From: a bacterium
GTDB taxonomy: Bacteria > UBA8248 > JACPRG01 > G963555815
Direction of reading: 5' to 3'
DNA: 64,000 bases
Assembly: GCA_965261595.1 (NCBI GenBank)
Contig: CBDHDG010000007.1
Location: forward strand, 544,001-608,000
Shown: piece by piece, positions 1 through 64,000 of the stretch
Numbering within the stretch: the first letter of the stretch is position 1
Layout of the letters: each line of letters opens with the position of its first letter
Notes under the pieces: generated by a model
The model's database searches: none
What the model was told of the DNA's origin: nothing
Seen by the model: the letters and a program-made list of their open reading frames with translations, nothing else
Translations under genes and position numbers: made by a program

Positions 1-822
1 CCCGCCGGCCGGCTGGAACGCGCCATCGGACCCGCGGACCGACTACCCTTGAAAAAGGGATTCATCGACCGGGTCCGTTCCGCGGCGGATGCGCGCCGGG
101 CGGAGGACCGTTTGCTGCGGGGCCTCGTCAAAGAGACGGACAGCTTCATGTCCCGCCACATCGACCGGCGCATATCCCTCCGGGTCACCCGCCGGCTGGC
201 CCGCACCCGTTTGACGCCCAACCAGATGACCGGGGTTCATTCATTCATCGGATTGGCGGGTGCCGTTCTGTTCGCCCAACCGGTCCGTTGGGTCCAGGTC
301 CTGGGGGCGCTTTTGTTCATGCTCTCCTCGACGTTGGACGGCTGCGACGGTGAAATCGCCCGGTTGAAATTCCGGCAGAGTCGGTTCGGCGGCTGGCTGG
401 ACATCTGGTCCGACAACGTCGTTCACGTGGCGGTCTTCGGGGCCATCGCCGTCGGGCTCTATCGACAAGCGCCGGCCGAGCGGTTCCTTTGGCTGGGGAC
501 CTTCGCCTGTCTGGGCGTCGTGCTCTCCGCGGGGCTCGTCTCGTGGAAGACCCTGCGCCGCAAGACCGGCGAGGGGAATTTCTTTGTCTCCGTCGGCGAA
601 GTGGAAACCGATCCACCTGCCGCCCCGCAAAAGCCCAAAAAGGACTCTCTCCGGGATATCGACGACTATCTCGCCCGCAGGGATTTCATCTATCTTCTCC
701 TGCCCCTCGCGGCATTCGGAAAACTGGAGTGGTTCCTCTGGGCGAGCGCCATCGGCGGGAACCTCTTCTTCCTGAGCCTCTTGTTCCTGTACGCCCGCGC
801 GAGAACCGCCCCTGAAGCTTGA
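1..822 (+). CDS. CDP-alcohol phosphatidyltransferase family protein (5'-partial; may be the C-terminal domain of a larger IPCT/DIPPS-like protein)
   Basis: Motif DGCDGEIAR-x8-GGWLD-x3-D and several TM segments; frame is open back to position 1. Confidence 0.85.
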   Translation, partial: PAGRLERAIGPADRLPLKKGFIDRVRSAADARRAEDRLLRGLVKETDSFMSRHIDRRISLRVTRRLARTRLTPNQMTGVHSFIGLAGAVLFAQPVRWVQVLGALLFMLSSTLDGCDGEIARLKFRQSRFGGWLDIWSDNVVHVAVFGAIAVGLYRQAPAERFLWLGTFACLGVVLSAGLVSWKTLRRKTGEGNFFVSVGEVETDPPAAPQKPKKDSLRDIDDYLARRDFIYLLLPLAAFGKLEWFLWASAIGGNLFFLSLLFLYARARTAPEA

Positions 823-1441
823 GGGACATCCACGCCAAGCCGATCATGCCGGCGATGATGAGGCTGAGACCGCCCAGGAAGATGAAAGTCCGGGATTTGG
901 AGCGTGTGGAGGAAGGCGGGGAAGAGGACCGCAGGGTGGAGGGTCCGCCGGATCTTCGGCCCACGCCCGTTCTGGCGGAACCCGGGAACAGGCTCGACGG
1001 ACCGCGCTTCAGCGTTGAATTCTTTCGCTCCGGGCTCATCAAGACTTCACACTGCGGAGAGACCGAAAGGATGAAGTCAGCACTTACATTCTACCCAGAT
1101 ATCCCATATGGATCATAACTTTTGTCGGACCGGAGGACATTTTCTGGAGTAAAATCAATGCATGAGCCTCCCCGAGCCATCCTCTCGCGGGGTAATCCAA
1201 TGGGTGAAGCGAAAAAGTGGGCGTTGAAGGTCCGTTTTGAGCGTCGGCTGAGGCTTGAGTTTCACGGAACCAGAATGACTTCGGATGCGGGATTGCTGGC
1301 CTGCCGAGAGGGATCAAGCACTGGTCGTTACGCGGCCTTCAGCTTAAGCTCCTCAAAATGGGCGGCCGGCTCGTGCGGTACGCCCGCCACATCACTGGAC
1401 CGCCCCTGGGTTATTGGACACTCGGGTGAGGGTATTCGACC

Positions 1442-2359
1442 TCATGCGGCCTCCGCAACTTGAGCGAGTTTTTCCTGCCTTGCCTGGGCCGGCGTTCGGT
1501 AGCCGTAGCCCTCGAGAATCCAATGATGGTTGTACAGGTTCTTGAACTCAAGCAGCGCCCACCGCAGTTCCTCTACGGTGGCGAAAGAGCGCACCCACAG
1601 GAGATTCTCCTTCAAGATGCGGATGAACCACTCACAGTAGCCATTTCCCTCGGGCGCCCGCACGAAGCTGGGCGAACTGGTCATGCCCAGGTAGGCGATC
1701 TCCCGCTGAAAGTCATCGGACAGATAGGCGGGGCCGTGGTCGTGACGAACTTTAAGCCCCTCGGCGACGTCCGCCTCCAAGCCGGCGAAGCGCTCGGCGA
1801 CCCCCTGCCGGATCGGCTCCAGGGCCTCGAAGCGGTTGCCGCTCTTGGCCGCATGGATCCCCACGCAGTCCACCGAGCAGTGATCCACCGCCACGAACAC
1901 CGAGGCCATCCCCTCCTCGGTGGTCACCGTCGTCGTCATGTCCGTGCCCCACATTCGGTCGGGCCGCTCGGTGCGGATGGTCCCGTTGTGGGCCTTGGGA
2001 CCTCGGGGTTTGCCCACCCGGTGGGGGGCCTGAAGCCCCGCCTCCCGCATCAGGCGACGCACCCGCTCCTTGCTGGTGCGGATGCCCGCGAAGCGCAGCC
2101 TCGCCCACACCTTGCGGTAGCCCTCGCCATGGAAGGGAGAGTCCTCCAGGACCTGCCGGATGTGGCCGAGGAGTTCCGCATCGGTGCACGGGCCCACAGG
2201 GCCGCGCTTATTGGGCGTGGGGCGTTCATGAACGGGGACCGCCTCTCGCCGCCGTTGCGCGTAGACCGTGGAGCGCGCCAAGCCCCAAAGGGCGCACACC
2301 CGCTTCAGGCCGTAGGCTCTGCCCGTGGAGGTGAAGCGGGCCTGACTCATCGCCTCCAC
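1442..2359 (-). CDS. IS3-family transposase OrfB (HTH plus rve DDE integrase core)
   Basis: GYRKVWARL, WGTDMT, RHDHG, PEGNGYCE motifs. Confidence 0.92.
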   Translation of the reverse strand: MEAMSQARFTSTGRAYGLKRVCALWGLARSTVYAQRRREAVPVHERPTPNKRGPVGPCTDAELLGHIRQVLEDSPFHGEGYRKVWARLRFAGIRTSKERVRRLMREAGLQAPHRVGKPRGPKAHNGTIRTERPDRMWGTDMTTTVTTEEGMASVFVAVDHCSVDCVGIHAAKSGNRFEALEPIRQGVAERFAGLEADVAEGLKVRHDHGPAYLSDDFQREIAYLGMTSSPSFVRAPEGNGYCEWFIRILKENLLWVRSFATVEELRWALLEFKNLYNHHWILEGYGYRTPAQARQEKLAQVAEAA

Positions 2360-2733
2360 CTCCTGCCGGCTAAAGGGCGGCCGGCCTCCAGGCGGTCGAT
2401 CTTCTCCCGCAGGACCTCGCCCTCCATCGTGAGTTCGCCCACCTTGGCCTTGAGCCGGGCGTTCTCCTCGTCCCGCTCATCCGCCGGGCGGGCTTTGAGC
2501 GCCGCCTCGCCCCCGCGAAGGAACGCCTCGCGCCAGGCGGAAAGCCGAGCCGCTGTCGTGCCCAACTCGCGGCAGAGCGTCTCCAGGCTCTCGCCCCGCA
2601 AAAGACGCAGGACCGCCTCCCGCTTGCGCTGGCAGGAGAACCGACCCCGCTCACTGCGATGCCCTGGGGCCTTGGCTCCGTTCGCCCTGCGGGCGCCCTC
2701 CGCCAAAGCCCCCTCTTGCTTTTGTTCGTTCAT
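2347..2733 (-). CDS. IS3-family OrfA (HTH/leucine zipper)
   Basis: RFS..RKREAVLRLLRGES..L..ELG HTH; ENARLKAKVGELTME zipper; ATGA overlap with orfB. Confidence 0.88.
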   Translation of the reverse strand: MNEQKQEGALAEGARRANGAKAPGHRSERGRFSCQRKREAVLRLLRGESLETLCRELGTTAARLSAWREAFLRGGEAALKARPADERDEENARLKAKVGELTMEGEVLREKIDRLEAGRPLAGRRWRR

Positions 2734-3032
2734 CGCGACACCCCTTTCTCCATGAATCATGGATCAATCGAGTGTCCAACAAAACCCTAGAGCGGGGGAT
2801 CACCTTCCAGTTGGCCGAGGTCGGTGTATCCAGGAAGACATTTGCCCTTATCTTGGAGAGAATCAAGCGATGATGCCCGGTGCCTGTCTAGCGACCCTAA
2901 GCGGAGTCCACACAAGGGCAAAATGACGAAGACTCCAAACCTGGTGGTCAAGCCCGTTTACACGCCGGCGCTGACATGGTTTTCCAATGGCGGATACCGC
3001 TCCGATCAGGGTTTCAGGCGCCCGAAATGGTG

Positions 3033-3061
3033 TTGACAGCCCCGGTAAAGAGGGCTCTAAT
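3033..3061 (+). promoter_or_regulatory. sigma70-like promoter in the mini-IS1380 3' region
   Basis: TTGACA-N17-TCTAAT; same boxes at 46708-46736 (-) and 35159-35187 (+). Confidence 0.6.
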
Positions 3062-3350
3062 TGAGTTAAAGAGCAACGGGTGGTCAATACAAGAGTTGTC
3101 TTGATTTAAACCGGGATTTCCCAGATGACCACTCTTAGCCATCCTGCGGTCCTCCTGTGTCATCAAAGTACCCCATTTTACTACAGATTCAGGGTCTCTT
3201 TGCAGAACCATCTGCTCAATCGAGGGGCAACGGCCGTCCTAAAGCCGCAATCCCTTGAAAACCCAGCTCTACCGGCACACTCAGGGGAGTTCGGCACAGA
3301 CTGATCCCCCGTCTCCACCACGTCACTAAGCTTCCGGGCCATCTGCTCCG

Positions 3351-6106
3351 TCATCCGGTATCTGGTACGGGAGGCGGTAACCACAACCGTCGAATTCGTT
3401 CAAGGATTGCCCTGAACAGTTGACGCGGCACGGCCACCTCGGCCATCTGGAAGGTGGTGTGCCGGGCGTGGGTGACCACCTTGGCCCCAATCTTAATCAG
3501 CTTCTCGCGTAACGTCGTCAGCGACCAGTGCTTCACCGCTCTGGGCAACGCCAGCCGCCGCAGGAAGTTTGCCAGGTTGTACGCCAAGGCAAATAGTTGC
3601 AAGCGAACCTGGTTCTCTTCAAAGCCGTGGCAGGACAGGCGCGTCCAGTTCAGGGCGTACTTGCCCTCCTTGATCCACTGCTCCGCCGTCCCACGCTGGT
3701 TGTAGAACCTCACGACGTTCTCTTCCCGCCAGTGCAGGTTGGTCACGATGAAGCTGACTCTTGGAAACAACTCGCCCTGGTGCCACTCGACCGCCACCAC
3801 CACCCGGCGAGGCTTCTCCCAACTAGCCGCCTGATAGGAGACGCTGTGGTAGAAGATAATGGGCCTTTTGGGCGGTCGGCCAACCGGCCGGGTCAGAAGG
3901 CATTCGATGTCCCTGTACAAGATGGCGTTGGCCGGAAGCCGAATCGCATAGGAGTAGCCCTCCGCCTCAAGGTATCGGTACACCTCCGGCTTGGCAAATG
4001 CCGCGTCGCCTCGAAAAAACCGACAGACCTTCGCATCCCGGTAGCGAGCTACCACCGGCTCCAATACAGACCACCAGTCATCAGCGCTGTGGACCTTGCC
4101 GTTGCGCAACAGCGCCCGCTCCAGATCGCCAAACTGGTTGAAGCAAAACAGTGGGTGATAGCAGGTGCAGCCGAAGTGGCCGTTGTAGGAAGAGCCTTCC
4201 TGCTCACCGTGGGTCGGGCTGACCGAACTGTCCATGTCCAGGATCAGCTTGCGAATCGGCTTGCGTTTGCGGACACGATCCACCAACACACCGGGCAGAC
4301 CGCTCAGCGCCTTGAGGGGTTAAGGGGCCGGGTGAGGGTCTCCCCCGCTCTAGGGTTTTGTTGGACACTCGATTGATCCATGATTCATGGAGAAAGGGGT
4401 GTCGCGATGAACGAACAAAAGCAAGAGGGGGCTTTGGCGGAGGGCGCCCGCAGGGCGAACGGAGCCAAGGCCCCAGGGCATCGCAGTGAGCGGGGTCGGT
4501 TCTCCTGCCAGCGCAAGCGGGAGGCGGTCCTGCGTCTTTTGCGGGGCGAGAGCCTGGAGACGCTCTGCCGCGAGTTGGGCACGACAGCGGCTCGGCTTTC
4601 CGCCTGGCGCGAGGCGTTCCTTCGCGGGGGCGAGGCGGCGCTCAAAGCTCGCCCGGCGGATGAGCGGGACGAGGAGAACGCCCGGCTCAAGGCCAAGGTG
4701 GGCGAACTCACGATGGAGGGCGAGGTCCTGCGGGAGAAGATCGACCGCCTGGAGGCCGGCCGCCCTTTAGCCGGCAGGAGGTGGAGGCGATGAGTCAGGC
4801 CCGCTTCACCTCCACGGGCAGAGCCTACGGCCTGAAGCGGGTGTGCGCCCTTTGGGGCTTGGCGCGCTCCACGGTCTACGCGCAACGGCGGCGAGAGGCG
4901 GTCCCCGTTCATGAACGCCCCACGCCCAATAAGCGCGGCCCTGTGGGCCCGTGCACCGATGCGGAACTCCTCGGCCACATCCGGCAGGTCCTGGAGGACT
5001 CTCCCTTCCATGGCGAGGGCTACCGCAAGGTGTGGGCGAGGCTGCGCTTCGCGGGCATCCGCACCAGCAAGGAGCGGGTGCGTCGCCTGATGCGGGAGGC
5101 GGGGCTTCAGGCCCCCCACCGGGTGGGCAAACCCCGAGGTCCCAAGGCCCACAACGGGACCATCCGCACCGAGCGGCCCGACCGAATGTGGGGCACGGAC
5201 ATGACGACGACGGTGACCACCGAGGAGGGGATGGCCTCGGTGTTCGTGGCGGTGGATCACTGTTCGGTGGACTGCGTGGGGATCCATGCGGCCAAGAGCG
5301 GCAACCGCTTCGAGGCCCTGGAGCCGATCCGGCAGGGGGTCGCCGAGCGCTTCGCCGGCTTGGAGGCGGACGTCGCCGAGGGGCTTAAAGTTCGTCACGA
5401 CCACGGCCCCGCCTATCTGTCCGATGACTTTCAGCGGGAGATCGCCTACCTGGGCATGACCAGTTCGCCCAGCTTCGTGCGGGCGCCCGAGGGAAATGGC
5501 TACTGTGAGTGGTTCATCCGCATCTTGAAGGAGAATCTCCTGTGGGTGCGCTCTTTCGCCACCGTAGAGGAACTGCGGTGGGCGCTGCTTGAGTTCAAGA
5601 ACCTGTACAACCATCATTGGATTCTCGAGGGCTACGGCTACCGAACGCCGGCCCAGGCAAGGCAGGAAAAACTCGCTCAAGTTGCGGAGGCCGCATGAGG
5701 TCGAATACCCTCACCCGAGTGTCCAATAACCCAGGGGCGGTCCAGTCTGCGTCTCGAATCGGCTCATCTGGCTGGTGGAGGCAGCGGTGTGATACTTCGC
5801 TCGCCCCCCAACCACCTGACGCATGGCGGGATCGACACAGAGCCGCTCGGCATCATTGGTGTCTTTATATCCTGCCAGGCGGCTGTAGACCGACTGGCGC
5901 ACCAAAGCGGTGAGGCTGTGCCGGGTGTTCCCGCCCGTCCGTGAATCGGACAGAAACCCCTCGGCCGCCTTCGTCAGCCCCAACACCTCATCCAGTTCAC
6001 GATAGGCAAGCAAACCGGCGTCACTCGTAACCTTTGCTCCGTGAAACTCCAGCCTGAGCCGACCGTCGAATTGGAGCCTCAACGGCCTCTTTTTCGCTTC
6101 ACCCAT
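3351..6106 (-). pseudogene. IS1380-family DDE transposase, frameshifted and interrupted by IS3 copy 2
   Basis: N-terminus 5745-6106 (TSDAGLL), C-terminus 3351-4289 (LDMDSS, RGDAAF, YNQRGTAEQWIKEGK). Confidence 0.9.
4341..5744 (+). mobile_element. IS3-family insertion sequence, copy 2 (orfA 4407-4793, orfB 4781-5698)
   Basis: Near-identical to copy 1; 3-bp TSD GTC (4338-4340/5745-5747) inside the IS1380 transposase. Confidence 0.92.
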
Positions 6107-6304
6107 CGGGTCCCCTCGCAAGATGATGGCAGGGAGAGGACAACACCTTGATTTTACACGAGAAAACGGCCTTCGGGGCGTTAAAAATTATCATCCATAT
6201 GGGAAATGCGGGTTTACTCCCCCCCCAGCAAAACATCCCTGGCGGGCGAGTTGGTTCAAACGTTGCTTGCCGTTTGTGGAAATGGGCTGAAAGGGGAAAT
6301 TTGC

Positions 6305-7595
6305 TCAGGAAGGAGGGACTTCCGCCCGGCCGAGGCGATACGCCAGGGTCTCGGCAATGAGCTTGGCCCCGTTCGGGTCCGGGTGAATGTAATCCCAGAT
6401 GAAAAATTGGCCCGGGTCGGGGTAACGCTTGAAGGCCCCTTCGATGTCGCAGACCGGAATCGTACGTACGGCGGCGATTTCCCGGATGGCGCGGTTCAAC
6501 GCGGCCAGTGAGCCGCTTTCCAGGATGTGCCGCGCGCCGGGGTGGTTCCACTGAACGGGCAGGGTCATGAGCATCGCGCCGGCGCCCGCCGCCTTGATGT
6601 TATCGAGGAGGTGATTGATGTTGGCCTGATACCACCCCATGACGGCGGGCAGGTCGATGGACACCTTGAAGCGCGGAGAGGCGGCCCGGACGGCCGCCTT
6701 TCGGCGTCCACCCTGATTGCCGCCGCTTTCCGGCCGACCCGGCGCCCGCTCAACGCCTGTCTTTTTTTCCCGCGCCGCGGCCGCCGTTCTTTTTTCGGGC
6801 TCTTCCATTTTATTCGCCTTGCTTTTCCGGACCGATCTCTCCCTCTCCCGCTTGTAGAAATATTCGATGTCTTTGTACCAGACCTTCCCAATAAATTCCC
6901 GGAGCCGGTGGGCGAAGGAGCTGTAGTTCAAGATAAAAAGCGTAACGCGCTCGACCAGGTCCACGCGCCTGGAAAGGCCGGGTTCGGATTCCACCGGGCG
7001 GTTTACGTTTTCCGGCAGAGGCCGTTCCCCGGGTTGCGGGTTTGGGGCCGGGCCGGTTTGGCGTCGAGACCTTCTCTGTCCGGAGTGAATCCTGTTTTTT
7101 TGCTGTGAGGACTGTTCTTAAGTTTTTATCGTAGTCGTTGTACCCACTGAAGATGATGTAGTAATCCGGACGGAATTGCTTTGCCGCCGGGAATCACCGT
7201 TTGAGCAGCATTTCAGAGGTCGCGTGAGGCTCCCCGAAATTGATGACTTCGACCCGGGATTTCCCGACCTTCCGCCGCAGGATGGTTTCCAGTTGGGCGG
7301 GCCACGTTTTGGAGTCGGATTCGATCCCCCAACCAGAACGTCGTGGACCCCCCAACGCGATAATTCGAAATACACCCGTCCGTTTATTTTCGGACATCTC
7401 CCTTCCCCGGTATGGCAGCGGCCCCAGACCGAATCGCAGGGCCTTGGTCGGGGTGGTGTAGAGGTGCTTTTTGTTTCCGGTGTCGAGATACGTCTTGACC
7501 CGGGCGTAGCCTTCCAACAGGACGATGAACAGAAGTAAAACAAGGCAGGCAAAGAACACCTTCTTCGCGGCCGAGGTTTTTGTGGTCGATCCCAT
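6305..7595 (-). pseudogene. SGNH/GDSL hydrolase family membrane-anchored protein, disrupted
   Basis: N-terminal TM, FRIIALGG block I, EVINFG block II, SGYND block III, WDYIHP block V, spread over several frames with an in-frame TGA at 7194-7196. Confidence 0.7.
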
Positions 7596-7885
7596 GGGCT
7601 TCGGTCGGTCAACGGGGGAAATGAATCCACAGTCCGGACGCCCGATGCGCCGGTCCATCGGGAGAATTTCAGCGGCCGGGAAGAGATGAAGTGTATCACA
7701 GAGAAATCATCCGGGCGAAGGAATCAGCCGCCGCCGGCGCCTTTGTCGTTCCGGCCCGTCCCCCGCTTCACCCATTCTCCAATGCGGAGCACCGGGCGGG
7801 CGTCCGCGTCTCTCGGATATCGAGCTCGCCGAACCGGATTCACGGTGCGGATGAGCTCAAATTTCACCCGATATCCCGAAGCGGA

Positions 7886-7915
7886 TTGACAGGACGCCCG
7901 GTGCGTCCCTAGGAT
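7886..7915 (+). promoter_or_regulatory. Putative sigma70 promoter with dyad in spacer
   Basis: TTGACA-N18-TAGGAT about 50 bp upstream of the cyclase gene; spacer contains GGACGC-N5-GCGTCC. Confidence 0.5.
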
Positions 7916-7963
7916 GATTAACATTCTCCGGCCGATTCATCGAGAACCGCCAAGGAGCTATCC

Positions 7964-8677
7964 ATGGCCTATCCGGGACACCGCATTGTCGATCTCACCC
8001 AGGACCTCTACGAGGGGCAGCCCATCTTCGTCGGGCATCCGGAAACCAAGGTCTGGTCCTGCATGACCCATGAAGAATCAGCCGCGTCGGGGCGGTTCAC
8101 CGGGGAGATGAGCTACACGGCGAAGGTGGTCCAGCTTTGCGAGCACGGCCCGACGCACGTGGATTCGATCAGCCACATCGACCCCCGGCCCGAGGCCCCC
8201 GCCATCGACCGGATGTCCCTCGATTTTTTTTACAATGAGGCGATTTGTCTCGACCTCTCCGACGCCGCTTCCCGCACCTCCATCGCCCGGGAGCGAATAG
8301 AAGAGGAGCTGGACAAAACCGGCCTGGAGATCCCCGAGGGCGGAACCGTCCTGTATCACCTCGGGCATTATCAGAGGACTTATCCTCATCCGGAATATTC
8401 GACGGCCTACGCCGGCCTGAGCCGGGAGGCGGCGGAGTTCATCTACGTGGAAAAGGGCGCGGCCAATATCGGAACGGACGCGCCCAGCATCGACAACGCG
8501 GCGGATCCGGCGTTTCCCTGCCACGTCATTTGCCGGCATCATCAAAAGACCAACACCGAAAATCTTTGCAACCTGGAATCGGTGGCGGGCCGGGGGTTTC
8601 TGTTCATCGCGCTTCCCCTCAAGATCCGTGAAGGCACCGGGTCGCCCGTCCGGGCCGTCGCCGTCTTCGGCGCATGA
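7964..8677 (+). CDS. Cyclase family protein (kynurenine formamidase/isatin hydrolase-like)
   Basis: HGPTHVDSISH, GTDAPSID, ENLCNL, GTGSPVRAVA motifs; AAGGAG RBS. Confidence 0.92.
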   Translation: MAYPGHRIVDLTQDLYEGQPIFVGHPETKVWSCMTHEESAASGRFTGEMSYTAKVVQLCEHGPTHVDSISHIDPRPEAPAIDRMSLDFFYNEAICLDLSDAASRTSIARERIEEELDKTGLEIPEGGTVLYHLGHYQRTYPHPEYSTAYAGLSREAAEFIYVEKGAANIGTDAPSIDNAADPAFPCHVICRHHQKTNTENLCNLESVAGRGFLFIALPLKIREGTGSPVRAVAVFGA

Positions 8678-8740
8678 GCCGCGCCGGGACGCGCGACCGT
8701 GCGCCCCCACTCAACAAATTGAATTGAGGAAACAGAATTC

Positions 8741-11029
8741 ATGGTCATCGAGCACACCGTCGTCGGCAAGAAACTCCCCATGGTGGACGCGAAGGAAAAG
8801 GTCTCGGGAAACGGTGAATACATCGCGGACATGACCCTTCCGGGCATGCTCCACGGAAGGATGCTCCGCAGCCCCCACCCCCACGCCCGGATCCTGAACA
8901 TCGACGCCTCGGCGGCCGAGAAAGTCCCCGGGGTTCGGGCCATCCTGACCGGCCGGAGCTCCCCCCAGCCCAAGTTCGGCATCTCCACCCTGGACGAGAC
9001 CCCTTTCGCCACAGACAAGGTCCGCTACGTGGGGGACGAAGTCGCCGGCGTCGCCGCCGAGTCGGAGGACGCCCTCGAGGAGGCCCTGTCCAAGATCGCC
9101 GTTGATTACGAGGTGATCCCCTCCGTCATCGACCCCCTGGAGGCCCTCGAGGCGGGGGCCCCCCTCGTCCACGAGGACAAGCCGGGCAACGTGGCGTATG
9201 CCTTCGAGATCGAGCGCGGCGACGTGAACGGGGCGTTTCAGCGCGCGGACAAGGTTTTCGAGGAGCGCTATCGCACCCACCTCACCCACCAGGCCTATCT
9301 GGAGCCGACCGGGGCCATCGGCGCCTTCGAGAACGGCAAGCTCAAGGTGTGGGGCTGCCTTCAGTCCATTTTCGCCATCCGGCCTTATCTGCTCTCGCGG
9401 CCCATGGGCATCCCCCTGGACGACATCACCGTGATCCAGACCCGCCCGGGCGGCGCGTTCGGCGGCAAGCTGGATGTGAAGCTGGCCCTTCTGGTCTCGC
9501 TCCTGAGCCGCGAGGCGGGCGCGCCCGTCCGCTCCGTCCTGACGCTGGAAGAAGACCTCATCAGCATGCGGCCCCGGATGCCGGCCATCCTGGATATCCA
9601 ATCGGCCTTCACCCGGGCGGGGGAGTTCCTGGGCAAGAAGGTCCGGGTCGTCGCCGACAACGGGGGGTACAGCAGCCTCTCCCCGCAGATCATGAGCTCC
9701 CTCGCCCTGCGGACGGATTCCCTGTACCGCACGCCGGCCGTGCGAATCGACGCCAAGCTCGCCTACACCAACACCGAGCCCACCGGCCAGATGCGGGGGT
9801 TCGGGAACCTCCAGGCCACCTTCGCCTGGGAGAGCCACCTGGACCATGTGGCCGAGGGGCTCGGCATGGACCCGGTGGACCTACGGCTGAAAAACCTCAC
9901 CCACACCGGGGACACCTCCATCCACGGATGGAAGATCATCAGCTGCGGGATCTCCGATTGCCTGAAAAAAGCGGCCGAAGCGATTCAGTGGAAGGAGATC
10001 CGAAGCCGGCGCGAGCCCGGCCGGGGCGTGGGACTGGCCTGCTGCATCCACGTGACGGGGAACCGGGGGTTCAGCGCCTCCCTCGTAGACAAGGACGAAG
10101 ACCCCTCCGAGACCGAGATCCTGATCCGCGAGGACGGCAAGGTGGAAATCCGCTCGGGCGAGTGCGACTTGGGGGAGGGCGGGACAACGGTCATGGCCCT
10201 TGTCGCCGCGGAAGAGCTCGGCCTGCCCTACGAAGACATGGTCGCCTCGGCGCACGACACCTCGATGGTCCCGTTCGGCCTGGGGGCCTTCGCCAGCCGC
10301 ATCACCCTCATGGGCGGGGCGGCGACGCGAGACGCCGCCGTCAACGCCCGGGGGGCGCTCCTGGAGGCCGCGGCGCAGGCCCTCGAGGCGAGCCCGGAGG
10401 AAATCGAGATCGACGGCCGAAGCCTCTTCGTGCGGGGCGCCCCGGCCCGGTCCCTGTCCGTCGGGGAGGTCGTCCGCTTCACCGGCAAGGCGGCCATCTC
10501 CGCGATGGGCCGATTCCAGGCGGGGGGGGACATCCTCGATCCCAAGGACAAGTACGGAAACGCCTCGACGACGTACTCCTTCTCCGTCCACGCGGCCGAC
10601 GTGAGCGTGGACCTGGAGACCGGAGAGGTGAAGATCAACCGCGTCGTCGCCGCCCATGACCCGGGCAAGGTCATCAACCTGTTGGGCGCCGAGGGCCAGG
10701 TCGAAGGGGGCGCGGCCCAGGGGGCCGCATACGCCGTTCTGGAAGAGCTGGTCAAGGACGGGACCGGGAAGATCCTCAACAACAACTTCGAGGGCTACCT
10801 GCTGCCGACCTCCATGGACGCGTTTGACGTGGATTCCATTTGGGTGGAGACCATCGATCCGGTGGGCCCGTTCGGCGCGAAAGGGCTGGCCGAGACAGCC
10901 ATCAACCCCACGCCCGCCGCCGTGGCCAACGCCGTGCACAACGCCACCGGGGTCCGAATCCGCCGCCTTCCGATCACGCCGGAGAAGATCGTCGACGGGC
11001 TGCGGGGGGGCAGGAACGGGGATCAGTGA
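8741..11029 (+). CDS. Xanthine dehydrogenase family molybdopterin-binding large subunit (no adjacent small/medium subunit)
   Basis: RSPHPHARI, HQAYLEP, GGAFGGK, MRGFG, GQVEGG, GAKGLAE motifs. Confidence 0.95.
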   Translation: MVIEHTVVGKKLPMVDAKEKVSGNGEYIADMTLPGMLHGRMLRSPHPHARILNIDASAAEKVPGVRAILTGRSSPQPKFGISTLDETPFATDKVRYVGDEVAGVAAESEDALEEALSKIAVDYEVIPSVIDPLEALEAGAPLVHEDKPGNVAYAFEIERGDVNGAFQRADKVFEERYRTHLTHQAYLEPTGAIGAFENGKLKVWGCLQSIFAIRPYLLSRPMGIPLDDITVIQTRPGGAFGGKLDVKLALLVSLLSREAGAPVRSVLTLEEDLISMRPRMPAILDIQSAFTRAGEFLGKKVRVVADNGGYSSLSPQIMSSLALRTDSLYRTPAVRIDAKLAYTNTEPTGQMRGFGNLQATFAWESHLDHVAEGLGMDPVDLRLKNLTHTGDTSIHGWKIISCGISDCLKKAAEAIQWKEIRSRREPGRGVGLACCIHVTGNRGFSASLVDKDEDPSETEILIREDGKVEIRSGECDLGEGGTTVMALVAAEELGLPYEDMVASAHDTSMVPFGLGAFASRITLMGGAATRDAAVNARGALLEAAAQALEASPEEIEIDGRSLFVRGAPARSLSVGEVVRFTGKAAISAMGRFQAGGDILDPKDKYGNASTTYSFSVHAADVSVDLETGEVKINRVVAAHDPGKVINLLGAEGQVEGGAAQGAAYAVLEELVKDGTGKILNNNFEGYLLPTSMDAFDVDSIWVETIDPVGPFGAKGLAETAINPTPAAVANAVHNATGVRIRRLPITPEKIVDGLRGGRNGDQ

Positions 11030-11104
11030 TTACTTGAATGACCATGTGGACGGTGCGCGGAACCGGAGCCCCTGCCTTCGCCGTGTCCATGAAAGGAACC
11101 TTCC

Positions 11105-11920
11105 ATGCCCGAGAAAAGACCTTGGATTCTCCAGGAAATCACCTGGCCGGAGGTGGAGGCCTACCTGAAGCGCGACGACATCATCCTCCTTCCCGTAGGC
11201 AGCGTCGAGCAGCATGCACACCACATGCCCCTGGGGACCGACTCTTACACGGCCATCGGGTTCGCCGAGGACGCCGCCCGGGCGGCCGACGTCCTGTGCG
11301 CCGCGCCGCTTTGGTACGGCTGGGCGACCCACCACATGGGCTACCCGGGGACGGTCACCCTCAAGCCCGAGACGTTCATCGACTTGGTCTTCGAAGTGGG
11401 CGTCAGCCTCATCCACCACGGGTTCAAGAAGATTGTCATCGTCAACGGGAACGCCCAGGCCAACCTGCCGCCCATGCACATCGCCGCCAACAAGCTGGCC
11501 AACGAGACGAACGCGGCCGCCGTCGTCGTGGACCCCTGGGACATCGGGGACGCCGTCTCCCGGGAGCTGATGGCCGGAGCGCCCGGCGGCATGGGGCACG
11601 CCTCTCAGCATGAATGCTCCCAGATGCTTCACCTGCATCCGCACCTGTGCGACATGAGCAAGGCCCAAGCCTGTGTGTGGGAGCAACGGGAGTTCCACTT
11701 CTCGGACCACTACGTCGTCGGCAACCGTGTCCACTTCGCCAAGACGCCCGAATCCTTCCGGGAGGCGACCCTGCCGACCGGCGCGTTCGGCGACCCGGGC
11801 CACTGCACGGCTGAGAAAGGAAAGATCTTCCACGAGACGATCGTCGCGAACATCGTCAAGGTGATTCAGGAGCTTCGGGAGACGAAGGTCGAGATCCGGC
11901 CGCGGCGGTTTGTCTTTTAA
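11105..11920 (+). CDS. Creatininase/creatinine amidohydrolase family protein
   Basis: PVGSVEQHAHHMPLGTD, YPGTVTL, GHASQHE motifs. Confidence 0.9.
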   Translation: MPEKRPWILQEITWPEVEAYLKRDDIILLPVGSVEQHAHHMPLGTDSYTAIGFAEDAARAADVLCAAPLWYGWATHHMGYPGTVTLKPETFIDLVFEVGVSLIHHGFKKIVIVNGNAQANLPPMHIAANKLANETNAAAVVVDPWDIGDAVSRELMAGAPGGMGHASQHECSQMLHLHPHLCDMSKAQACVWEQREFHFSDHYVVGNRVHFAKTPESFREATLPTGAFGDPGHCTAEKGKIFHETIVANIVKVIQELRETKVEIRPRRFVF

Positions 11921-12054
11921 CCTGCATTTCTCACAAAGATTGGCTGAAACAGCCCGTTCTCCGCGCGGGCGTGTGACGGGCTGGCTCCTACGGTGCAAGA
12001 CACTGTAGACTCGTAGGGGCAAGTCCAGCCCAAAAAGCCTCTCTCTCTCTCAAC

Positions 12055-12081
12055 CTGGACCCGTTTCAGGGGAGCAGGTCA
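12055..12081. mobile_element. Possible IS3-family terminal IR remnant
   Basis: CTGGACCCGTTTCAGGGGAGCAGGTCA resembles an IS3 right end terminating in CA; no transposase nearby. Confidence 0.35.
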
Positions 12082-12144
12082 AACTTATAAAGTGGTAGAA
12101 CTTTAGAGGTTTGGTTAAGAAGACGAGAATGGAAAGGTTTTTGA

Positions 12145-13506
12145 TCAAATGGGGGATCGATACTCGAAGCCACGGGTTTTTTCTTTGAACTCTCTTTGTA
12201 TTTTCTTCAACTCTGCTGGGTTGGTGATGAGGTCTAAAGCTGTGCAGGCGATGACTTTGCTCGCTACCTTCATCCCCTTGAAGCCGATCCCCGAGCCGAA
12301 CTGAACGGTGGCGTCCCAGGAATGTTCCGGCGTCCCGGGGGCGCGGCATGAGGTATAGAAAAGACTCAAGGGTGCAAGCCAGCTGACATTGCCCTGGTCA
12401 TTGGCATACGGAGAAGATCCCTCCCGCGGGACATCCACTTTTTCCTTCAGGGGCCGCTTGTAGCCCAATCGGCGCGCCAGGGTTTTGTCTTCAGCTGAGA
12501 ACTTAGGACCACCGACCCATCTCAAGTTCTGATCGATCAAATTTCCCAAAGCAATGTTGGGCAGGCTTTGGTACGTGGCCGCCTGCAGTTTGATCCGCAC
12601 GCGGGTTTTCGTCGCCCGCGCCGCACCCTGAGCAATCCGTCTTGTCTCCGACGTCACGTAATCGGTTTGGGTCCGACTCGGTTTCCAAATCCAGTACCAG
12701 GATTTGGCATAAGGGAGAATAACGCCCGGATACTGACCCGCTTCTGGGATCACATAGTGGAATCCCGTCCCGGGCGGAACTTGGCCGCGCAGTCGGTTCA
12801 CGCCCGCGTTCATGAGTTCGACCGCGCCTAAGGCGCTTTGCCCCAGTTCCGGATCAATCTGGGCGTGGGCGCTTTTCCCGAAGAACTCAAATGTGACGGA
12901 ATCCAGAGATTTACAGGCGCTGTAGTCAGCGAGATTCCCTTCACCCGGGTGCCACGTGAGCACGGCATCCAGCCCCGCGAAGACCCCCGCATTCGCCATG
13001 ACAACTTTGCCGTACAGGATCTCCTCGGCTGGTGTTCCGAACACCCTCACTGTTCCGCGAACCCGGTTCTTTTCCAAAATCTCCTTGACGGCGATCCCCG
13101 CTGAGACGCTGGCCGTGCCGAACAGGTTGTGTCCGCAGCCGTGGCCGTTGTCCGTCTTTTTTGGACCACAGTTTGGAACCGCGTCGTACTCCGCCAGAAT
13201 TCCAATTTGTGACTTCCCCTTCCCCCAGCGGCCCTCGAAAGAAGTGGGCAAACCTGCAAGACCGGTCTTGACCTGAAACCCCGCCTCCTGAAGTTCTTCT
13301 ACCAGAAAGGCAGATGAGCGGGACTCCTCAAGGCTCAACTCGGGGGTTTCCCAGATTCGCTTGGCCAAGGCATTCATGTGGGCCGTTCTTTTTTCCAGAA
13401 ACCCCACGGCCTGCCGCTTATAGGCGGAACCATCCGCCTTGGCCCAACCCTGCGGACCTCCCACTTTTAGAGGGGACACGCCTACCCCTTTCCTTGTCAT
13501 AGCCAA
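12145..13506 (-). CDS. M20 family amidohydrolase (AbgB-like)
   Basis: PELSLEE, AEYDA, GHGCGHN, GTPAEE, GKSAHA motifs. Confidence 0.9.
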   Translation of the reverse strand: MAMTRKGVGVSPLKVGGPQGWAKADGSAYKRQAVGFLEKRTAHMNALAKRIWETPELSLEESRSSAFLVEELQEAGFQVKTGLAGLPTSFEGRWGKGKSQIGILAEYDAVPNCGPKKTDNGHGCGHNLFGTASVSAGIAVKEILEKNRVRGTVRVFGTPAEEILYGKVVMANAGVFAGLDAVLTWHPGEGNLADYSACKSLDSVTFEFFGKSAHAQIDPELGQSALGAVELMNAGVNRLRGQVPPGTGFHYVIPEAGQYPGVILPYAKSWYWIWKPSRTQTDYVTSETRRIAQGAARATKTRVRIKLQAATYQSLPNIALGNLIDQNLRWVGGPKFSAEDKTLARRLGYKRPLKEKVDVPREGSSPYANDQGNVSWLAPLSLFYTSCRAPGTPEHSWDATVQFGSGIGFKGMKVASKVIACTALDLITNPAELKKIQREFKEKTRGFEYRSPI

Positions 13507-13586
13507 CTACTCTCTTTCACCCGTGGACCCAAAAATCGAACGGATTTCAATCTTCCTGTCAGCTGATAAGAATTCAGCGGATGGGC

Positions 13587-14105
13587 CTATTTGGGGATGT
13601 GACCGATGATCCCTTGGACCAGGAAATTCATCGAATTCAGATCCTTTTCGGATATCCTTTTTCCCGCAGGGATCCGGACTTTGCCCGACTGGTCCTTTAT
13701 GGGTCCGGTGAACGGTGTGAACTTGCCCGCGATCAGTTCCGCCTTCTTGCGGTCGACCATCTCCCGGGTGTCATGGGGCACCATGGGCCCATAGGGGGCC
13801 AACCCCGCAACCCCGTCCTTCATCGAAGGGGAATACATCGCACTCTTCCAAGTCCCATCGTGAACCGCGCCTGCGATCTTCTTGTAGAAGGAACTCCAGT
13901 TGAAAATGGGCGCCGTTAGGTGCGCTTTGGGGGCGAATGCCGACATGTCGGAGTAAGCGCCAACACTATATTTTCCGCGACGCTGGGCCGTCTGTTGGAC
14001 CGCAGGGGAGTTGAAGTACTGACCCAGTACGTCCGCCCCGATATCCATCAGGCTCTCAGCAACTTCACGCTCTTTGGCCGGGTCGTACCTCCTCACGGCT
14101 TTCAA
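13587..14105 (-). pseudogene. BMP family (purine nucleoside-type) ABC substrate-binding protein, C-terminal half only
   Basis: YDPAKE, GADVL, PFTGPIKDQSG, MNFLVQGIIG motifs; signal peptide and N-terminal half missing. Confidence 0.75.
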
Positions 14106-14239
14106 CGGGAATTTCCCATTTCAACCTCCGCCGATGTCCTTCCGGTCCCTTTTGTGATTTATTAATTAGACGTCCCTCCAATGGCCTTGTCAAAAACTTC
14201 TCGAGGCCCCCAACGGGGCAAGCCCCCTGGCTATATTAA

Positions 14240-14315
14240 GGGGACACCATACTTATTTCTGACTGTGAGTTGAGGGAACGCCATACATATTTCTGGAATT
14301 ATGTATGGTGTCCCC
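14240..14315. repeat. Cluster of GGGACACCATAC(T/A)TATT-type repeats (two direct, one inverted)
   Basis: GGGGACACCATACTTATTTC, GGGAACGCCATACATATTTC, AATTATGTATGGTGTCCCC; same family at 38968-39089. Confidence 0.75.
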
Positions 14316-14679
14316 AAATCCACGCCAACCGAGGCCCTTCGCCATACCGGACGCCGGCCGGGGGTAACGGTCATTTGCACGGGCCGGGACCCCCTGCCTC
14401 CGCAGAGGGCAGGCTTGGACCGGCCCGTTTACCTTCACGCGACGGAGAAGGACACTTTTTGGATGACGCCCACCGCGGCCGAACCTCAGCAAACGTGCGA
14501 GAGAAGGGGTCGGGGATCATCCTTTACGCGTTGAGGCCAAGCGGTTTCGCTGGCGCAATCCCGCCGGTCACGGTGTATAATCAGATCGGTTGGCAAGTAA
14601 TTTGCTCTAATTTTACGCATGAAGCGGTCCGGGTCCCGGCGTCCCGGCAATCTCCCAACCCACGAGGAGACGGCAAGGC

Positions 14680-15294
14680 ATGAACGAACCCGACTGCACC
14701 CCCGCATGTACAATCAGCGCCGCGGTCTTCGACGAGTTCGTCGGAGAAATCGCCCTCGGCCTGAAGTCCTCCCGTAACGATGACGAATCCACCGCGGTGG
14801 TCGAAGGGGCCCTGCCGAGGCTTCTGAAAGACGGCGGGTGGCTCCCCCCCGAGAACCGCGCGCCCAACCCCGACACCTACGCCCGAAACCTGATCCACCG
14901 CGACCCCGAGCTCGGGTTCGTCGTCGTCGCCATGGTGTGGCAGCCTGGACAGGGGACCCCCGTCCACGACCACTCCGGGATCTGGTGCGTCGAAGGGGTC
15001 CTGGAAGGGTCCGTCCGGATCACCCAGTACGACCCGGTGGAGAATGAAAGCCCGGCGGAGTCATTCCAACTCCGGCAATCGGGGCGGTTTGAATCCCGCA
15101 TCGGGGACACGGGAAGGTTGATTCCGCCCTTCGAGTTTCACAAGATCGAGAACGTGAGCGACCGGACGGCCATCACCATCCACGTCTACGGGAAAGACCT
15201 CGTCGACTGCCGAATCTTCGAAGACCTGGGAAACGGCTCGTTCGCGGCGAAGTCCATCCAGATGCAATACAATCCCGCGGCGCTCCCCGGCTGA
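14680..15294 (+). CDS. Cysteine dioxygenase type I family (cupin thiol dioxygenase)
   Basis: YARNL, WQPGQGTPVHDH, FHKIEN, TIHVYG motifs. Confidence 0.85.
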   Translation: MNEPDCTPACTISAAVFDEFVGEIALGLKSSRNDDESTAVVEGALPRLLKDGGWLPPENRAPNPDTYARNLIHRDPELGFVVVAMVWQPGQGTPVHDHSGIWCVEGVLEGSVRITQYDPVENESPAESFQLRQSGRFESRIGDTGRLIPPFEFHKIENVSDRTAITIHVYGKDLVDCRIFEDLGNGSFAAKSIQMQYNPAALPG

Positions 15295-15321
15295 GCCCTC
15301 CCCTCGGAAGAAGGCCCCCCG

Positions 15322-15936
15322 ATGACCTCACAACGAGGCTTGTACGAAGATGTCACGGGCGTCATTCTCGCGGGCGGAAAGAGCCGCAGGATGGGGACCG
15401 ACAAGGCCCTTCTGGAGGTGGACGGCATCCCGCTCATCGAGCGGGTCGCCCGCGTCTTCCGCGGGCTGTTCAGCCGAAACATCCTTGTCACCAACAATCC
15501 GAGCCTGTACCCGGAGCTCGGCTTCCCGGTTTATCGGGACGTCCACCCGGATCGGGCCTCGTTGGTGGGGATCTACACCGGTCTGCTGAAAGCGGAAACG
15601 CCGCACGTCTTTTGCGCGTCGTGCGACATGCCCTTTCTGAATGAGTCTCTCATCCGGTTCCTGGCGGACCTGAGAGCGGAGTTCGACCTGGTGCTTCCCT
15701 TCTCAGACCAGGGGCGCGAGCCCCTCCACGCCATTTACGGGCAGGCCTGCGTCGCCCCCATGGAGAAACTGATCGAAGAAGACCGCCTGGCTATCAGGGG
15801 GATTTTCGACCAGGTCCGGACGCGCAGGGTCGAGCCCGAGGAGGCGGCCGCCTTCGACCCGAAGCTCCTCTCATTCATGAACTGCAACACCCCCGAGGAC
15901 CTGGAAGCCGCGACGGCGCTGGCAAAGGAGATGTGA
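15322..15936 (+). CDS. mobA: Molybdenum cofactor guanylyltransferase
   Basis: ILAGGKSRRMGTDKA, CDMPF, EPLHAIY, NCNTPEDL motifs. Confidence 0.92.
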   Translation: MTSQRGLYEDVTGVILAGGKSRRMGTDKALLEVDGIPLIERVARVFRGLFSRNILVTNNPSLYPELGFPVYRDVHPDRASLVGIYTGLLKAETPHVFCASCDMPFLNESLIRFLADLRAEFDLVLPFSDQGREPLHAIYGQACVAPMEKLIEEDRLAIRGIFDQVRTRRVEPEEAAAFDPKLLSFMNCNTPEDLEAATALAKEM

Positions 15937-16182
15937 AGGAATCGCGGGGGGCGAAGGCTGAGGCCCCGCGGGGGGGAGGAGGGGTTTTCAACGGGGTCTC
16001 CGGCTCCGAGACATAAGAGAACGAAGCGGGATCCCGCAATCGGTTTTCGTTGCGCCGGCTCCCTGAAAATACTGACCCGCCGCTGCCTGTCTTGCCCCAC
16101 TCAAACAGGTCTTTGATGAACTGAAAAGGGAAGTGACGATGTCCTCCCTACGCCGATGATTTTCTCCCCCCTTTGCCGACAC

Positions 16183-16336
16183 TTGACAAATCCTGGGCGG
16201 ATTTGCGAAAATGCACCGTTCGTTCTTCCAACGTATGGATAGCCCTGATTCAGTCTCCGGATTTTCCGAGGGACGGCGCAAGCGGCATCTATCCGCGAAA
16301 GCGCGTCCCGATGGGAACCAGGGTTCGGGTTTTTTT
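16183..16336 (+). promoter_or_regulatory. Putative promoter and structured leader with terminator-like hairpin upstream of ino1
   Basis: TTGACA at 16183 overlapping dyad CAAATCC/GGATTTG; GGATAG..CTATCC pairing; CCCGA..TCGGG followed by T7. Confidence 0.35.
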
Positions 16337-16576
16337 GTGAGGTGAACGGACAAGGGCAGGACCCTTCGATGCCGGTATGAAAATCGCGGGGGGAAGACAG
16401 CCGCGGCCTGCCGGATAAGGGCCGCGATCACTAATCGCTTGCACTTGAACGCATCGCCTCGGTCGGGAAGAAGGATGGTTTGCGGATTCCGGCGCCTTCC
16501 TTTCCGCCTGGACGGTCGTTCTCGCTACTGTGCCGGACGGTTGTAGATGATTGGATTTACGATTAAGGAGGAACCT

Positions 16577-17746
16577 ATGGACCCCATTAGGATTGCGATA
16601 GCGGGAGTGGGAAACTGTGCAAGCTCGCTCCTTCAAGGAATCGAGTATTACCGGAAGACGCCGGAGGCCGAAGCCCTCGGTCTGATGCATTTCGACTTGG
16701 CGGGGCACCGCCCCTTCGACATCCGGCCGGTGGCGGCGTTTGACGTGGACACCCGAAAGGTGGGAAAACCCCTTCACGAGGCCGCCTTCGCCCCCCCCAA
16801 TTGCACCGCGACAATCCTCCCGGATCTGCCGGATTACGGTGTGAGCGTCCACATGGGCAAACTCCTGGACGGCGTCGCTCCCCACATGGCGGACTACCCT
16901 CCGGAACGCAGTTTCTTGGTCGACGGCCGGGAGGCCTGCGACGTGGAGGCGGTCCTGCGGGAAAGCAAAGCCGAGATCCTGATTTGCTACCTGCCGGTGG
17001 GATCCGAGGAAGCCATCCGGTTCTACGCCGAATGCTGCCTGAATACGGGTGTGAGCTTCATCAACTGCGTGCCGGTGTTCATCGTCTCGGACCCCGCGTG
17101 GGAGAAGCGTTTCCGGGAGCGCGGCATTCCCGTGGTGGGCGATGACATCAAGTCCCAGGTGGGCGCCACCATCGTTCACAGAGACCTCGTCCGATTGTTC
17201 CAGGACCGGGGCGTCAAGCTCGAGCGCACCTACCAGCTCAACACCGGCGGAAACACCGACTTCCTGAACATGAAGGCGCAAAACCGCCTGGCTTCCAAGA
17301 AACGGTCGAAGACCGAGGCGGTTCAGTCCCAATTGAACGTGCGCTTGGACAATCAGGACATCCACATCGGGCCAAGCGACTACGTTCCTTGGCAGAACGA
17401 CAACAAGGTCTGCTTCATCCGGATGGAGGGCGTCGGCTTCGCGGGCGTCCCCCTGCATCTGGAGCTCCGCCTATCGGTCGAAGACTCCCCCAACAGCGGG
17501 GGCGTGGTGATCGACGCCATTCGCTTCTGTAAGCTGGCCCGGACCCGGGGCGACGCGGGCGCCCTGCTGCCGGTCTCCGCCTACACCATGAAGCATCCGC
17601 CTGTTCAAATCCCGGACACCGAAGCGCGAACCTATCTGGAAGATTATCTCGTGGGGGAACTCACACTCAAAGAGTTCAATGCCTCGCTCCGGCGGAACGG
17701 GGATGCTCTTCGGAAAATACCGGCAAGAATCCCGACTCACGGCTGA
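16577..17746 (+). CDS. ino1: myo-inositol-1-phosphate (inositol-3-phosphate) synthase
   Basis: GVGNCASSL, GDDIKSQVGAT, YQLNTGGNTDFLN, DSPNSGG motifs; AAGGAGG RBS. Confidence 0.95.
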   Translation: MDPIRIAIAGVGNCASSLLQGIEYYRKTPEAEALGLMHFDLAGHRPFDIRPVAAFDVDTRKVGKPLHEAAFAPPNCTATILPDLPDYGVSVHMGKLLDGVAPHMADYPPERSFLVDGREACDVEAVLRESKAEILICYLPVGSEEAIRFYAECCLNTGVSFINCVPVFIVSDPAWEKRFRERGIPVVGDDIKSQVGATIVHRDLVRLFQDRGVKLERTYQLNTGGNTDFLNMKAQNRLASKKRSKTEAVQSQLNVRLDNQDIHIGPSDYVPWQNDNKVCFIRMEGVGFAGVPLHLELRLSVEDSPNSGGVVIDAIRFCKLARTRGDAGALLPVSAYTMKHPPVQIPDTEARTYLEDYLVGELTLKEFNASLRRNGDALRKIPARIPTHG

Positions 17747-17950
17747 AACCGGCCCCCTTCAGACGCTCCCGGGGGCGGGACTTATGTCCCGCCCGATGAT
17801 GTTGCGCCCGCCCGGATTTTCTGTCGTCATGCGAATCTCCCGGTTGCGGTCGGTCCCCAACCGCACAATATTACTCAGAGACCGGGAAGAATCCCCTAAT
17901 TCCCGGACGGCCTCCTAAGTCATCCACGGGGGGGAGGGGGACGCATTGCC

Positions 17951-18136
17951 ATGTCGCTGAAACACTTCGAAGTCACCTTCTCATTTGCGGGAATCGTTCA
18001 AGTCCAGGCGGAGGATGAGACGGACGCCATCCGCCAGATCCAGGAAAAAGCCGGGGACTTCCTGATGACACGGCTCGATCCGGAAAAGTTCATGATTCAC
18101 TCGGCCGACGAAGTGGATGTCGGCGGACAGTCCTGA
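17951..18136 (+). CDS. Small hypothetical protein
   Basis: 61 aa, natural composition, GGAGG RBS, fits between genes. Confidence 0.6.
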   Translation: MSLKHFEVTFSFAGIVQVQAEDETDAIRQIQEKAGDFLMTRLDPEKFMIHSADEVDVGGQS

Positions 18137-18182
18137 CTGACCCCGCGGCCCGTTCGCGCGGTGAATGGGGCCACAGGAAACC

Positions 18183-18620
18183 ATGACCGACCGGCTCAAC
18201 CCCGATTGGTGGGAGATTCTCCGCGGATCGCGCTTTCGCTGCACCCAGTGCGGACACTGCTGCGAGCGGCCCGGACACGTGTATTTCAACCGCGAAGAGG
18301 TCGGGCCCATCGCCCGATACCTGGGAATCCCGGTCCGCCGGTTTCTGAGAAAATTCGCCAAAAAATCCGCCGGCGAGCGCGGCTACGAGCTGCGCATGAA
18401 CCCGCAGGGGGTCTGCCCTTTTTACCAGGAAGAGGAAAACACCTGCGGCATCCACCCGGTCAAGTTCGTCCAATGCCGGACCTATCCCTACTGGCCCGAG
18501 AACGTCGAAAGCCCCGCCGCCTGGGCGGAGGTGCGGCGGGAGTGTGAGGGGATTGGACAGGGAGAGAGGGTCCGCAAGCGGGACGTCCAGGAGGGCCTCG
18601 AAGAAAGCGCGCGCGTCTGA
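18183..18620 (+). CDS. YkgJ family CxxCxxCC cysteine-cluster protein
   Basis: FRCTQCGHCC, CPFY, CGIHPVK..QCRTYPYW, CEGIG motifs. Confidence 0.9.
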   Translation: MTDRLNPDWWEILRGSRFRCTQCGHCCERPGHVYFNREEVGPIARYLGIPVRRFLRKFAKKSAGERGYELRMNPQGVCPFYQEEENTCGIHPVKFVQCRTYPYWPENVESPAAWAEVRRECEGIGQGERVRKRDVQEGLEESARV

Positions 18621-18810
18621 GGCCCCGGCCGGCCCGGTGCAATCCGGGGGCGATGCGTCTCCCCCCCCCTTCGAAAAGCGTCCGTATCGAACCGGATTCA
18701 ACCTTCCGGGCCGACAGCCGGCGGTTTAACCGCCGCGATGACCGGCTCGTTGACAGCGATGGGTTGGTGATTCAAGACCAGGTCCCGGACGGTTCGCCCG
18801 CCGGGTCCAT

Positions 18811-19479
18811 CTATGTTTTGGCCGCCGTGCCGCGCTCCGCCCAGGCCGCGATGACCTCATCCACCGTCGCGACCCGCCCGAAATAGTTGCGGAAGGTCAA
18901 CAGCGTTGCTTCGTGCTCCTCCCGGCTGGTGGCACCGCAGGCGTCTTCAGCCAAAACCACGTTGTAGTCCAGCATGAATCCTTCGCGGGCCGTGCTCTCG
19001 ACGCATACGTTTGTCGCCACGCCCGTCAGGATGAGGGTCTTCACGCCGAGGCTCCGGAGGGCGAGGTCGAGGTTTGTCCCCGTGAATCCGCCGTACCGGT
19101 TCTTTTTGATGAGAATTTCTCCGGGCCGGGGCTCGAACCCTTCGCAAATGTCGGCGCCCCAGGTCCCTTCAACCACCAGGGGGGTGTAGTCGGGGCCGGG
19201 GTCCGCCGAAGCAAACTTGAACCGTTCCATCCTGTGATAGGCGGGCCATGTCCGCTCCGGCCAATGGGACGTCCAAAGGGAGATGACATGCGCCCCGCTC
19301 GCGCGGGCTTCTTCCATCAAACGCGTCAGGCGCGGAAGCACCTCCTGGATGGGACCCATGTCTACGCCCCGTTGGCCCAGGCCTCCTTCGGGGTGGCAGA
19401 AGTCGTTTTGGATGTCTACAAGGATGAGGGCGGAGCTCGAGGGATCGCCCCATTCGCCCAAGGCCGGATCTTCTTTCAT
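18811..19479 (-). CDS. Isochorismatase family cysteine hydrolase (RutB/nicotinamidase-like)
   Basis: LVDIQNDF, KNRYGGF, GVATNVCVESTAR motifs. Confidence 0.92.
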   Translation of the reverse strand: MKEDPALGEWGDPSSSALILVDIQNDFCHPEGGLGQRGVDMGPIQEVLPRLTRLMEEARASGAHVISLWTSHWPERTWPAYHRMERFKFASADPGPDYTPLVVEGTWGADICEGFEPRPGEILIKKNRYGGFTGTNLDLALRSLGVKTLILTGVATNVCVESTAREGFMLDYNVVLAEDACGATSREEHEATLLTFRNYFGRVATVDEVIAAWAERGTAAKT

Positions 19480-19600
19480 TGAGCTTCTCTCCTCTCGATT
19501 CAAAGCGGCGTCGGCGGCGCCTTCAAACCAGAAACCATGGGAGCCATGCGGACATTTTAACATTGCGCCCGGCCTCGAAAACCCACGGGTCCGGATTTTC

Positions 19601-20077
19601 TTACGTGTCCGACTCCTCCCCTCCCCCCAACATCTTGAGGACGTCCACGGCGTGCGTCTCCGTCTGGATGTCCCGAATGACCCGCTCAATCTGTCCGTCG
19701 GGACCGATGAGGAACGTTGTTCGGATGATCCCCATCGATGTTTTCCCGTCGCGGACCCGTTCTCCGTACACCCCGTAGGCCCTGCAGGCCTCGACGCCGA
19801 CATCGGCGAGGAGGAGGAAGGGAAGGTTGTGTTCGGCCGCGAACTCCTCATGACTTTCCGGGGGATCGGGGCTTACGCCGATGATCTCGACGCCCTCTTC
19901 GGTGTAGGTGGCGAAATGGTCCCGGAAGCCGCACGCCTGCTTCGTGCAACCGGGCGTCATGTCGCGGGGATAGAAGTAAAGAACCACGCGCTTGCCCTGA
20001 AAGTCGGAGAGGCGGTGGGTCTTTCCCCGCGCGTCCGGCAAAGAGAAGTCCGGGGCGACGTCGCCGGGTTCAGGCAT
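19601..20077 (-). CDS. bcp: Thioredoxin-dependent thiol peroxidase (Bcp/PrxQ)
   Basis: [16 protein letters not shown] motif. Confidence 0.93.
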
Positions 20078-20274
20078 GGCCGTTTCCTTTCACCTCGGGG
20101 GGGAGGAGGGGGGAGGGGGGGTCGCGGTCCCCCGCGGCCGATTCGCGCGAACATGCCGGCGCGGACAGGCGGGCGGGGTCCATCAATTGGGTTATAATCG
20201 CATGAAATCCAAGCAGAGGTCGGCTTCCCCTTCCCGGGGGGGTCTCTTTTTCTCGACACCAGGAGGGTTCAACC

Positions 20275-20481
20275 ATGCCGGTTGCGCACATCACATTGCT
20301 GGAAGGCCGATCCAAGGAGGCCAAAGCCAAGATGGCCAGCGAGGTCGCCGAGAGCATCTCCAAGCACTCCGGGGCGCCGATGGCGGCGGTGACTGTCATC
20401 TTCCACGACGTGCCCCCGGACAATTGGGCAAGTGCGGGTGTGCTCTTCAGCGACAAACAGGCCGCCGCCGGGGGCTCCTGA
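20275..20481 (+). CDS. 4-oxalocrotonate tautomerase family protein
   Basis: Catalytic Pro1 (MPVAHI), EGRS.E.K, WASAG; AGGAGG RBS. Confidence 0.9.
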   Translation: MPVAHITLLEGRSKEAKAKMASEVAESISKHSGAPMAAVTVIFHDVPPDNWASAGVLFSDKQAAAGGS

Positions 20482-20577
20482 GGCCCGGCCGGGCCGCAAT
20501 CCGGGCCTGGCCGTCATACCGCCATTACAATCGCCGACGCCGCGGAACAGGGGGGCTCTAAACCACGCCCCCGGTCT

Positions 20578-21411
20578 TCACCGTTTCAGAAGCGTTCTCA
20601 CATCCAGCCGCAGCCGGGCCAGCGACTCCGCGTCGTCACTGTGGTAGTAGCCGCGGATCACCGCGCTTCGATCCACGAGGACGAACCGGGAGCTGTGCGT
20701 GTACTTGGAGCTGATAGCGGCGGGGTGGTGCGCCCAGGCCGCTCGCGCCTCGAAGATCCGGAAGATCCTCCCCAACCACCGGGTCGCGGCCCCGATGTCC
20801 GGCCCGGCGTGAGGGCGATCCGCCCTCCCCCCTCTCTCTCCCCCCCGTTCATCGCCGGGTCGCGGGGCCGGGATCGTTTTCCCCCGGGGTTTTTCCGAAA
20901 CGGCGACGCTCAGACGGAATCCATTCCGCACGAGGTCATGGATCGCTTTCCGATCCCCTGTGATGAAGAGCCACCGCTTCCCATCCGCGCCGAAGCGGTC
21001 GGCGTACTCGCGCAGCGACGCCTGCGTGTCCCGCTGCGGATCGATCGTGATGGAGACAAGCCGGAAATCCTTTTCGCCGGCGAAATCCGCTTGAAGACGG
21101 GCCATTTCAGCCGATTGCAGGGGACAGGTGTCTTCGCACCGCGCGTAGAAAAAGTCGGCCACCCAGACCTTCCGCAGAAGGGTCGCGCGCGTCACCTTCC
21201 CGCCGGACCGCTCGGTGAGCGAGAAGTCGGGAACCGTTGAATATGCGGGAATTTCGCGTCCTCCCCGGCCCCGCAGGGAAGACAGCAGCCCGCCCCCAAC
21301 GATTCCCGCCAATATGAGCGCCAAACCTCCCCATAAAGCCGTCTGGACAAGTTTCCCCCAACGGCCCGCCGGTTTCGCTTCAACGCCCTCTGATTCGTTT
21401 TGCGCTTTCAT
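20578..21411 (-). CDS. SCO family copper chaperone with long loop insertion
   Basis: N-terminal TM, CEDTCP (CxxxC), DPQRDT, HSSRFVLVD motifs. Confidence 0.88.
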   Translation of the reverse strand: MKAQNESEGVEAKPAGRWGKLVQTALWGGLALILAGIVGGGLLSSLRGRGGREIPAYSTVPDFSLTERSGGKVTRATLLRKVWVADFFYARCEDTCPLQSAEMARLQADFAGEKDFRLVSITIDPQRDTQASLREYADRFGADGKRWLFITGDRKAIHDLVRNGFRLSVAVSEKPRGKTIPAPRPGDERGGERGGRADRPHAGPDIGAATRWLGRIFRIFEARAAWAHHPAAISSKYTHSSRFVLVDRSAVIRGYYHSDDAESLARLRLDVRTLLKR

Positions 21412-21658
21412 GGATTGGCTTGCCCCGGCGACGGGACCATGGGTCCCCGAGGACCATCAAACATTCCCCGGTTTCTAACGTCCCATCGAAGCTGAGGGCG
21501 GGCATTTGGGTCGGTTGACCCTTTGCCCGGCCGGAATTGACAATCCGGGTCTCGATCCATACGGCCGTTATCAAGACGCTACATTAACGGGAAAACAATT
21601 CTCAGGGCAAGATAAACCGGCGGGAAACGGACGAAAACGCCCGGCGGAATCCGGGTTT

Positions 21659-22330
21659 CTATCTTTGAAGCGCGGAATGAGACCCCCCCGGTGAAGCCGC
21701 CCGGGAGACATCGAGCAAATTTTCCAAAATTCTCCGCCCGTTCTCCCCGTCCCAATCCTTCGGACCGATTCCCTTGCCGATCATCTCCCCGTTCCGTCCG
21801 ATGATGAACGCGGTCGGAATGAGCGTGACGCCGTAGCGGTCCATCACCTTTTGATTCGGGTCGAGCGGAACAGGGAACGTCAAGCCGAGTTTTTTCAACA
21901 GCGGCAGGACCGACTTTTCACCCCCCGCGTCGATGGAAACGGCGATGACCGCGAGGTCCCGGTCCTTGTAGCGCTCGTGGATCTTCTCCAACGTCGGCAT
22001 TTCCATCCGGCAGGACGGGCACCAGGACGCCCAGAAACTCAGGATCACCACCTTCCCGCGGAAATCGCCGAGGCGGACGGTTTTCCCATCGATCCCGGGA
22101 AGCGAGAAATCCCAAGCCCGCCTTCCATCCAGCGGCTGGAGGCCGAGACTCATGGCGTCCAGGAAGTTGATCGAGGCGGGCCGGGGGGGGGGGGGGAGAG
22201 GGTGTCCCTTCGAGACCGGCTCTTTGGCCGCGGCCGGCCCCAGCCAGAGCAACCCGCCCAGGAGCAGCACCACCAGGCCGGTTCGGCCTCGTCCCTGCGC
22301 GCGCCCCCGGCTGGGAAATTGAAACGACAT
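21659..22330 (-). CDS. TlpA/ResA-like thiol-disulfide oxidoreductase
   Basis: Signal/TM segment, FWASWCPSC..EMP motif. Confidence 0.9.
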   Translation of the reverse strand: MSFQFPSRGRAQGRGRTGLVVLLLGGLLWLGPAAAKEPVSKGHPLPPPPRPASINFLDAMSLGLQPLDGRRAWDFSLPGIDGKTVRLGDFRGKVVILSFWASWCPSCRMEMPTLEKIHERYKDRDLAVIAVSIDAGGEKSVLPLLKKLGLTFPVPLDPNQKVMDRYGVTLIPTAFIIGRNGEMIGKGIGPKDWDGENGRRILENLLDVSRAASPGGSHSALQR

Positions 22331-22881
22331 CACAACGCCTTCCCTCGGTTCATGATTCCACGGATCAGCTTCAGGGCGTCCTTTCCGTCCCACTCCCTCG
22401 GACCGACGGCCAGATGGGCGATGCGGCCCTCCCGGTCGATCAGAAAGGTCGTCGGCATGCCGCGGACGCCGAACGCCCTCAAGGCGTCCATGTCGCGGTC
22501 CAGAAGAATGGGATAGGTCAACCCCAGTTTTTTCACAAACGGCGCGACCACCTCTTCGCCCCGGGCGTCGATGCTCACCGCCAGGATCTCGAAGCCTTTT
22601 TCCTTGAGCCTGCCGTAGAGTCTTTCCATGGCGGGCATTTCATGCCGACACGGAAGGCACCAGGTCGCCCAGAAATTGAGAAAGACTACCTTGCCCCGCA
22701 AGGATTTCAGGCTTATGGATTTGCCTTGCAGGGTCGGGATCTCGAGGTCGGGCGCCGGTTTTCCGGCCGTTTGGTGTCCGGCGGATGCGGAATTGGCCCC
22801 CCAGGAGAGCGAAATCAGAAGACCCGCCGCCAGGATGAAACGCCCGCCGCGCCGAGTCCGGAATTTGAGAGGTCTCCGCAT
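22330..22881 (-). CDS. TlpA/ResA-like thiol-disulfide oxidoreductase
   Basis: Signal peptide, NFWATWCLPC..EMP, GMPTTFLID motifs. Confidence 0.9.
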   Translation of the reverse strand: MRRPLKFRTRRGGRFILAAGLLISLSWGANSASAGHQTAGKPAPDLEIPTLQGKSISLKSLRGKVVFLNFWATWCLPCRHEMPAMERLYGRLKEKGFEILAVSIDARGEEVVAPFVKKLGLTYPILLDRDMDALRAFGVRGMPTTFLIDREGRIAHLAVGPREWDGKDALKLIRGIMNRGKAL

Positions 22882-22963
22882 CAGTCGCCGGCTCCCGAGA
22901 TCGCCCCCTGGATTGGGTATAACGGCGCTTTGAAAGAAAAATTCCTCGCCGGGACCGGGGTCC

Positions 22964-25588
22964 TCATTCTTCCGGCTCGTCCTCATCAAAGCCCTCAGGG
23001 TCGATCTCGCCGTCGGGCAGGAGCGGATCCGGCGGCATGGCATCCTCCGCCGGCCCGGGAGGAGAAGGCGGCCCCTTCTCCTTCTCATGCCTTTCCCCAT
23101 CCTCTTCGCCGTCCGCCGGTCCCGCTGGCCGGCCGAATTCGCGGAGCCCCTCGGCCAGGTCCTGGAGCCTTTGGTCGACCCGATCGTGCACCGACCCTTC
23201 CGGGAACATGCCTTCTTCGTCGGGCGCTCCGGCGGCCGTTCCCGTGAGGATCTCGATCCCCTCATCCACATGGGATACGGTATAGATGTGGAACTTCCCC
23301 GCCCTGACGGCTTCGATGACGTCATCCTCGAGCATCAGGTTGGACGCATTCTGCTTCGGGATCATGACGCCTTGATCCCCCGTCAGCCCCCTCTCCTCGC
23401 AAACCCGGAAGAAGCCCTCGATCTTTTCGTTGACCCCGCCGATGGGCTGGATCACCCCGTGCTGGTTGACCGAGCCGGTTACGGCGATGCCCTGCCGGAT
23501 CGGCAGATCCGACAGGCTGGAGAGCAACGCGTACAGCTCGGTGGAGGAGGCGCTGTCTCCATCGACGCCTTCGTAAGACTGCTCGAAGCAAATGCTGGCG
23601 GAAAGCGACATCGGCCGGTCCCCGCCGTATTGGCCGCCCATGTACCCGGACAGAATCAGGATCCCTTTGTCGTGGGTCCGTCCGGACATCTTGGACTCGC
23701 GCTCGATGTTGATGACGCCTTCCTCGCCCATGTAGGTTTGGACGGTGATTCGCGACGGCTTGCCGAATCGGTAATCCCCCAGGTCGTAAACGGCGAGTCC
23801 GTTGACCTGGCCGACCACCTCTCCCGTGGTGTCCACCAGGATGACCTCCCGGGTGATGAGCTCCTGGAGCCGCTCTTCCGTCAGGTTGGCTCGCGACTTC
23901 CGCTCGTCCAGGGCCCGCTGGACGTCCCCTTTGCGGATCGCCTGATTTCCCTGTTCTTTGGACCAATACGTCGATTCGTACATCAGGTCCTGGATCTCGC
24001 TGAGGCGGGTGGAGAGCTTGTCCTGTTCGTCCACGTCCCGGGCCGCGTGCTCGATGATTCTCGCCACCGCGTCCCGGTGGAAGGACGGCAGGCCGTTCTT
24101 CGCGGACTGGCAGGCGATAAAGCCGGCGTACTCCAGCAGGTGGCCGTCCTCCCGGCCCATGCGGACGTCGAAATCGGCCTTCACCTTGAAAAGCTTGCGG
24201 AAGTCCTCATCGACCTGGTGCAGGACGTGATAGACGTAGGGATTGCCGACCATCACGACCTTCAGGTTGGTGGGGATGGGCATGGGCTTCATGCCGCCCA
24301 TTGTAACCCCTCCCATCAACTCGGCCAATTCCTCAATCTGAACCTGGCCCGTCCGGAGGGTCCGCTTCAGGGCGTTCCAGACTCCCGGATTCGTCAGGGC
24401 GTCCATGGCATTGAAGACGAGATACCCCCCGTTCGCCCGGCTGACCGAACCGGCCCTGATCATGCTGGCGTCGGTGATGTAGGTTCCGAAGGACGCCTTC
24501 TTCTCGATGAACCCGAACAGGTTTTGAAAGGTCGGGTTGTTTTCGAACAGGACCGGGGGATGCTCCAGATCGCCGTTGTCCACGAAGACGTTCACCCGGT
24601 AGGGGGCGAACGGATCCTGGACCGGGGGTGTGATGTGCATCTCGTGACCGGCCGGCGCTCCCCCCCCCCCCGCGTTCTCGCCGCCTCCCCCGCCCTCCGC
24701 TTTGACGGCGCTTTCGCCCGGGCTCTCCTGGACGCCTTTTCGGAATTCATCCAAACGCGACAGGATACTCTCCCGCACCTGGTCGAAATGGCTCAGGACC
24801 TCGGGGAATTCAGCGTAGTCCTCGCGCAACGCCTGCATGAGAACGCCGATGACCTGGATTCCGACCTCCCGCTGGAGGGCGCGCGCCCGCTCCCGGATCC
24901 CTTTTTCCAGGCCCCTCATCTTTTTGAAGAAATCGCCGAGATTCTGGTTAAAGGCGAGCCGTTTTTTCTCGATCTCCTCTCTCACTTCGGAGTTCAGCGC
25001 GCTGTATTGCTCGTCGCTCAACGTCTGGCCGTTGATGACGGCCCCCAGAACGAAGCCGCCTTGGGTCACGCGGATCGAGAACCCCTCCTTCTCCGCCTCC
25101 TCTTCAAGCTCGCGGAACAGGGCCTGCTGCTTGGCCTGACTCTCCTCCACCGCCCGGCTCCGCTCCCGCTCATAATCTTCGCCCTCGAAGGCCTTCGGGA
25201 TGTCGGTGAGCAGGTCCTGCAAGAGCTCTTCCATGTTTTGTCCAAGCTTCTTGCCCATACCCGCCGGCAGGGAGAGCGCCGTCGGCCGGTCGGGGCGCCT
25301 GAAATTATGGACATACACCCAATCGTTGGGAACGGGCTTGTCCGCGACCCGGCGCTCGCAGTAATCCATGCTGATAGAGGTCCGGCCCGACCCGGGAATG
25401 CCCGCCACGTAGATGTTGAATCCGGGCCGGTCGATCCCCAAGCCGAAGTCCAGGGCGCGGGCGGCCCGGTCCTGGCCCATGATGCCCGTCAGGGGCTCGC
25501 ACCCTTGTGTTGTCTCGAAGGGGAAAATCTCCGGGTCGCACGTCCATTTCAGGGCTTCGGGCGGGAGATCAAAGTCTTTCCGGCTCAT
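22964..25588 (-). CDS. Lon-like protease (LonC/YcbZ type, AAA_32 plus Lon_C)
   Basis: GQDRA, degenerate Walker A GIPGSGRT, ANGGYL, DGDSAS catalytic Ser, GGVNEKIEG catalytic Lys. Confidence 0.92.
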   Translation of the reverse strand: MSRKDFDLPPEALKWTCDPEIFPFETTQGCEPLTGIMGQDRAARALDFGLGIDRPGFNIYVAGIPGSGRTSISMDYCERRVADKPVPNDWVYVHNFRRPDRPTALSLPAGMGKKLGQNMEELLQDLLTDIPKAFEGEDYERERSRAVEESQAKQQALFRELEEEAEKEGFSIRVTQGGFVLGAVINGQTLSDEQYSALNSEVREEIEKKRLAFNQNLGDFFKKMRGLEKGIRERARALQREVGIQVIGVLMQALREDYAEFPEVLSHFDQVRESILSRLDEFRKGVQESPGESAVKAEGGGGGENAGGGGAPAGHEMHITPPVQDPFAPYRVNVFVDNGDLEHPPVLFENNPTFQNLFGFIEKKASFGTYITDASMIRAGSVSRANGGYLVFNAMDALTNPGVWNALKRTLRTGQVQIEELAELMGGVTMGGMKPMPIPTNLKVVMVGNPYVYHVLHQVDEDFRKLFKVKADFDVRMGREDGHLLEYAGFIACQSAKNGLPSFHRDAVARIIEHAARDVDEQDKLSTRLSEIQDLMYESTYWSKEQGNQAIRKGDVQRALDERKSRANLTEERLQELITREVILVDTTGEVVGQVNGLAVYDLGDYRFGKPSRITVQTYMGEEGVINIERESKMSGRTHDKGILILSGYMGGQYGGDRPMSLSASICFEQSYEGVDGDSASSTELYALLSSLSDLPIRQGIAVTGSVNQHGVIQPIGGVNEKIEGFFRVCEERGLTGDQGVMIPKQNASNLMLEDDVIEAVRAGKFHIYTVSHVDEGIEILTGTAAGAPDEEGMFPEGSVHDRVDQRLQDLAEGLREFGRPAGPADGEEDGERHEKEKGPPSPPGPAEDAMPPDPLLPDGEIDPEGFDEDEPEE

Positions 25589-25886
25589 CGGTGTTCCAAT
25601 CCGTAACGAAGGGGGGGATTGAGAGGCCCTCACGGATCAACGCGCGCCATGAGAACCTGAACGGCTTTGGCACCGCATGAATTGATGGATGAAGGTCTTT
25701 AACGGGATGACGCTGGCGCGCCTCGCCCCTGAAATATGTATCCTACGCCCGGCGAAAACCACTGAACAGGTCCATCCGCCGTCCGCTTCCGCTAGAAATT
25801 CACTTGTGATTTCAAGGGCCGGGACGGCCGGTTCTTTGCTTTTAGGCGGGACGCCTTTCTATAAGCGCCACCCAGGGTTTCCGCCC

Positions 25887-26921
25887 CTACCGGAACGTTT
25901 CCGTCCCGAGCTTCAGGACGTGCATCGTGTCCTCCTCCTCGTGTCCCTTGCGGACGCCGTGGACATCGAGGACGGGGACCACGCCCGCTTCCAGGTACTT
26001 CGTGATCCGCTCCTGAATCACGTCGTCCTTGTATCCCAGGCCGAAGGTCTCGATGAAACCGTCCTCGGCCGCCTCGGCGGCTTCCTCCCGGCGGTTGTCC
26101 CACCAGAGGTTCCGGACCTTTTCCCGCAGCTCCCCCCACTCGGTGTGACCCACGAACCAGTCGAAGGTCTCCGACGCCAGGTGCCAGCAAACGGCCTTTC
26201 GCAGGTTCATCGGGCCGTCCCCCCGGTTCGCGCCGACCGGCTGGTTGGACAAGAGGTGGACCTCGGAGGGGTCGCGGCCCGCGCGCTCGGCGCCGATGGC
26301 GATGTTCTTCTTCACGTCATCGAGGGCCTCCAGGGGGAAATGGGTCATGATGACGCCGTCCGCCATCTCCCCGGCCAGTTGCAGCATCTTCGGGTTGATC
26401 CCGCTGATGTAGATGGGGACCGTGCGGCCTTCCACGCCGAGCCGGAGGCGGAAGTCCCGCTGGATGTGAAAATCGGGGCCTTCATACGTGAGGCGCTCGC
26501 CCCGCAGCAGGGGGCGAATGATCTCCAGCGTCTGGCGGCAGCGCCGGACGGGCTTCTCGAAGGCGATCCCGTGGCCGTGCGTGATGATCTGTGTCCCGCC
26601 GGGGCCGATCCCGAGGATGAACCGCCCGCCCGAAAGCTCATCCAGCGTGAAGGCGCCCATGGCGAGGAGCGTGGGCGTGCGGCTGAAGTAGCTGACGATG
26701 TTCGTCCCGACGCCGATCGTCGAGGACCCCACCATCTGGAGGGTGGCCTGGGCGAAGGCGTCCCGGTCGTTCGTCTCGATGTTCCACGAGCGGTCGTACC
26801 CCAGCTCCTCCGCCTTTCGGGTCATCTCGGTGAAATAGTTCCGGATGCCCGCAGGCTGGCGGGGGACCCTCGGCGTTACGATGTACATGTCCGGCTTGCT
26901 GTAGCGGGGATCTACACTCAC
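25887..26921 (-). CDS. LLM class flavin/F420-dependent oxidoreductase (Mer-like)
   Basis: AEELGYD, LDELSGGRFILGIGPG, PKMLQLAGEMADG motifs. Confidence 0.88.
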   Translation of the reverse strand: MSVDPRYSKPDMYIVTPRVPRQPAGIRNYFTEMTRKAEELGYDRSWNIETNDRDAFAQATLQMVGSSTIGVGTNIVSYFSRTPTLLAMGAFTLDELSGGRFILGIGPGGTQIITHGHGIAFEKPVRRCRQTLEIIRPLLRGERLTYEGPDFHIQRDFRLRLGVEGRTVPIYISGINPKMLQLAGEMADGVIMTHFPLEALDDVKKNIAIGAERAGRDPSEVHLLSNQPVGANRGDGPMNLRKAVCWHLASETFDWFVGHTEWGELREKVRNLWWDNRREEAAEAAEDGFIETFGLGYKDDVIQERITKYLEAGVVPVLDVHGVRKGHEEEDTMHVLKLGTETFR

Positions 26922-26963
26922 GGGTTCGTTCTCCTTGAATGTCTGAACACGGATGACTCCCGG

Positions 26964-28034
26964 TCAATCATCGAGGCCGGGACCGGGGTCGCGGACGAGG
27001 GGCAGCGTGACACAGCGGATCCCGTTCGTCCCCGCCTGAAGCCCGGTCGTGTCGAACTCGATGATTTCGACTTCGGTCACGCGCAGGCGCTTGATGGTCT
27101 CCTTGGCCTGTGCGTCGATGATGATCTTCCCCGGTTCGATGATCATGAAGTTGGCCGGATAAAACTTGTGGTGCTCGTCCTTCGGGACCTCGACGATCCG
27201 GAAGTGCTTCTCCTTCAGCCAGCGGTAGACGCTGTAATCCAGATACCCGGGGTAGACGACCGCCACCCGGAGATCGGCCACGCCGAAGACCATGTCCAGA
27301 TGGAACTCCCCGCCCGCCTCGAAATCATTGATGACGGTCCCGCAGTTGGCAATGGGGGTCTCTTTCACGCCGCTGCGCTCGAACACCGAGAGGACCTGGG
27401 CCAGGCCGTCCTCATTGGACGAACAGGACCGGTAGCCCATGATCACGTCTTCGGCCACCGGAACGAAAACACCCACTTCGCAGATCCCGTGGCCGTGGAT
27501 CGTGTGGAGGATCGGGCAATTGATCTCGGCGAAGAATTTCGTGAAGTTGACCTCCAGCCCCCGGATGTAGGAAGCGTGCCCCTGGCGGGAGACGATGGCG
27601 CCACCCTTGATCACAAGTGGGAAGGCCGCCATGAACAGCTTCCGCATGGGCCCGTAGGCCCCCCAACTATGGGGCGCCTTCATCCAGCGGACCTTGACGC
27701 CCAGGCTCTCGAGGAGCTTGGCATAGTCCTCGAACCCGCGCTGAAGCCGCTCGAGGTCGATGCGGACCCGGCGGAGGAAGAAGAAGTTGCGGTCCTTTTC
27801 CCACAGGGGATCCACCTCGTGCTCGGTCGGCCAGATGAGAGCGACCTCCCGCAGCCTGCCGATCCCCTGTCCGCCCCCCCAACGGGAGCCCCAGATGTTT
27901 TCCACCTCGTCGAGGAAACTGTATTGCTCGAGAACCTCGACCCGGGGCGGCACGCCCGGCTCGAAATCCGGATAGTTGGTCAGCGGGTAGTCCTTGATGG
28001 GACCCTCCCATCCCTGCGGAGAAGTCTCTGCCAT
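26964..28034 (-). CDS. Amidinotransferase/DDAH (pentein) family protein
   Basis: GRLREV, FHLDM, GIRCVTLPL.R motifs. Confidence 0.85.
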   Translation of the reverse strand: MAETSPQGWEGPIKDYPLTNYPDFEPGVPPRVEVLEQYSFLDEVENIWGSRWGGGQGIGRLREVALIWPTEHEVDPLWEKDRNFFFLRRVRIDLERLQRGFEDYAKLLESLGVKVRWMKAPHSWGAYGPMRKLFMAAFPLVIKGGAIVSRQGHASYIRGLEVNFTKFFAEINCPILHTIHGHGICEVGVFVPVAEDVIMGYRSCSSNEDGLAQVLSVFERSGVKETPIANCGTVINDFEAGGEFHLDMVFGVADLRVAVVYPGYLDYSVYRWLKEKHFRIVEVPKDEHHKFYPANFMIIEPGKIIIDAQAKETIKRLRVTEVEIIEFDTTGLQAGTNGIRCVTLPLVRDPGPGLDD

Positions 28035-28190
28035 CTTCGCTTCCTCCCTTCTCAGTCGCCCATGAGGCGCACCGGCCACGGAGCGGTCCAACGCCGTCCC
28101 GTGCGATGCGGCCTTTCTTTTCATCAGGGGTGTCGAATTCAACACGGAACCGCCGAAGCGGGCGCAAAGCGCGTCCTTCCGCGCCGGCGC

Positions 28191-29411
28191 TCAGCCGCTG
28201 ATGGCCGAGAACAGCGTGCTTTCGCGCGTATTGTACGTCGCCTCCCGGCCGTCGACGCTCACCTCTACGTCGGAGAAGGTGGTGTTCCTCGCCCTGAGGG
28301 CGATCACCTCCCCGTCCACCATGATCATCCGGATCGCAGGCACGTCCCCGAACTCGATGCACCCGAGGCCGTCGCTCGCGTAGCAGTCCAGGGGCGCGTC
28401 GATGGCGATCAGGTCCGCGTCCCGGCCGACTTCCACCTTGCCGGTGTTCAGCCGGTAGGCGTCGGCGACGGAGCCGGTGGCCATGGCGAGGACTTTTTCG
28501 GCGGGGATCTCGCACATGGACGAGACGAACTGGACGGTCCGGATTATCCCCAGGGGCATGATCCCCGCCCCCACCGGGCTGTCCGTTCCGATCAGCACGC
28601 GGTGGAGCTGGTCCCGCTCCTTCATCAGCAGGACGAAGTCGTACATCGTCCGGTAGTTGCCGTTGCAGATCACTTCGAGATAGGCCTTCGTTCCGTCGAT
28701 GAGCCGTTCGGCCTCGTGGACGGGGGCCGAGGTCGGCCCGCCGTTGATGTGGACCACCACGTCCGGCTGAAGGGCCAGCACCTCATCGGCGTAGAGCCGG
28801 GCCGAGCCGGGAACGGACCGGCCGGCGAAATGCATGGGGACGATCATCCCGACCTCCCGCGCCCAATCCACGTATTCCTTGACGTCGTCGTATTCGAACA
28901 GGCCCGTCCCGCCGATCTCCGCCACGACGCCGACCCCCTCGCGGGCCAGCTCCTCGAAGTCGGCCTTCGTCAGCCCCTTCTCCAGGAAGACGGTCCCGCC
29001 GTGGACCTTCAGCCCGCCTCCCGGCCGGTAGTTCCGGCCCGTCTTGGCCCCGAGGATGGCCAGGGCCTTCACCCCCGCCGGGTCCGACGGACGGCCCTGG
29101 ATGGTCGAGGCGCCCATCGAAACGATGGTCGTCACCCCGCCGTGGAGCGCGCCATCCATCCACCCGATGACGTTGTGGCGCGGATGCCAATCCCCGATGA
29201 CCGGGTGGGTGTGGGCGTCGATGAGGCCCGGCGAGAGGATCAGCCCCTTCACGTCCACGACGTGGTCCACGCCGGTGATGTCCATGTCCGCCTGTTTGCC
29301 GATCTCCGCGATCTTTCCGTCCCGGATCAGAACGGTGTCGGCGTCCAGCAAACCCGTCCGATAATCGCCGGAGACGAGCTTTCCGATGTTGACGATTGCG
29401 GTTGAAGCCAT
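28191..29411 (-). CDS. Enamidase-like amidohydrolase (paralog 1)
   Basis: NIGKLVSGD N-terminus, PGLIDAHTHP..GDWHPR, AEIG, MHFAG, HINGGPTS, GTDSP. Confidence 0.88.
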   Translation of the reverse strand: MASTAIVNIGKLVSGDYRTGLLDADTVLIRDGKIAEIGKQADMDITGVDHVVDVKGLILSPGLIDAHTHPVIGDWHPRHNVIGWMDGALHGGVTTIVSMGASTIQGRPSDPAGVKALAILGAKTGRNYRPGGGLKVHGGTVFLEKGLTKADFEELAREGVGVVAEIGGTGLFEYDDVKEYVDWAREVGMIVPMHFAGRSVPGSARLYADEVLALQPDVVVHINGGPTSAPVHEAERLIDGTKAYLEVICNGNYRTMYDFVLLMKERDQLHRVLIGTDSPVGAGIMPLGIIRTVQFVSSMCEIPAEKVLAMATGSVADAYRLNTGKVEVGRDADLIAIDAPLDCYASDGLGCIEFGDVPAIRMIMVDGEVIALRARNTTFSDVEVSVDGREATYNTRESTLFSAISG

Positions 29412-29544
29412 CTGGCGACCTCCCCTTGTTCGATAACCACGTTGATAGCGAGAAGGAAAGTATACATTTTTCAAGAAGTCGAAGTCATTTTCACGCAACC
29501 CGCGCCGATCAAAAAACTTCCCGGACGCCCCCCCCTCCCCGACT

Positions 29545-30753
29545 TCACCGAAACATGATCGCCTCGCGCGAGCCGAGCTTCGCCTCCTTTCCGTCCACGC
29601 TGATTCGCCGGTCGGTGAGCGTCGTGTTCCTCGCCCGGTGGGCGATGACCTCGCCGTCCACCATGATCATCGCGACCGCCGGGACGTCGCCGAACCCGAT
29701 CGCCCCGAGGGCGTCCGGGGCGTGGCAGTCCCAGGGGGCGTCCAAGGCCAGCAAGTCGGCCTCCCGGCCGATCTCGACCTTCCCGGTGTTCAGCCGGTAG
29801 GCGTCGGCGACGGCGCCGCTCGCCATGGCGAGAGCGGTTTCGGCGGGAACCCCGCACAAGGAGGAGACAAACAGGACCGTCCTCATCATCCCCAGTGGGA
29901 CGACTCCGGCGCCCACCGGACTGTCGGTGCCGATCAGAACCCGGTGCAGGAGGTCCCGCTCTTTCATGAGCATGATGAAATCGTACATGGTCTTGAAGTT
30001 GCCGGTGTAGATCACCTCCAGATACGCCGATGTGGCGTCGATCAGGCGCTCGGCCTCCTCGGCCGGGGCCGAGGTCGGGCCGCCGTTGATGTGAACAACG
30101 ACATCGGGGTCGATCTCAGCCGCCTCGTCCGCGTAGATCCTCGCCGAGCCCGGAACGGATCGGCCCCCGAAATGCAACGGGACCACCATCCCCGCCTCCC
30201 GGGCCCAATCCAGGTATTGTCCGAGCTCCTCGGGCCGGTTGAGCCCGGCCGCCCCGACCTCCGCGACGACCTTGACGCCCTCCCGGGCCATTTCCTCGAA
30301 ATCGGCTTTCTCCAGGCCCTTTTCCAGGATAATGGCCCCCCCATGAAACTTCAGCCCGCCTCCGGGACGATAGTTTTTCCCCACCTTGGCCCCGAGGATC
30401 GCCAGCGACTTGACGCCCGCCGGGTCGGACGGACGGCCCTGGACCATCCCCGAGCCCATGGAGACCATCGTCGTCACGCCGCCGTGAAAGGCGCCCTCCA
30501 TCCAGCCGAGGACGTTCTGGCGGGGGTGCCAGTCTCCGATGACCGGATGGGTGTGGGCGTCGATCAGGCCGGGGGCCACGGTCATCCCCTTCACGTCCAC
30601 CACGTGGTCCGTCTCCGGGACGCCCATGTCCGCCCGCCTGCCGAACGCGTCGATCAGGCCGTCGCGGATGAGGATGGTGTCGGCGTCCAGAAGACCCAGG
30701 CGGCAGTCCCCGGAAACGAGCTTTCCGATGTTGACGATGGCGGTTGCCGTCAT
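29545..30753 (-). CDS. Enamidase-like amidohydrolase (paralog 2)
   Basis: Same motifs as paralog 1; GAGGAG RBS. Confidence 0.88.
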   Translation of the reverse strand: MTATAIVNIGKLVSGDCRLGLLDADTILIRDGLIDAFGRRADMGVPETDHVVDVKGMTVAPGLIDAHTHPVIGDWHPRQNVLGWMEGAFHGGVTTMVSMGSGMVQGRPSDPAGVKSLAILGAKVGKNYRPGGGLKFHGGAIILEKGLEKADFEEMAREGVKVVAEVGAAGLNRPEELGQYLDWAREAGMVVPLHFGGRSVPGSARIYADEAAEIDPDVVVHINGGPTSAPAEEAERLIDATSAYLEVIYTGNFKTMYDFIMLMKERDLLHRVLIGTDSPVGAGVVPLGMMRTVLFVSSLCGVPAETALAMASGAVADAYRLNTGKVEIGREADLLALDAPWDCHAPDALGAIGFGDVPAVAMIMVDGEVIAHRARNTTLTDRRISVDGKEAKLGSREAIMFR

Positions 30754-30806
30754 GCGGTGCACTCCTCCTCAACGCCGGGCCGCTGAGCCCGGGTCCTTGG
30801 CTGGGG

Positions 30807-30836
30807 TTGACAATGAATCGGCGGCTCCATTAGCAT
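30807..30836 (+). promoter_or_regulatory. Putative sigma70 promoter for the Mo-hydroxylase operon
   Basis: TTGACA-N18-TAGCAT in the divergent intergenic region. Confidence 0.45.
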
Positions 30837-30994
30837 ACACTGTGTTGCGAACCAAAAAAACCCGTCCCCGGAAGGCGTGTTGGCGGATTTCTGGACATCC
30901 ACGCCGTTGCGCGTCACAGAAAGGGATGGGGCGTCCGCACGGCGGGTGAAACACGCCCTTCCTCATGCCGTTCGACAGAAGGCGGAGAAGCTCC

Positions 30995-31855
30995 ATGTGG
31001 CGACAATTTGAATACCATGAACCCGCCACCGTGGAAGAGACCTGCGACCTCCTGGCCCGGCACGGGGACGAAGCCCTGATCCTCGCCGGCGGAACGGCGC
31101 TGTTGAAGCTCATGAAGCTCCGCATCGCGCGCCCGGCCGTCCTCCTGAACGTCAAGAAAATCCCCGACCTGGGCTACGTCGAAAACTCGAACGGCGGGAC
31201 GCTGCGCATCGGCGGCCTCGCCATCTACCGGACCCTGGAAAGAGGCGGCCACGGCCGTGAATACCTGGCGCACGTCGCGAGCGACGTCGGATCCGTCCAG
31301 GTGCGGAACATCGCGACGGTCGCCGGGGCGCTCTGCCTGGCCGAGCCGTCCTCGGACATCGGTCCGGTCCTGATGACCCTGGACGCCGAGGTCGAGCTGA
31401 CCTCCCAATCGGGAAAACGGGCCGTTCCCATCAACGACTTCTTCGAAGACGCCTTCGAGACCCGGAGAGAGCCGGAAGAGATGATGACGGAGATCCGGGT
31501 CCCCCCTCTCCCGGAAGGGGCCGGCTGGGACTACCAGAAATTCTGCCTGCGGCGCGGGTTCGACATCGCCGTCGTGGGGGTCGCGGCGGTGGTGGAGCGG
31601 GACGGCGACACCGTCCGATCCGCCCGAATCGCCGTCGGGGCCGCGCGGCCGACGCCCTTCCGGCATCCCGAAGCGGAAGCCATGCTCTCCGGCCAGACCT
31701 TTTCCGAGGATCTGTGCCGGGCGGCGGCCGAAAAGGTGGCGGACGGACTGGACGGGATCACCGATGTCCGCGCCTCCGGCAAGTATCGCGTTCACCTGAC
31801 CCGGGTCCTCGTCCGGCGCGCCCTCGAGGCGGCCTTCCAGCGCGCCTCGGGCTGA
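30995..31855 (+). CDS. Mo-hydroxylase FAD-binding medium subunit (CoxM/CutM-like)
   Basis: LAGGTAL, QVRNIATVAG, DVRASGKYR motifs. Confidence 0.93.
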   Translation: MWRQFEYHEPATVEETCDLLARHGDEALILAGGTALLKLMKLRIARPAVLLNVKKIPDLGYVENSNGGTLRIGGLAIYRTLERGGHGREYLAHVASDVGSVQVRNIATVAGALCLAEPSSDIGPVLMTLDAEVELTSQSGKRAVPINDFFEDAFETRREPEEMMTEIRVPPLPEGAGWDYQKFCLRRGFDIAVVGVAAVVERDGDTVRSARIAVGAARPTPFRHPEAEAMLSGQTFSEDLCRAAAEKVADGLDGITDVRASGKYRVHLTRVLVRRALEAAFQRASG

Positions 31856-31868
31856 TTTCGGAGGAGCC

Positions 31869-32363
31869 ATGCGGAAAGACATCGAGATCACGGTCAACGG
31901 CGAGGTCCAGGATATCAACATCCCGGTCCACGCCACGCTGCTTCACGTCCTGCGCTACGACCTCGGTCTCACCGGTACCAAAGAGGGCTGCGGCCAGCAC
32001 GAGTGCGGGGCCTGCACGGTCCACATGGACGGCCTGCCCGTCTGCTCGTGCTCGATCCTCGCCGTGGACGCCGACCGAAAGAGCGTGACGACCATCGAGG
32101 GCCTCGTTCAGGACGGCAAGCTTCACCCGCTTCAGGAGACCTTCGTGAAATACGGGGCCATCCAGTGCGGCTACTGCACGCCCGGCCAGATCATGTGCGG
32201 CGTGGCCCTGCTGAACGAAAACCCCAGCCCCACCGACGCCGAAGTCCGCCTGTGGATGTGCGGCAACCTGTGCCGCTGCACCGGATACCAGAAAATCCGA
32301 GAGGCCATCCACGAGGCCGGCAAGACCCTCTCGGGGGGAGGGGGGGGGAGCGAATCGGCATGA
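31869..32363 (+). CDS. Mo-hydroxylase (2Fe-2S)-binding small subunit (CoxS/CutS-like)
   Basis: GTKEGC..ECGACTV, QCGYCTPG, GNLCRCTGY motifs. Confidence 0.95.
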   Translation: MRKDIEITVNGEVQDINIPVHATLLHVLRYDLGLTGTKEGCGQHECGACTVHMDGLPVCSCSILAVDADRKSVTTIEGLVQDGKLHPLQETFVKYGAIQCGYCTPGQIMCGVALLNENPSPTDAEVRLWMCGNLCRCTGYQKIREAIHEAGKTLSGGGGGSESA

Positions 32364-34687
32364 GCGAATTCTCCGTCATCGGCACGCGGGCCTCCAACAT
32401 CGAGGCCGCCGAAAAGTCGCGGGGCGGCGGGCGGTACGTCTCGGACCAGATCCTCCCCGGCATGCTCTGGGGAAAGATCCTCCACAGCCCTTTTCCCCAC
32501 GCGAAAATCCTAAACATCGACACCTCCCGCGCGGAAGCGCTGCGCGGCGTCCGGGCGGTCGTCACCGCGGCGGACACCCTCAAGAGAACCTACGGCGCCA
32601 TCCAGCCCGACGAACCCATCCTGGCGGTGGACAAGGTCCGGTTCGCGGGAGATGAAGTCGCGGCCGTGGCCGCGGCCGACCCCGACACGGCGGAAGAGGC
32701 CCTGGAGCTCATCCAGGTCGAGTACGACCCCCTGCCCACATACGGAAACATGGAAGAAGCCCTGGCGGCCGGCGGGGCCGGGGGGGAGGGGGGCGAGCCC
32801 ATCCACGAGGACAAACCCGACAACATCGCCTACAACCTGAACCTCACCCGGGGGGACGTGGACGCGGCCATGGCCGCGGCGGACGTGATCATCGAAAACG
32901 AGGTCCGCACCTCCCTGGTTCACCAGGCCTACATGGAGCCCATCGCGGCCGTGGCCGATTGGGCGCCGGGCGGCAGGCTCACCCTTCACGCCTCGGTTCA
33001 GAACCCCGGGATGGTCCGCTTCGTCTACGGGCCGGCCTTGGGCATCGACCCGGCCGACATCCGGATCATCCAGTCTTTCATCGGCGGCGCCTTCGGCTCC
33101 AAGTTCGAGCACAGCGTCCACCTCATCGCCGCCCTCCTCTCCCGCAAGACGGGCAAGCCCGTCCGCCTCGTCTATACGCGGGAAGAAGAGTTCCTGGCCG
33201 CGCGCCCCCGCCTGCCCATGAACCTTTCCGTGCGCCTGTGCGGGATGAAGGACGGGACGATCACGGCCAAGGCCATGGACTTCATCGCCGACAACGGGGC
33301 CTACAGCGATTACGGCGTCGCCATCGCCGGGACCACCGCCTACCGGATGGACCAGTGCTACCGCGTCCCGAACCTCCGCTCCAACCTCCGGCTGGTCTAC
33401 ACCAACCGCGCCCCGACCGGGGCCTACCGGGGATTCGGCAACCCGCAGGGAAACCTGGCCCTGGACACCTCGATCGACATGTTCGCCGAGGAGATCGGCC
33501 TGGACCCGGCCGAGGTGAGGCTGAAGAACATCGTCCGGACGGGCGACGTCACCTCCTTCGGATGGAAGATGAACAGCGCCGGGGGGGCCGAATGCATCGA
33601 GAAGTCCGTCGAGGCGTCGGGCTGGGCGGAAAAGCGGAAGCGGTTCGCCGGGCAGACCGGAACGAAGAAACGCGGCATCGGGATCTCGGCCTGCATCCAC
33701 GTCTCCGGCAACCGGGGGATCTTCAAAGAGTTCGACGGCTCCTCGGCCATCCTCAGGCTCTCGGAAAACGGCAAGCTTCTCGTCATCTCCGGCGAGGTGG
33801 ACTACGGCCAGGGCAGCCGGACGGTCATGGCCCAGGTGGCGGCCGAGGTCATGGGCATGCCGCTGGAGGACGTGTCGGTCTCCAATGTAGATACGGACGT
33901 GACGCCGCTCTGTCTCGGCGCGTTCGCGACGCGGACGACGACGGTCGCGGGCCTCGCGGTCATCGACGCGGCCTCCAAAGTCAGGAAGGATCTCCTGGAA
34001 ATCGCCGCGGAGCTTCTCGAGGCGTCCCCTGAGGATCTCGATATCCGGGACGGCCGGGTGTTCGTCCGCTCGGCCCCGGACCGGACCCGGTCCGTCCGGG
34101 AAGTCGCCCACCACGCCGTTTTCATGAAGAACGCCGGCAACCCCATCGTCCAAAAGGGCGAGTACAACGCCGACAAGGCGGGGGTCGAGTATCCCGATCC
34201 CGTCACGAAGCACGGGAACCTGTCCACGGCGTATCCCTTCGCGGCCCACGTCGCCGAGGTCGAGGTGGACGAGGAGACCGGCACGGTTCACGTCGTCGGC
34301 TTCTGGGGGGCGCACGACGTCGGACGGGTCATCAATCATCTGATGGCGGAAGGCCAGGTCGAAGGCGGGTTCGCCCAGGGGATGGGTTACGCCCTCATGG
34401 AAGACCTCCGGTACTCGGACGGGATCGTCGAGAACCCCAACTTCTACGACTACCGCATCCCGACCCAGTTGGATGTGCCCGATCGCATCGAGTCCCTCTG
34501 GGTGGAAACCAACGACCCGCTTGGCCCCTTCGGCGCGAAGGGGATCGGCGAACCGAGCCTGGTGCCCGTGGCGGCGGCCATCACGAACGCGATCCACAAC
34601 GCCGTCGGCATCCGCATCCACGATATGCCCTTCTCCCCCGAGAAGGTCCTCGCGGCCTTGGAGGCGCAAGCCTCGAACGGCGGGTAG
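32360..34687 (+). CDS. Xanthine dehydrogenase family molybdopterin-binding large subunit
   Basis: HQAYMEP, GGAFGSK, AYRGFG, GAKGIGE motifs; ATGA overlap with the small subunit gene. Confidence 0.95.
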   Translation: MSEFSVIGTRASNIEAAEKSRGGGRYVSDQILPGMLWGKILHSPFPHAKILNIDTSRAEALRGVRAVVTAADTLKRTYGAIQPDEPILAVDKVRFAGDEVAAVAAADPDTAEEALELIQVEYDPLPTYGNMEEALAAGGAGGEGGEPIHEDKPDNIAYNLNLTRGDVDAAMAAADVIIENEVRTSLVHQAYMEPIAAVADWAPGGRLTLHASVQNPGMVRFVYGPALGIDPADIRIIQSFIGGAFGSKFEHSVHLIAALLSRKTGKPVRLVYTREEEFLAARPRLPMNLSVRLCGMKDGTITAKAMDFIADNGAYSDYGVAIAGTTAYRMDQCYRVPNLRSNLRLVYTNRAPTGAYRGFGNPQGNLALDTSIDMFAEEIGLDPAEVRLKNIVRTGDVTSFGWKMNSAGGAECIEKSVEASGWAEKRKRFAGQTGTKKRGIGISACIHVSGNRGIFKEFDGSSAILRLSENGKLLVISGEVDYGQGSRTVMAQVAAEVMGMPLEDVSVSNVDTDVTPLCLGAFATRTTTVAGLAVIDAASKVRKDLLEIAAELLEASPEDLDIRDGRVFVRSAPDRTRSVREVAHHAVFMKNAGNPIVQKGEYNADKAGVEYPDPVTKHGNLSTAYPFAAHVAEVEVDEETGTVHVVGFWGAHDVGRVINHLMAEGQVEGGFAQGMGYALMEDLRYSDGIVENPNFYDYRIPTQLDVPDRIESLWVETNDPLGPFGAKGIGEPSLVPVAAAITNAIHNAVGIRIHDMPFSPEKVLAALEAQASNGG

Positions 34688-34821
34688 AATCAAGACCGCG
34701 GGGGGTGCTTTTTGAAAGGTGCCCCCCCGCTTCCCTCCCAAGGGTTGGGAACCCCCCCCGCAAAACTTTCATTTCGCGAAAAGGGGCGGCGCTTTTAGCG
34801 CCGCCCCTTTTCGCAAGAAGC
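34541..34821 (+). repeat. Direct repeat A (3' end of Mo-hydroxylase L gene plus two hairpins)
   Basis: Near-identical copy at 36898-37157. Confidence 0.9.
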
Positions 34822-35009
34822 CGATTGACCGGTCCGGGCGTAGTGCCCATGGGTTGAAAAATCCGTGGGCGACCCGCCACTGCGGGTAAACAGGAACTTT
34901 CCTTCGTAGCGACTGTCTACCTCGTTAAGGGTGAATTGCTTTGGGCTGCCATGGTTGCCCGGTTCGGACCATGGCATTGACGTTCCGCTACACTCCGCCG
35001 AACAAGGCG

Positions 35010-35249
35010 ACCGGTGTGATCCCTGCGCAAGCGGAGTTCACACAAGGGCAATGACGAAGCCTCCAAACCTGCTGGAAAAGCTCGTTTACCCACAGGGATG
35101 GCATGATTTTCCAATGGCGATACCACTCAGGCCAGGCTTTCTTGTACACCAAACCTTGTTGACAGGTCTGGTGGTGAGGGGTCTAATCGACGTAACCAGC
35201 AACAATTGGTGGGTGCGGGCTCGCCCGAATTTGAAACGGGAAATTCCGG
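35010..35249 (+). mobile_element. Remnant right end of an IS1380-family element with outward promoter
   Basis: Homologous to 2877-3090 (GCGGAGTYCACACAAGGGCA..ATGACGAAG.CTCCAAACCTG); TTGACA-N17-TCTAAT at 35159-35187; IRR-like GGGAAATTCCGG at the end. Confidence 0.7.
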
Positions 35250-35376
35250 ATCATTGCGTTTTCGCTTCGAACGTTCGGGTCATGCCATGGAGTGACCTTG
35301 CTGTCGGATGGGGTTTGGGAAACCCTCCATGGGTCAAGCGCCCGGCTTCCCGAAGGACCGACAAGGCCTATTCGAA

Positions 35377-36898
35377 ATGACTTCGAATTCTGTGGATGAT
35401 CCAGACTTCGGCCCTTCCGAGAAATTAAAAGTCCTCCTTGTGGAAGACGAAGAGTACGCCGGGAGGTTCATCCCTTGGTCATCCTGGACTGGGTTCTGCC
35501 CGGGATGAGCGGTGTGGAATTGTGCCGCCACATGCGTGAAGAACCATACGGCGAAACCAGTGTCATTTTGATGGTCACCGTCCGCAATCATCCCGATGAG
35601 CTTCAGGAAATCCTCGAGGCGGGGGCCGACGATTACCTGTCCAAGCCGGTCAATCTCGGCCTGTTGGACGTCCGGCTCACCATTGCCGAACGGGGGGTGA
35701 AGAACCATGCCTTGCGGAAACAAGTGGAAAAGGAAAGGAGGCATCTGGAGGCGCAGATCCAGCACACCCAAAAACTGGACGGTCTGGGTGTCTTGGCCGG
35801 AGGCATCGCGCACGACTTCAACAACCTGCTCACGAGCATCGTCGCCTATGCGGGTATGGCCAGGATGGAATTGCCTTCGGATTCACCCGTCCGGCCGAAC
35901 ATCGAGCAGATCGAAACCGCGGGTCAGCGCGCCGCTGAGCTCACCAATCAACTGTTGACCTATTCGGGGAAGAGACAGTCCGTCAAGGAGCCGCTCGATC
36001 TTTCCCACCTCATCGATGAAATGGGGCATCTTCTGAAAACCGTCATCTCCAAGGGCGCCGTCCTCGAATATCACTTCCGCGACGATCTTCCCGCAATCAA
36101 AGGGGACAGCTCACAGGTTTGCCAGGTGGTCATGAGCCTGATCACCAACGCCTCCGAAGCCCTCGGGGAAAAGAACGGCATCATCCGAATAAGCTCCGGG
36201 ATCCTGGAGGCTGATCGTCCTATCTCTCCGAAATCCTTCTCGGTGAGGACTTGCCCGATGGTCGTTACGTATTCCTGGAGGTCTCCGACACCGGGGTCGG
36301 GATGGATGAGGAGATCAAATCGAGGATCTTCGATCCCTTCTTCACGACAAAATCCACAGGACACGGGTTGGGTCTGGCCACACTGTTCGGAATTATCCGT
36401 GGGCACCAAGGGGCCATTGAGGTTCAAAGCGAGCCCGGCCGCGGCACCTCGTTCAAGGTGCTGTTCCCCTGCATGGAGGCGCCCGGAACCGTCCGCGCCG
36501 AAACTTCCAGCAAGGTCCAGGACTGGCGGGGAAGCGGCGCCATCCTCGTCATTGACGACGAGGAAGGGGTGCGTGCGGTCCTCAAGATAATGCTGGAAAA
36601 ATTCGGATTCACTACCCTGACCGCGAGTGACGGACCGGAGGGCGTAGAGATTTTCCGGAGGCACGTGGACGAGATCAGAGCGGTCGTCCTCGATTTGACC
36701 ATGCCGCACATGAACGGCGAAGCGGTATTCAAGGAAATCCGCCGCATCCACCCCCAAGCGTGCGTGCTCCTATCCAGCGGCTACACCGAAGAGGACACCT
36801 CCAAACGATTCGCCGGAGACAGCCCGGCCGGCTTCATCCAGAAACCCTACGGACCCATGACCCTCATCAAAATGTTGCGAGAGGTATTCCAAGAGTAG
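35377..36898 (+). pseudogene. Hybrid sensor histidine kinase (REC-HisKA-HATPase-REC), frameshifted with N-terminal REC deletion
   Basis: KVLLVED.., LDWVLPGMSG, AGGIAHDFNNLL, DTGVGM..FDPFFTTK..GLGL, C-terminal REC; split over three frames. Confidence 0.85.
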
Positions 36899-37157
36899 GG
36901 ATCGGCGAGCCGAGCCAGGCGCCCGTGGCGGCGGCCATCACGAACGCGAGCCACAACGCCGTCGGCATCCGCATCCACGATATGCCCTTCTCCCCCGAGA
37001 AGGTCCTCGCGGCCTTGGAGGCGCAAGCCTCGAACGGCGGGTAGAATCAAGACCGCGGGGGGCGCTTTTTGAAAGGCGCCCCCCCGCTCCCCCCCGCAAA
37101 ACTTTTGTTTGGCGAAAAGGGGCGGCGCTTTTAGCGCCGCCCCTTTTCGCAAGAAGC
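36898..37157 (+). repeat. Direct repeat B (duplicate of the L-gene 3' end and downstream hairpins)
   Basis: Matches 34541-34821 apart from a few SNPs and a ~20-bp indel. Confidence 0.9.
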
Positions 37158-37325
37158 AATTGTGTCATTTCTAGGCGCGGACGGGAAATCCAGGCCATCG
37201 GCGATGACGCCCGCTTCTGTAGGTCAATCACCCTATTTTCCGGATCTCAAAAGTAATGACCCATTGATTTTATTGCGATTCCGCCTTTGGGTTTGAATCG
37301 TACTTTTACATTGTTTAACCGCTCC

Positions 37326-38730
37326 TGGACCGCCCCTGGGTTATTGGACACTCGGGTGAGGGTATTCGACCTCATGCGGCCTCCGCAACTTGAGCGAGTT
37401 TTTCCTGCCTTGCCTGGGCCGGCGTTCGGTAGCCGTAGCCCTCGAGAATCCAATGATGGTTGTACAGGTTCTTGAACTCAAGCAGCGCCCACCGCAGTTC
37501 CTCTACGGTGGCGAAAGAGCGCACCCACAGGAGATTCTCCTTCAAGATGCGGATAAACCACTCACAGTAGCCATTTCCCTCGGGCGCCCGCACGAAGCTG
37601 GGCGAACTGGTCATGCCCAGGTAGGCGATCTCCCGCTGAAAGTCATCGGACAGATAGGCGGGGCCGTGGTCGTGACGAACTTTAAGCCCCTCGGCGACGT
37701 CCGCCTCCAAGCCGGCGAAGCGCTCGGCGACCCCCTGCCGGATCGGCTCCAGGGCCTCGAAGCGGTTGCCGCTCTTGGCCGCATGGATCCCCACGCAGTC
37801 CACCGAGCAGTGATCCACCGCCACGAACACCGAGGCCATCCCCTCCTCGGTGGTCACCGTCGTCGTCATGTCCGTGCCCCACATTCGGTCGGGCCGCTCG
37901 GTGCGGATGGTCCCGTTGTGGGCCTTGGGACCTCGGGGTTTGCCCACCCGGTGGGGGGCCTGAAGCCCCGCCTCCCGCATCAGGCGACGCACCCGCTCCT
38001 TGCTGGTGCGGATGCCCGCGAAGCGCAGCCTCGCCCACACCTTGCGGTAGCCCTCGCCATGGAAGGGAGAGTCCTCCAGGACCTGCCGGATGTGGCCGAG
38101 GAGTTCCGCATCGGTGCACGGGCCCACAGGGCCGCGCTTATTGGGCGTGGGGCGTTCATGAACGGGGACCGCCTCTCGCCGCCGTTGCGCGTAGACCGTG
38201 GAGCGCGCCAAGCCCCAAAGGGCGCACACCCGCTTCAGGCCGTAGGCTCTGCCCGTGGAGGTGAAGCGGGCCTGACTCATCGCCTCCACCTCCTGCCGGC
38301 TAAAGGGCGGCCGGCCTCCAGGCGGTCGATCTTCTCCCGCAGGACCTCGCCCTCCATCGTGAGTTCGCCCACCTTGGCCTTGAGCCGGGCGTTCTCCTCG
38401 TCCCGCTCATCCGCCGGGCGGGCTTTGAGCGCCGCCTCGCCCGCGCGAAGGAACGCCTCGCGCCAGGCGGAAAGCCGAGCCGCTGTCGTGCCCAACTCGC
38501 GGCAGAGCGTCTCCAGGCTCTCGCCCCGCAAAAGACGCAGGACCGCCTCCCGCTTGCGCCTGGCAGGAGAACCGACCCCGCTCACTGCGATGCCCTGGGG
38601 CCTTGGCTCCGTTCGCCCTGCGGGCGCCCTCCGCCAAAGCCCCCTCTTGCTTTTGTTCGTTCATCGCGACACCCCTTTCTCCATGAATCATGGATCAATC
38701 GAGTGTCCAACAAAACCCTAGAGCGGGGGA
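37326..38730 (-). mobile_element. IS3-family insertion sequence, copy 3 (orfB 37372-38289; orfA has a +1 C frameshift near 38560)
   Basis: Near-identical to the other copies, 1405 bp; TSD CTCC (37322-37325/38731-38734). Confidence 0.92.
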
Positions 38731-38967
38731 CTCCACCCTCCGGAAAAGACATCGCCGCACCGTTCCCTGTCCCAATCCAAACAATTTTTCATTCCAGCGG
38801 GTGCAATCCATTTATCGAAATTAATACGAAATCAATCTCCCGGCAACCCTTTTTTCGATCCGAGTGGAAGAGCGGGACCTCCTAATCGGCAAACCAATGC
38901 CGGGCGGGGACCCTCCACCTCCGCGGAATGCAGGCTTGGACCCACCTGGAGTTGACCCGGTTTGGTT

Positions 38968-39089
38968 GACACCATATTTATTTGGGAATTAAGTATGGTG
39001 TCCCCTTAATTTCCCTCCCCTTAATTTCCCCGAATCTAGGGACACCATACTTATTTCTCAAAAGTGAAGAATCCAGTATGGTGTCCCTG
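38968..39089. repeat. GGGACACCATACTTATT/AATTAAGTATGGTGTCCCC inverted repeat cluster
   Basis: Four copies in alternating orientation plus CCCCTTAATTTCCC twice. Confidence 0.8.
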
Positions 39090-39140
39090 GAATCCTTCCG
39101 GGTGACCTGGGGCCGGACGCTGTTTAAGTAAGGAAGGCCG

Positions 39141-39461
39141 GTGGCGAACGAAGAGCATCTCGCCATGCTCAAAGAAGGCATTGGCGTCTGGCTTGAATGG
39201 CGGCAAAATCACCCTGACATCAGGCCGGACCTCAACGGGGCGGACCTCGGATGGGAGAACCTCGGCTGGACGGACCTCCGAGGGGCGGACCTCGGCGACG
39301 AGAACCTCCAGGAGGCCAACCTCGAAGGGGCCTTCCTCCAGGGGGCCAACCTCCGCGGGGCCGACTTGAGGAATGTTGAAGGACTCACCAAAGAGCAAAT
39401 CGAGTCGGCGGACATAGACGACGAAACCAAACTCCCGGACGGGCTCAGACCGTCCGAATGA
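39141..39461 (+). CDS. Pentapeptide repeat protein
   Basis: MANEEHL..L..G..W..WR N-cap and A(D/N)LxG repeats; AAGGAAGG RBS. Confidence 0.88.
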   Translation: MANEEHLAMLKEGIGVWLEWRQNHPDIRPDLNGADLGWENLGWTDLRGADLGDENLQEANLEGAFLQGANLRGADLRNVEGLTKEQIESADIDDETKLPDGLRPSE

Positions 39462-39606
39462 TCCACCCCGTGATTCCGAACCGACCTCAGTCTGAGTGAG
39501 AAGGGTATGTTTGAGATCGGCAAGACCTGCAAGGTCAACGTCAAGTCCGGCCGGGCCGATGGGCCGGGTGATCTCGAGTTGCACGAGGTTTGAGTGAGGA
39601 GGGCCA

Positions 39607-39942
39607 GTGGTGAACGAAGAGCATCTCGTCAAGCTCACAGAAGGCGTTAACGTCTGGAATGAATGGCGGAAGAATTCCCCTGACATCAGGCCGGACCTCA
39701 GGGGGGCGAAGCTAAAGGGTGTCAACCTCAGGGGGGCGGAGCTAAAGGGTGTCAACCTCCAAGGGGCCCAACTCCAAGAGGCCAACTTCCGGTGGGGCCA
39801 ACTCCAGGGGGCCAACCTCTGTGGGGCCAACCTCCAGGGGGCCGACTTGAGGGATGTTGAAGGACTCACCAAAGGGCAAATCGAGTCGGCGCGCATAGAC
39901 GACAAAACCAAACTCCCGGACGGGCTCAGACCGTCCGAATGA
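39607..39942 (+). CDS. Pentapeptide repeat protein (tandem paralog)
   Basis: Same N-cap and near-identical C-terminus (TKLPDGLRPSE). Confidence 0.88.
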   Translation: MVNEEHLVKLTEGVNVWNEWRKNSPDIRPDLRGAKLKGVNLRGAELKGVNLQGAQLQEANFRWGQLQGANLCGANLQGADLRDVEGLTKGQIESARIDDKTKLPDGLRPSE

Positions 39943-40035
39943 TCCGAACGGTGATTCCGAACTATTGAAGATGGCATAAATTTTGTCCTACTCGGAGCGG
40001 TTCAACGAATAGTCCGGAGGATTCGCCGACACTTA

Positions 40036-40174
40036 TGGGGCGGGTACGGAGCCCCGCCCCTACGCGCGATTGTACAATGGACATGTAGGGGCTGGGCGCG
40101 AGTCGGTTGACTCCTGTACCGGCCCTTTCACGCGATCCGCAGATAGGTCATTGATAATACAGGGATCAATAGCC
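40036..40174. repeat. GTAG-type REP-like hairpin plus ~93-bp dispersed repeat
   Basis: GGGGCGGGTACGGAGCCCCGCCCCTAC (40037-40063); 40081-40174 matches 58017-58109. Confidence 0.8.
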
Positions 40175-40206
40175 TCCGTTTGAGTGAGAAGGGTTTTGGC
40201 TCGGCC

Positions 40207-41052
40207 CTACAAGACGCTTCGCAGGTATTCCCTGAACGGCCCCGCCAGCTCCGGACGGCTCAGGGCGACCCGGGTGATCGCCTTGAGGTAGCCGAGGGGC
40301 TTGCCCACGTCCAGCCGTTCGTCCCGGGAGATCTTCGCCGCCACCCGGCCCCGCGCGGCGAGACGGTTGATGGCGCGGGGCTGGACGACTTCCGGGTCCG
40401 GCGTGTCGTCCCAGCAGGCGCGGATGGCCGGGAAAATCTCCCGCGTGAACAGATACCGCCCCAGGACGCCGTACCGGCTCGGGGCGTTATCGCGGCCCGG
40501 CTTCTCGACGATTCTCCGGATGCGCGCCGGGTCCTTCCGGAAATCCCCCTCGACCAGCGCCAGGTGGTCCAACTCCGATTCCTCGCACCGAAAGAGCGAA
40601 AGGACCGTCTTTCCGGTCTTCTTGTGGGCTTGGATCAGGGTCCGGGTCAACGGTGTGCGGGAAAGGACCACGTCGTCCGGGTGCGCCGCGACGAAGGGCT
40701 CTTTTCCAACGAACGACTCGCAGCAAAGAAGGGCGTCCGCCGTCCCGAGCATTTCCTTTTGCCGGACAAACGTGATCGACGCCTCGGGCGGCTCGATCTT
40801 CGCCAGCAGGTCCTTCCGCCGCTTCGCCTTGAGGGAGGCCTCCAGCTCGATCTCCCGGTCGAAGTAATCCTCCAGGGCCTTCTTGCGCCGGTTGGTGACG
40901 ATCAGGATCTCCCGGACGCCGGACCGAATGAATTCCTCCACGATCAACTGAATGGCGGGCGTATCCACCAGCGGCAGCAGCTCTTTCGGGACTGTTTTCG
41001 TGACCGGAAGGAGCCGGGTTCCGTATCCCGCGGCCAGAATCACGCCCTTCAT
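40207..41052 (-). CDS. galU: UTP-glucose-1-phosphate uridylyltransferase-like nucleotidyltransferase
   Basis: AAGYGTRLLPVTKTVPKELLP, RQKEMLGTADA, IVEKP, GRYLF motifs. Confidence 0.8.
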   Translation of the reverse strand: MKGVILAAGYGTRLLPVTKTVPKELLPLVDTPAIQLIVEEFIRSGVREILIVTNRRKKALEDYFDREIELEASLKAKRRKDLLAKIEPPEASITFVRQKEMLGTADALLCCESFVGKEPFVAAHPDDVVLSRTPLTRTLIQAHKKTGKTVLSLFRCEESELDHLALVEGDFRKDPARIRRIVEKPGRDNAPSRYGVLGRYLFTREIFPAIRACWDDTPDPEVVQPRAINRLAARGRVAAKISRDERLDVGKPLGYLKAITRVALSRPELAGPFREYLRSVL

Positions 41053-41292
41053 GGAAAAACTCCGATTGGAGAAGATTCACGCCCGGACCGGGCGGTCCAT
41101 CACCGGCGGCGTCCGGCTTCAGTTCCATTCTGGACTCTACACCACGCACTCTGTTATTCCAAGATGAGCGGCCACGGAGGGGGGAACCTGGATTTCTCAC
41201 AAGTAAGGACGGTTCAGCGGTTTTCATTCGAGAAATTCTTTGAAGATCAACCGATTGGCGGAGAGATGGAAACCGAGGCGAGTGTAACACCC

Positions 41293-42696
41293 TCCCCCGC
41301 TCTAGGGTTTTGTTGGACACTCGATTGATCCATGATTCATGGAGAAAGGGGTGTCGTGATGAACGAACAAAAGCAAGAGGGGGCTTTGGCGGAGGGCGCC
41401 CGTAGGGCGAACGGAGCCAAGGCCCCAGGGCATCGCAGTGAGCGGGGTCGGTTCTCCTGCCAGCGCAAGCGGGAGGCGGTCCTGCGTCTTTTGCGGGGCG
41501 AGAGCCTGGAGACGCTCTGCCGCGAGTTGGGCACGACAGCGGCTCGGCTTTCCGCCTGGCGCGAGGCGTTCCTTCGCGGGGGCGAGGCGGCGCTCAAAGC
41601 CCGCCCGGCGGATGAGCGGGACGAGGAGAACGCCCGGCTAAAGGCCAAGGTGGGCGAACTCACGATGGAGGGCGAGGTCCTGCGGGAGAAGATCGACCGC
41701 CTGGAGGCCGGCCGCCCTTTAGCCGGCAGGAGGTGGAGGCGATGAGTCAGGCCCGCTTCACCTCCACGGGCAGAGCCTACGGCCTGAAGCGGGTGTGCGC
41801 CCTTTGGGGCTTGGCGCGCTCCACGGTCTACGCGCAACGGCGGCGAGAGGCGGTCCCCGTTCATGAACGCCCCACGCCCAATAAGCGCGGCCCTGTGGGC
41901 CCGTGCACCGATGCGGAACTCCTCGGCCACATCCGGCAGGTCCTGGAGGACTCTCCCTTCCATGGCGAGGGCTACCGCAAGGTGTGGGCGAGGCTGCGCT
42001 TCGCGGGCATCCGCACCAGCAAGGAGCGGGTGCGTCGCCTGATGCGGGAGGCGGGGCTTCAGGCCCCCCACCGGGTGGGCAAACCCCGAGGTCCCAAGGC
42101 CCACAACGGGACCATCCGCACCGAGCGGCCCGACCGAATGTGGGGCACGGACATGACGACGACGGTGACCACCGAGGAGGGGATGGCCTCGGTGTTCGTG
42201 GCGGTGGATCACTGCTCGGTGGACTGCGTGGGGATCCATGCGGCCAAGAGCGGCAACCGCTTCGAGGCCCTGGAGCCGATCCGGCAGGGGGTCGCCGAGC
42301 GCTTCGCCGGCTTGGAGGCGGACGTCGCCGAGGGGCTTAAAGTTCGTCACGACCACGGCCCCGCCTATCTGTCCGATGACTTTCAGCGGGAGATCGCCTA
42401 CCTGGGCATGACCAGTTCGCCCAGCTTCGTGCGGGCGCCCGAGGGAAATGGCTACTGTGAGTGGTTTATCCGCATCTTGAAGGAGAATCTCCTGTGGGTG
42501 CGCTCTTTCGCCACCGTAGAGGAACTGCGGTGGGCGCTGCTTGAGTTCAAGAACCTGTACAACCATCATTGGATTCTCGAGGGCTACGGCTACCGAACGC
42601 CGGCCCAGGCAAGGCAGGAAAAACTCGCTCAAGTTGCGGAGGCCGCATGAGGTCGAATACCCTCACCCGAGTGTCCAATAACCCAGGGGCGGTCCA
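41293..42696 (+). mobile_element. IS3-family insertion sequence, copy 4 (orfA 41359-41745, orfB 41733-42650)
   Basis: Near-identical, 1404 bp; TSD ACCC (41289-41292/42697-42700). Confidence 0.92.
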
Positions 42697-42710
42697 ACCC
42701 TGTCCTTGAG

Positions 42711-42795
42711 AGGGGCGGGTACAGAGCCCCGCCCCTACATCGGTTTTGATGGTAGGGGCTCTGAAATGTAGGGGCGGGGCTCTGTATCCGCCCCG
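42711..42795. repeat. Inverted pair of GTAG-type REP-like hairpins (REPIN-like)
   Basis: GGGGCGGGTACAGAGCCCCGCCCCTACA ... TGTAGGGGCGGGGCTCTGTATCCGCCCC. Confidence 0.8.
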
Positions 42796-42907
42796 ATGCG
42801 TTGGCCAACAATCCACTGGCCGATCATACACGGGCCTGTAACAGAATCGTTGTGAGATATTCAGGCGAGGGCCGCGCCCGGAGAAGGTGGGAGGGAGATC
42901 GCCAAGC

Positions 42908-43714
42908 ATGACTGGAAAGACGAAGCGGCTCGCCGGCCGGTCGGCCATCGTGACGGGGGCCGGAAGGGGGATCGGCCGCGTCCTGGCTTCGACGCTGGCC
43001 GATGAGGGCGCCCGCGTGGCCGTGTCCGGCAGGAACATCGAAAACCTGGAAGCCGTCGCGGCCGAGATCCGCTCGGCGGGCGGCGAGGCCGCCGCCATCG
43101 CGTGCGACGTGACCCGCCGGGACCAGGCCGAACGCCTCGCGGAAAAAACCCTGGAAACTTACGGAGGCATCGACCTCCTCGTCAACAACGCGGGAATCCC
43201 GAGCCCGGTGGGCCTGCTCGTGGACGTGGAGGAGGCCGATTGGGAGGCCGTCATGGAGACCAACGTCAAAGGCGTGTTCCTCGTAACCCATGCGGTCCTG
43301 CCCACCATGATGGAAAAGAAGTCGGGGCACATCGTCACGGTCTCATCCATGGCCGGGACGCGCCAAAGCCGGAACGCGGCGACCATCCCCTACAGCGTCT
43401 CCAAGTGGGCGGTCGAAGGCTTCACGCACACCATGGCGATGCAGATGAAGGATTACGGGATTCGCTTCAACAACATCATCCCCGGTCCCACGATGAACGA
43501 TTTCCAGAAGGGCCGCTCCACGGTCGAGCGCCTCCTGAGCTTTCCGGGAGGGATGCGGCGGAACGAGTGGGTCGCGGATTCTTTCCGCTGCCTGGTCTGC
43601 GAATCGGGAGCCCTCACCGGCGGCCACGTCTCCGCCCCGGAATGGGACGCCGAGAACGGCATCGAGCGGGAACCGATCTCCGAAGCGAAAATCCGCGCGT
43701 TTTTGGAGGGTTGA
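42908..43714 (+). CDS. SDR family NAD(P)-dependent oxidoreductase
   Basis: TGAGRGIG, NNAG, YSVSK motifs. Confidence 0.93.
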   Translation: MTGKTKRLAGRSAIVTGAGRGIGRVLASTLADEGARVAVSGRNIENLEAVAAEIRSAGGEAAAIACDVTRRDQAERLAEKTLETYGGIDLLVNNAGIPSPVGLLVDVEEADWEAVMETNVKGVFLVTHAVLPTMMEKKSGHIVTVSSMAGTRQSRNAATIPYSVSKWAVEGFTHTMAMQMKDYGIRFNNIIPGPTMNDFQKGRSTVERLLSFPGGMRRNEWVADSFRCLVCESGALTGGHVSAPEWDAENGIEREPISEAKIRAFLEG

Positions 43715-43728
43715 ATTCAACCTCACAA

Positions 43729-44071
43729 TCCCAGGGGTTGGGAACCCCCGTCGAAAACTTTCATTTCTGCGAAAGAGGGCGGCCCTTTGGGCCGCCCTCT
43801 TTCGCAGAACATCAGAATGGACGAGGATAGAGCGCTCTTTAATTATAGGAACCGCTCTTAGCCCGGTTGGTTTTTCGTTCCGTCCCATTCCCCTTGCTAC
43901 TCTGTCTGAAATTCAGTCACCTCGTATGCGTACGAGATCACCGAATAGCCGCGCCTAGGAGACGTGCGATGTTCAATTTCACCTCCAAGCGCGGGAAAGG
44001 CCGGGCAAAGCCCGGCCGCAAAAAGTTTTCGTGAGGGGTCTGGGGGGACAGTTTTCAAAATGTCCCCCCAG
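43729..44071. repeat. Hairpin-repeat family pair in inverted arrangement between convergent genes
   Basis: GCGAAAGAGGGCGGCCC..GGGCCGCCCTCTTTCGC (43769-43805) and CTGGGGGGACAGTTTTCAAAATGTCCCCCCAG (44040-44071); homologous to 62056-62340. Confidence 0.8.
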
Positions 44072-44963
44072 TCTAATCAGCTTCTGGAGTATTTGTAAGA
44101 AAACTTAACTGACCAGCCCGCGCCGCTTGAGCTCATCGACGGCTTCATCCATCCGGTCGGCCGATTCGGCGTCCAGGGACCATTGGATCAACTCGCGCAT
44201 CCCGTCCTCGAAGCTGACCTTCGGCTCGAACCCCAGCGTCTCGCGCGCCCGCGTGATGTCGGCGAAACAGTGCCGCACGTCCCCTTTTCGGAAAGTCCGG
44301 GTGACCTCAGGGGCGATGCCCGCTTCGAGCAGCTCGCCCAGGGTCTCGGCGATGGCGGCGATGCCCCGGGGATCGCCCGTGCCGATGTTGAAGCTGGAAG
44401 GGCCGTCCAGGTCCCGCTCCAAGGCCAGCATGTTCGCCTGAACCACATCGTGGACGGAAACAAAGTCGCGCGTCTGGAGGCCGTCCTCGTAAACGATAAG
44501 AGGATGTCCGTTCTTCAGGCGGCTCAGGAAAATGGCGGCGACGCTCGTATAGGGGTTGCTCAAGGACTGGCGCGGACCGTAGGCGTTGAAGTAGCGAAGC
44601 CCGACGGCCTGAATGTCGTAAGTCGAACCGAAATTCAGGACGAGGTCCTCCTGGACCCCCTTGGTGATGGCATAGACGGAGTTCGGATGATAGGCCGCCG
44701 TCTCGTCCGTGGGGACCGGGGTCAAAGCGGACCCGCACGCGGGACAGAAGAGCTCCCACTCCAGCCGGGCCATCTGCTCCGAGGTCCGCAGCGGGGGACG
44801 GACCACGCCGTGGGTCTCGCACCGGTAGCACCCCTCGCCGTAGCTGCTCATGGACGCGGCCACGATGAGCTTTTGGACGCGGTGATCTTCGTTGGCCAGA
44901 ATGTCCAGAAGGTTCGCAGTCCCGCCGATATTCACGTCCACGTAATGCTTGATCTCATATTGA

Positions 44964-47267
44964 CCCGCATTTCCCATATGGATGATAATTTTTAACGCCC
45001 CGAAGGCCGTTTTCTCGTGTAAAATCAAGGTGTTGGCCTCTCCCTGCCATCATCTTGCGAGGGGACCCGATGGGTGAAGCGAAAAAGAGGCCGTTGAGGC
45101 TCCAATTCGACGGTCGGCTCAGGCTGGAGTTTCACGGAGCAAAGGTTACGAGTAACGCCGGTTTGCTTGCCTATCGTGAACTGGATGAGGTGTTGGGGCT
45201 GACGAAGGCGGCCGATGGGTTTCTGTCCGATTCACGGACGGGCGGGAACACCCGGCACAGCCTCACCGCTTTGGTGCGCCAGTCGGTCTACAGCCGCCTG
45301 GCAGGATATAAAGACACCAATGATGCCGAGCGGCTCTGTGTCGATCCCGCCATGCGTCAGGTGGTTGGGGGGCGAGCGAAGTATCACACCGCTGCCTCCA
45401 CCAGCCAGATGAGCCGATTCGAGACGCAGACCCTCACCCGGCCCCTTAACCCCTCAAGGCGCTGAGCGGTCTGCCCGGTGTGTTGGTGGATCGTGTCCGC
45501 AAACGCAAGCCGATTCGCAAGCTGATCCTGGACATGGACAGTTCGGTCAGCCCGACCCACGGTGAGCAGGAAGGCTCTTCCTACAACGGCCACTTCGGCT
45601 GCACCTGCTATCACCCACTGTTTTGCTTCAACCAGTTTGGCGATCTGGAGCGGGCGCTGTTGCGCAACGGCAAGGTCCACAGCGCTGATGACTGGTGGTC
45701 TGTATTGGAGCCGGTGGTAGCTCGCTACCGGGATGCGAAGGTCTGTCGGTTTTTTCGAGGCGACGCGGCATTTGCCAAGCCGGAGGTGTACCGATACCTT
45801 GAGGCGGAGGGCTACTCCTATGCGATTCGGCTTCCGGCCAACGCCATCTTGTACAGGGACATCGAATGCCTTCTGACCCGGCCGGTTGGCCGACCGCCCA
45901 AAAGGCCCATTATCTTCTACCACAGCGTCTCCTATCAGGCGGCTAGTTGGGAGAAGCCTCGCCGGGTGGTGGTGGCGGTCGAGTGGCACCAGGGCGAGTT
46001 GTTTCCAAGAGTCAGCTTCATCGTGACCAACCTGCACTGGCGGGAAGAGAACGTCGTGAGGTTCTACAACCAGCGTGGGACGGCGGAGCAGTGGATCAAG
46101 GAGGGCAAGTACGCCCTGAACTGGACGCGCCTGTCCTGCCACGGCTTTGAAGAGAACCAGGTCCGCTTGCAACTATTTGCCTTGGCGTACAACCTGGCAA
46201 ACTTCCTGCGGCGGCTGGCGTTGCCCAGAGCGGTGAAGCACTGGTCGCTGACGACGTTACGCGAGAAGCTGATTAAGATTGGGGCCAAGGTGGTCACCCA
46301 CGCCCGGTACACCACCTTCCAGATGGCCGAGGTGGCCGTGCCGCGTCAACTGTTCAGGGCAATCCTTGAACGAATTCGACGGTTGTGGTTACCGCCTCCC
46401 GTACCAGATACCGGATGACGGAGCAGATGGCCCGGAAGCTTAGTGACGTGGTGGAGACGGGGGATCAGTCTGCGCCGAACTCCCCTGAGTGTGCCGGTAG
46501 AGCTGGGTTTTCAAGGGATTGCGGCTTTAGGACGGCCGTTGCCCCTCGATTGAGCAGAGGGTTCTGCAAAGAGACCCTGAATCTGTAGTAAAATGGGGTA
46601 CTTTGATGACACAGGAGGACCGCAGGATGGCTAAGAGTGGTCATCTGGGAAATCCCGGTTTAAATCAAGACAACTCTTGTATTGACCACCCGTTGCTCTT
46701 TAACTCAATTAGAGCCCTCTTTACCGGGGCTGTCAACACCATTTCGGGCGCCTGAAACCCTGATCGGAGCGGTATCCGCCATTGGAAAACCATGTCAGCG
46801 CCGGCGTGTAAACGGGCTTGACCACCAGGTTTGGAGTCTTCGTCATTTTGCCCTTGTGTGGACTCCGCTTAGGGTCGCTAGACAGGCACCGGGCATCATC
46901 GCTTGATTCTCTCCAAGATAAGGGCAAATGTCTTCCTGGATACACCGACCTCGGCCAACTGGAAGGTGATGTGGCGGGCGTACCGCACGAGCCGGCCGCC
47001 CATTTTGAGGAGCTTAAGCTGAAGGCCGCGTAACGACCAGTGCTTGATCCCTCTCGGCAGGCCAGCAATCCCGCATCCGAAGTCATTCTGGTTCCGTGAA
47101 ACTCAAGCCTCAGCCGACGCTCAAAACGGACCTTCAACGCCCACTTTTTCGCTTCACCCATTGGATTACCCCGCGAGAGGATGGCTCGGGGAGGCTCATG
47201 CATTGATTTTACTCCAGAAAATGTCCTCCGGTCCGACAAAAGTTATGATCCATATGGGATATCTGGG
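44964..47267 (+). mobile_element. Composite IS1380 unit, copy 2 (2304 bp): full IS1380 44964-46658 plus inverted mini-IS1380 46659-47267
   Basis: 5-bp TSD ATTGA (44959-44963/47268-47272) flanks the whole unit; internal IRR CATCTGGGAAATCCCGG at 46642-46658. Confidence 0.92.
45070..46418 (+). pseudogene. IS1380-family transposase with -1 frameshift near 45450
   Basis: ORFs 45070-45465 and 45480-46418 together form one DDE_Tnp_1_4-type protein. Confidence 0.9.
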
Positions 47268-47651
47268 ATTGAGACTGTCCGACCCCCACGGCGGCCGCCT
47301 TATGAAAGACCGCCTCGATCCCCCCCCCCGGAGGGCTTGCGCCAGGGCGTCCCGGTCGCGGATGTCGCCCCGGATGAACTCCGCCTCGGCGTTCAGGTAA
47401 TCGGGCGGCCCCCCGGACGTGTGGACCTGTTCGGTCAGGTTGTCGAAAATCCGGACCTTGTGCCCGCGGCGAACCAGCTCATCGACGATGAAAGAGCCGA
47501 TGAACCCCGCGCCGCCAGTGACCAGGATGTGCATGTCCCTATTCCTAACATGAATGCCGAATGAAGGGCGCGTGAAACCGGCCAAGAGTATAAAGAAACC
47601 GCCAAGCGGTCGGTAAGCGGGCCGTTCGCTCAAGGGAGAATCCGGCCGGCC

Positions 47652-48302
47652 TTACGGCTTCAGGAGCTTCCGCAGCTTTCGCTCCACCTCATCGGACTCG
47701 CCCGGATCGCCCGATCCGGCAGACATCTTTCGCTGAATCCATCGCGACAGGACCGACAAGACGTCCCCGCTTTTCTTCTTCCGAACCTCTCGCAGCTCTT
47801 TCGTGAGGCGATTGTCCAGGACGCCGTGCTGTTTTGTGGGAAACACCGAGGCGAGCGTCTGGGTCGCGACATCGAAGAAGGGCGCAAGCACGGAATCTTT
47901 GAGGAGCCCGCCTTGGGCGGTGGATTTGGACAAGATGGGAATCAAGAGCAGGAGGACGGAAACGAGAACCACGCCCTTGCCGAATCCGAAAACAGCGCCC
48001 AGGGATCGGTTGACGAAGGAAAGCTTCACTTTCTTGGCCGCCGCGTGGACCATCCGGCCCAAGGCCCCGACCAACAAACAGATCGTCACGAACACGGCGA
48101 TAAAGCTGATGATCCCCGCCAGCCGCTCGTCCGTGACCGCCCATTCGAGGTAGGGGGCGCCGTAACCGTAGGTCCGGCTCGCCGCCAGGTAGCCCGTAAT
48201 GAGGGCCAGAAATGAGAAAACCTCCCGGACCGCACCCCGGACAAAACTGCGGAGCACGGCGAGACCGACAATCGCGATTATGCAGTAGTCCAGCCAAGTC
48301 AT
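47652..48302 (-). CDS. cvpA: CvpA family (colicin V production) membrane protein
   Basis: MTWLD..I....RG..RE..S, NRSLGAVFGFGKG, S.LAP motifs. Confidence 0.88.
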   Translation of the reverse strand: MTWLDYCIIAIVGLAVLRSFVRGAVREVFSFLALITGYLAASRTYGYGAPYLEWAVTDERLAGIISFIAVFVTICLLVGALGRMVHAAAKKVKLSFVNRSLGAVFGFGKGVVLVSVLLLLIPILSKSTAQGGLLKDSVLAPFFDVATQTLASVFPTKQHGVLDNRLTKELREVRKKKSGDVLSVLSRWIQRKMSAGSGDPGESDEVERKLRKLLKP

Positions 48303-48335
48303 GCTTGAGTCACCCGGACGAACCCCGCTCGATCA

Positions 48336-49385
48336 TCAGATTCCGAAAGCGGTGATTCGATCACTTCCCGAATTTTTGGACTGGTACATGGCCTCGTCCG
48401 CCAGGCTGACCATCTGCCGCGCGTCGAATTCCGGTTTGAATTCCACCAGCCCGATGCCCAGCGTCGCTTCGCCCTCGTCCCGAAGAGCGTCCAGGATGCG
48501 CCGGACGATAGATTCGGCCTGCTTCAGACCCGCTTCCGGCAGGATGATGGTGAATTCATCGCCGCCGTAGCGAAACCCTTTATCCACATTGCTTCGAATT
48601 TTCTCTTTGATGAGGCCCCCGATGCGCCGGAGAATCCCGTCCCCGGCCAGATGGCCGTGGCGGTCGTTGAATGACTTGAAGCCGTCCGTGTCGAAGAGCA
48701 CCATGGAGAGCGGGTGATTTTGGCGCCGCGCCCGATCAATCTCGGATCCGAGAACGGTGAAGAAGTGGCGGTGGTTGTAGAGGCCCGTCACGTTATCCGT
48801 GATGGAGAGCTCTTCGAGGGTCCGGTTTTTCTCTTCGAGCTCCGCCGTGACTTCCTTGACCCGTTGCTCCAACTCCCGGTAGAAGCTGTCCTCCCTGCGC
48901 CTCACCTGTTGCTCCAACTCCCGGTAGAAGCTGTCCTCCCTGCGCCTCACCTGTTGCTCGCGAATGGACAGCGCGGCGGCCGCGAACAACTGGTCCGCAT
49001 TGAACGGCTTCAGCAGAAAGTAGTTGACCCGGCCTTCACGAAAGGCCTTGATGATCTGTTCCTGGGAGTCGTCGCCGGTGAACACGATGGACGCGACGTA
49101 GGGGTCCTCCGTGTTGATCCGGCGAAGAAGCTCGATGCCGTCAATGCCCTGCATCATGAGATCCGCAAGGACGATGTCGAACCGCTCCCGTTCAAAGATG
49201 TCGAGGGCCTCTTCGCTGCTCGTGGCCATGACGGTTTCATAACCGTCCATCTCGAGCATCTCACGGATAAGGAGGGCTTCCTCTTCCTCATCATCCACGA
49301 TCAACGCCCTGGCCGCATCTTCCATTTCGGGTTTGCGTCCCTGGTTTTCTTGTGTGAGTAAAATCGAATCCGAATGAGAATTCAT
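48336..49385 (-). CDS. Response regulator diguanylate cyclase (REC-coiled coil-GGDEF); start uncertain (49385 or 49325)
   Basis: LIVDDE..DLMM..KPF receiver, TDNVTGLYN, RYGGDEF, ADEAMYQSK. Confidence 0.92.
   Translation of the reverse strand: MNSHSDSILLTQENQGRKPEMEDAARALIVDDEEEEALLIREMLEMDGYETVMATSSEEALDIFERERFDIVLADLMMQGIDGIELLRRINTEDPYVASIVFTGDDSQEQIIKAFREGRVNYFLLKPFNADQLFAAAALSIREQQVRRREDSFYRELEQQVRRREDSFYRELEQRVKEVTAELEEKNRTLEELSITDNVTGLYNHRHFFTVLGSEIDRARRQNHPLSMVLFDTDGFKSFNDRHGHLAGDGILRRIGGLIKEKIRSNVDKGFRYGGDEFTIILPEAGLKQAESIVRRILDALRDEGEATLGIGLVEFKPEFDARQMVSLADEAMYQSKNSGSDRITAFGI
48863..48959. repeat. Perfect 45-bp tandem duplication inside the DGC linker
   Basis: GTTGCTCCAACTCCCGGTAGAAGCTGTCCTCCCTGCGCCTCACCT x2 plus 7 bp. 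Confidence 0.95.
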
Positions 49386-49417
49386 ATCACTCCACTTACC
49401 ACACGAGATTCCGCCGT

Positions 49418-49924
49418 TCAACCGGATTCGGGGCTGTCCCGATCCTCGGAACCGAATAAGACCCACATCACAAGGGCGTCTTCTTTGTTATCCGGGTAAT
49501 ACCCCTTGCGGGTCGCGGCGGCGGCGAAACCGAATTTCGAGTAGAGCCCCGTTGCGGCTTCATTGGAGACCCGAACCTCCAGGGTTGCGCTGCAAGCGCC
49601 CTGAAACTTTGCCCGCTTAATGAGAGACAGCAAAAGTTGTTCCCCAACACCGCGACGCCGGTGATCGTTCCGGATGGCGAAGTTGGTGATGTGAGCCTCG
49701 TCTACAATCAACAAATAACAAGCATAGCCCGCCACCGCTCCCGGTTTGTCTTCCGGCTCGGCGACCAGGAGGTGCGAGATTCCCGGAAAATTGAGCTCGC
49801 TCCGGAAGTTTGCAGCGCTCCAGGGAACCGGAAAGGCTTCGACCTCGATGGCCAGAACGGCGTCGAGGTCCGCTTCCCGCATTTCACGTATCCGGACGGG
49901 CATTTTCGGCCTGTTGGATGACAT
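49418..49924 (-). CDS. rimI: Ribosomal protein S18-alanine N-acetyltransferase
   Basis: IE..AFP.PWS, DEAHITN.A, LEVRVSN..A..LY.KFGF, RKGYY..NKEDALVM motifs. Confidence 0.9.
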   Translation of the reverse strand: MSSNRPKMPVRIREMREADLDAVLAIEVEAFPVPWSAANFRSELNFPGISHLLVAEPEDKPGAVAGYACYLLIVDEAHITNFAIRNDHRRRGVGEQLLLSLIKRAKFQGACSATLEVRVSNEAATGLYSKFGFAAAATRKGYYPDNKEDALVMWVLFGSEDRDSPESG

Positions 49925-50124
49925 CGCGGACATTTTTCCGGGTTTCCGGGGTTCGTCGCCCCGGGGCTCGCAAAGGACTCCGGGACCCGCAAAGTTCCAT
50001 TGCTCCGCGACCGACACCCGGATACATTCTATATAGATCATGGTCACGCAATTGCAGTGATCATTGACCCAATGGTATAGTGAAATAGAGATGCCGGTTT
50101 TCCAGGAATTTCCGAGGATTCAGG

Positions 50125-50940
50125 ATGTTTGAAGAGAGTTGGGTTGTCATTCGGGGCGCCGGGGACTTGGCAACGGGCGTGATTCACCGTCTTGTCCGCT
50201 CCGGATTTCCCGTCATCGCGACCGACATTCCTTCTCCCACCGTCATTCGCCGGACCGTGGCCTTTGCCGAGGCCGTTCCCGAAGGCGAATGCACCGTCGA
50301 GGGAATCACGGCCCGCCGGGTGGACGACCTGGAAGAAGCGATGCGCGTCGGCCGGGAGGGGATCGTCTCCGTCCTGGTGGACCCAGGGGCCCAGATCGTG
50401 GAACGGTTGAATCCTTTCGCCGTCGTGGACGCGATCCTGGCCAAGCGGAACATCGGCACCCGCCGGGGAATCGCCGATGTCGTGATCGGCCTGGGGCCGG
50501 GTTTCACCGCGGGCGAAGACGTGGACGCCGTCATCGAGACCAACCGGGGCCACGATCTCGCCCGGGTCATCCTGGAAGGCTCGGCCGAGCCCAACACCGG
50601 CGTGCCGGGCAACGTGGGGGGGAAAAGCGCGGAACGGGTCCTGCGGGCTCCTTGCGCGGGCGTCTTTCAATCCCTCCGGGAGATCGCCGATCCGGTCCGG
50701 TCCGGTGAGACGGTGGCCGAAGTCGAAGGCCAACCGGTCGTGACGGAGATCGACGGGATTCTGCGGGGGCTGCTCCGGGACGGGTTGCCGGTGACCGAAG
50801 GATTCAAAGTGGCCGACGTGGACCCCCGGTGCCGCCGGGAGCACTGTTTCACCATCTCGGATAAGGCCCGGGCGATCGGGGGAGGCGTCCTGGAAGCCCT
50901 GCTCATGCGCCTCTCGATGCAAAATCGCGTCGCCGACTGA
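50125..50940 (+). CDS. yqeB: Selenium-dependent molybdenum hydroxylase system protein, YqeB (EF2563) family
   Basis: IRGAGDLATGV..RL, IRRTVAF, DAILAKRN, GLGPGF, ETNRGH.L, DVDPR, ISDKARAIGGGVLEA motifs. Confidence 0.92.
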   Translation: MFEESWVVIRGAGDLATGVIHRLVRSGFPVIATDIPSPTVIRRTVAFAEAVPEGECTVEGITARRVDDLEEAMRVGREGIVSVLVDPGAQIVERLNPFAVVDAILAKRNIGTRRGIADVVIGLGPGFTAGEDVDAVIETNRGHDLARVILEGSAEPNTGVPGNVGGKSAERVLRAPCAGVFQSLREIADPVRSGETVAEVEGQPVVTEIDGILRGLLRDGLPVTEGFKVADVDPRCRREHCFTISDKARAIGGGVLEALLMRLSMQNRVAD

Positions 50941-50956
50941 TTTTCAGCCCTTCCGA

Positions 50957-51865
50957 ATGACACGCCCAGATCGGGATCACCCAAAACACGCCTTTCGCCT
51001 CGGCTCGATGGAGCTGCCCGTCCGGGAGGACGGCGCGAGCGCCTTCGTCCCCCCAGCCCAGTTCTACATCCCGGCCGACGGCGCGCTGGAAAAGGTCATG
51101 TGGGCGGTGTCCCAAAGCCTCCCCGTCCTCCTCATCGGTGAAACCGGCGTCGGTAAAACCCTCGCCATCCGCCACCTGGCCCACGAGACCAACAACGGTT
51201 TTCGCCGCGTCAACCTGAACGGGATGACGACCGTGGACGAGTTTGTCGGCAAGCTGATGATCAACGATTCCGGCACGTACTGGTCGAACGGGGTCTTGGT
51301 CCAAGCCATGGAGGCCGGTGACTGGCTCCTCATCGACGAGGTCAACGCCTGTCTGCCGGAAATCGCCTTTTGCCTCCATTCGCTGCTGGACGACGACCGG
51401 ATGATCGTCCTGACGGAATATGACGGGCGGATCATCCGGCCCCATCCGGACTTCCGGCTCTTCGCCACCATGAACCCGTCCGAGGAGCGGAAATACGGCG
51501 GGACCAAACCCCTCAACGAGGCCTTCCTGGACCGTTTTCCCATGACCCTGCGGATAACCTACCTCCCGGAGGATGCCGAGGTCGAAGCGGTCCGGGTCCA
51601 GAGCGGCAACCCCGACGAGGACGCGGTGCGGAAGATGGTCCGGTGCGCGGCGGATTTGCGGGCCGCCATCTCCGAGGAAAAGCTCTTCGGGTCGTGCAGC
51701 ACGCGCCGGGTGATCGACTGGGCCCGCATGGCCCGGCGGTTCGGCCCGCTCGAGGCCGCGCGGCACACGCTGATCAGCAAGGCGCCCGCCTTCGACGCAC
51801 GGGTGATCCAGGACGTCGTCGAGAACTACTTCGGCCCGCCGGACGCGCGGGATCAACCCGAGTAG
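50957..51865 (+). CDS. MoxR-class AAA+ ATPase (CbbQ/NorQ/NirQ-like)
   Basis: Walker A GETGVGKT, Walker B LLIDEVN, HPDFRLFATMNP, AFLDRF, STRR. Confidence 0.92.
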   Translation: MTRPDRDHPKHAFRLGSMELPVREDGASAFVPPAQFYIPADGALEKVMWAVSQSLPVLLIGETGVGKTLAIRHLAHETNNGFRRVNLNGMTTVDEFVGKLMINDSGTYWSNGVLVQAMEAGDWLLIDEVNACLPEIAFCLHSLLDDDRMIVLTEYDGRIIRPHPDFRLFATMNPSEERKYGGTKPLNEAFLDRFPMTLRITYLPEDAEVEAVRVQSGNPDEDAVRKMVRCAADLRAAISEEKLFGSCSTRRVIDWARMARRFGPLEAARHTLISKAPAFDARVIQDVVENYFGPPDARDQPE

Positions 51866-51876
51866 GGAGCGAACCG

Positions 51877-53601
51877 GTGGCGGCCGTCCGGCATTCTCAA
51901 CCCCCTCCAAAACCGAAATCGGATGTTTCCTCCGCCGACGCCGACGCGTTCCGCCGGCTCCGGTGGGAGCGTCTCGCGCAAATCGCCTCTCAAGACTTCA
52001 AGGTGAAGCTGGACTTCGGACCCGGGCACGGGACCGACGGGTCACGGGTCAGCATCCAAAAAGAGGCCAACGCCCTCGCCGAGCGGGGAGAGACCCTCCA
52101 CGAATCGGCCCACCTCTTCGCGGGCAGCGCGCGCGGAAGCCGGCGGGCCGCCGGCCTGTCGGCGGGCCGCCCCGCCGCCGAAGCCCTGGCGATCCACCTG
52201 ATCTGGCACGCGCTCGAAGACGCGCGCGCGGAAAACATCTTCCTCGATCGCTACCCCGGCGCGGACGCCTTTCTGGAGGTGCGCGCGGATAACGATTCCC
52301 GAAGAGACGCCGAGCTGGGAGCGCTCCATCTCCTGGTCCGTCTGGCGTGGGGGATGTACCGCGCCGGGAGAGGGAAGGGGGCCGGCGGCCTGGATGAAGA
52401 CACCCGCCTGGCCCTCGGGATCGTCGGCCCCCTGGTGGAGCGGGCGGCCGCCTGTGAAAACCCGGAGGAGGTCGCCGACACCGCACTGGAAATCTTCCGA
52501 CGTTGCGCGTCTTTCTTCGAGTTGTCCGAACAAGCGCTTTCCGCCCGGGGCGAGCCCCCCGCCACCTCCGGCGCCGAGGACGGCGCGGAAGTCCGATTCG
52601 AAGACGGGGCCGCGGAATATTCCGAAGAGGATGAGGTGGATGGGGAGATGCTCCTCGGCATGGCGCCGGAGGAGCTGGCGAACCTGAGCTTCACGGGTAG
52701 TCCCCGGCTGGACGGGGATTCCCGGCCGAAGGAGATCCATCCCGACGCCCTGGCCCCGGACGAGCGGACCATCGTCCTGCCGCCCGGGGGGCGATTGGAC
52801 GAGTACCAGGACATCCTCTCGGAGGCCGGCAGCCAGGTCCGCGTCATGGTCCAGAGGCTCCAGCGGGTGATTCGCGAGCGGCAGCACGTCCGGTACGCCG
52901 GGGCCTACCGATCGGGGAAGCTGAACCTGGCGAAACTCTGGAAGCAGCGGACCGGAGATTACCGGCTGTTCCAACGGAAGGTCGAGCCGGACCACCTGGA
53001 CGTGGCCTTCTCGCTCCTGGTGGATGAGAGCGGCAGCATGAACCGAAAGAAGAAATTCCTCGTGGCCCGCCGGGCGTCCGTCCTCTGCGCCGAGGCCCTG
53101 GACGGAATCTCGGTCCCCTTCGAAATCATCGGATACTCGACCGAGGCCTCCGAGGCCGTGATGGCCCACAACTGCGGCCACGTCCCGGTGTTCCAATATC
53201 GCCACATCCGACACAGCCGTCTCCAGCACCGGCTCTACAAGACGTTCGACGATTCATTCCGGGCCGTGAGGACACGGCTCGTCCACATCGCGCCCCGGTT
53301 CAACAACTGGGACGAAGAGCACTTGGCGTTCGCCGCGCGCCGCATGGCGGGACGGCCGGAAAACGCCAAGGTCATCATCATCATCTCGGACGGCCAACCC
53401 AACGGGAGCGCGCACAAACTGATCGAGGAGGTGGGGGAGCTGGACCGGCGCGGTTACCGAATCATCGCCGTGGGGATCGAAGACGATTACGTCCGGGAGA
53501 TCTATCCGAACCACGTGGTGGTCGAGGACATGGCTCAGCTCGCGGCGGAGCTGATCGCCCTCCTGGAGCGGGAGCTTCTGGGCCGGCGGGGGCGGAGGTG
53601 A
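51877..53601 (+). CDS. VWA domain protein (NorD/CbbO/CobT-like partner of the AAA ATPase)
   Basis: HESAH..LEDARAE N-domain, acidic linker, MIDAS DESGSM, ISDGQP. Confidence 0.85.
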   Translation: MAAVRHSQPPPKPKSDVSSADADAFRRLRWERLAQIASQDFKVKLDFGPGHGTDGSRVSIQKEANALAERGETLHESAHLFAGSARGSRRAAGLSAGRPAAEALAIHLIWHALEDARAENIFLDRYPGADAFLEVRADNDSRRDAELGALHLLVRLAWGMYRAGRGKGAGGLDEDTRLALGIVGPLVERAAACENPEEVADTALEIFRRCASFFELSEQALSARGEPPATSGAEDGAEVRFEDGAAEYSEEDEVDGEMLLGMAPEELANLSFTGSPRLDGDSRPKEIHPDALAPDERTIVLPPGGRLDEYQDILSEAGSQVRVMVQRLQRVIRERQHVRYAGAYRSGKLNLAKLWKQRTGDYRLFQRKVEPDHLDVAFSLLVDESGSMNRKKKFLVARRASVLCAEALDGISVPFEIIGYSTEASEAVMAHNCGHVPVFQYRHIRHSRLQHRLYKTFDDSFRAVRTRLVHIAPRFNNWDEEHLAFAARRMAGRPENAKVIIIISDGQPNGSAHKLIEEVGELDRRGYRIIAVGIEDDYVREIYPNHVVVEDMAQLAAELIALLERELLGRRGRR

Positions 53602-53700
53602 GGCCGGCGGCGATGCATGCCCCGCGGCGGCCGGATGACCGCCCCGCCCCCAGCAATCCGATTGTGAAGCGGGGCCTCAAACGTTACGGAGTGACGCACG

Positions 53701-54825
53701 ATGATCCGGTCTGAAAGCGAGCTTCAAGAAAGCAATACGACACTCATCCTCAGCGAGCGGGACGTTCAAAGCCTCTTCGAGGGGATGACCGAGGCGGAGG
53801 TTGTCGCCGGGGCCACCGATTGGATAGAGCGGGCCTTCATCGAGCAGGCCGGCGGAGACCTCCGGCTTCACCGCCGGGTGCACGTGGATTACCCGGAAGG
53901 CCGGGGTTACGAGGACGGATCGGTCATTCGCATCCTCCCCTGCATCCTCCCCGGCCTGGGCGTCGCCGCCTTCCGGGCCTACCCGGACCACCACGGCGGC
54001 CGGGTGCTCGACCCATCGAGGAAAGCGGAGGACATCGATTACCGGATGGGGTCGGAGCTTCTCGTCGTGTACGACTACGACAATGGGATGAAGCTGGTCG
54101 CCATCATGAGTCATTATCTCCTGATGAACGCCCGGACGGCCGCGCCCACGGCGCTTTCGGTCCGCCATCTGGCCCGGGAGGATTCGCGCGTCTTCGGCTT
54201 CTTCGGCGCCGGCCGGCACGCGAGCGCGCAGATCAAATCCGTCCTGAACGAGCGGCCCGGGATTGAAGAGGTCCGGCTGTGCGGCCGGACGCCCGCCCGG
54301 CGCGACGCCCTGGCCGAGCGGCTTGCCGGGGGGGGGGAGGGGAAGGTCTCCCAGAAGATCGTCCCCGTGGATCGCCCGGAGGACGCGGTGAAGGGGTGCG
54401 ACATCGTCGTCACATGCACAAACGCCGGGAAGCCGGTCTTCGACGGGGAATGGATCGAGCCGGGAACCCACGTGACGCAGGTGGCGCGCGGCGAGATTGA
54501 CGCGACGACCGTCCGGCGCTCCCGGGTCTTCGCCGTCTGGAAAGACCAGATCCTTCACGATATTCCCCCCATGCAGCCGTTTGGAGACATGGTCGCGTCG
54601 GGCGAGCTGAAAGATGAGGACGTCTCCGAGCTCTCCGACGTCATCGCGGGCAAGGACCCCGGCCGCCGAAGCGGGGACGAAATCACCCTCTGCCCCACGC
54701 AGGGCATGGGCCTGTGGGACGCGGCGGTGGGGAAATGGGCCTACGGGCTGGCGGTCGAAAAGGGGGTCGGACAACCGTTCGTTTTCCGCAACGACCTGAC
54801 ATCCGGCCCCGGCGAATCCGTGTGA
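53701..54825 (+). CDS. Ornithine cyclodeaminase/mu-crystallin family protein
   Basis: RTAAPTA, GAGRHA..Q, DIVVTCT, PGTHV, GR....EIT, GMGLWDAA motifs. Confidence 0.9.
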   Translation: MIRSESELQESNTTLILSERDVQSLFEGMTEAEVVAGATDWIERAFIEQAGGDLRLHRRVHVDYPEGRGYEDGSVIRILPCILPGLGVAAFRAYPDHHGGRVLDPSRKAEDIDYRMGSELLVVYDYDNGMKLVAIMSHYLLMNARTAAPTALSVRHLAREDSRVFGFFGAGRHASAQIKSVLNERPGIEEVRLCGRTPARRDALAERLAGGGEGKVSQKIVPVDRPEDAVKGCDIVVTCTNAGKPVFDGEWIEPGTHVTQVARGEIDATTVRRSRVFAVWKDQILHDIPPMQPFGDMVASGELKDEDVSELSDVIAGKDPGRRSGDEITLCPTQGMGLWDAAVGKWAYGLAVEKGVGQPFVFRNDLTSGPGESV

Positions 54826-54879
54826 TGCTGAAATGTGAGACCTGACCCCGCGCCGTGACCCGATAAGGAGGACTGGACC

Positions 54880-55173
54880 ATGTACGCACGCATGGTCATT
54901 TTCAATTTGGGGCCGGGGATGCGCACGATGGCGCAGACCCTGACCGAGGGAGCGAATGTTCTCTACAATGCACAAAAGGGATTCAAAGATATGACCTACT
55001 TCGGTGACGAAGGTGCGGGCGAATATGGGTCCTTCAGCATATGGGAGTCGAAGGAGGATGCCGAGGCCGCCGCCCGCGCCGTGAATCCGAAGATCGAGGA
55101 GGCCATGATCGGCGTCAGCCTGGGGCCTCCCAGGTTCCGGTTGTTTGAAGTGTTCAAGCCAAACGCGCCATAA
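54880..55173 (+). CDS. Small ABM-like dimeric alpha-beta barrel protein
   Basis: MYAR.., QKGF, S.WESKEDAEAA pattern; AAGGAGG RBS. Confidence 0.7.
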   Translation: MYARMVIFNLGPGMRTMAQTLTEGANVLYNAQKGFKDMTYFGDEGAGEYGSFSIWESKEDAEAAARAVNPKIEEAMIGVSLGPPRFRLFEVFKPNAP

Positions 55174-55176
55174 AGC

Positions 55177-55220
55177 GGAGGGGGGAGAAAAGACTCCCGA
55201 CCCTTTTTCTCCCCCCTCCC
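55177..55220. terminator. Hairpin after the ABM-like gene
   Basis: GGAGGGGGGAGAAAAG..CTTTTTCTCCCCCCTCC inverted repeat. Confidence 0.45.
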
Positions 55221-55283
55221 TCCTCCCCTCCCCCCCGGTTGACCCTTGCCCGGAATGACAATCTTTGCCCCGCGGATACCGCG

Positions 55284-55313
55284 TTGACAAATTTCGGCCC
55301 CGCCGGATAGGCT
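55284..55313 (+). promoter_or_regulatory. Putative sigma70 promoter
   Basis: TTGACA-N18-TAGGCT upstream of the Mo-bisPGD oxidoreductase gene. Confidence 0.45.
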
Positions 55314-55480
55314 GAACGCCTTACACGCGGAAGCGGAATCGTCGCAGCTGTACGTCCTGCGCCGGAAAACATCCGCTCCGCCGTATTCAGCGGGATATTC
55401 CGATTCATTCTCAGCCACCCGATGGGCCCGGATCGCGGCGGAGAGGCGGCCGGGCACCGGGGGGAAAAGGAGGGGGTTCC

Positions 55481-57827
55481 ATGTCCACGGATTCAGTGAC
55501 CGGCGATTCCTCCACCCAAATCATCCGGACGATGTGCCGCAATTGTCACGGCGCGTGCGGGGTCTTTGTAACGGTCAAAGACGGCAAAGCCATCGACATC
55601 AAGGGCGACCCCGATTGTCCGAACAACCTGGGATATCTCTGCACCAAGGGCCGCTACTCGATCTCTTACTCCAACAGTCCCGACCGCATCACCCATCCCA
55701 TGAAACGCGTGGGTCCCCGGGGCTCGGGGGAGTGGGAGCGGGTCTCCTGGGAGGAGGCCTTGGACCTCTTGGAGAAGAAATGCAAGGACGCCATCCGGGA
55801 CTACGGCCCCGAGTACATCGGAAAGGCCTGCGGGACGGGCCGGGAGTGGAACAACTTCGGGAGCCGCTTCTTCAATTCCCTGGGAGCGGTCCTCAACGTG
55901 GGCCGCTCGCCCCTTTGCTACTTCCCCCGCGTGGCCGTCGCCAAGAGCACCCTCGGCGCCAAGATCCCCGTCGCCGACTACTACGGCTGGGGCGGGGAGT
56001 ATCCCAAGTGCGTCATGATGTGGGGAAACGATCCCCTCACCAACGCCGACGGGATGATCAGCAACCGACTGACGCCGACCATAAAGGGCGGGGCCCGGAT
56101 CATCCTCATCGATCCCCTCGAAACCCATTGGGCGAGACGGAACGACTGCTGCTGGCTCCAGATCCGCCCCGTGACGGACGGCGCCCTGGGCCTCGGCATG
56201 TTGAACGTCATCCTGACCGAGGGCCTTTACGACCGCCCCTTCGTCGAGCGCTGGACGAACGCCCCCTTCCTGGTCCGGGAGGACACGGGCGACCTCCTGA
56301 ACGCGGGCGAGGAGAAAGGGGAGGGGGGGGAGCCGAGATATCTCGTTTGGGACGCTGAAACCGGCGGCCCCTGTGCGCCGGATGACTCAAAGCGTCCGGC
56401 GCTTATGGGAACCTACCAGGTGGACGGGGTCTCGTGCGCCCCGCCTGGGACATCCTGCTTGAGCGGGTCCGGGAGTATCCCCCCGAGCGCGTCGCCGAAA
56501 TCTGCTGGGTTCCGGCCGAGAATATTGTCGAGGCCGCGCGCATCTTCGCCACAACCAAGCCGGCCGTCATCCAGTGGGGCAACGCCCTGGACGTCCAGGG
56601 GGTGAACAACTCTCAGACGATGCAGGCGGCCATTCTTCTCATGACCGTGACAGGCACAACCTGGACGTTCCGGGCGGGATGGCCATCTGGGAGCACGGCC
56701 CGTTCGTGGACCCCTTCGGCCCCGAGCACGAGCGGCCGGACCTGCTGCCCGAGAAATCCCGCGCGATGCTGGCCGATTACGGCGCGCGGGAGTTCCCCAT
56801 CCTCGGCATCACCCACGGCTCGCTGGTCAATAACGCCATCGTCGCGGACGAGCTGCCGGTCCAGGTGGTTTCATCATCGGGCACAACTTCCTCCTGACAG
56901 CCGAGGACACCGAGACGTGCCGCCAAGTCATGCACAAGATCCCCTTCTCGGTGACCTTCGACCTGTTCATGACGCCCACGGCCGCGCTGTCCGACCTGTT
57001 CCTGCCGGTGACGACGTGGCTTGAGCGCGACCAGCTCACGGCGCCCTACACCCGCTTCGGCCAGTTCGCGCGCTGCAAGGCGGTCGAGCCGCCCGGCGAG
57101 TGCCGCGACGACGAGGACATCCTCCTGGAGATGGCCCACCGCATGGGTCTCCACGAGGCCTTCCCTTGGAAGACTGTGGAGGAGTATTTCGACTGGCGGC
57201 TGGCCCGAACCCTTCCAGGATCTCAAGCGAGAGGGGCAGTACATCCACCCCCAGACCTACCGCAAACACGAGGGGGACCACTTCCGTAAGGGCGGCGGCT
57301 TCGCGACGCGGACGGGACGGGTCGAGGTGTTCCAGACGACCTTCAAAAAGCACGGCCACGACCCCTTCCCCTTCTACGTCGAGCCGGAAGAGGAGTCGCC
57401 GCACAACGCCGCGCTGTCCGAAGCGTATCCCTTCATCTCGACGACGCGGCGGACCGCCCACTTCTTCCATTCCGGGCACCACCAGGCGCCCGAGCTCCGG
57501 CGGCGCAATCCCGACCCCCTGGTGGAGATGAACCGCAAGGCGGCCGAGGACCTGGGCATCGGCGACGGCGACTGGGTCTGGATCGAAACCCCGAAGGGCC
57601 GCATCCGGCAGAAGGCCAAGCTGCTGGACGGGATCCACCCCCGGGTGATCTGCAACCAGCACGCCTGGTGGTACCCCGAGCGCGAGGGACCCGAGTACGG
57701 ACTCCGGGAGAGCAACCTGAACATGATCACCCGGAACGACCGGGGCCAAGGCTTCGATCCCATCTACGGCGGATCCCAGCTCCGGGGCTTTCTCTGCAAG
57801 GTCTACCGGGCGGAAGAGGCCCCCTGA
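55481..57827 (+). pseudogene. Mo/W-bisPGD oxidoreductase (DMSO reductase family, acetylene-hydratase-like), about 4 frameshifts
   Basis: CRNCHGAC..C 4Fe-4S motif, RITHPMKR, DLFMTPTA..SD..LP, C-terminal molydop-binding domain; frame breaks near 56432, 56657, 56870, 57205. Confidence 0.85.
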
Positions 57828-57884
57828 GGGGCGGGGGAGCCGTTTGGATGGATCGCGCCGAACCGCCGGCAAAGGACGCTCGGG

Positions 57885-57992
57885 TTCATCAAGCTGGTCG
57901 GGATCGAGGGCTTCGAGAATCACCACCCCTTCCAGCTCTCGGGCGGGATGCGGCAGCGGGCTTCTATTTTCCGGGCCTTGATCCACGCCCCG
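57885..57992 (+). pseudogene. Fragment of a NitT/TauT-type ABC ATPase
   Basis: Translates FIKLVGIEGFENHHPFQLSGGMRQRASIFRALIHAP (ABC signature); no Walker A or B. Confidence 0.75.
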
Positions 57993-58016
57993 CCCTTACA
58001 CACGATTCCGCGATAG

Positions 58017-58109
58017 ACATGTAGGGGCCGGGCGCGAGTCGTTGACTCCTGTACCGGCCCTTCCATGCGATCCGCGGATAGGTCATTGATAATATAGGGA
58101 TCAATAGCC
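58017..58109. repeat. ~93-bp dispersed repeat (second copy)
   Basis: Matches 40081-40174 with a few substitutions. Confidence 0.85.
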
Positions 58110-58245
58110 GCCGGCTGAGGGGACGGAATGATTAAGGGCTTTCTTTTTTTCTTTCAGTGAGCCATGCGGGTTCACCCGGACGTTGCGTCCGGCGCGGGGG
58201 CCGGATAAGATACCCGACCCGTCGGATTCACGGAGAAAGATCAAG

Positions 58246-59112
58246 ATGGCGCTTCCTCCCTTCACACTGCACGACCCGGAATCGGCCCTCGACGCCTGCC
58301 GGATGCTCGGCGATTACGGCGACGACGGCGCGGCCATCGCGGGCGGCACGGCTGTGCTGATCCTGATGAAGAGCGGGCTCTACCGGCCGGCCCACCTGGT
58401 GAATCTCAAGGCCCTCGACACGCTCTCCGAAATCCGGTTCGATCCCCGAGCGGGCCTTCACCTGGGCGCGCTGGCGACGCATCGCGCCGTGGAGCGCGAT
58501 CCGGCCGTCCGGGAGCATTACCCTATCCTTTCGAGCACGTACGCCCGCGTGGCCAACGTCCGGGTGAGGAACAGCGCCACGGTCGGCGGCAACCTGGCCC
58601 ACGGCGATTTCCGGATCGATCCCCCGGCCCCCCTCATCGCCCTCGGCGCGAAGATCCACCTGATGGGGACCGGCGGAGAACGCGAGCTTCCCCTGGAGGA
58701 TTTCTTCACCGGCTTCTACGAGACGGCGAAAGCGGAGGGAGAGATCGTGACCGCCGTGACCGTGCCGCCCCCGCCGGCCGGCCTGGCCGGGACGTACCTG
58801 AAATACGTCGGAAACGCCGCGGCCGACTGGCCGACGCTGGGGACGGCGGTGATGCTCCGGACCACGAAGGGGGCGTGCGAAGACCTCCGGGTCGTCTTGA
58901 CCTCCGTGGCGGAAACGCCCGTTAAGGTCGCCGGCCTGGAAGAGCTGGCCTTCGGCCAAGCGTTGACCGAGGACCGGATCGAACAAATCGCCGAGGCCGC
59001 CGCCGCGCAGACCGACCCCATCGAAGACCACCGGGGGTCGGCCTGGTACAAGCGCGAGATGGTGAAGGTCCACGTGAGGCGGGGGATCGAGGCGCTGCTG
59101 GCGTCGAAGTAA
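58246..59112 (+). CDS. Mo-hydroxylase FAD-binding medium subunit
   Basis: IAGGTAV, RVRNSATVGGN, DHRGSAWYKR motifs. Confidence 0.93.
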   Translation: MALPPFTLHDPESALDACRMLGDYGDDGAAIAGGTAVLILMKSGLYRPAHLVNLKALDTLSEIRFDPRAGLHLGALATHRAVERDPAVREHYPILSSTYARVANVRVRNSATVGGNLAHGDFRIDPPAPLIALGAKIHLMGTGGERELPLEDFFTGFYETAKAEGEIVTAVTVPPPPAGLAGTYLKYVGNAAADWPTLGTAVMLRTTKGACEDLRVVLTSVAETPVKVAGLEELAFGQALTEDRIEQIAEAAAAQTDPIEDHRGSAWYKREMVKVHVRRGIEALLASK

Positions 59113-59231
59113 CGCCCTCCTCGGCCGGGCAGGATGCCCGGCCTACCGGTCGGTGGCTAGGGTCTTCAAACAGGTGAGGCGGGCATCTTGCCCGCCATCC
59201 CTTTGGCGACGATTTAGAGGATCCGAAAACG

Positions 59232-61580
59232 ATGGCCCAGGCAATCGTCGGACAATCCATCCCGCGGATCGACGGTCTCCCCAAGGTGACGGGCAACGCG
59301 CGATACATCGCGGACCTCTCCCTTCCGGGCATGCTCCACGCGGCCGTGATGCGGAGCCCGCACCCCCACGCCTTGTTGAAGAGGATCGACGCCGGCGAGG
59401 CCCGAAAAGTCCCCGGCGTGAAAGCCGTCCTCACCGGCCCGGACATCCTGAAGATGGAGGGGATCGACCCCTTCTACGGCCCGGCCTACAAAGACCAGCC
59501 CATCCTGGCCGTCGAGCGCGTCCGTCACGTGGGCGAGGCGGTCGCCGCCGTCGCCGCGGACACCCGCGAGGCGGCGGAGGAGGCCCTTTCGCTGGTCCGG
59601 GTCGAATACGAGCCGATTCCCGCCGTCCACACGGTGTTGGACGCCGTCCGGCCCGACGCCCCCCTCGTCCACGAGAACATCGTGCCGGCCAACACCTTCG
59701 CCGACCTGTCCAACCTGAAGGGCGGAAAGTCCAACATCAACTTTCATTTCAAGCTGCGCAAGGGCGACGCCGAGAAGGCCCTGAAGGAGGCCGCCGTCGT
59801 CTTCGAGGACGATTTCATCTCCCCCCCGGCCTCCCACGCCCACCTGGAGCCCCACGGGGTCCTCGCCCGGTGGGACGCGAACGGCAAGCTCACCCTCTGG
59901 TCGGGAACGCAGAGCCCCTCGCTGGTCCGCATCGACTTGGCGGGGATCTACGGCGTTCCCCTCAACCGGGTCCGGGTCATCGTGCCCTACCTCGGCGGCG
60001 CCTACGGCGGAAAGCTCTACGATAAGCTCGAGCCCATCACGACCCTCCTGGCCAAGGTGACCATGAGACCCGTGCGGTGGATCCTGAACCGGGAAGAGGT
60101 CTTCGTGACCACCTCCAAGCATGGAGCGGTCTGCCGGATGCGAACGGGGGTTTCCACGGAAGGCAGGATCTCCGTCCGGAAGGTCGCCGTGTACTACGAC
60201 ACCGGGGCCTACGCGGAGGTCGGACCCCGCATCGCCTACAAGACCGGGTTCACGGCGGCGGGACCCTACCGGATCCCCAACGTCTGGATCGACTCCTACT
60301 GCGTTTACACCCACAAGACCCCCGCCGGTCCGTTCCGCGGCTTCGGCGTCCCCCAGGTGGCCTTCGCCTACGAGACCCACATGGAGAAGGTGGCCCACCA
60401 CCTGGGACGCGACCCGGTCGAGCTCAGACTGGAGTACGCCTACGAAGAGGGGGACTTCTTCGCCTCGGGAACAAAGCTCCACAGCCTGGGCCACAAGGAT
60501 TCGCTCATAAAATGCGCCGAGGCCATCGGCTGGACGCCCGGCCCCCGAAAACCCCCCTCATCGCTCCCCGCCCGGGGAAAGCGGCGCGGCAAGGGGTGCG
60601 CCCTCGGCCTCAAGTCCGTCCTCACGCCCTCCACGTCCGGGGCGATCCTGGAAATGGGAAGCGACGGAAGCCTGAACGTCCTCACCTCCGCTGTCGAGAT
60701 GGGGCAAGGCTCGGACACGATCTTCTGCCAGATCGCCGCCGAGGAGATGTGCGTGCCGTTCGAGAAGGTGGGCATCGTCGGGCCGGACACCGACATCACC
60801 CCCTACGACACCCTGACCGCGGGGAGCCGGTCCACGTTCCACGTCGGCCGGGCGATCCAACTGGCCGCCACCGACTTGAAGCGGCAGTTCATCGAGATCG
60901 GCGCCGAGGCGCTGGAGGTGAGCGAAGAGCAGATCGAGTTTCACGACGGCGGAGTCCGGGTCGTGGGCATGCCGAAACGCAATCTCACGCAGGGGGATAT
61001 CTTCACCCGGCGGTTCAAGGGCGCGAAGGGAACAACGCTCGTCGGACAGGGGGTCTGCCAGACCTCCGTCGCGCCCACCGACAAGGAAACCGGCCAGTCG
61101 GAGAACATGACGGCGTTCTGGTTCGGCGGGGCCTCCGCCGCGGAGGTCGAGGTGGACTGCGAGACGGGGACGGTTCAGGTGCTGAAGTTCGCCGGGGGCG
61201 CGGACGTGGGGAAGGCCATCCACCCCGCGCACTGCGACCAGCAGGTCGTCGGGGCCGCCATTACGACGCTGGGGTTGACGCTGTTCGAGTCGATGCGCTT
61301 CGAGCAGGGGCAGCTCACCAACGCCTCCTTCCTCGAATACATCCTCCAGGCGTTCGGCGACGTCCCCCGGGACCTCACTTCCCACATCCTGGAAACCCCC
61401 CACCGCGACGGCCCCTACGGCGCGAAGGGCGTCGGCGAGACGGGCACGATGTCGGCCATCCCGGCCGTGACCGCCGCCATTTTCGACGCGACGGGCGTCT
61501 GGATCCACGAAATCCCCATCACGCCGGAAAGCGTCCTGCGGGCGCTGCGCGGACACAACGGAGGCGGCGAGCGTCCATGA
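59232..61580 (+). CDS. Xanthine dehydrogenase family molybdopterin-binding large subunit
   Basis: RSPHPHA, HAHLEPH, GGAYGGK, FRGFG, EMGQG, GAKGVGE motifs. Confidence 0.95.
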   Translation: MAQAIVGQSIPRIDGLPKVTGNARYIADLSLPGMLHAAVMRSPHPHALLKRIDAGEARKVPGVKAVLTGPDILKMEGIDPFYGPAYKDQPILAVERVRHVGEAVAAVAADTREAAEEALSLVRVEYEPIPAVHTVLDAVRPDAPLVHENIVPANTFADLSNLKGGKSNINFHFKLRKGDAEKALKEAAVVFEDDFISPPASHAHLEPHGVLARWDANGKLTLWSGTQSPSLVRIDLAGIYGVPLNRVRVIVPYLGGAYGGKLYDKLEPITTLLAKVTMRPVRWILNREEVFVTTSKHGAVCRMRTGVSTEGRISVRKVAVYYDTGAYAEVGPRIAYKTGFTAAGPYRIPNVWIDSYCVYTHKTPAGPFRGFGVPQVAFAYETHMEKVAHHLGRDPVELRLEYAYEEGDFFASGTKLHSLGHKDSLIKCAEAIGWTPGPRKPPSSLPARGKRRGKGCALGLKSVLTPSTSGAILEMGSDGSLNVLTSAVEMGQGSDTIFCQIAAEEMCVPFEKVGIVGPDTDITPYDTLTAGSRSTFHVGRAIQLAATDLKRQFIEIGAEALEVSEEQIEFHDGGVRVVGMPKRNLTQGDIFTRRFKGAKGTTLVGQGVCQTSVAPTDKETGQSENMTAFWFGGASAAEVEVDCETGTVQVLKFAGGADVGKAIHPAHCDQQVVGAAITTLGLTLFESMRFEQGQLTNASFLEYILQAFGDVPRDLTSHILETPHRDGPYGAKGVGETGTMSAIPAVTAAIFDATGVWIHEIPITPESVLRALRGHNGGGERP

Positions 61581-62044
61581 GAACCATCGAGCTGACGGTC
61601 AACGGCGCGCGCGAGACCCTCCAGGTCGAAGACCAGGCCCTGCTGCTGGACGTCCTGCGGGATAAGCTGTTTCTCACGGGAACGAAAGAGGGCTGCTCTG
61701 TGGGGGCCTGCGGGACGTGCACGGTCCTCATCGACGGGGGGCCCGTGAGCTCCTGCCTCACCCTGGCGGCGCAGCTCCGCCCGGACCAGGAAGTCACGAC
61801 CATCGAGGGCCTGCCCAAAGACGGCAAGCTGGACCCGGTGCAGGAGGCGTTCCTCGAAGAGGCGGCCTTCCAATGCGCCTTCTGCACGCCCGGGATGATC
61901 CTGGCGGTGAAGGCCATGCTCTCGGAAATCCCGAACCCCTCGGAAGAAGAGACTCGCGAGTATCTCCTCGGCAACTACTGCCGCTGCGGCGCGCACAAGG
62001 AAATCCTCAAAGCCGTCCAATCAGCGGCGGGAAAAACCACATAA
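61577..62044 (+). CDS. Mo-hydroxylase (2Fe-2S)-binding small subunit
   Basis: GTKEGC..GACGTCTV, QCAFCTPG, GNYCRCG motifs; ATGA overlap. Confidence 0.95.
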   Translation: MRTIELTVNGARETLQVEDQALLLDVLRDKLFLTGTKEGCSVGACGTCTVLIDGGPVSSCLTLAAQLRPDQEVTTIEGLPKDGKLDPVQEAFLEEAAFQCAFCTPGMILAVKAMLSEIPNPSEEETREYLLGNYCRCGAHKEILKAVQSAAGKTT

Positions 62045-62055
62045 CAGAAAAAATC

Positions 62056-62340
62056 TTGGGGGACATTTTGAAAACGGTCCCCCAAACCCCCCGAGGACTT
62101 TCATTTCGCGAAAGAGGGCGGCCCTTACGGGCCGCCCTCTTTCGCAAGGTCAATGGTCGAGTGCGTTGGCTAACAGGCTTGCGTCGCGCCTGTCGACTTA
62201 ATCGATCCGGGTTCTTTGGCCGCGCCCAGCAGATGAACTGAAACCCCCTTACTTTCAAGCGCGGGAAGGGCCGGGCCTTCGGCCCGGCCGCAGAAAGTTT
62301 TCGAGGGGGTCTGGGGGACAGTTTTCAAAATGTCCCCCAG
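62056..62340. repeat. ~285-bp element with long terminal inverted hairpin repeats (REPIN/MITE-like)
   Basis: TGGGGGACATTTTGAAAACGGTCCCCCAAACCCCC ... GGGGGTCTGGGGGACAGTTTTCAAAATGTCCCCCA, with internal hairpins. Confidence 0.8.
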
Positions 62341-62350
62341 AAAGAGGTTT

Positions 62351-63091
62351 TCAGCTCTTGAGATTCTTCTCCAGAAATCCGAGTGTTCGTTCCAAAGAGA
62401 GCTTTGACGCGGCCTCGTGGTAGGAGCCTTCGCGGTGGTCGTTGAAGAACCCGTGGCCCGCGCCTTCGTAGACAAACACCTCGCTCGTCTTTCCGGCGTC
62501 GTCGAGGGCCTTTCGAATCGTGTCCACCTGATCCAGCGGAATGGCGTGATCCGTCTCGCCGAAATGGCACATCACGGGGCACTGGATGTCCGCCGTCATC
62601 GAGACCGGGGCCGGCGGCGTGCTCTCGTTCAGGTCGTCGCTGACGATTCCGCCGCCGTAATAGACCACACAGGCGGCGAGGTCGGGCATCTTCGTGGCGG
62701 CCAGGTAGGACATCCGCCCGCCCATGCAGTAGCCGAGGACCCCGACCTTGTCGCCGTTCACCTCGCTCAGGCCCTTCAGGTGATCCACGCCCGCCCGCAT
62801 GTCCGCCACCACACCCGCGTCCGTCAGCCGGGATTTTTTATCGCGTGCGACATCGAACTCGGTGTAGGGCGTATGGGGCTCCGTCTCGCGGTGGAAAAGC
62901 TCGACGGATATCACCGCGTAGCCCTGGTCGGCGTACCGGCGGCAGACGTCCTGGATGTGGCCGTTGACGCCGAAAATCTCCTCGATGAGCAGCAGGCCGG
63001 GGTGCGGTCCGGGTCCTTCCGGAAGGACCAGGTGCGCGGGGACCTGGGCGCCGCCTGAGGGGATGTGAATGTCTTGCGCGTTGGACGCCAT
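62351..63091 (-). CDS. Dienelactone hydrolase family protein
   Basis: EEIFGVN, GYCMGG, HFGETD, GAGHGF motifs. Confidence 0.93.
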   Translation of the reverse strand: MASNAQDIHIPSGGAQVPAHLVLPEGPGPHPGLLLIEEIFGVNGHIQDVCRRYADQGYAVISVELFHRETEPHTPYTEFDVARDKKSRLTDAGVVADMRAGVDHLKGLSEVNGDKVGVLGYCMGGRMSYLAATKMPDLAACVVYYGGGIVSDDLNESTPPAPVSMTADIQCPVMCHFGETDHAIPLDQVDTIRKALDDAGKTSEVFVYEGAGHGFFNDHREGSYHEAASKLSLERTLGFLEKNLKS

Positions 63092-63165
63092 CTTTTCGCC
63101 TCCGGATTCCGTGAGATTGGGAAACGCGGCCTCATTGGACCCATTGCACTCATTGAATTGGGCCG

Positions 63166-64000
63166 TCAGGGTTCGTTCAGCCGCACATCACGCATGAACA
63201 GAATTTCCGGCTCGCGCGGAAGGATTTTTCGGCTCACGAGCAGAACGCCTTTGTTCAGAATCTTAACACAGAACGACCGCTTCGCGAGGCTCGAGAATTC
63301 CTCCGGCAGCGCCACGTCATAATGCATCGGAATCACCAGGCTCGGGCCGATTCGGCGGATCAGGCGAATGGTGTCCGGGTGTTGCAAAGTCCACCTGCCG
63401 TCGATGGAAATGAAGAGGATGTCGATCCGGCCGAGCTTCGCCAGGGTCTCCTTCTCCAGGGGGTGATTCAGGTTGCCCAGGTGGGCGGCGCAGAGTCCCG
63501 CGGCTTCGATGACGAAGATGGAGTTGGTGTTCGTGTGGAATCCGCCCGCCTCGATGAAGTTCGTGGGAACGTTGAAGACGCGCGCGTCCTTCACCCTCAC
63601 GTTCACCTTGGTGATCCCCCGCGAGGGGTTCCCAACCCCTGGGAGGGGTTCCACCCGCGCAGGACCAGGGGGAAGTCGGCGGACTCGGCGCTGTGCGTGT
63701 CATGCGGGTTGCTCATCGTCACGGCGTCGGGCCGGACCGGCGGAAGGTTCCGGGCGTTGTAATCGGTGAAGATCGAAGCCCCGCCCGGCGTTTCGATCAG
63801 GAAGCTCGAATGGCCGCTGAAGGTGATTCGCAAATGACCCGCTGGAACCTGCGATGACCGGGCGGACACCCGCTGAATCCAGAGGCTTGGGTCCAACCGG
63901 CTGCCTTCGGCGACATCCAGGACGCAGGCCCCCCCTGCGGACTCCGCGATGAGAATCAGGGGGAAAACGGCGCAGAACCCGGTCCACCGTTTCAGAACTC
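63166..64000 (-). pseudogene. MBL-fold metallo-hydrolase (Lactamase_B_3-like), 5'-partial, frameshifted by a 20-bp insertion
   Basis: GHSSFLIET, SNPHDTH in one frame and HLGNLNH, IPMHY in another; deleting 63624-63643 fuses them (..LRGWNPSRGITKV..). Confidence 0.85.

Follow-up and report, generated by a model that had tools for sequence, protein, structure and literature searches.

A yqeB-linked CobS/CobT-like AAA+/VWA gene pair as a candidate maturation factor for XDH-family molybdenum hydroxylases

Several ATPase and adaptor pairs are known to act on metalloenzymes. CobST is the motor for metal insertion in the aerobic cobaltochelatase CobNST (bioRxiv 10.64898/2026.10.09.757910, in excerpt), and NorQD is the motor for metal insertion in cytochrome c nitric oxide reductase (PMC13036017, in excerpt). 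In Oligotropha carboxidovorans, CoxD, CoxE and the XdhC-like CoxF are encoded with CO dehydrogenase, an enzyme of the xanthine dehydrogenase (XDH) family, and are needed to place the labile sulfur, together with copper, on the molybdenum of the already folded enzyme (excerpts of PMC4240915 and PMC2997495). CoxD is required for the MgATP-dependent sulfuration of this molybdenum (PMC4240915, in excerpt). CbbQ/CbbO is a rubisco activase (PMC4660213, in excerpt). The accessory set of the selenium-dependent molybdenum hydroxylase (SDMH) trait consists of YqeB (TIGR03309), YqeC (TIGR03172), MocA/YgfJ (TIGR03310) and XdhC (Haft and Self 2008; PMC2276186, in excerpt). As given in that excerpt, the set differs from the locus described here in that neither an ATPase nor a VWA protein belongs to it. 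AAA, MoxR, von Willebrand and ATPase are not mentioned in the accessible text of PMC2276186 or in PMC5322559, and AAA, MoxR, VWA, von Willebrand, CoxD and chaperone are not mentioned in PMC11448449. We found no paper on a yqeB-AAA-VWA linkage, in line with the preliminary description of this DNA, whose author did not know it as described.

The window analysed here is a stretch of 64,000 nt of contig CBDHDG010000007.1 (GCA_965261595.1; positions 544,001..608,000, forward strand), and its relevant features are listed in Table 1. The open reading frames of yqeB and of the AAA+ and VWA genes are co-oriented, as first described, with intergenic gaps of 16 and 11 nt. The GTG start of the VWA gene is preceded by GGGAG, 8 nt upstream. 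In the profile search YqeB matches TIGR03309 at 375.7 bits (cut-off 220), covering positions 1-255 of the 256 in the model, and the Pfam scan assigns it no family. It is encoded by a single-copy gene and carries no fusion to an XdhC-like half. Cys241 is unchanged across 24 sequences; the predicted model has a pLDDT of 88.8 and no full-length match among solved structures. The AAA+ protein contains AAA_5 (94.2 bits) and CbbQ_C (30.7 bits) domains in Pfam, with intact GETGVGKT and LLIDE motifs, which we take to be Walker A and Walker B. The VWA protein is composed of an N-terminal helical domain, a disordered linker and a C-terminal domain matching CobT_C (74.0 bits) and VWA (34.6 bits). Its MIDAS residues D383, S385, S387, T422 and D505 do not vary across the 27 family members aligned. 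Its predicted model (pLDDT 77.6) has as best Foldseek matches the NorD VWA domain (9qhd_G in the NorQD complex, E 1.6e-8) and the MIDAS domains of Rea1/MDN1. An AAA_5 ATPase with both Walker motifs intact and a VWA partner with a complete MIDAS make this a MoxR-type AAA+/VWA pair.

Table 1. Positions of the yqeB-AAA-VWA genes and of related features in the window
Feature	Position	Strand	Product or basis
Third XDH-family large subunit	8741..11029	+	Pfam and NCBIfam domains; adjacent FAD and Fe-S genes absent
MobA-like gene	15322-15936		Domain scan
Second XDH-family operon	30965..34687	+	FAD 30965-31855, 2Fe-2S 31869-32363, large subunit ~32360-34687; Pfam and NCBIfam
yqeB	50125..50940	+	271 aa, ATG; stand-alone TIGR03309 domain protein
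AAA+ ATPase gene	50957..51865	+	302 aa, ATG; MoxR group, CobS/NorQ/CbbQ-like, own clade
VWA adaptor gene	51877..53601	+	574 aa, GTG; CobT_C/VWA with complete MIDAS
Ornithine cyclodeaminase/mu-crystallin (OCD) family gene	53701..54825	+	OCD_Mu_crystall 139.7 bits; co-oriented, 99 nt downstream of VWA
XDH-family operon nearest the pair	58183..62044	+	FAD 58183-59112, large subunit 59232-61580, 2Fe-2S ~61580-62044; Pfam

The ATPase had been called CbbQ/NorQ-like. This holds for its CbbQ_C domain and for NorQ and CbbQ among its best solved matches (CobS 91.9, NorQ 79.7, CbbQ 74.8 bits), but the nearest known sequence relatives of the pair are CobS/CobT (solved as 9ujv and 9uka). The profile of the VWA family scores 113.5 bits with CobT and 18 bits with NorD among solved proteins. 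Gene order and sizes also agree, with a ~300-aa ATPase followed by a ~575-aa protein ending in CobT_C/VWA, and the CobT N-terminal domain PF06213 is found on 2 of the 120 relatives listed. Ring-plus-adaptor mechanics are probably shared. However, both proteins stay far under the equivalog cut-offs, the AAA+ protein at 84.5 bits against 558.55 for CobS (TIGR01650) and the VWA protein at 50.1 bits against 759.05 for CobT (TIGR01651). CobS_N (PF12556), present on the reference Sinorhizobium CobS, is not found on the AAA+ protein, being absent from the 19 Pfam families listed at E <=1. In the tree, the family of the pair forms a clade with an SH-aLRT of 100, apart from Sinorhizobium CobS. Its neighbours in the loci surveyed are never cobalamin genes; they are molybdenum-enzyme genes, namely yqeB, yqeC, xdhC or XDH subunits.

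The resemblance to the other systems is one of architecture and setting. NorQ/NorD (structures 9qh4-9qhg) shares an AAA_5 plus CbbQ_C ATPase and a long VWA partner, and the predicted VWA region of the pair is structurally closest to the NorD VWA domain. The linker-remodelling model of NorQ/NorD is the best mechanistic template for the pair (PMC13036017, in excerpt). The differences are the weak NorD score, a separate clade, and NorB and NorD themselves, for which Phaeobacter queries give no tblastn match in the genome at 1e-5. CbbQ/CbbO shares the CbbQ_C-bearing ATPase group (the CbbQ match above is 5c3c), and its re-activation of inhibited or damaged enzyme fits a repair version of the function (PMC4660213, in excerpt), but RuBisCO_large has no match genome-wide (genome 96.69% complete). 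No nor or rubisco client is found among the 60 window ORFs scanned, as first reported. CoxD/CoxE with CoxF is the functional precedent (PMC4240915 and PMC2997495, in excerpt). AAA, VWA and XdhC, plus YqeB and YqeC, follow the same cassette logic, and the pair likewise has genes for an XDH-family enzyme and XdhC-like proteins as neighbours; this is functional resemblance and not membership. The pair sits on another MoxR-group branch, with no sign of copper chemistry, and the window VWA protein scores 22.3 bits with VWA_CoxE (PF05762), under the cut-off of 26.4. The genome also carries two CoxD/CoxE-like pairs (VWA_CoxE 204 and 133 bits), whose ATPases are separated from the clade of our pair by a branch of 3.04 substitutions per site. 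The CoxD-like references of the tree are ATPases adjoining VWA_CoxE genes and are CoxD-like by adjacency only, because the named Oligotropha CoxD is absent from the references; the tree had no CbbQ reference. Grouping with CobS/CobT or another known client system had been named as grounds for rejecting a new role, and the pair instead has its own clade and is not orthologous to CobS/CobT, NorQ/NorD, CbbQ/CbbO or CoxD/CoxE.

The three XDH-family large subunits and the mobA gene of the preliminary description are all present in the window (Table 1). The nearest operon is a candidate client of the pair, and naming one client is not possible because the genome encodes ~70 XDH-family large subunits. 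The selenium link was to be abandoned if selD or yqeC were missing. The genome carries selD (329.9 bits, one in-frame TGA), yqeC (146.9 bits, cut-off 73.05) and mocA (190 bits, cut-off 186.45), so that YqeB, YqeC and MocA of the SDMH set are all over their cut-offs here. Here yqeC and xdhC are adjacent at C7:1192065-1194086, ~600 kb from yqeB-AAA-VWA. The OCD gene takes the yqeC-xdhC position in the clade of the window and lies downstream of VWA only in loci L008, L010 and L011; it is probably a neighbour and not a part of the system.

Conservation of the neighbourhood had been put forward for testing, and the yqeB-AAA-VWA adjacency is kept. In the phylum of the window, VWA is found in 48 of 51 genomes and YqeB in 49 (47 over the cut-off). 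Comparison of the YqeB and VWA tables of the 51 genomes places the two genes together on the same contig in 43 of the 48 genomes having both. In a neighbourhood survey of 65 family loci, AAA adjoins VWA in 57/57 loci with at least 950 nt upstream, and yqeB and/or yqeC are neighbours in 40 of the 65. The gene arrangement is therefore beyond chance. The yqeC-xdhC genes follow downstream in 32 of the 36 yqeB/yqeC-type loci with enough downstream sequence, and the usual order in the phylum is yqeB-AAA-VWA then yqeC-xdhC, with the pair in between. The cassette YqeC scores 167 bits (cut-off 73), and the match to the XdhC_rel_AOR model (339 bits) narrowly misses the cut-off of 350. In the genome of the window, this ancestral cassette broke between VWA and yqeC, and yqeB-AAA-VWA remained together; the same split is seen in loci L008-L011. 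The outer flanks vary by clade, with rimI-like and OCD genes here and acyl-CoA dehydrogenase and pdxA in Nitrospinaceae, which are aerobic nitrite oxidisers. In genus g3 (2 genomes, 95% complete), matches to YqeB, VWA and MoCoBD_1 are all absent; MoCoBD_1 matches number 55, 67 and 71 in three sister genomes. All 48 VWA-positive genomes belong to one class, and conservation within the phylum may partly be inheritance. The independent support amounts in effect to two contexts, one co-loss and one operon split.

The second context is found in Chloroflexota. Of the non-yqeB loci, 19 extend at least 2300 nt in the upstream direction, and all 19 have FAD, 2Fe-2S and split-large-subunit genes directly upstream of the pair. 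The best solved homologue of this enzyme is the Eubacterium barkeri nicotinate dehydrogenase 3HRD, which has the same L/M split and matches at 230 and 224 bits, against 161 and 172 for the runner-up. We take 3HRD to be the selenium-containing paradigm nicotinate dehydrogenase. The position of the pair behind such an enzyme in a second phylum supports a role in maturation of Mo hydroxylases. A close orthologue (at least 81% identity) of the pair-linked enzyme is found in only 2 of the 301 genomes sampled, both pair-bearing. In the Anaerolineae class, YqeB is over the cut-off in 171/301 genomes and the pair is present in 2/301, leaving 169 of the 171 YqeB-bearing genomes without it. In pair-bearing Chloroflexota, yqeB is at a separate locus, behind a different PucD/Se-XDH-like large subunit in 12/12 fetched loci; it adjoins yqeC in 11 of these, and the single locus annotated shows yqeC fused to a MocA-like domain. 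YqeB occurs in 21/24 pair-bearing Chloroflexota against 169/299 (odds ratio 5.4, a moderate association among genomes that are kin and not independent). Among the 80 best loci, no member of the pair family lies beyond the phylum of the window and Chloroflexota; E. coli, the control in the profile search, has YqeB. The first description had proposed a chaperone for selenium-dependent Mo-hydroxylase maturation. Its Mo-hydroxylase part is supported by linkage in two phyla, and a core role in selenium does not hold. Because YqeB is present in 171/301 genomes of one class and the pair in 2/301, the pair does not belong to the core of the selenium trait and is dispensable for most YqeB-bearing organisms; selenium specificity of the pair is plausible.

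The best explanation, which we consider fairly probable, is that the three genes from yqeB to the VWA gene make up a single operon, and that the pair is a distinct CobS/CobT-derived MoxR-type motor and adaptor that uses ATP to help mature or re-activate XDH-family Mo hydroxylases in an accessory role. What is observed is the order of the genes, their intact catalytic and MIDAS motifs, a clade of their own, conserved linkage to yqeB and to XDH-family enzyme genes, and the lack of the clients served by the known sister systems. The solved motors NorQD and CobST, together with the precedent of CoxD in CO dehydrogenase, suggest a mechanism by analogy. The ATPase would assemble as a hexameric ring, and the VWA protein would dock onto it through the VWA domain. 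The MIDAS and/or the N-terminal helical domain may grip a folded apo-hydroxylase or a cofactor-loaded chaperone. ATP hydrolysis would then tug the linker and transiently open the buried molybdenum site, and the labile terminal chalcogen ligand (Se via SelD/YqeB/YqeC, or S) or the cofactor could be installed, or re-installed after loss. The pair would act alongside the cofactor chaperones YqeB, YqeC and XdhC.

A sizeable minority possibility is that the pair assembles one or a few particular XDH-family enzymes, through cofactor insertion, sulfuration or subunit assembly, with no role in selenium, and that yqeB is adjacent as one of several clustered general XDH maturation genes. The Chloroflexota pair indeed travels with one enzyme subtype while yqeB-yqeC sits at another XDH locus, nearly all YqeB-bearing genomes of the class are without the pair, and the general chaperone XdhC belongs to the same cassette. 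Against this, the broken cassette in the clade of the window kept the pair with yqeB and not with xdhC, the Chloroflexota enzyme is most like 3HRD, presumably a selenium enzyme, and most pair-bearing Chloroflexota have YqeB. That the adjacency has no functional meaning, with an unrelated client and a gene order held by descent in one phylum, is improbable. The single class and the non-independence of kin speak for it, but the pair stands beside XDH-family genes again in Chloroflexota after the phylum split, it was lost in genus g3 jointly with yqeB and all XDH-family enzymes, and the flanks outside the cassette change between clades.

It is very improbable that the pair works as CobS/CobT in an aerobic-type cobaltochelatase, as the motor for the CobN of this genome. 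Among solved structures and NCBIfam models alike, CobS and CobT match best, CobN (1331 bits) is encoded within a cobalamin gene cluster of the genome, and the window AAA+ protein is the sole CobS-like match in the genome. CobN is, however, found in 0/24 other pair-bearing genomes, single-contig chromosomes included, which brings a cobaltochelatase role for the family close to refuted; the equivalog scores, the missing CobS_N, the separate clade and the neighbours given above point the same way, and we reject this role for the family.

Within maturation of XDH-family enzymes, a more specific reading is possible rather than likely: the pair and YqeB may form a chelatase-like selenium insertion machine, in which a re-used cobalt-chelatase-derived motor installs or re-installs Mo=Se in folded hydroxylases. 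Re-installation would follow oxidative loss, and YqeB (or XdhC) would serve as the substrate holder, as CobN does for cobalt. If true, this cofactor, whose biosynthesis has been open since YqeB and YqeC were predicted in 2008, would gain its first named machine and its first step that requires energy. The reading might also account for the occurrence of the pair in the phylum of the window, with its aerobic Nitrospinaceae, and in some Chloroflexota, where the pair is not found, among the 80 best loci, in anaerobes that carry the trait.

Delivery of the labile Se (or S) ligand to the buried Mo centre of XDH-family enzymes is an unsolved problem, and for selenium only two marker genes of unassigned function, YqeB and YqeC, are known. 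A conserved pair tied to yqeB, and elsewhere to a nicotinate-dehydrogenase-like enzyme, is a testable candidate for the machinery of an energy-driven step in maturation or repair, and would add a third client class for the CobS/NorQ/CbbQ motor group. Because each genome in the clade of the window has 55 to 73 XDH-family large subunits with one yqeB-AAA-VWA set and one yqeC-xdhC set, this clade is a natural system in which one maturation apparatus would serve many enzymes.

The three genes tabulated below are co-oriented, with gaps of 16 nt between yqeB and the AAA+ ATPase gene and 11 nt between the ATPase gene and the VWA gene. The ORF coordinates bear out the preliminary description on this point, and Pfam and NCBIfam domain searches do the same for the three XDH-family large subunits and the MobA-like gene it had placed in the window. 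The ATPase has intact Walker A (GETGVGKT) and Walker B (LLIDE) motifs. The MIDAS residues of the VWA protein (D383, S385, S387, T422 and D505) are invariant among 27 family members. Its predicted structure (mean pLDDT 77.6) consists of an N-terminal helical domain (residues 19–222), a disordered linker (223–279), a long helix and the VWA domain. With this model, Foldseek places the VWA domain of NorD in NorQD complexes at the top (9qhd_G, E 1.6e-8) and the MIDAS domains of Rea1/MDN1 next. YqeB matches no Pfam family. In its predicted structure (pLDDT 88.8, pTM 0.86) the N-terminal half is Rossmann-like, and the C-terminal part is a barrel-sandwich that locally resembles biotinyl carrier domains (TM to target 0.7–0.8 over about 70 residues); a fold search among solved structures finds nothing that matches over the full length (TM at most 0.40). 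Cys241 of YqeB is invariant in 24 aligned sequences. A predicted complex of the VWA protein with YqeB, made from one alignment each and without controls, scores 0.00 and counts neither for nor against an interaction.

Coordinates of the features discussed (window positions, or contig positions where a contig, C4 or C6, of the same genome is named)
Feature	Position	Strand	Details
yqeB	50125-50940	+	271 aa; TIGR03309 375.7 bits (cut-off 220)
AAA+ ATPase gene	50957-51865	+	302 aa; AAA_5 94.2 bits, CbbQ_C 30.7 bits
VWA gene	51877-53601	+	574 aa; GTG start, GGGAG 8 nt upstream; CobT_C 74.0 bits
Molybdopterin (bis-MGD type) oxidoreductase	55481-57827	+	three ORFs: 55481-56605, 56434-57024, 57021-57827
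CoxD/CoxE-like pairs	C4:157277-161049; C6:614599-617335		AAA then VWA_CoxE gene

A scan of positions 49900–53900 returns no promoter-like and two terminator-like sites, which is not above shuffled sequence. Each of the three genes is matched in part, with an identity of at least 95%, by assembled metatranscriptome contigs from three studies, which may come from relatives or from DNA carry-over. One of 818 bases, 96.6% identical, bridges the junction between yqeB and the ATPase gene (window 50196–51013); being an assembled contig, it is no proof of a single transcript, and gaps in the contig coverage carry no information.

The ATPase is of the MoxR group, like those of several known motor pairs. 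The NCBIfam CobS model gives 84.5 bits with the ATPase (cut-off 558.55), and the CobT model gives 50.1 bits with the VWA protein (cut-off 759.05). Among solved structures, the ATPase matches CobS (91.9 bits), NorQ (79.7 bits) and CbbQ (74.8 bits) nearly equally, and the VWA family profile scores far higher with CobT (113.5 bits) than with NorD (18 bits). The preliminary description had suggested a phylogeny against CoxD, NorQ, CbbQ and CobS, and in a tree with NorQ, CobS and CoxD-like ATPases the ATPase family forms a clade of its own. Twenty family ATPases group together (support 100, stem 1.39), separate from Phaeobacter NorQ, Sinorhizobium CobS, a Caballeronia CobS-like orphan and a distant archaeal relative. 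This is a quick maximum-likelihood tree (LG+G4, SH-aLRT support only) of 26 rows, namely 21 of 58 AAA sequences taken from the window and related loci, hand-picked against near-duplicates, and 5 references; the references are few and long-branched, with CbbQ, GvpN and a named CoxD not among them. The two CoxD-like ATPases of the window's genome lie far off from the family clade (branch 3.04). They belong to two classical CoxD/CoxE-like pairs, located beside XDH-family genes on other contigs (VWA_CoxE 204 and 133 bits), which makes the pair in the window a third kind rather than a CoxD/CoxE orthologue. One of these two pairs is directly 3' of genes for FAD and 2Fe-2S subunits, and the other is 3.7 kb upstream of an XDH-family large subunit. 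The best plasmid match, a Caballeronia pair annotated 'AAA ATPase / CobT' (35.8% identity), has unrelated neighbours and was kept as a tree reference only. Distant VWA matches from an archaeon and Firmicutes (loci L073–L087) show 25–35% identity in the VWA domain only and were treated as other families; their neighbours include no yqeB, yqeC, xdhC or XDH gene at 1e-8.

The likeness to CobS and CobT raises the possibility that the pair is the motor serving the cobaltochelatase CobN. The genome does encode CobN (1331 bits, C5:232610-236167), within a cobalamin cluster that contains a TonB-dependent receptor, CobO, CobQ, cobalamin-5-phosphate synthase and DBI_PRT; the neighbourhood of CobN holds no partner of CobS/CobT or ChlI/ChlD type, and the window ATPase is the sole CobS-like gene of the genome. 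However, CobN occurs in none of the 24 other pair-bearing genomes, single-contig chromosomes among them, and we reject this role for the family. The genome likewise lacks clients of the other sister systems: searches for RuBisCO_large, NorB and NorD find no match in it, in line with the earlier statement that the window has no nor or rubisco clients.

The preliminary description had proposed to test whether the neighbourhood is conserved, and in the phylum of the window it is. Of the 80 best loci in a scan with the VWA alignment, 65 are assigned to the family (at least 34% identity over most of the protein). The AAA gene adjoins the VWA gene in all 57 family loci that have 950 nt or more of upstream sequence. 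In 40 loci, all from this phylum or unnamed relatives, yqeB and/or yqeC stand beside the pair, and the order yqeB-AAA-VWA-yqeC-xdhC is found in 32 of the 36 such loci with at least 2100 nt downstream. The four exceptions (L008–L011) are the closest relatives of the window; in them, as in the window, the cassette stops at the VWA gene. In the window's genome yqeC and xdhC sit together at C7:1192065-1194086, about 600 kb from the window cassette, and its XdhC is 49% identical to that of Nitrospinaceae. The cassette thus broke once, and the pair was kept with yqeB. Among 51 genomes of the phylum, the VWA gene is present in 48 and YqeB in 49 (47 over the cut-off). Of the 48 genomes that have both, 43 carry them next to each other on a single contig; the remaining five, assembled into 230 to 740 contigs, have yqeB and the VWA gene on separate contigs. 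The two genomes that lack both (2.1 Mb, 95% complete) belong to a single genus within the window's family and have no match to the large-subunit domain MoCoBD_1, while their sister genomes G329, G330 and G331 have 67, 55 and 71.

Elsewhere in the phylum, large subunits number 7 in Nitrospinaceae genomes and 10 and 16 in others. They are strongly expanded in the window's genome, which holds about 70 candidate clients (70 and 73 matches with the two halves), and likewise in the three sister genomes and in a further relative, G010 (73). Some of the matches score identically at two places and may represent duplicated regions (contamination estimate 5.57%). The genome has only 22 matches to FAD subunits, 28 to Fe-S subunits and one to XdhC. 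The molybdopterin oxidoreductase 3' of the VWA gene is split by either a frameshift or assembly errors. A 1238-aa ORF at 25689–29405 (+) has no family match, is antisense to three real genes and is spurious. The genes opposite are a luciferase-like monooxygenase, an amidinotransferase/ADI-like gene and an amidohydrolase, the last with a tandem paralogue at 29545–30762 (DNA 78–79% identical). Mobile elements occupy 1094–6213, 37325–38559, 41293–42696 and 44963–47267. An IS3-type element (HTH_21 and rve transposase) is present in four 100% identical copies, with 431-aa ORFs as its antisense, and a DDE_Tnp_1_4 element of 1543 nt is present in two inverted, 100% identical copies. Together with flanks of 300 and 469 nt, the left DDE copy equals the right one inverted, except that IS3 copies have been inserted at both of its ends. 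The segment of roughly 39 kb that separates the DDE copies may be invertible; alternatively, the arrangement may be an assembly problem.

The absence of selD and yqeC would have counted against a link to selenium, and the genome has both, together with mocA. SelD scores 329.9 bits and its gene has one in-frame TGA; YqeC scores 146.9 bits (cut-off 73.05) and MocA 190 bits (cut-off 186.45). The yqeB gene is single-copy.

A second context is seen in Chloroflexota. In 21 loci, genes for an FAD subunit, a 2Fe-2S subunit and a large subunit encoded in two parts are followed, after 0–2 genes, by AAA-VWA, and this upstream arrangement of XDH subunits is found in all 19 loci without yqeB that have 2300 nt or more of upstream sequence. 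Among solved structures, the split subunits match best Eubacterium barkeri nicotinate dehydrogenase 3HRD, which has the same L/M split (230 and 224 bits; the next solved entry gives 161 and 172 bits). The 3HRD structure is reported to show selenium on molybdenum. Among 301 genomes of one Chloroflexota class, two have the pair and the same two have the M-subunit orthologue (at least 81% identity); 23 further genomes have M-subunit homologues of 47–62% identity and no pair. The best match to this nicotinate-dehydrogenase-like enzyme in the window's phylum is only 45% identical, so no client common to both phyla could be named. Identity of the ATPases between the phyla (61–69%) is similar to that between families inside the window's phylum (63–70%), and the tree leaves the three groups of family ATPases unresolved. 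Judged by these comparisons, both observations fit a transfer of the two-gene module between phyla, in which it would again have ended beside XDH-family genes.

Other data from Chloroflexota speak against a central role of the pair in the selenium trait. YqeB is over the cut-off in 171 of the 301 genomes of the class, 169 of which lack the pair. It is present in 21 of the 24 pair-bearing Chloroflexota (odds ratio 5.4, Fisher p 0.002, with kin not independent); as the pair occurs in only 2 of the 301, known pair carriers were compared here with the class background. YqeB is common in the class, and the enrichment is therefore only moderate. Moreover, yqeB of the pair-bearing Chloroflexota lies at another locus, directly 3' of a different XDH-family large subunit in all 12 loci examined, with yqeC next in 11. 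In the one annotated locus this large subunit scores 586 bits with PucD and 463 bits with the selenium-dependent XDH model, and a 466-aa YqeC-MocA-like fusion (YqeC 154 bits, MocA-like 145 bits) is encoded directly 3' of yqeB (genome G004; L123 5858-7258). Combinations of the five accessory genes thus vary between lineages.

Precedents exist for the motor and for the function, and we found none for the pairing. According to PMC4240915, CoxD is needed for the MgATP-dependent sulfuration of Mo in folded CO dehydrogenase, which makes it a functional precedent; the NorQD (PMC13036017) and CobST (bioRxiv 10.64898/2026.10.09.757910) motors offer a mechanical template. PMC2276186 (Haft and Self 2008) and PMC5322559 (Lin et al. 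2015) contain none of the terms AAA, MoxR, von Willebrand or ATPase, and a 2024 C. difficile paper (PMC11448449) contains none of AAA, MoxR, VWA, von Willebrand, CoxD or chaperone. Titles and passages of the literature on XdhC with MoxR hold nothing on this pair, and the available passages naming both YqeB and AAA do not pair them (strain names, or CoxD and YqeB treated apart). No literature joining CobT, xanthine dehydrogenase, AAA and maturation was found in a search with subscription journals mostly outside it.

Together, the data support the pair as an accessory, ATP-driven factor that matures or re-activates XDH-family hydroxylases, acting with YqeB, YqeC and XdhC. Insertion of selenium is a plausible candidate version of this role, favoured by the linkage to yqeB and by the nicotinate-dehydrogenase-like client, and, if true, it would be the most interesting one.
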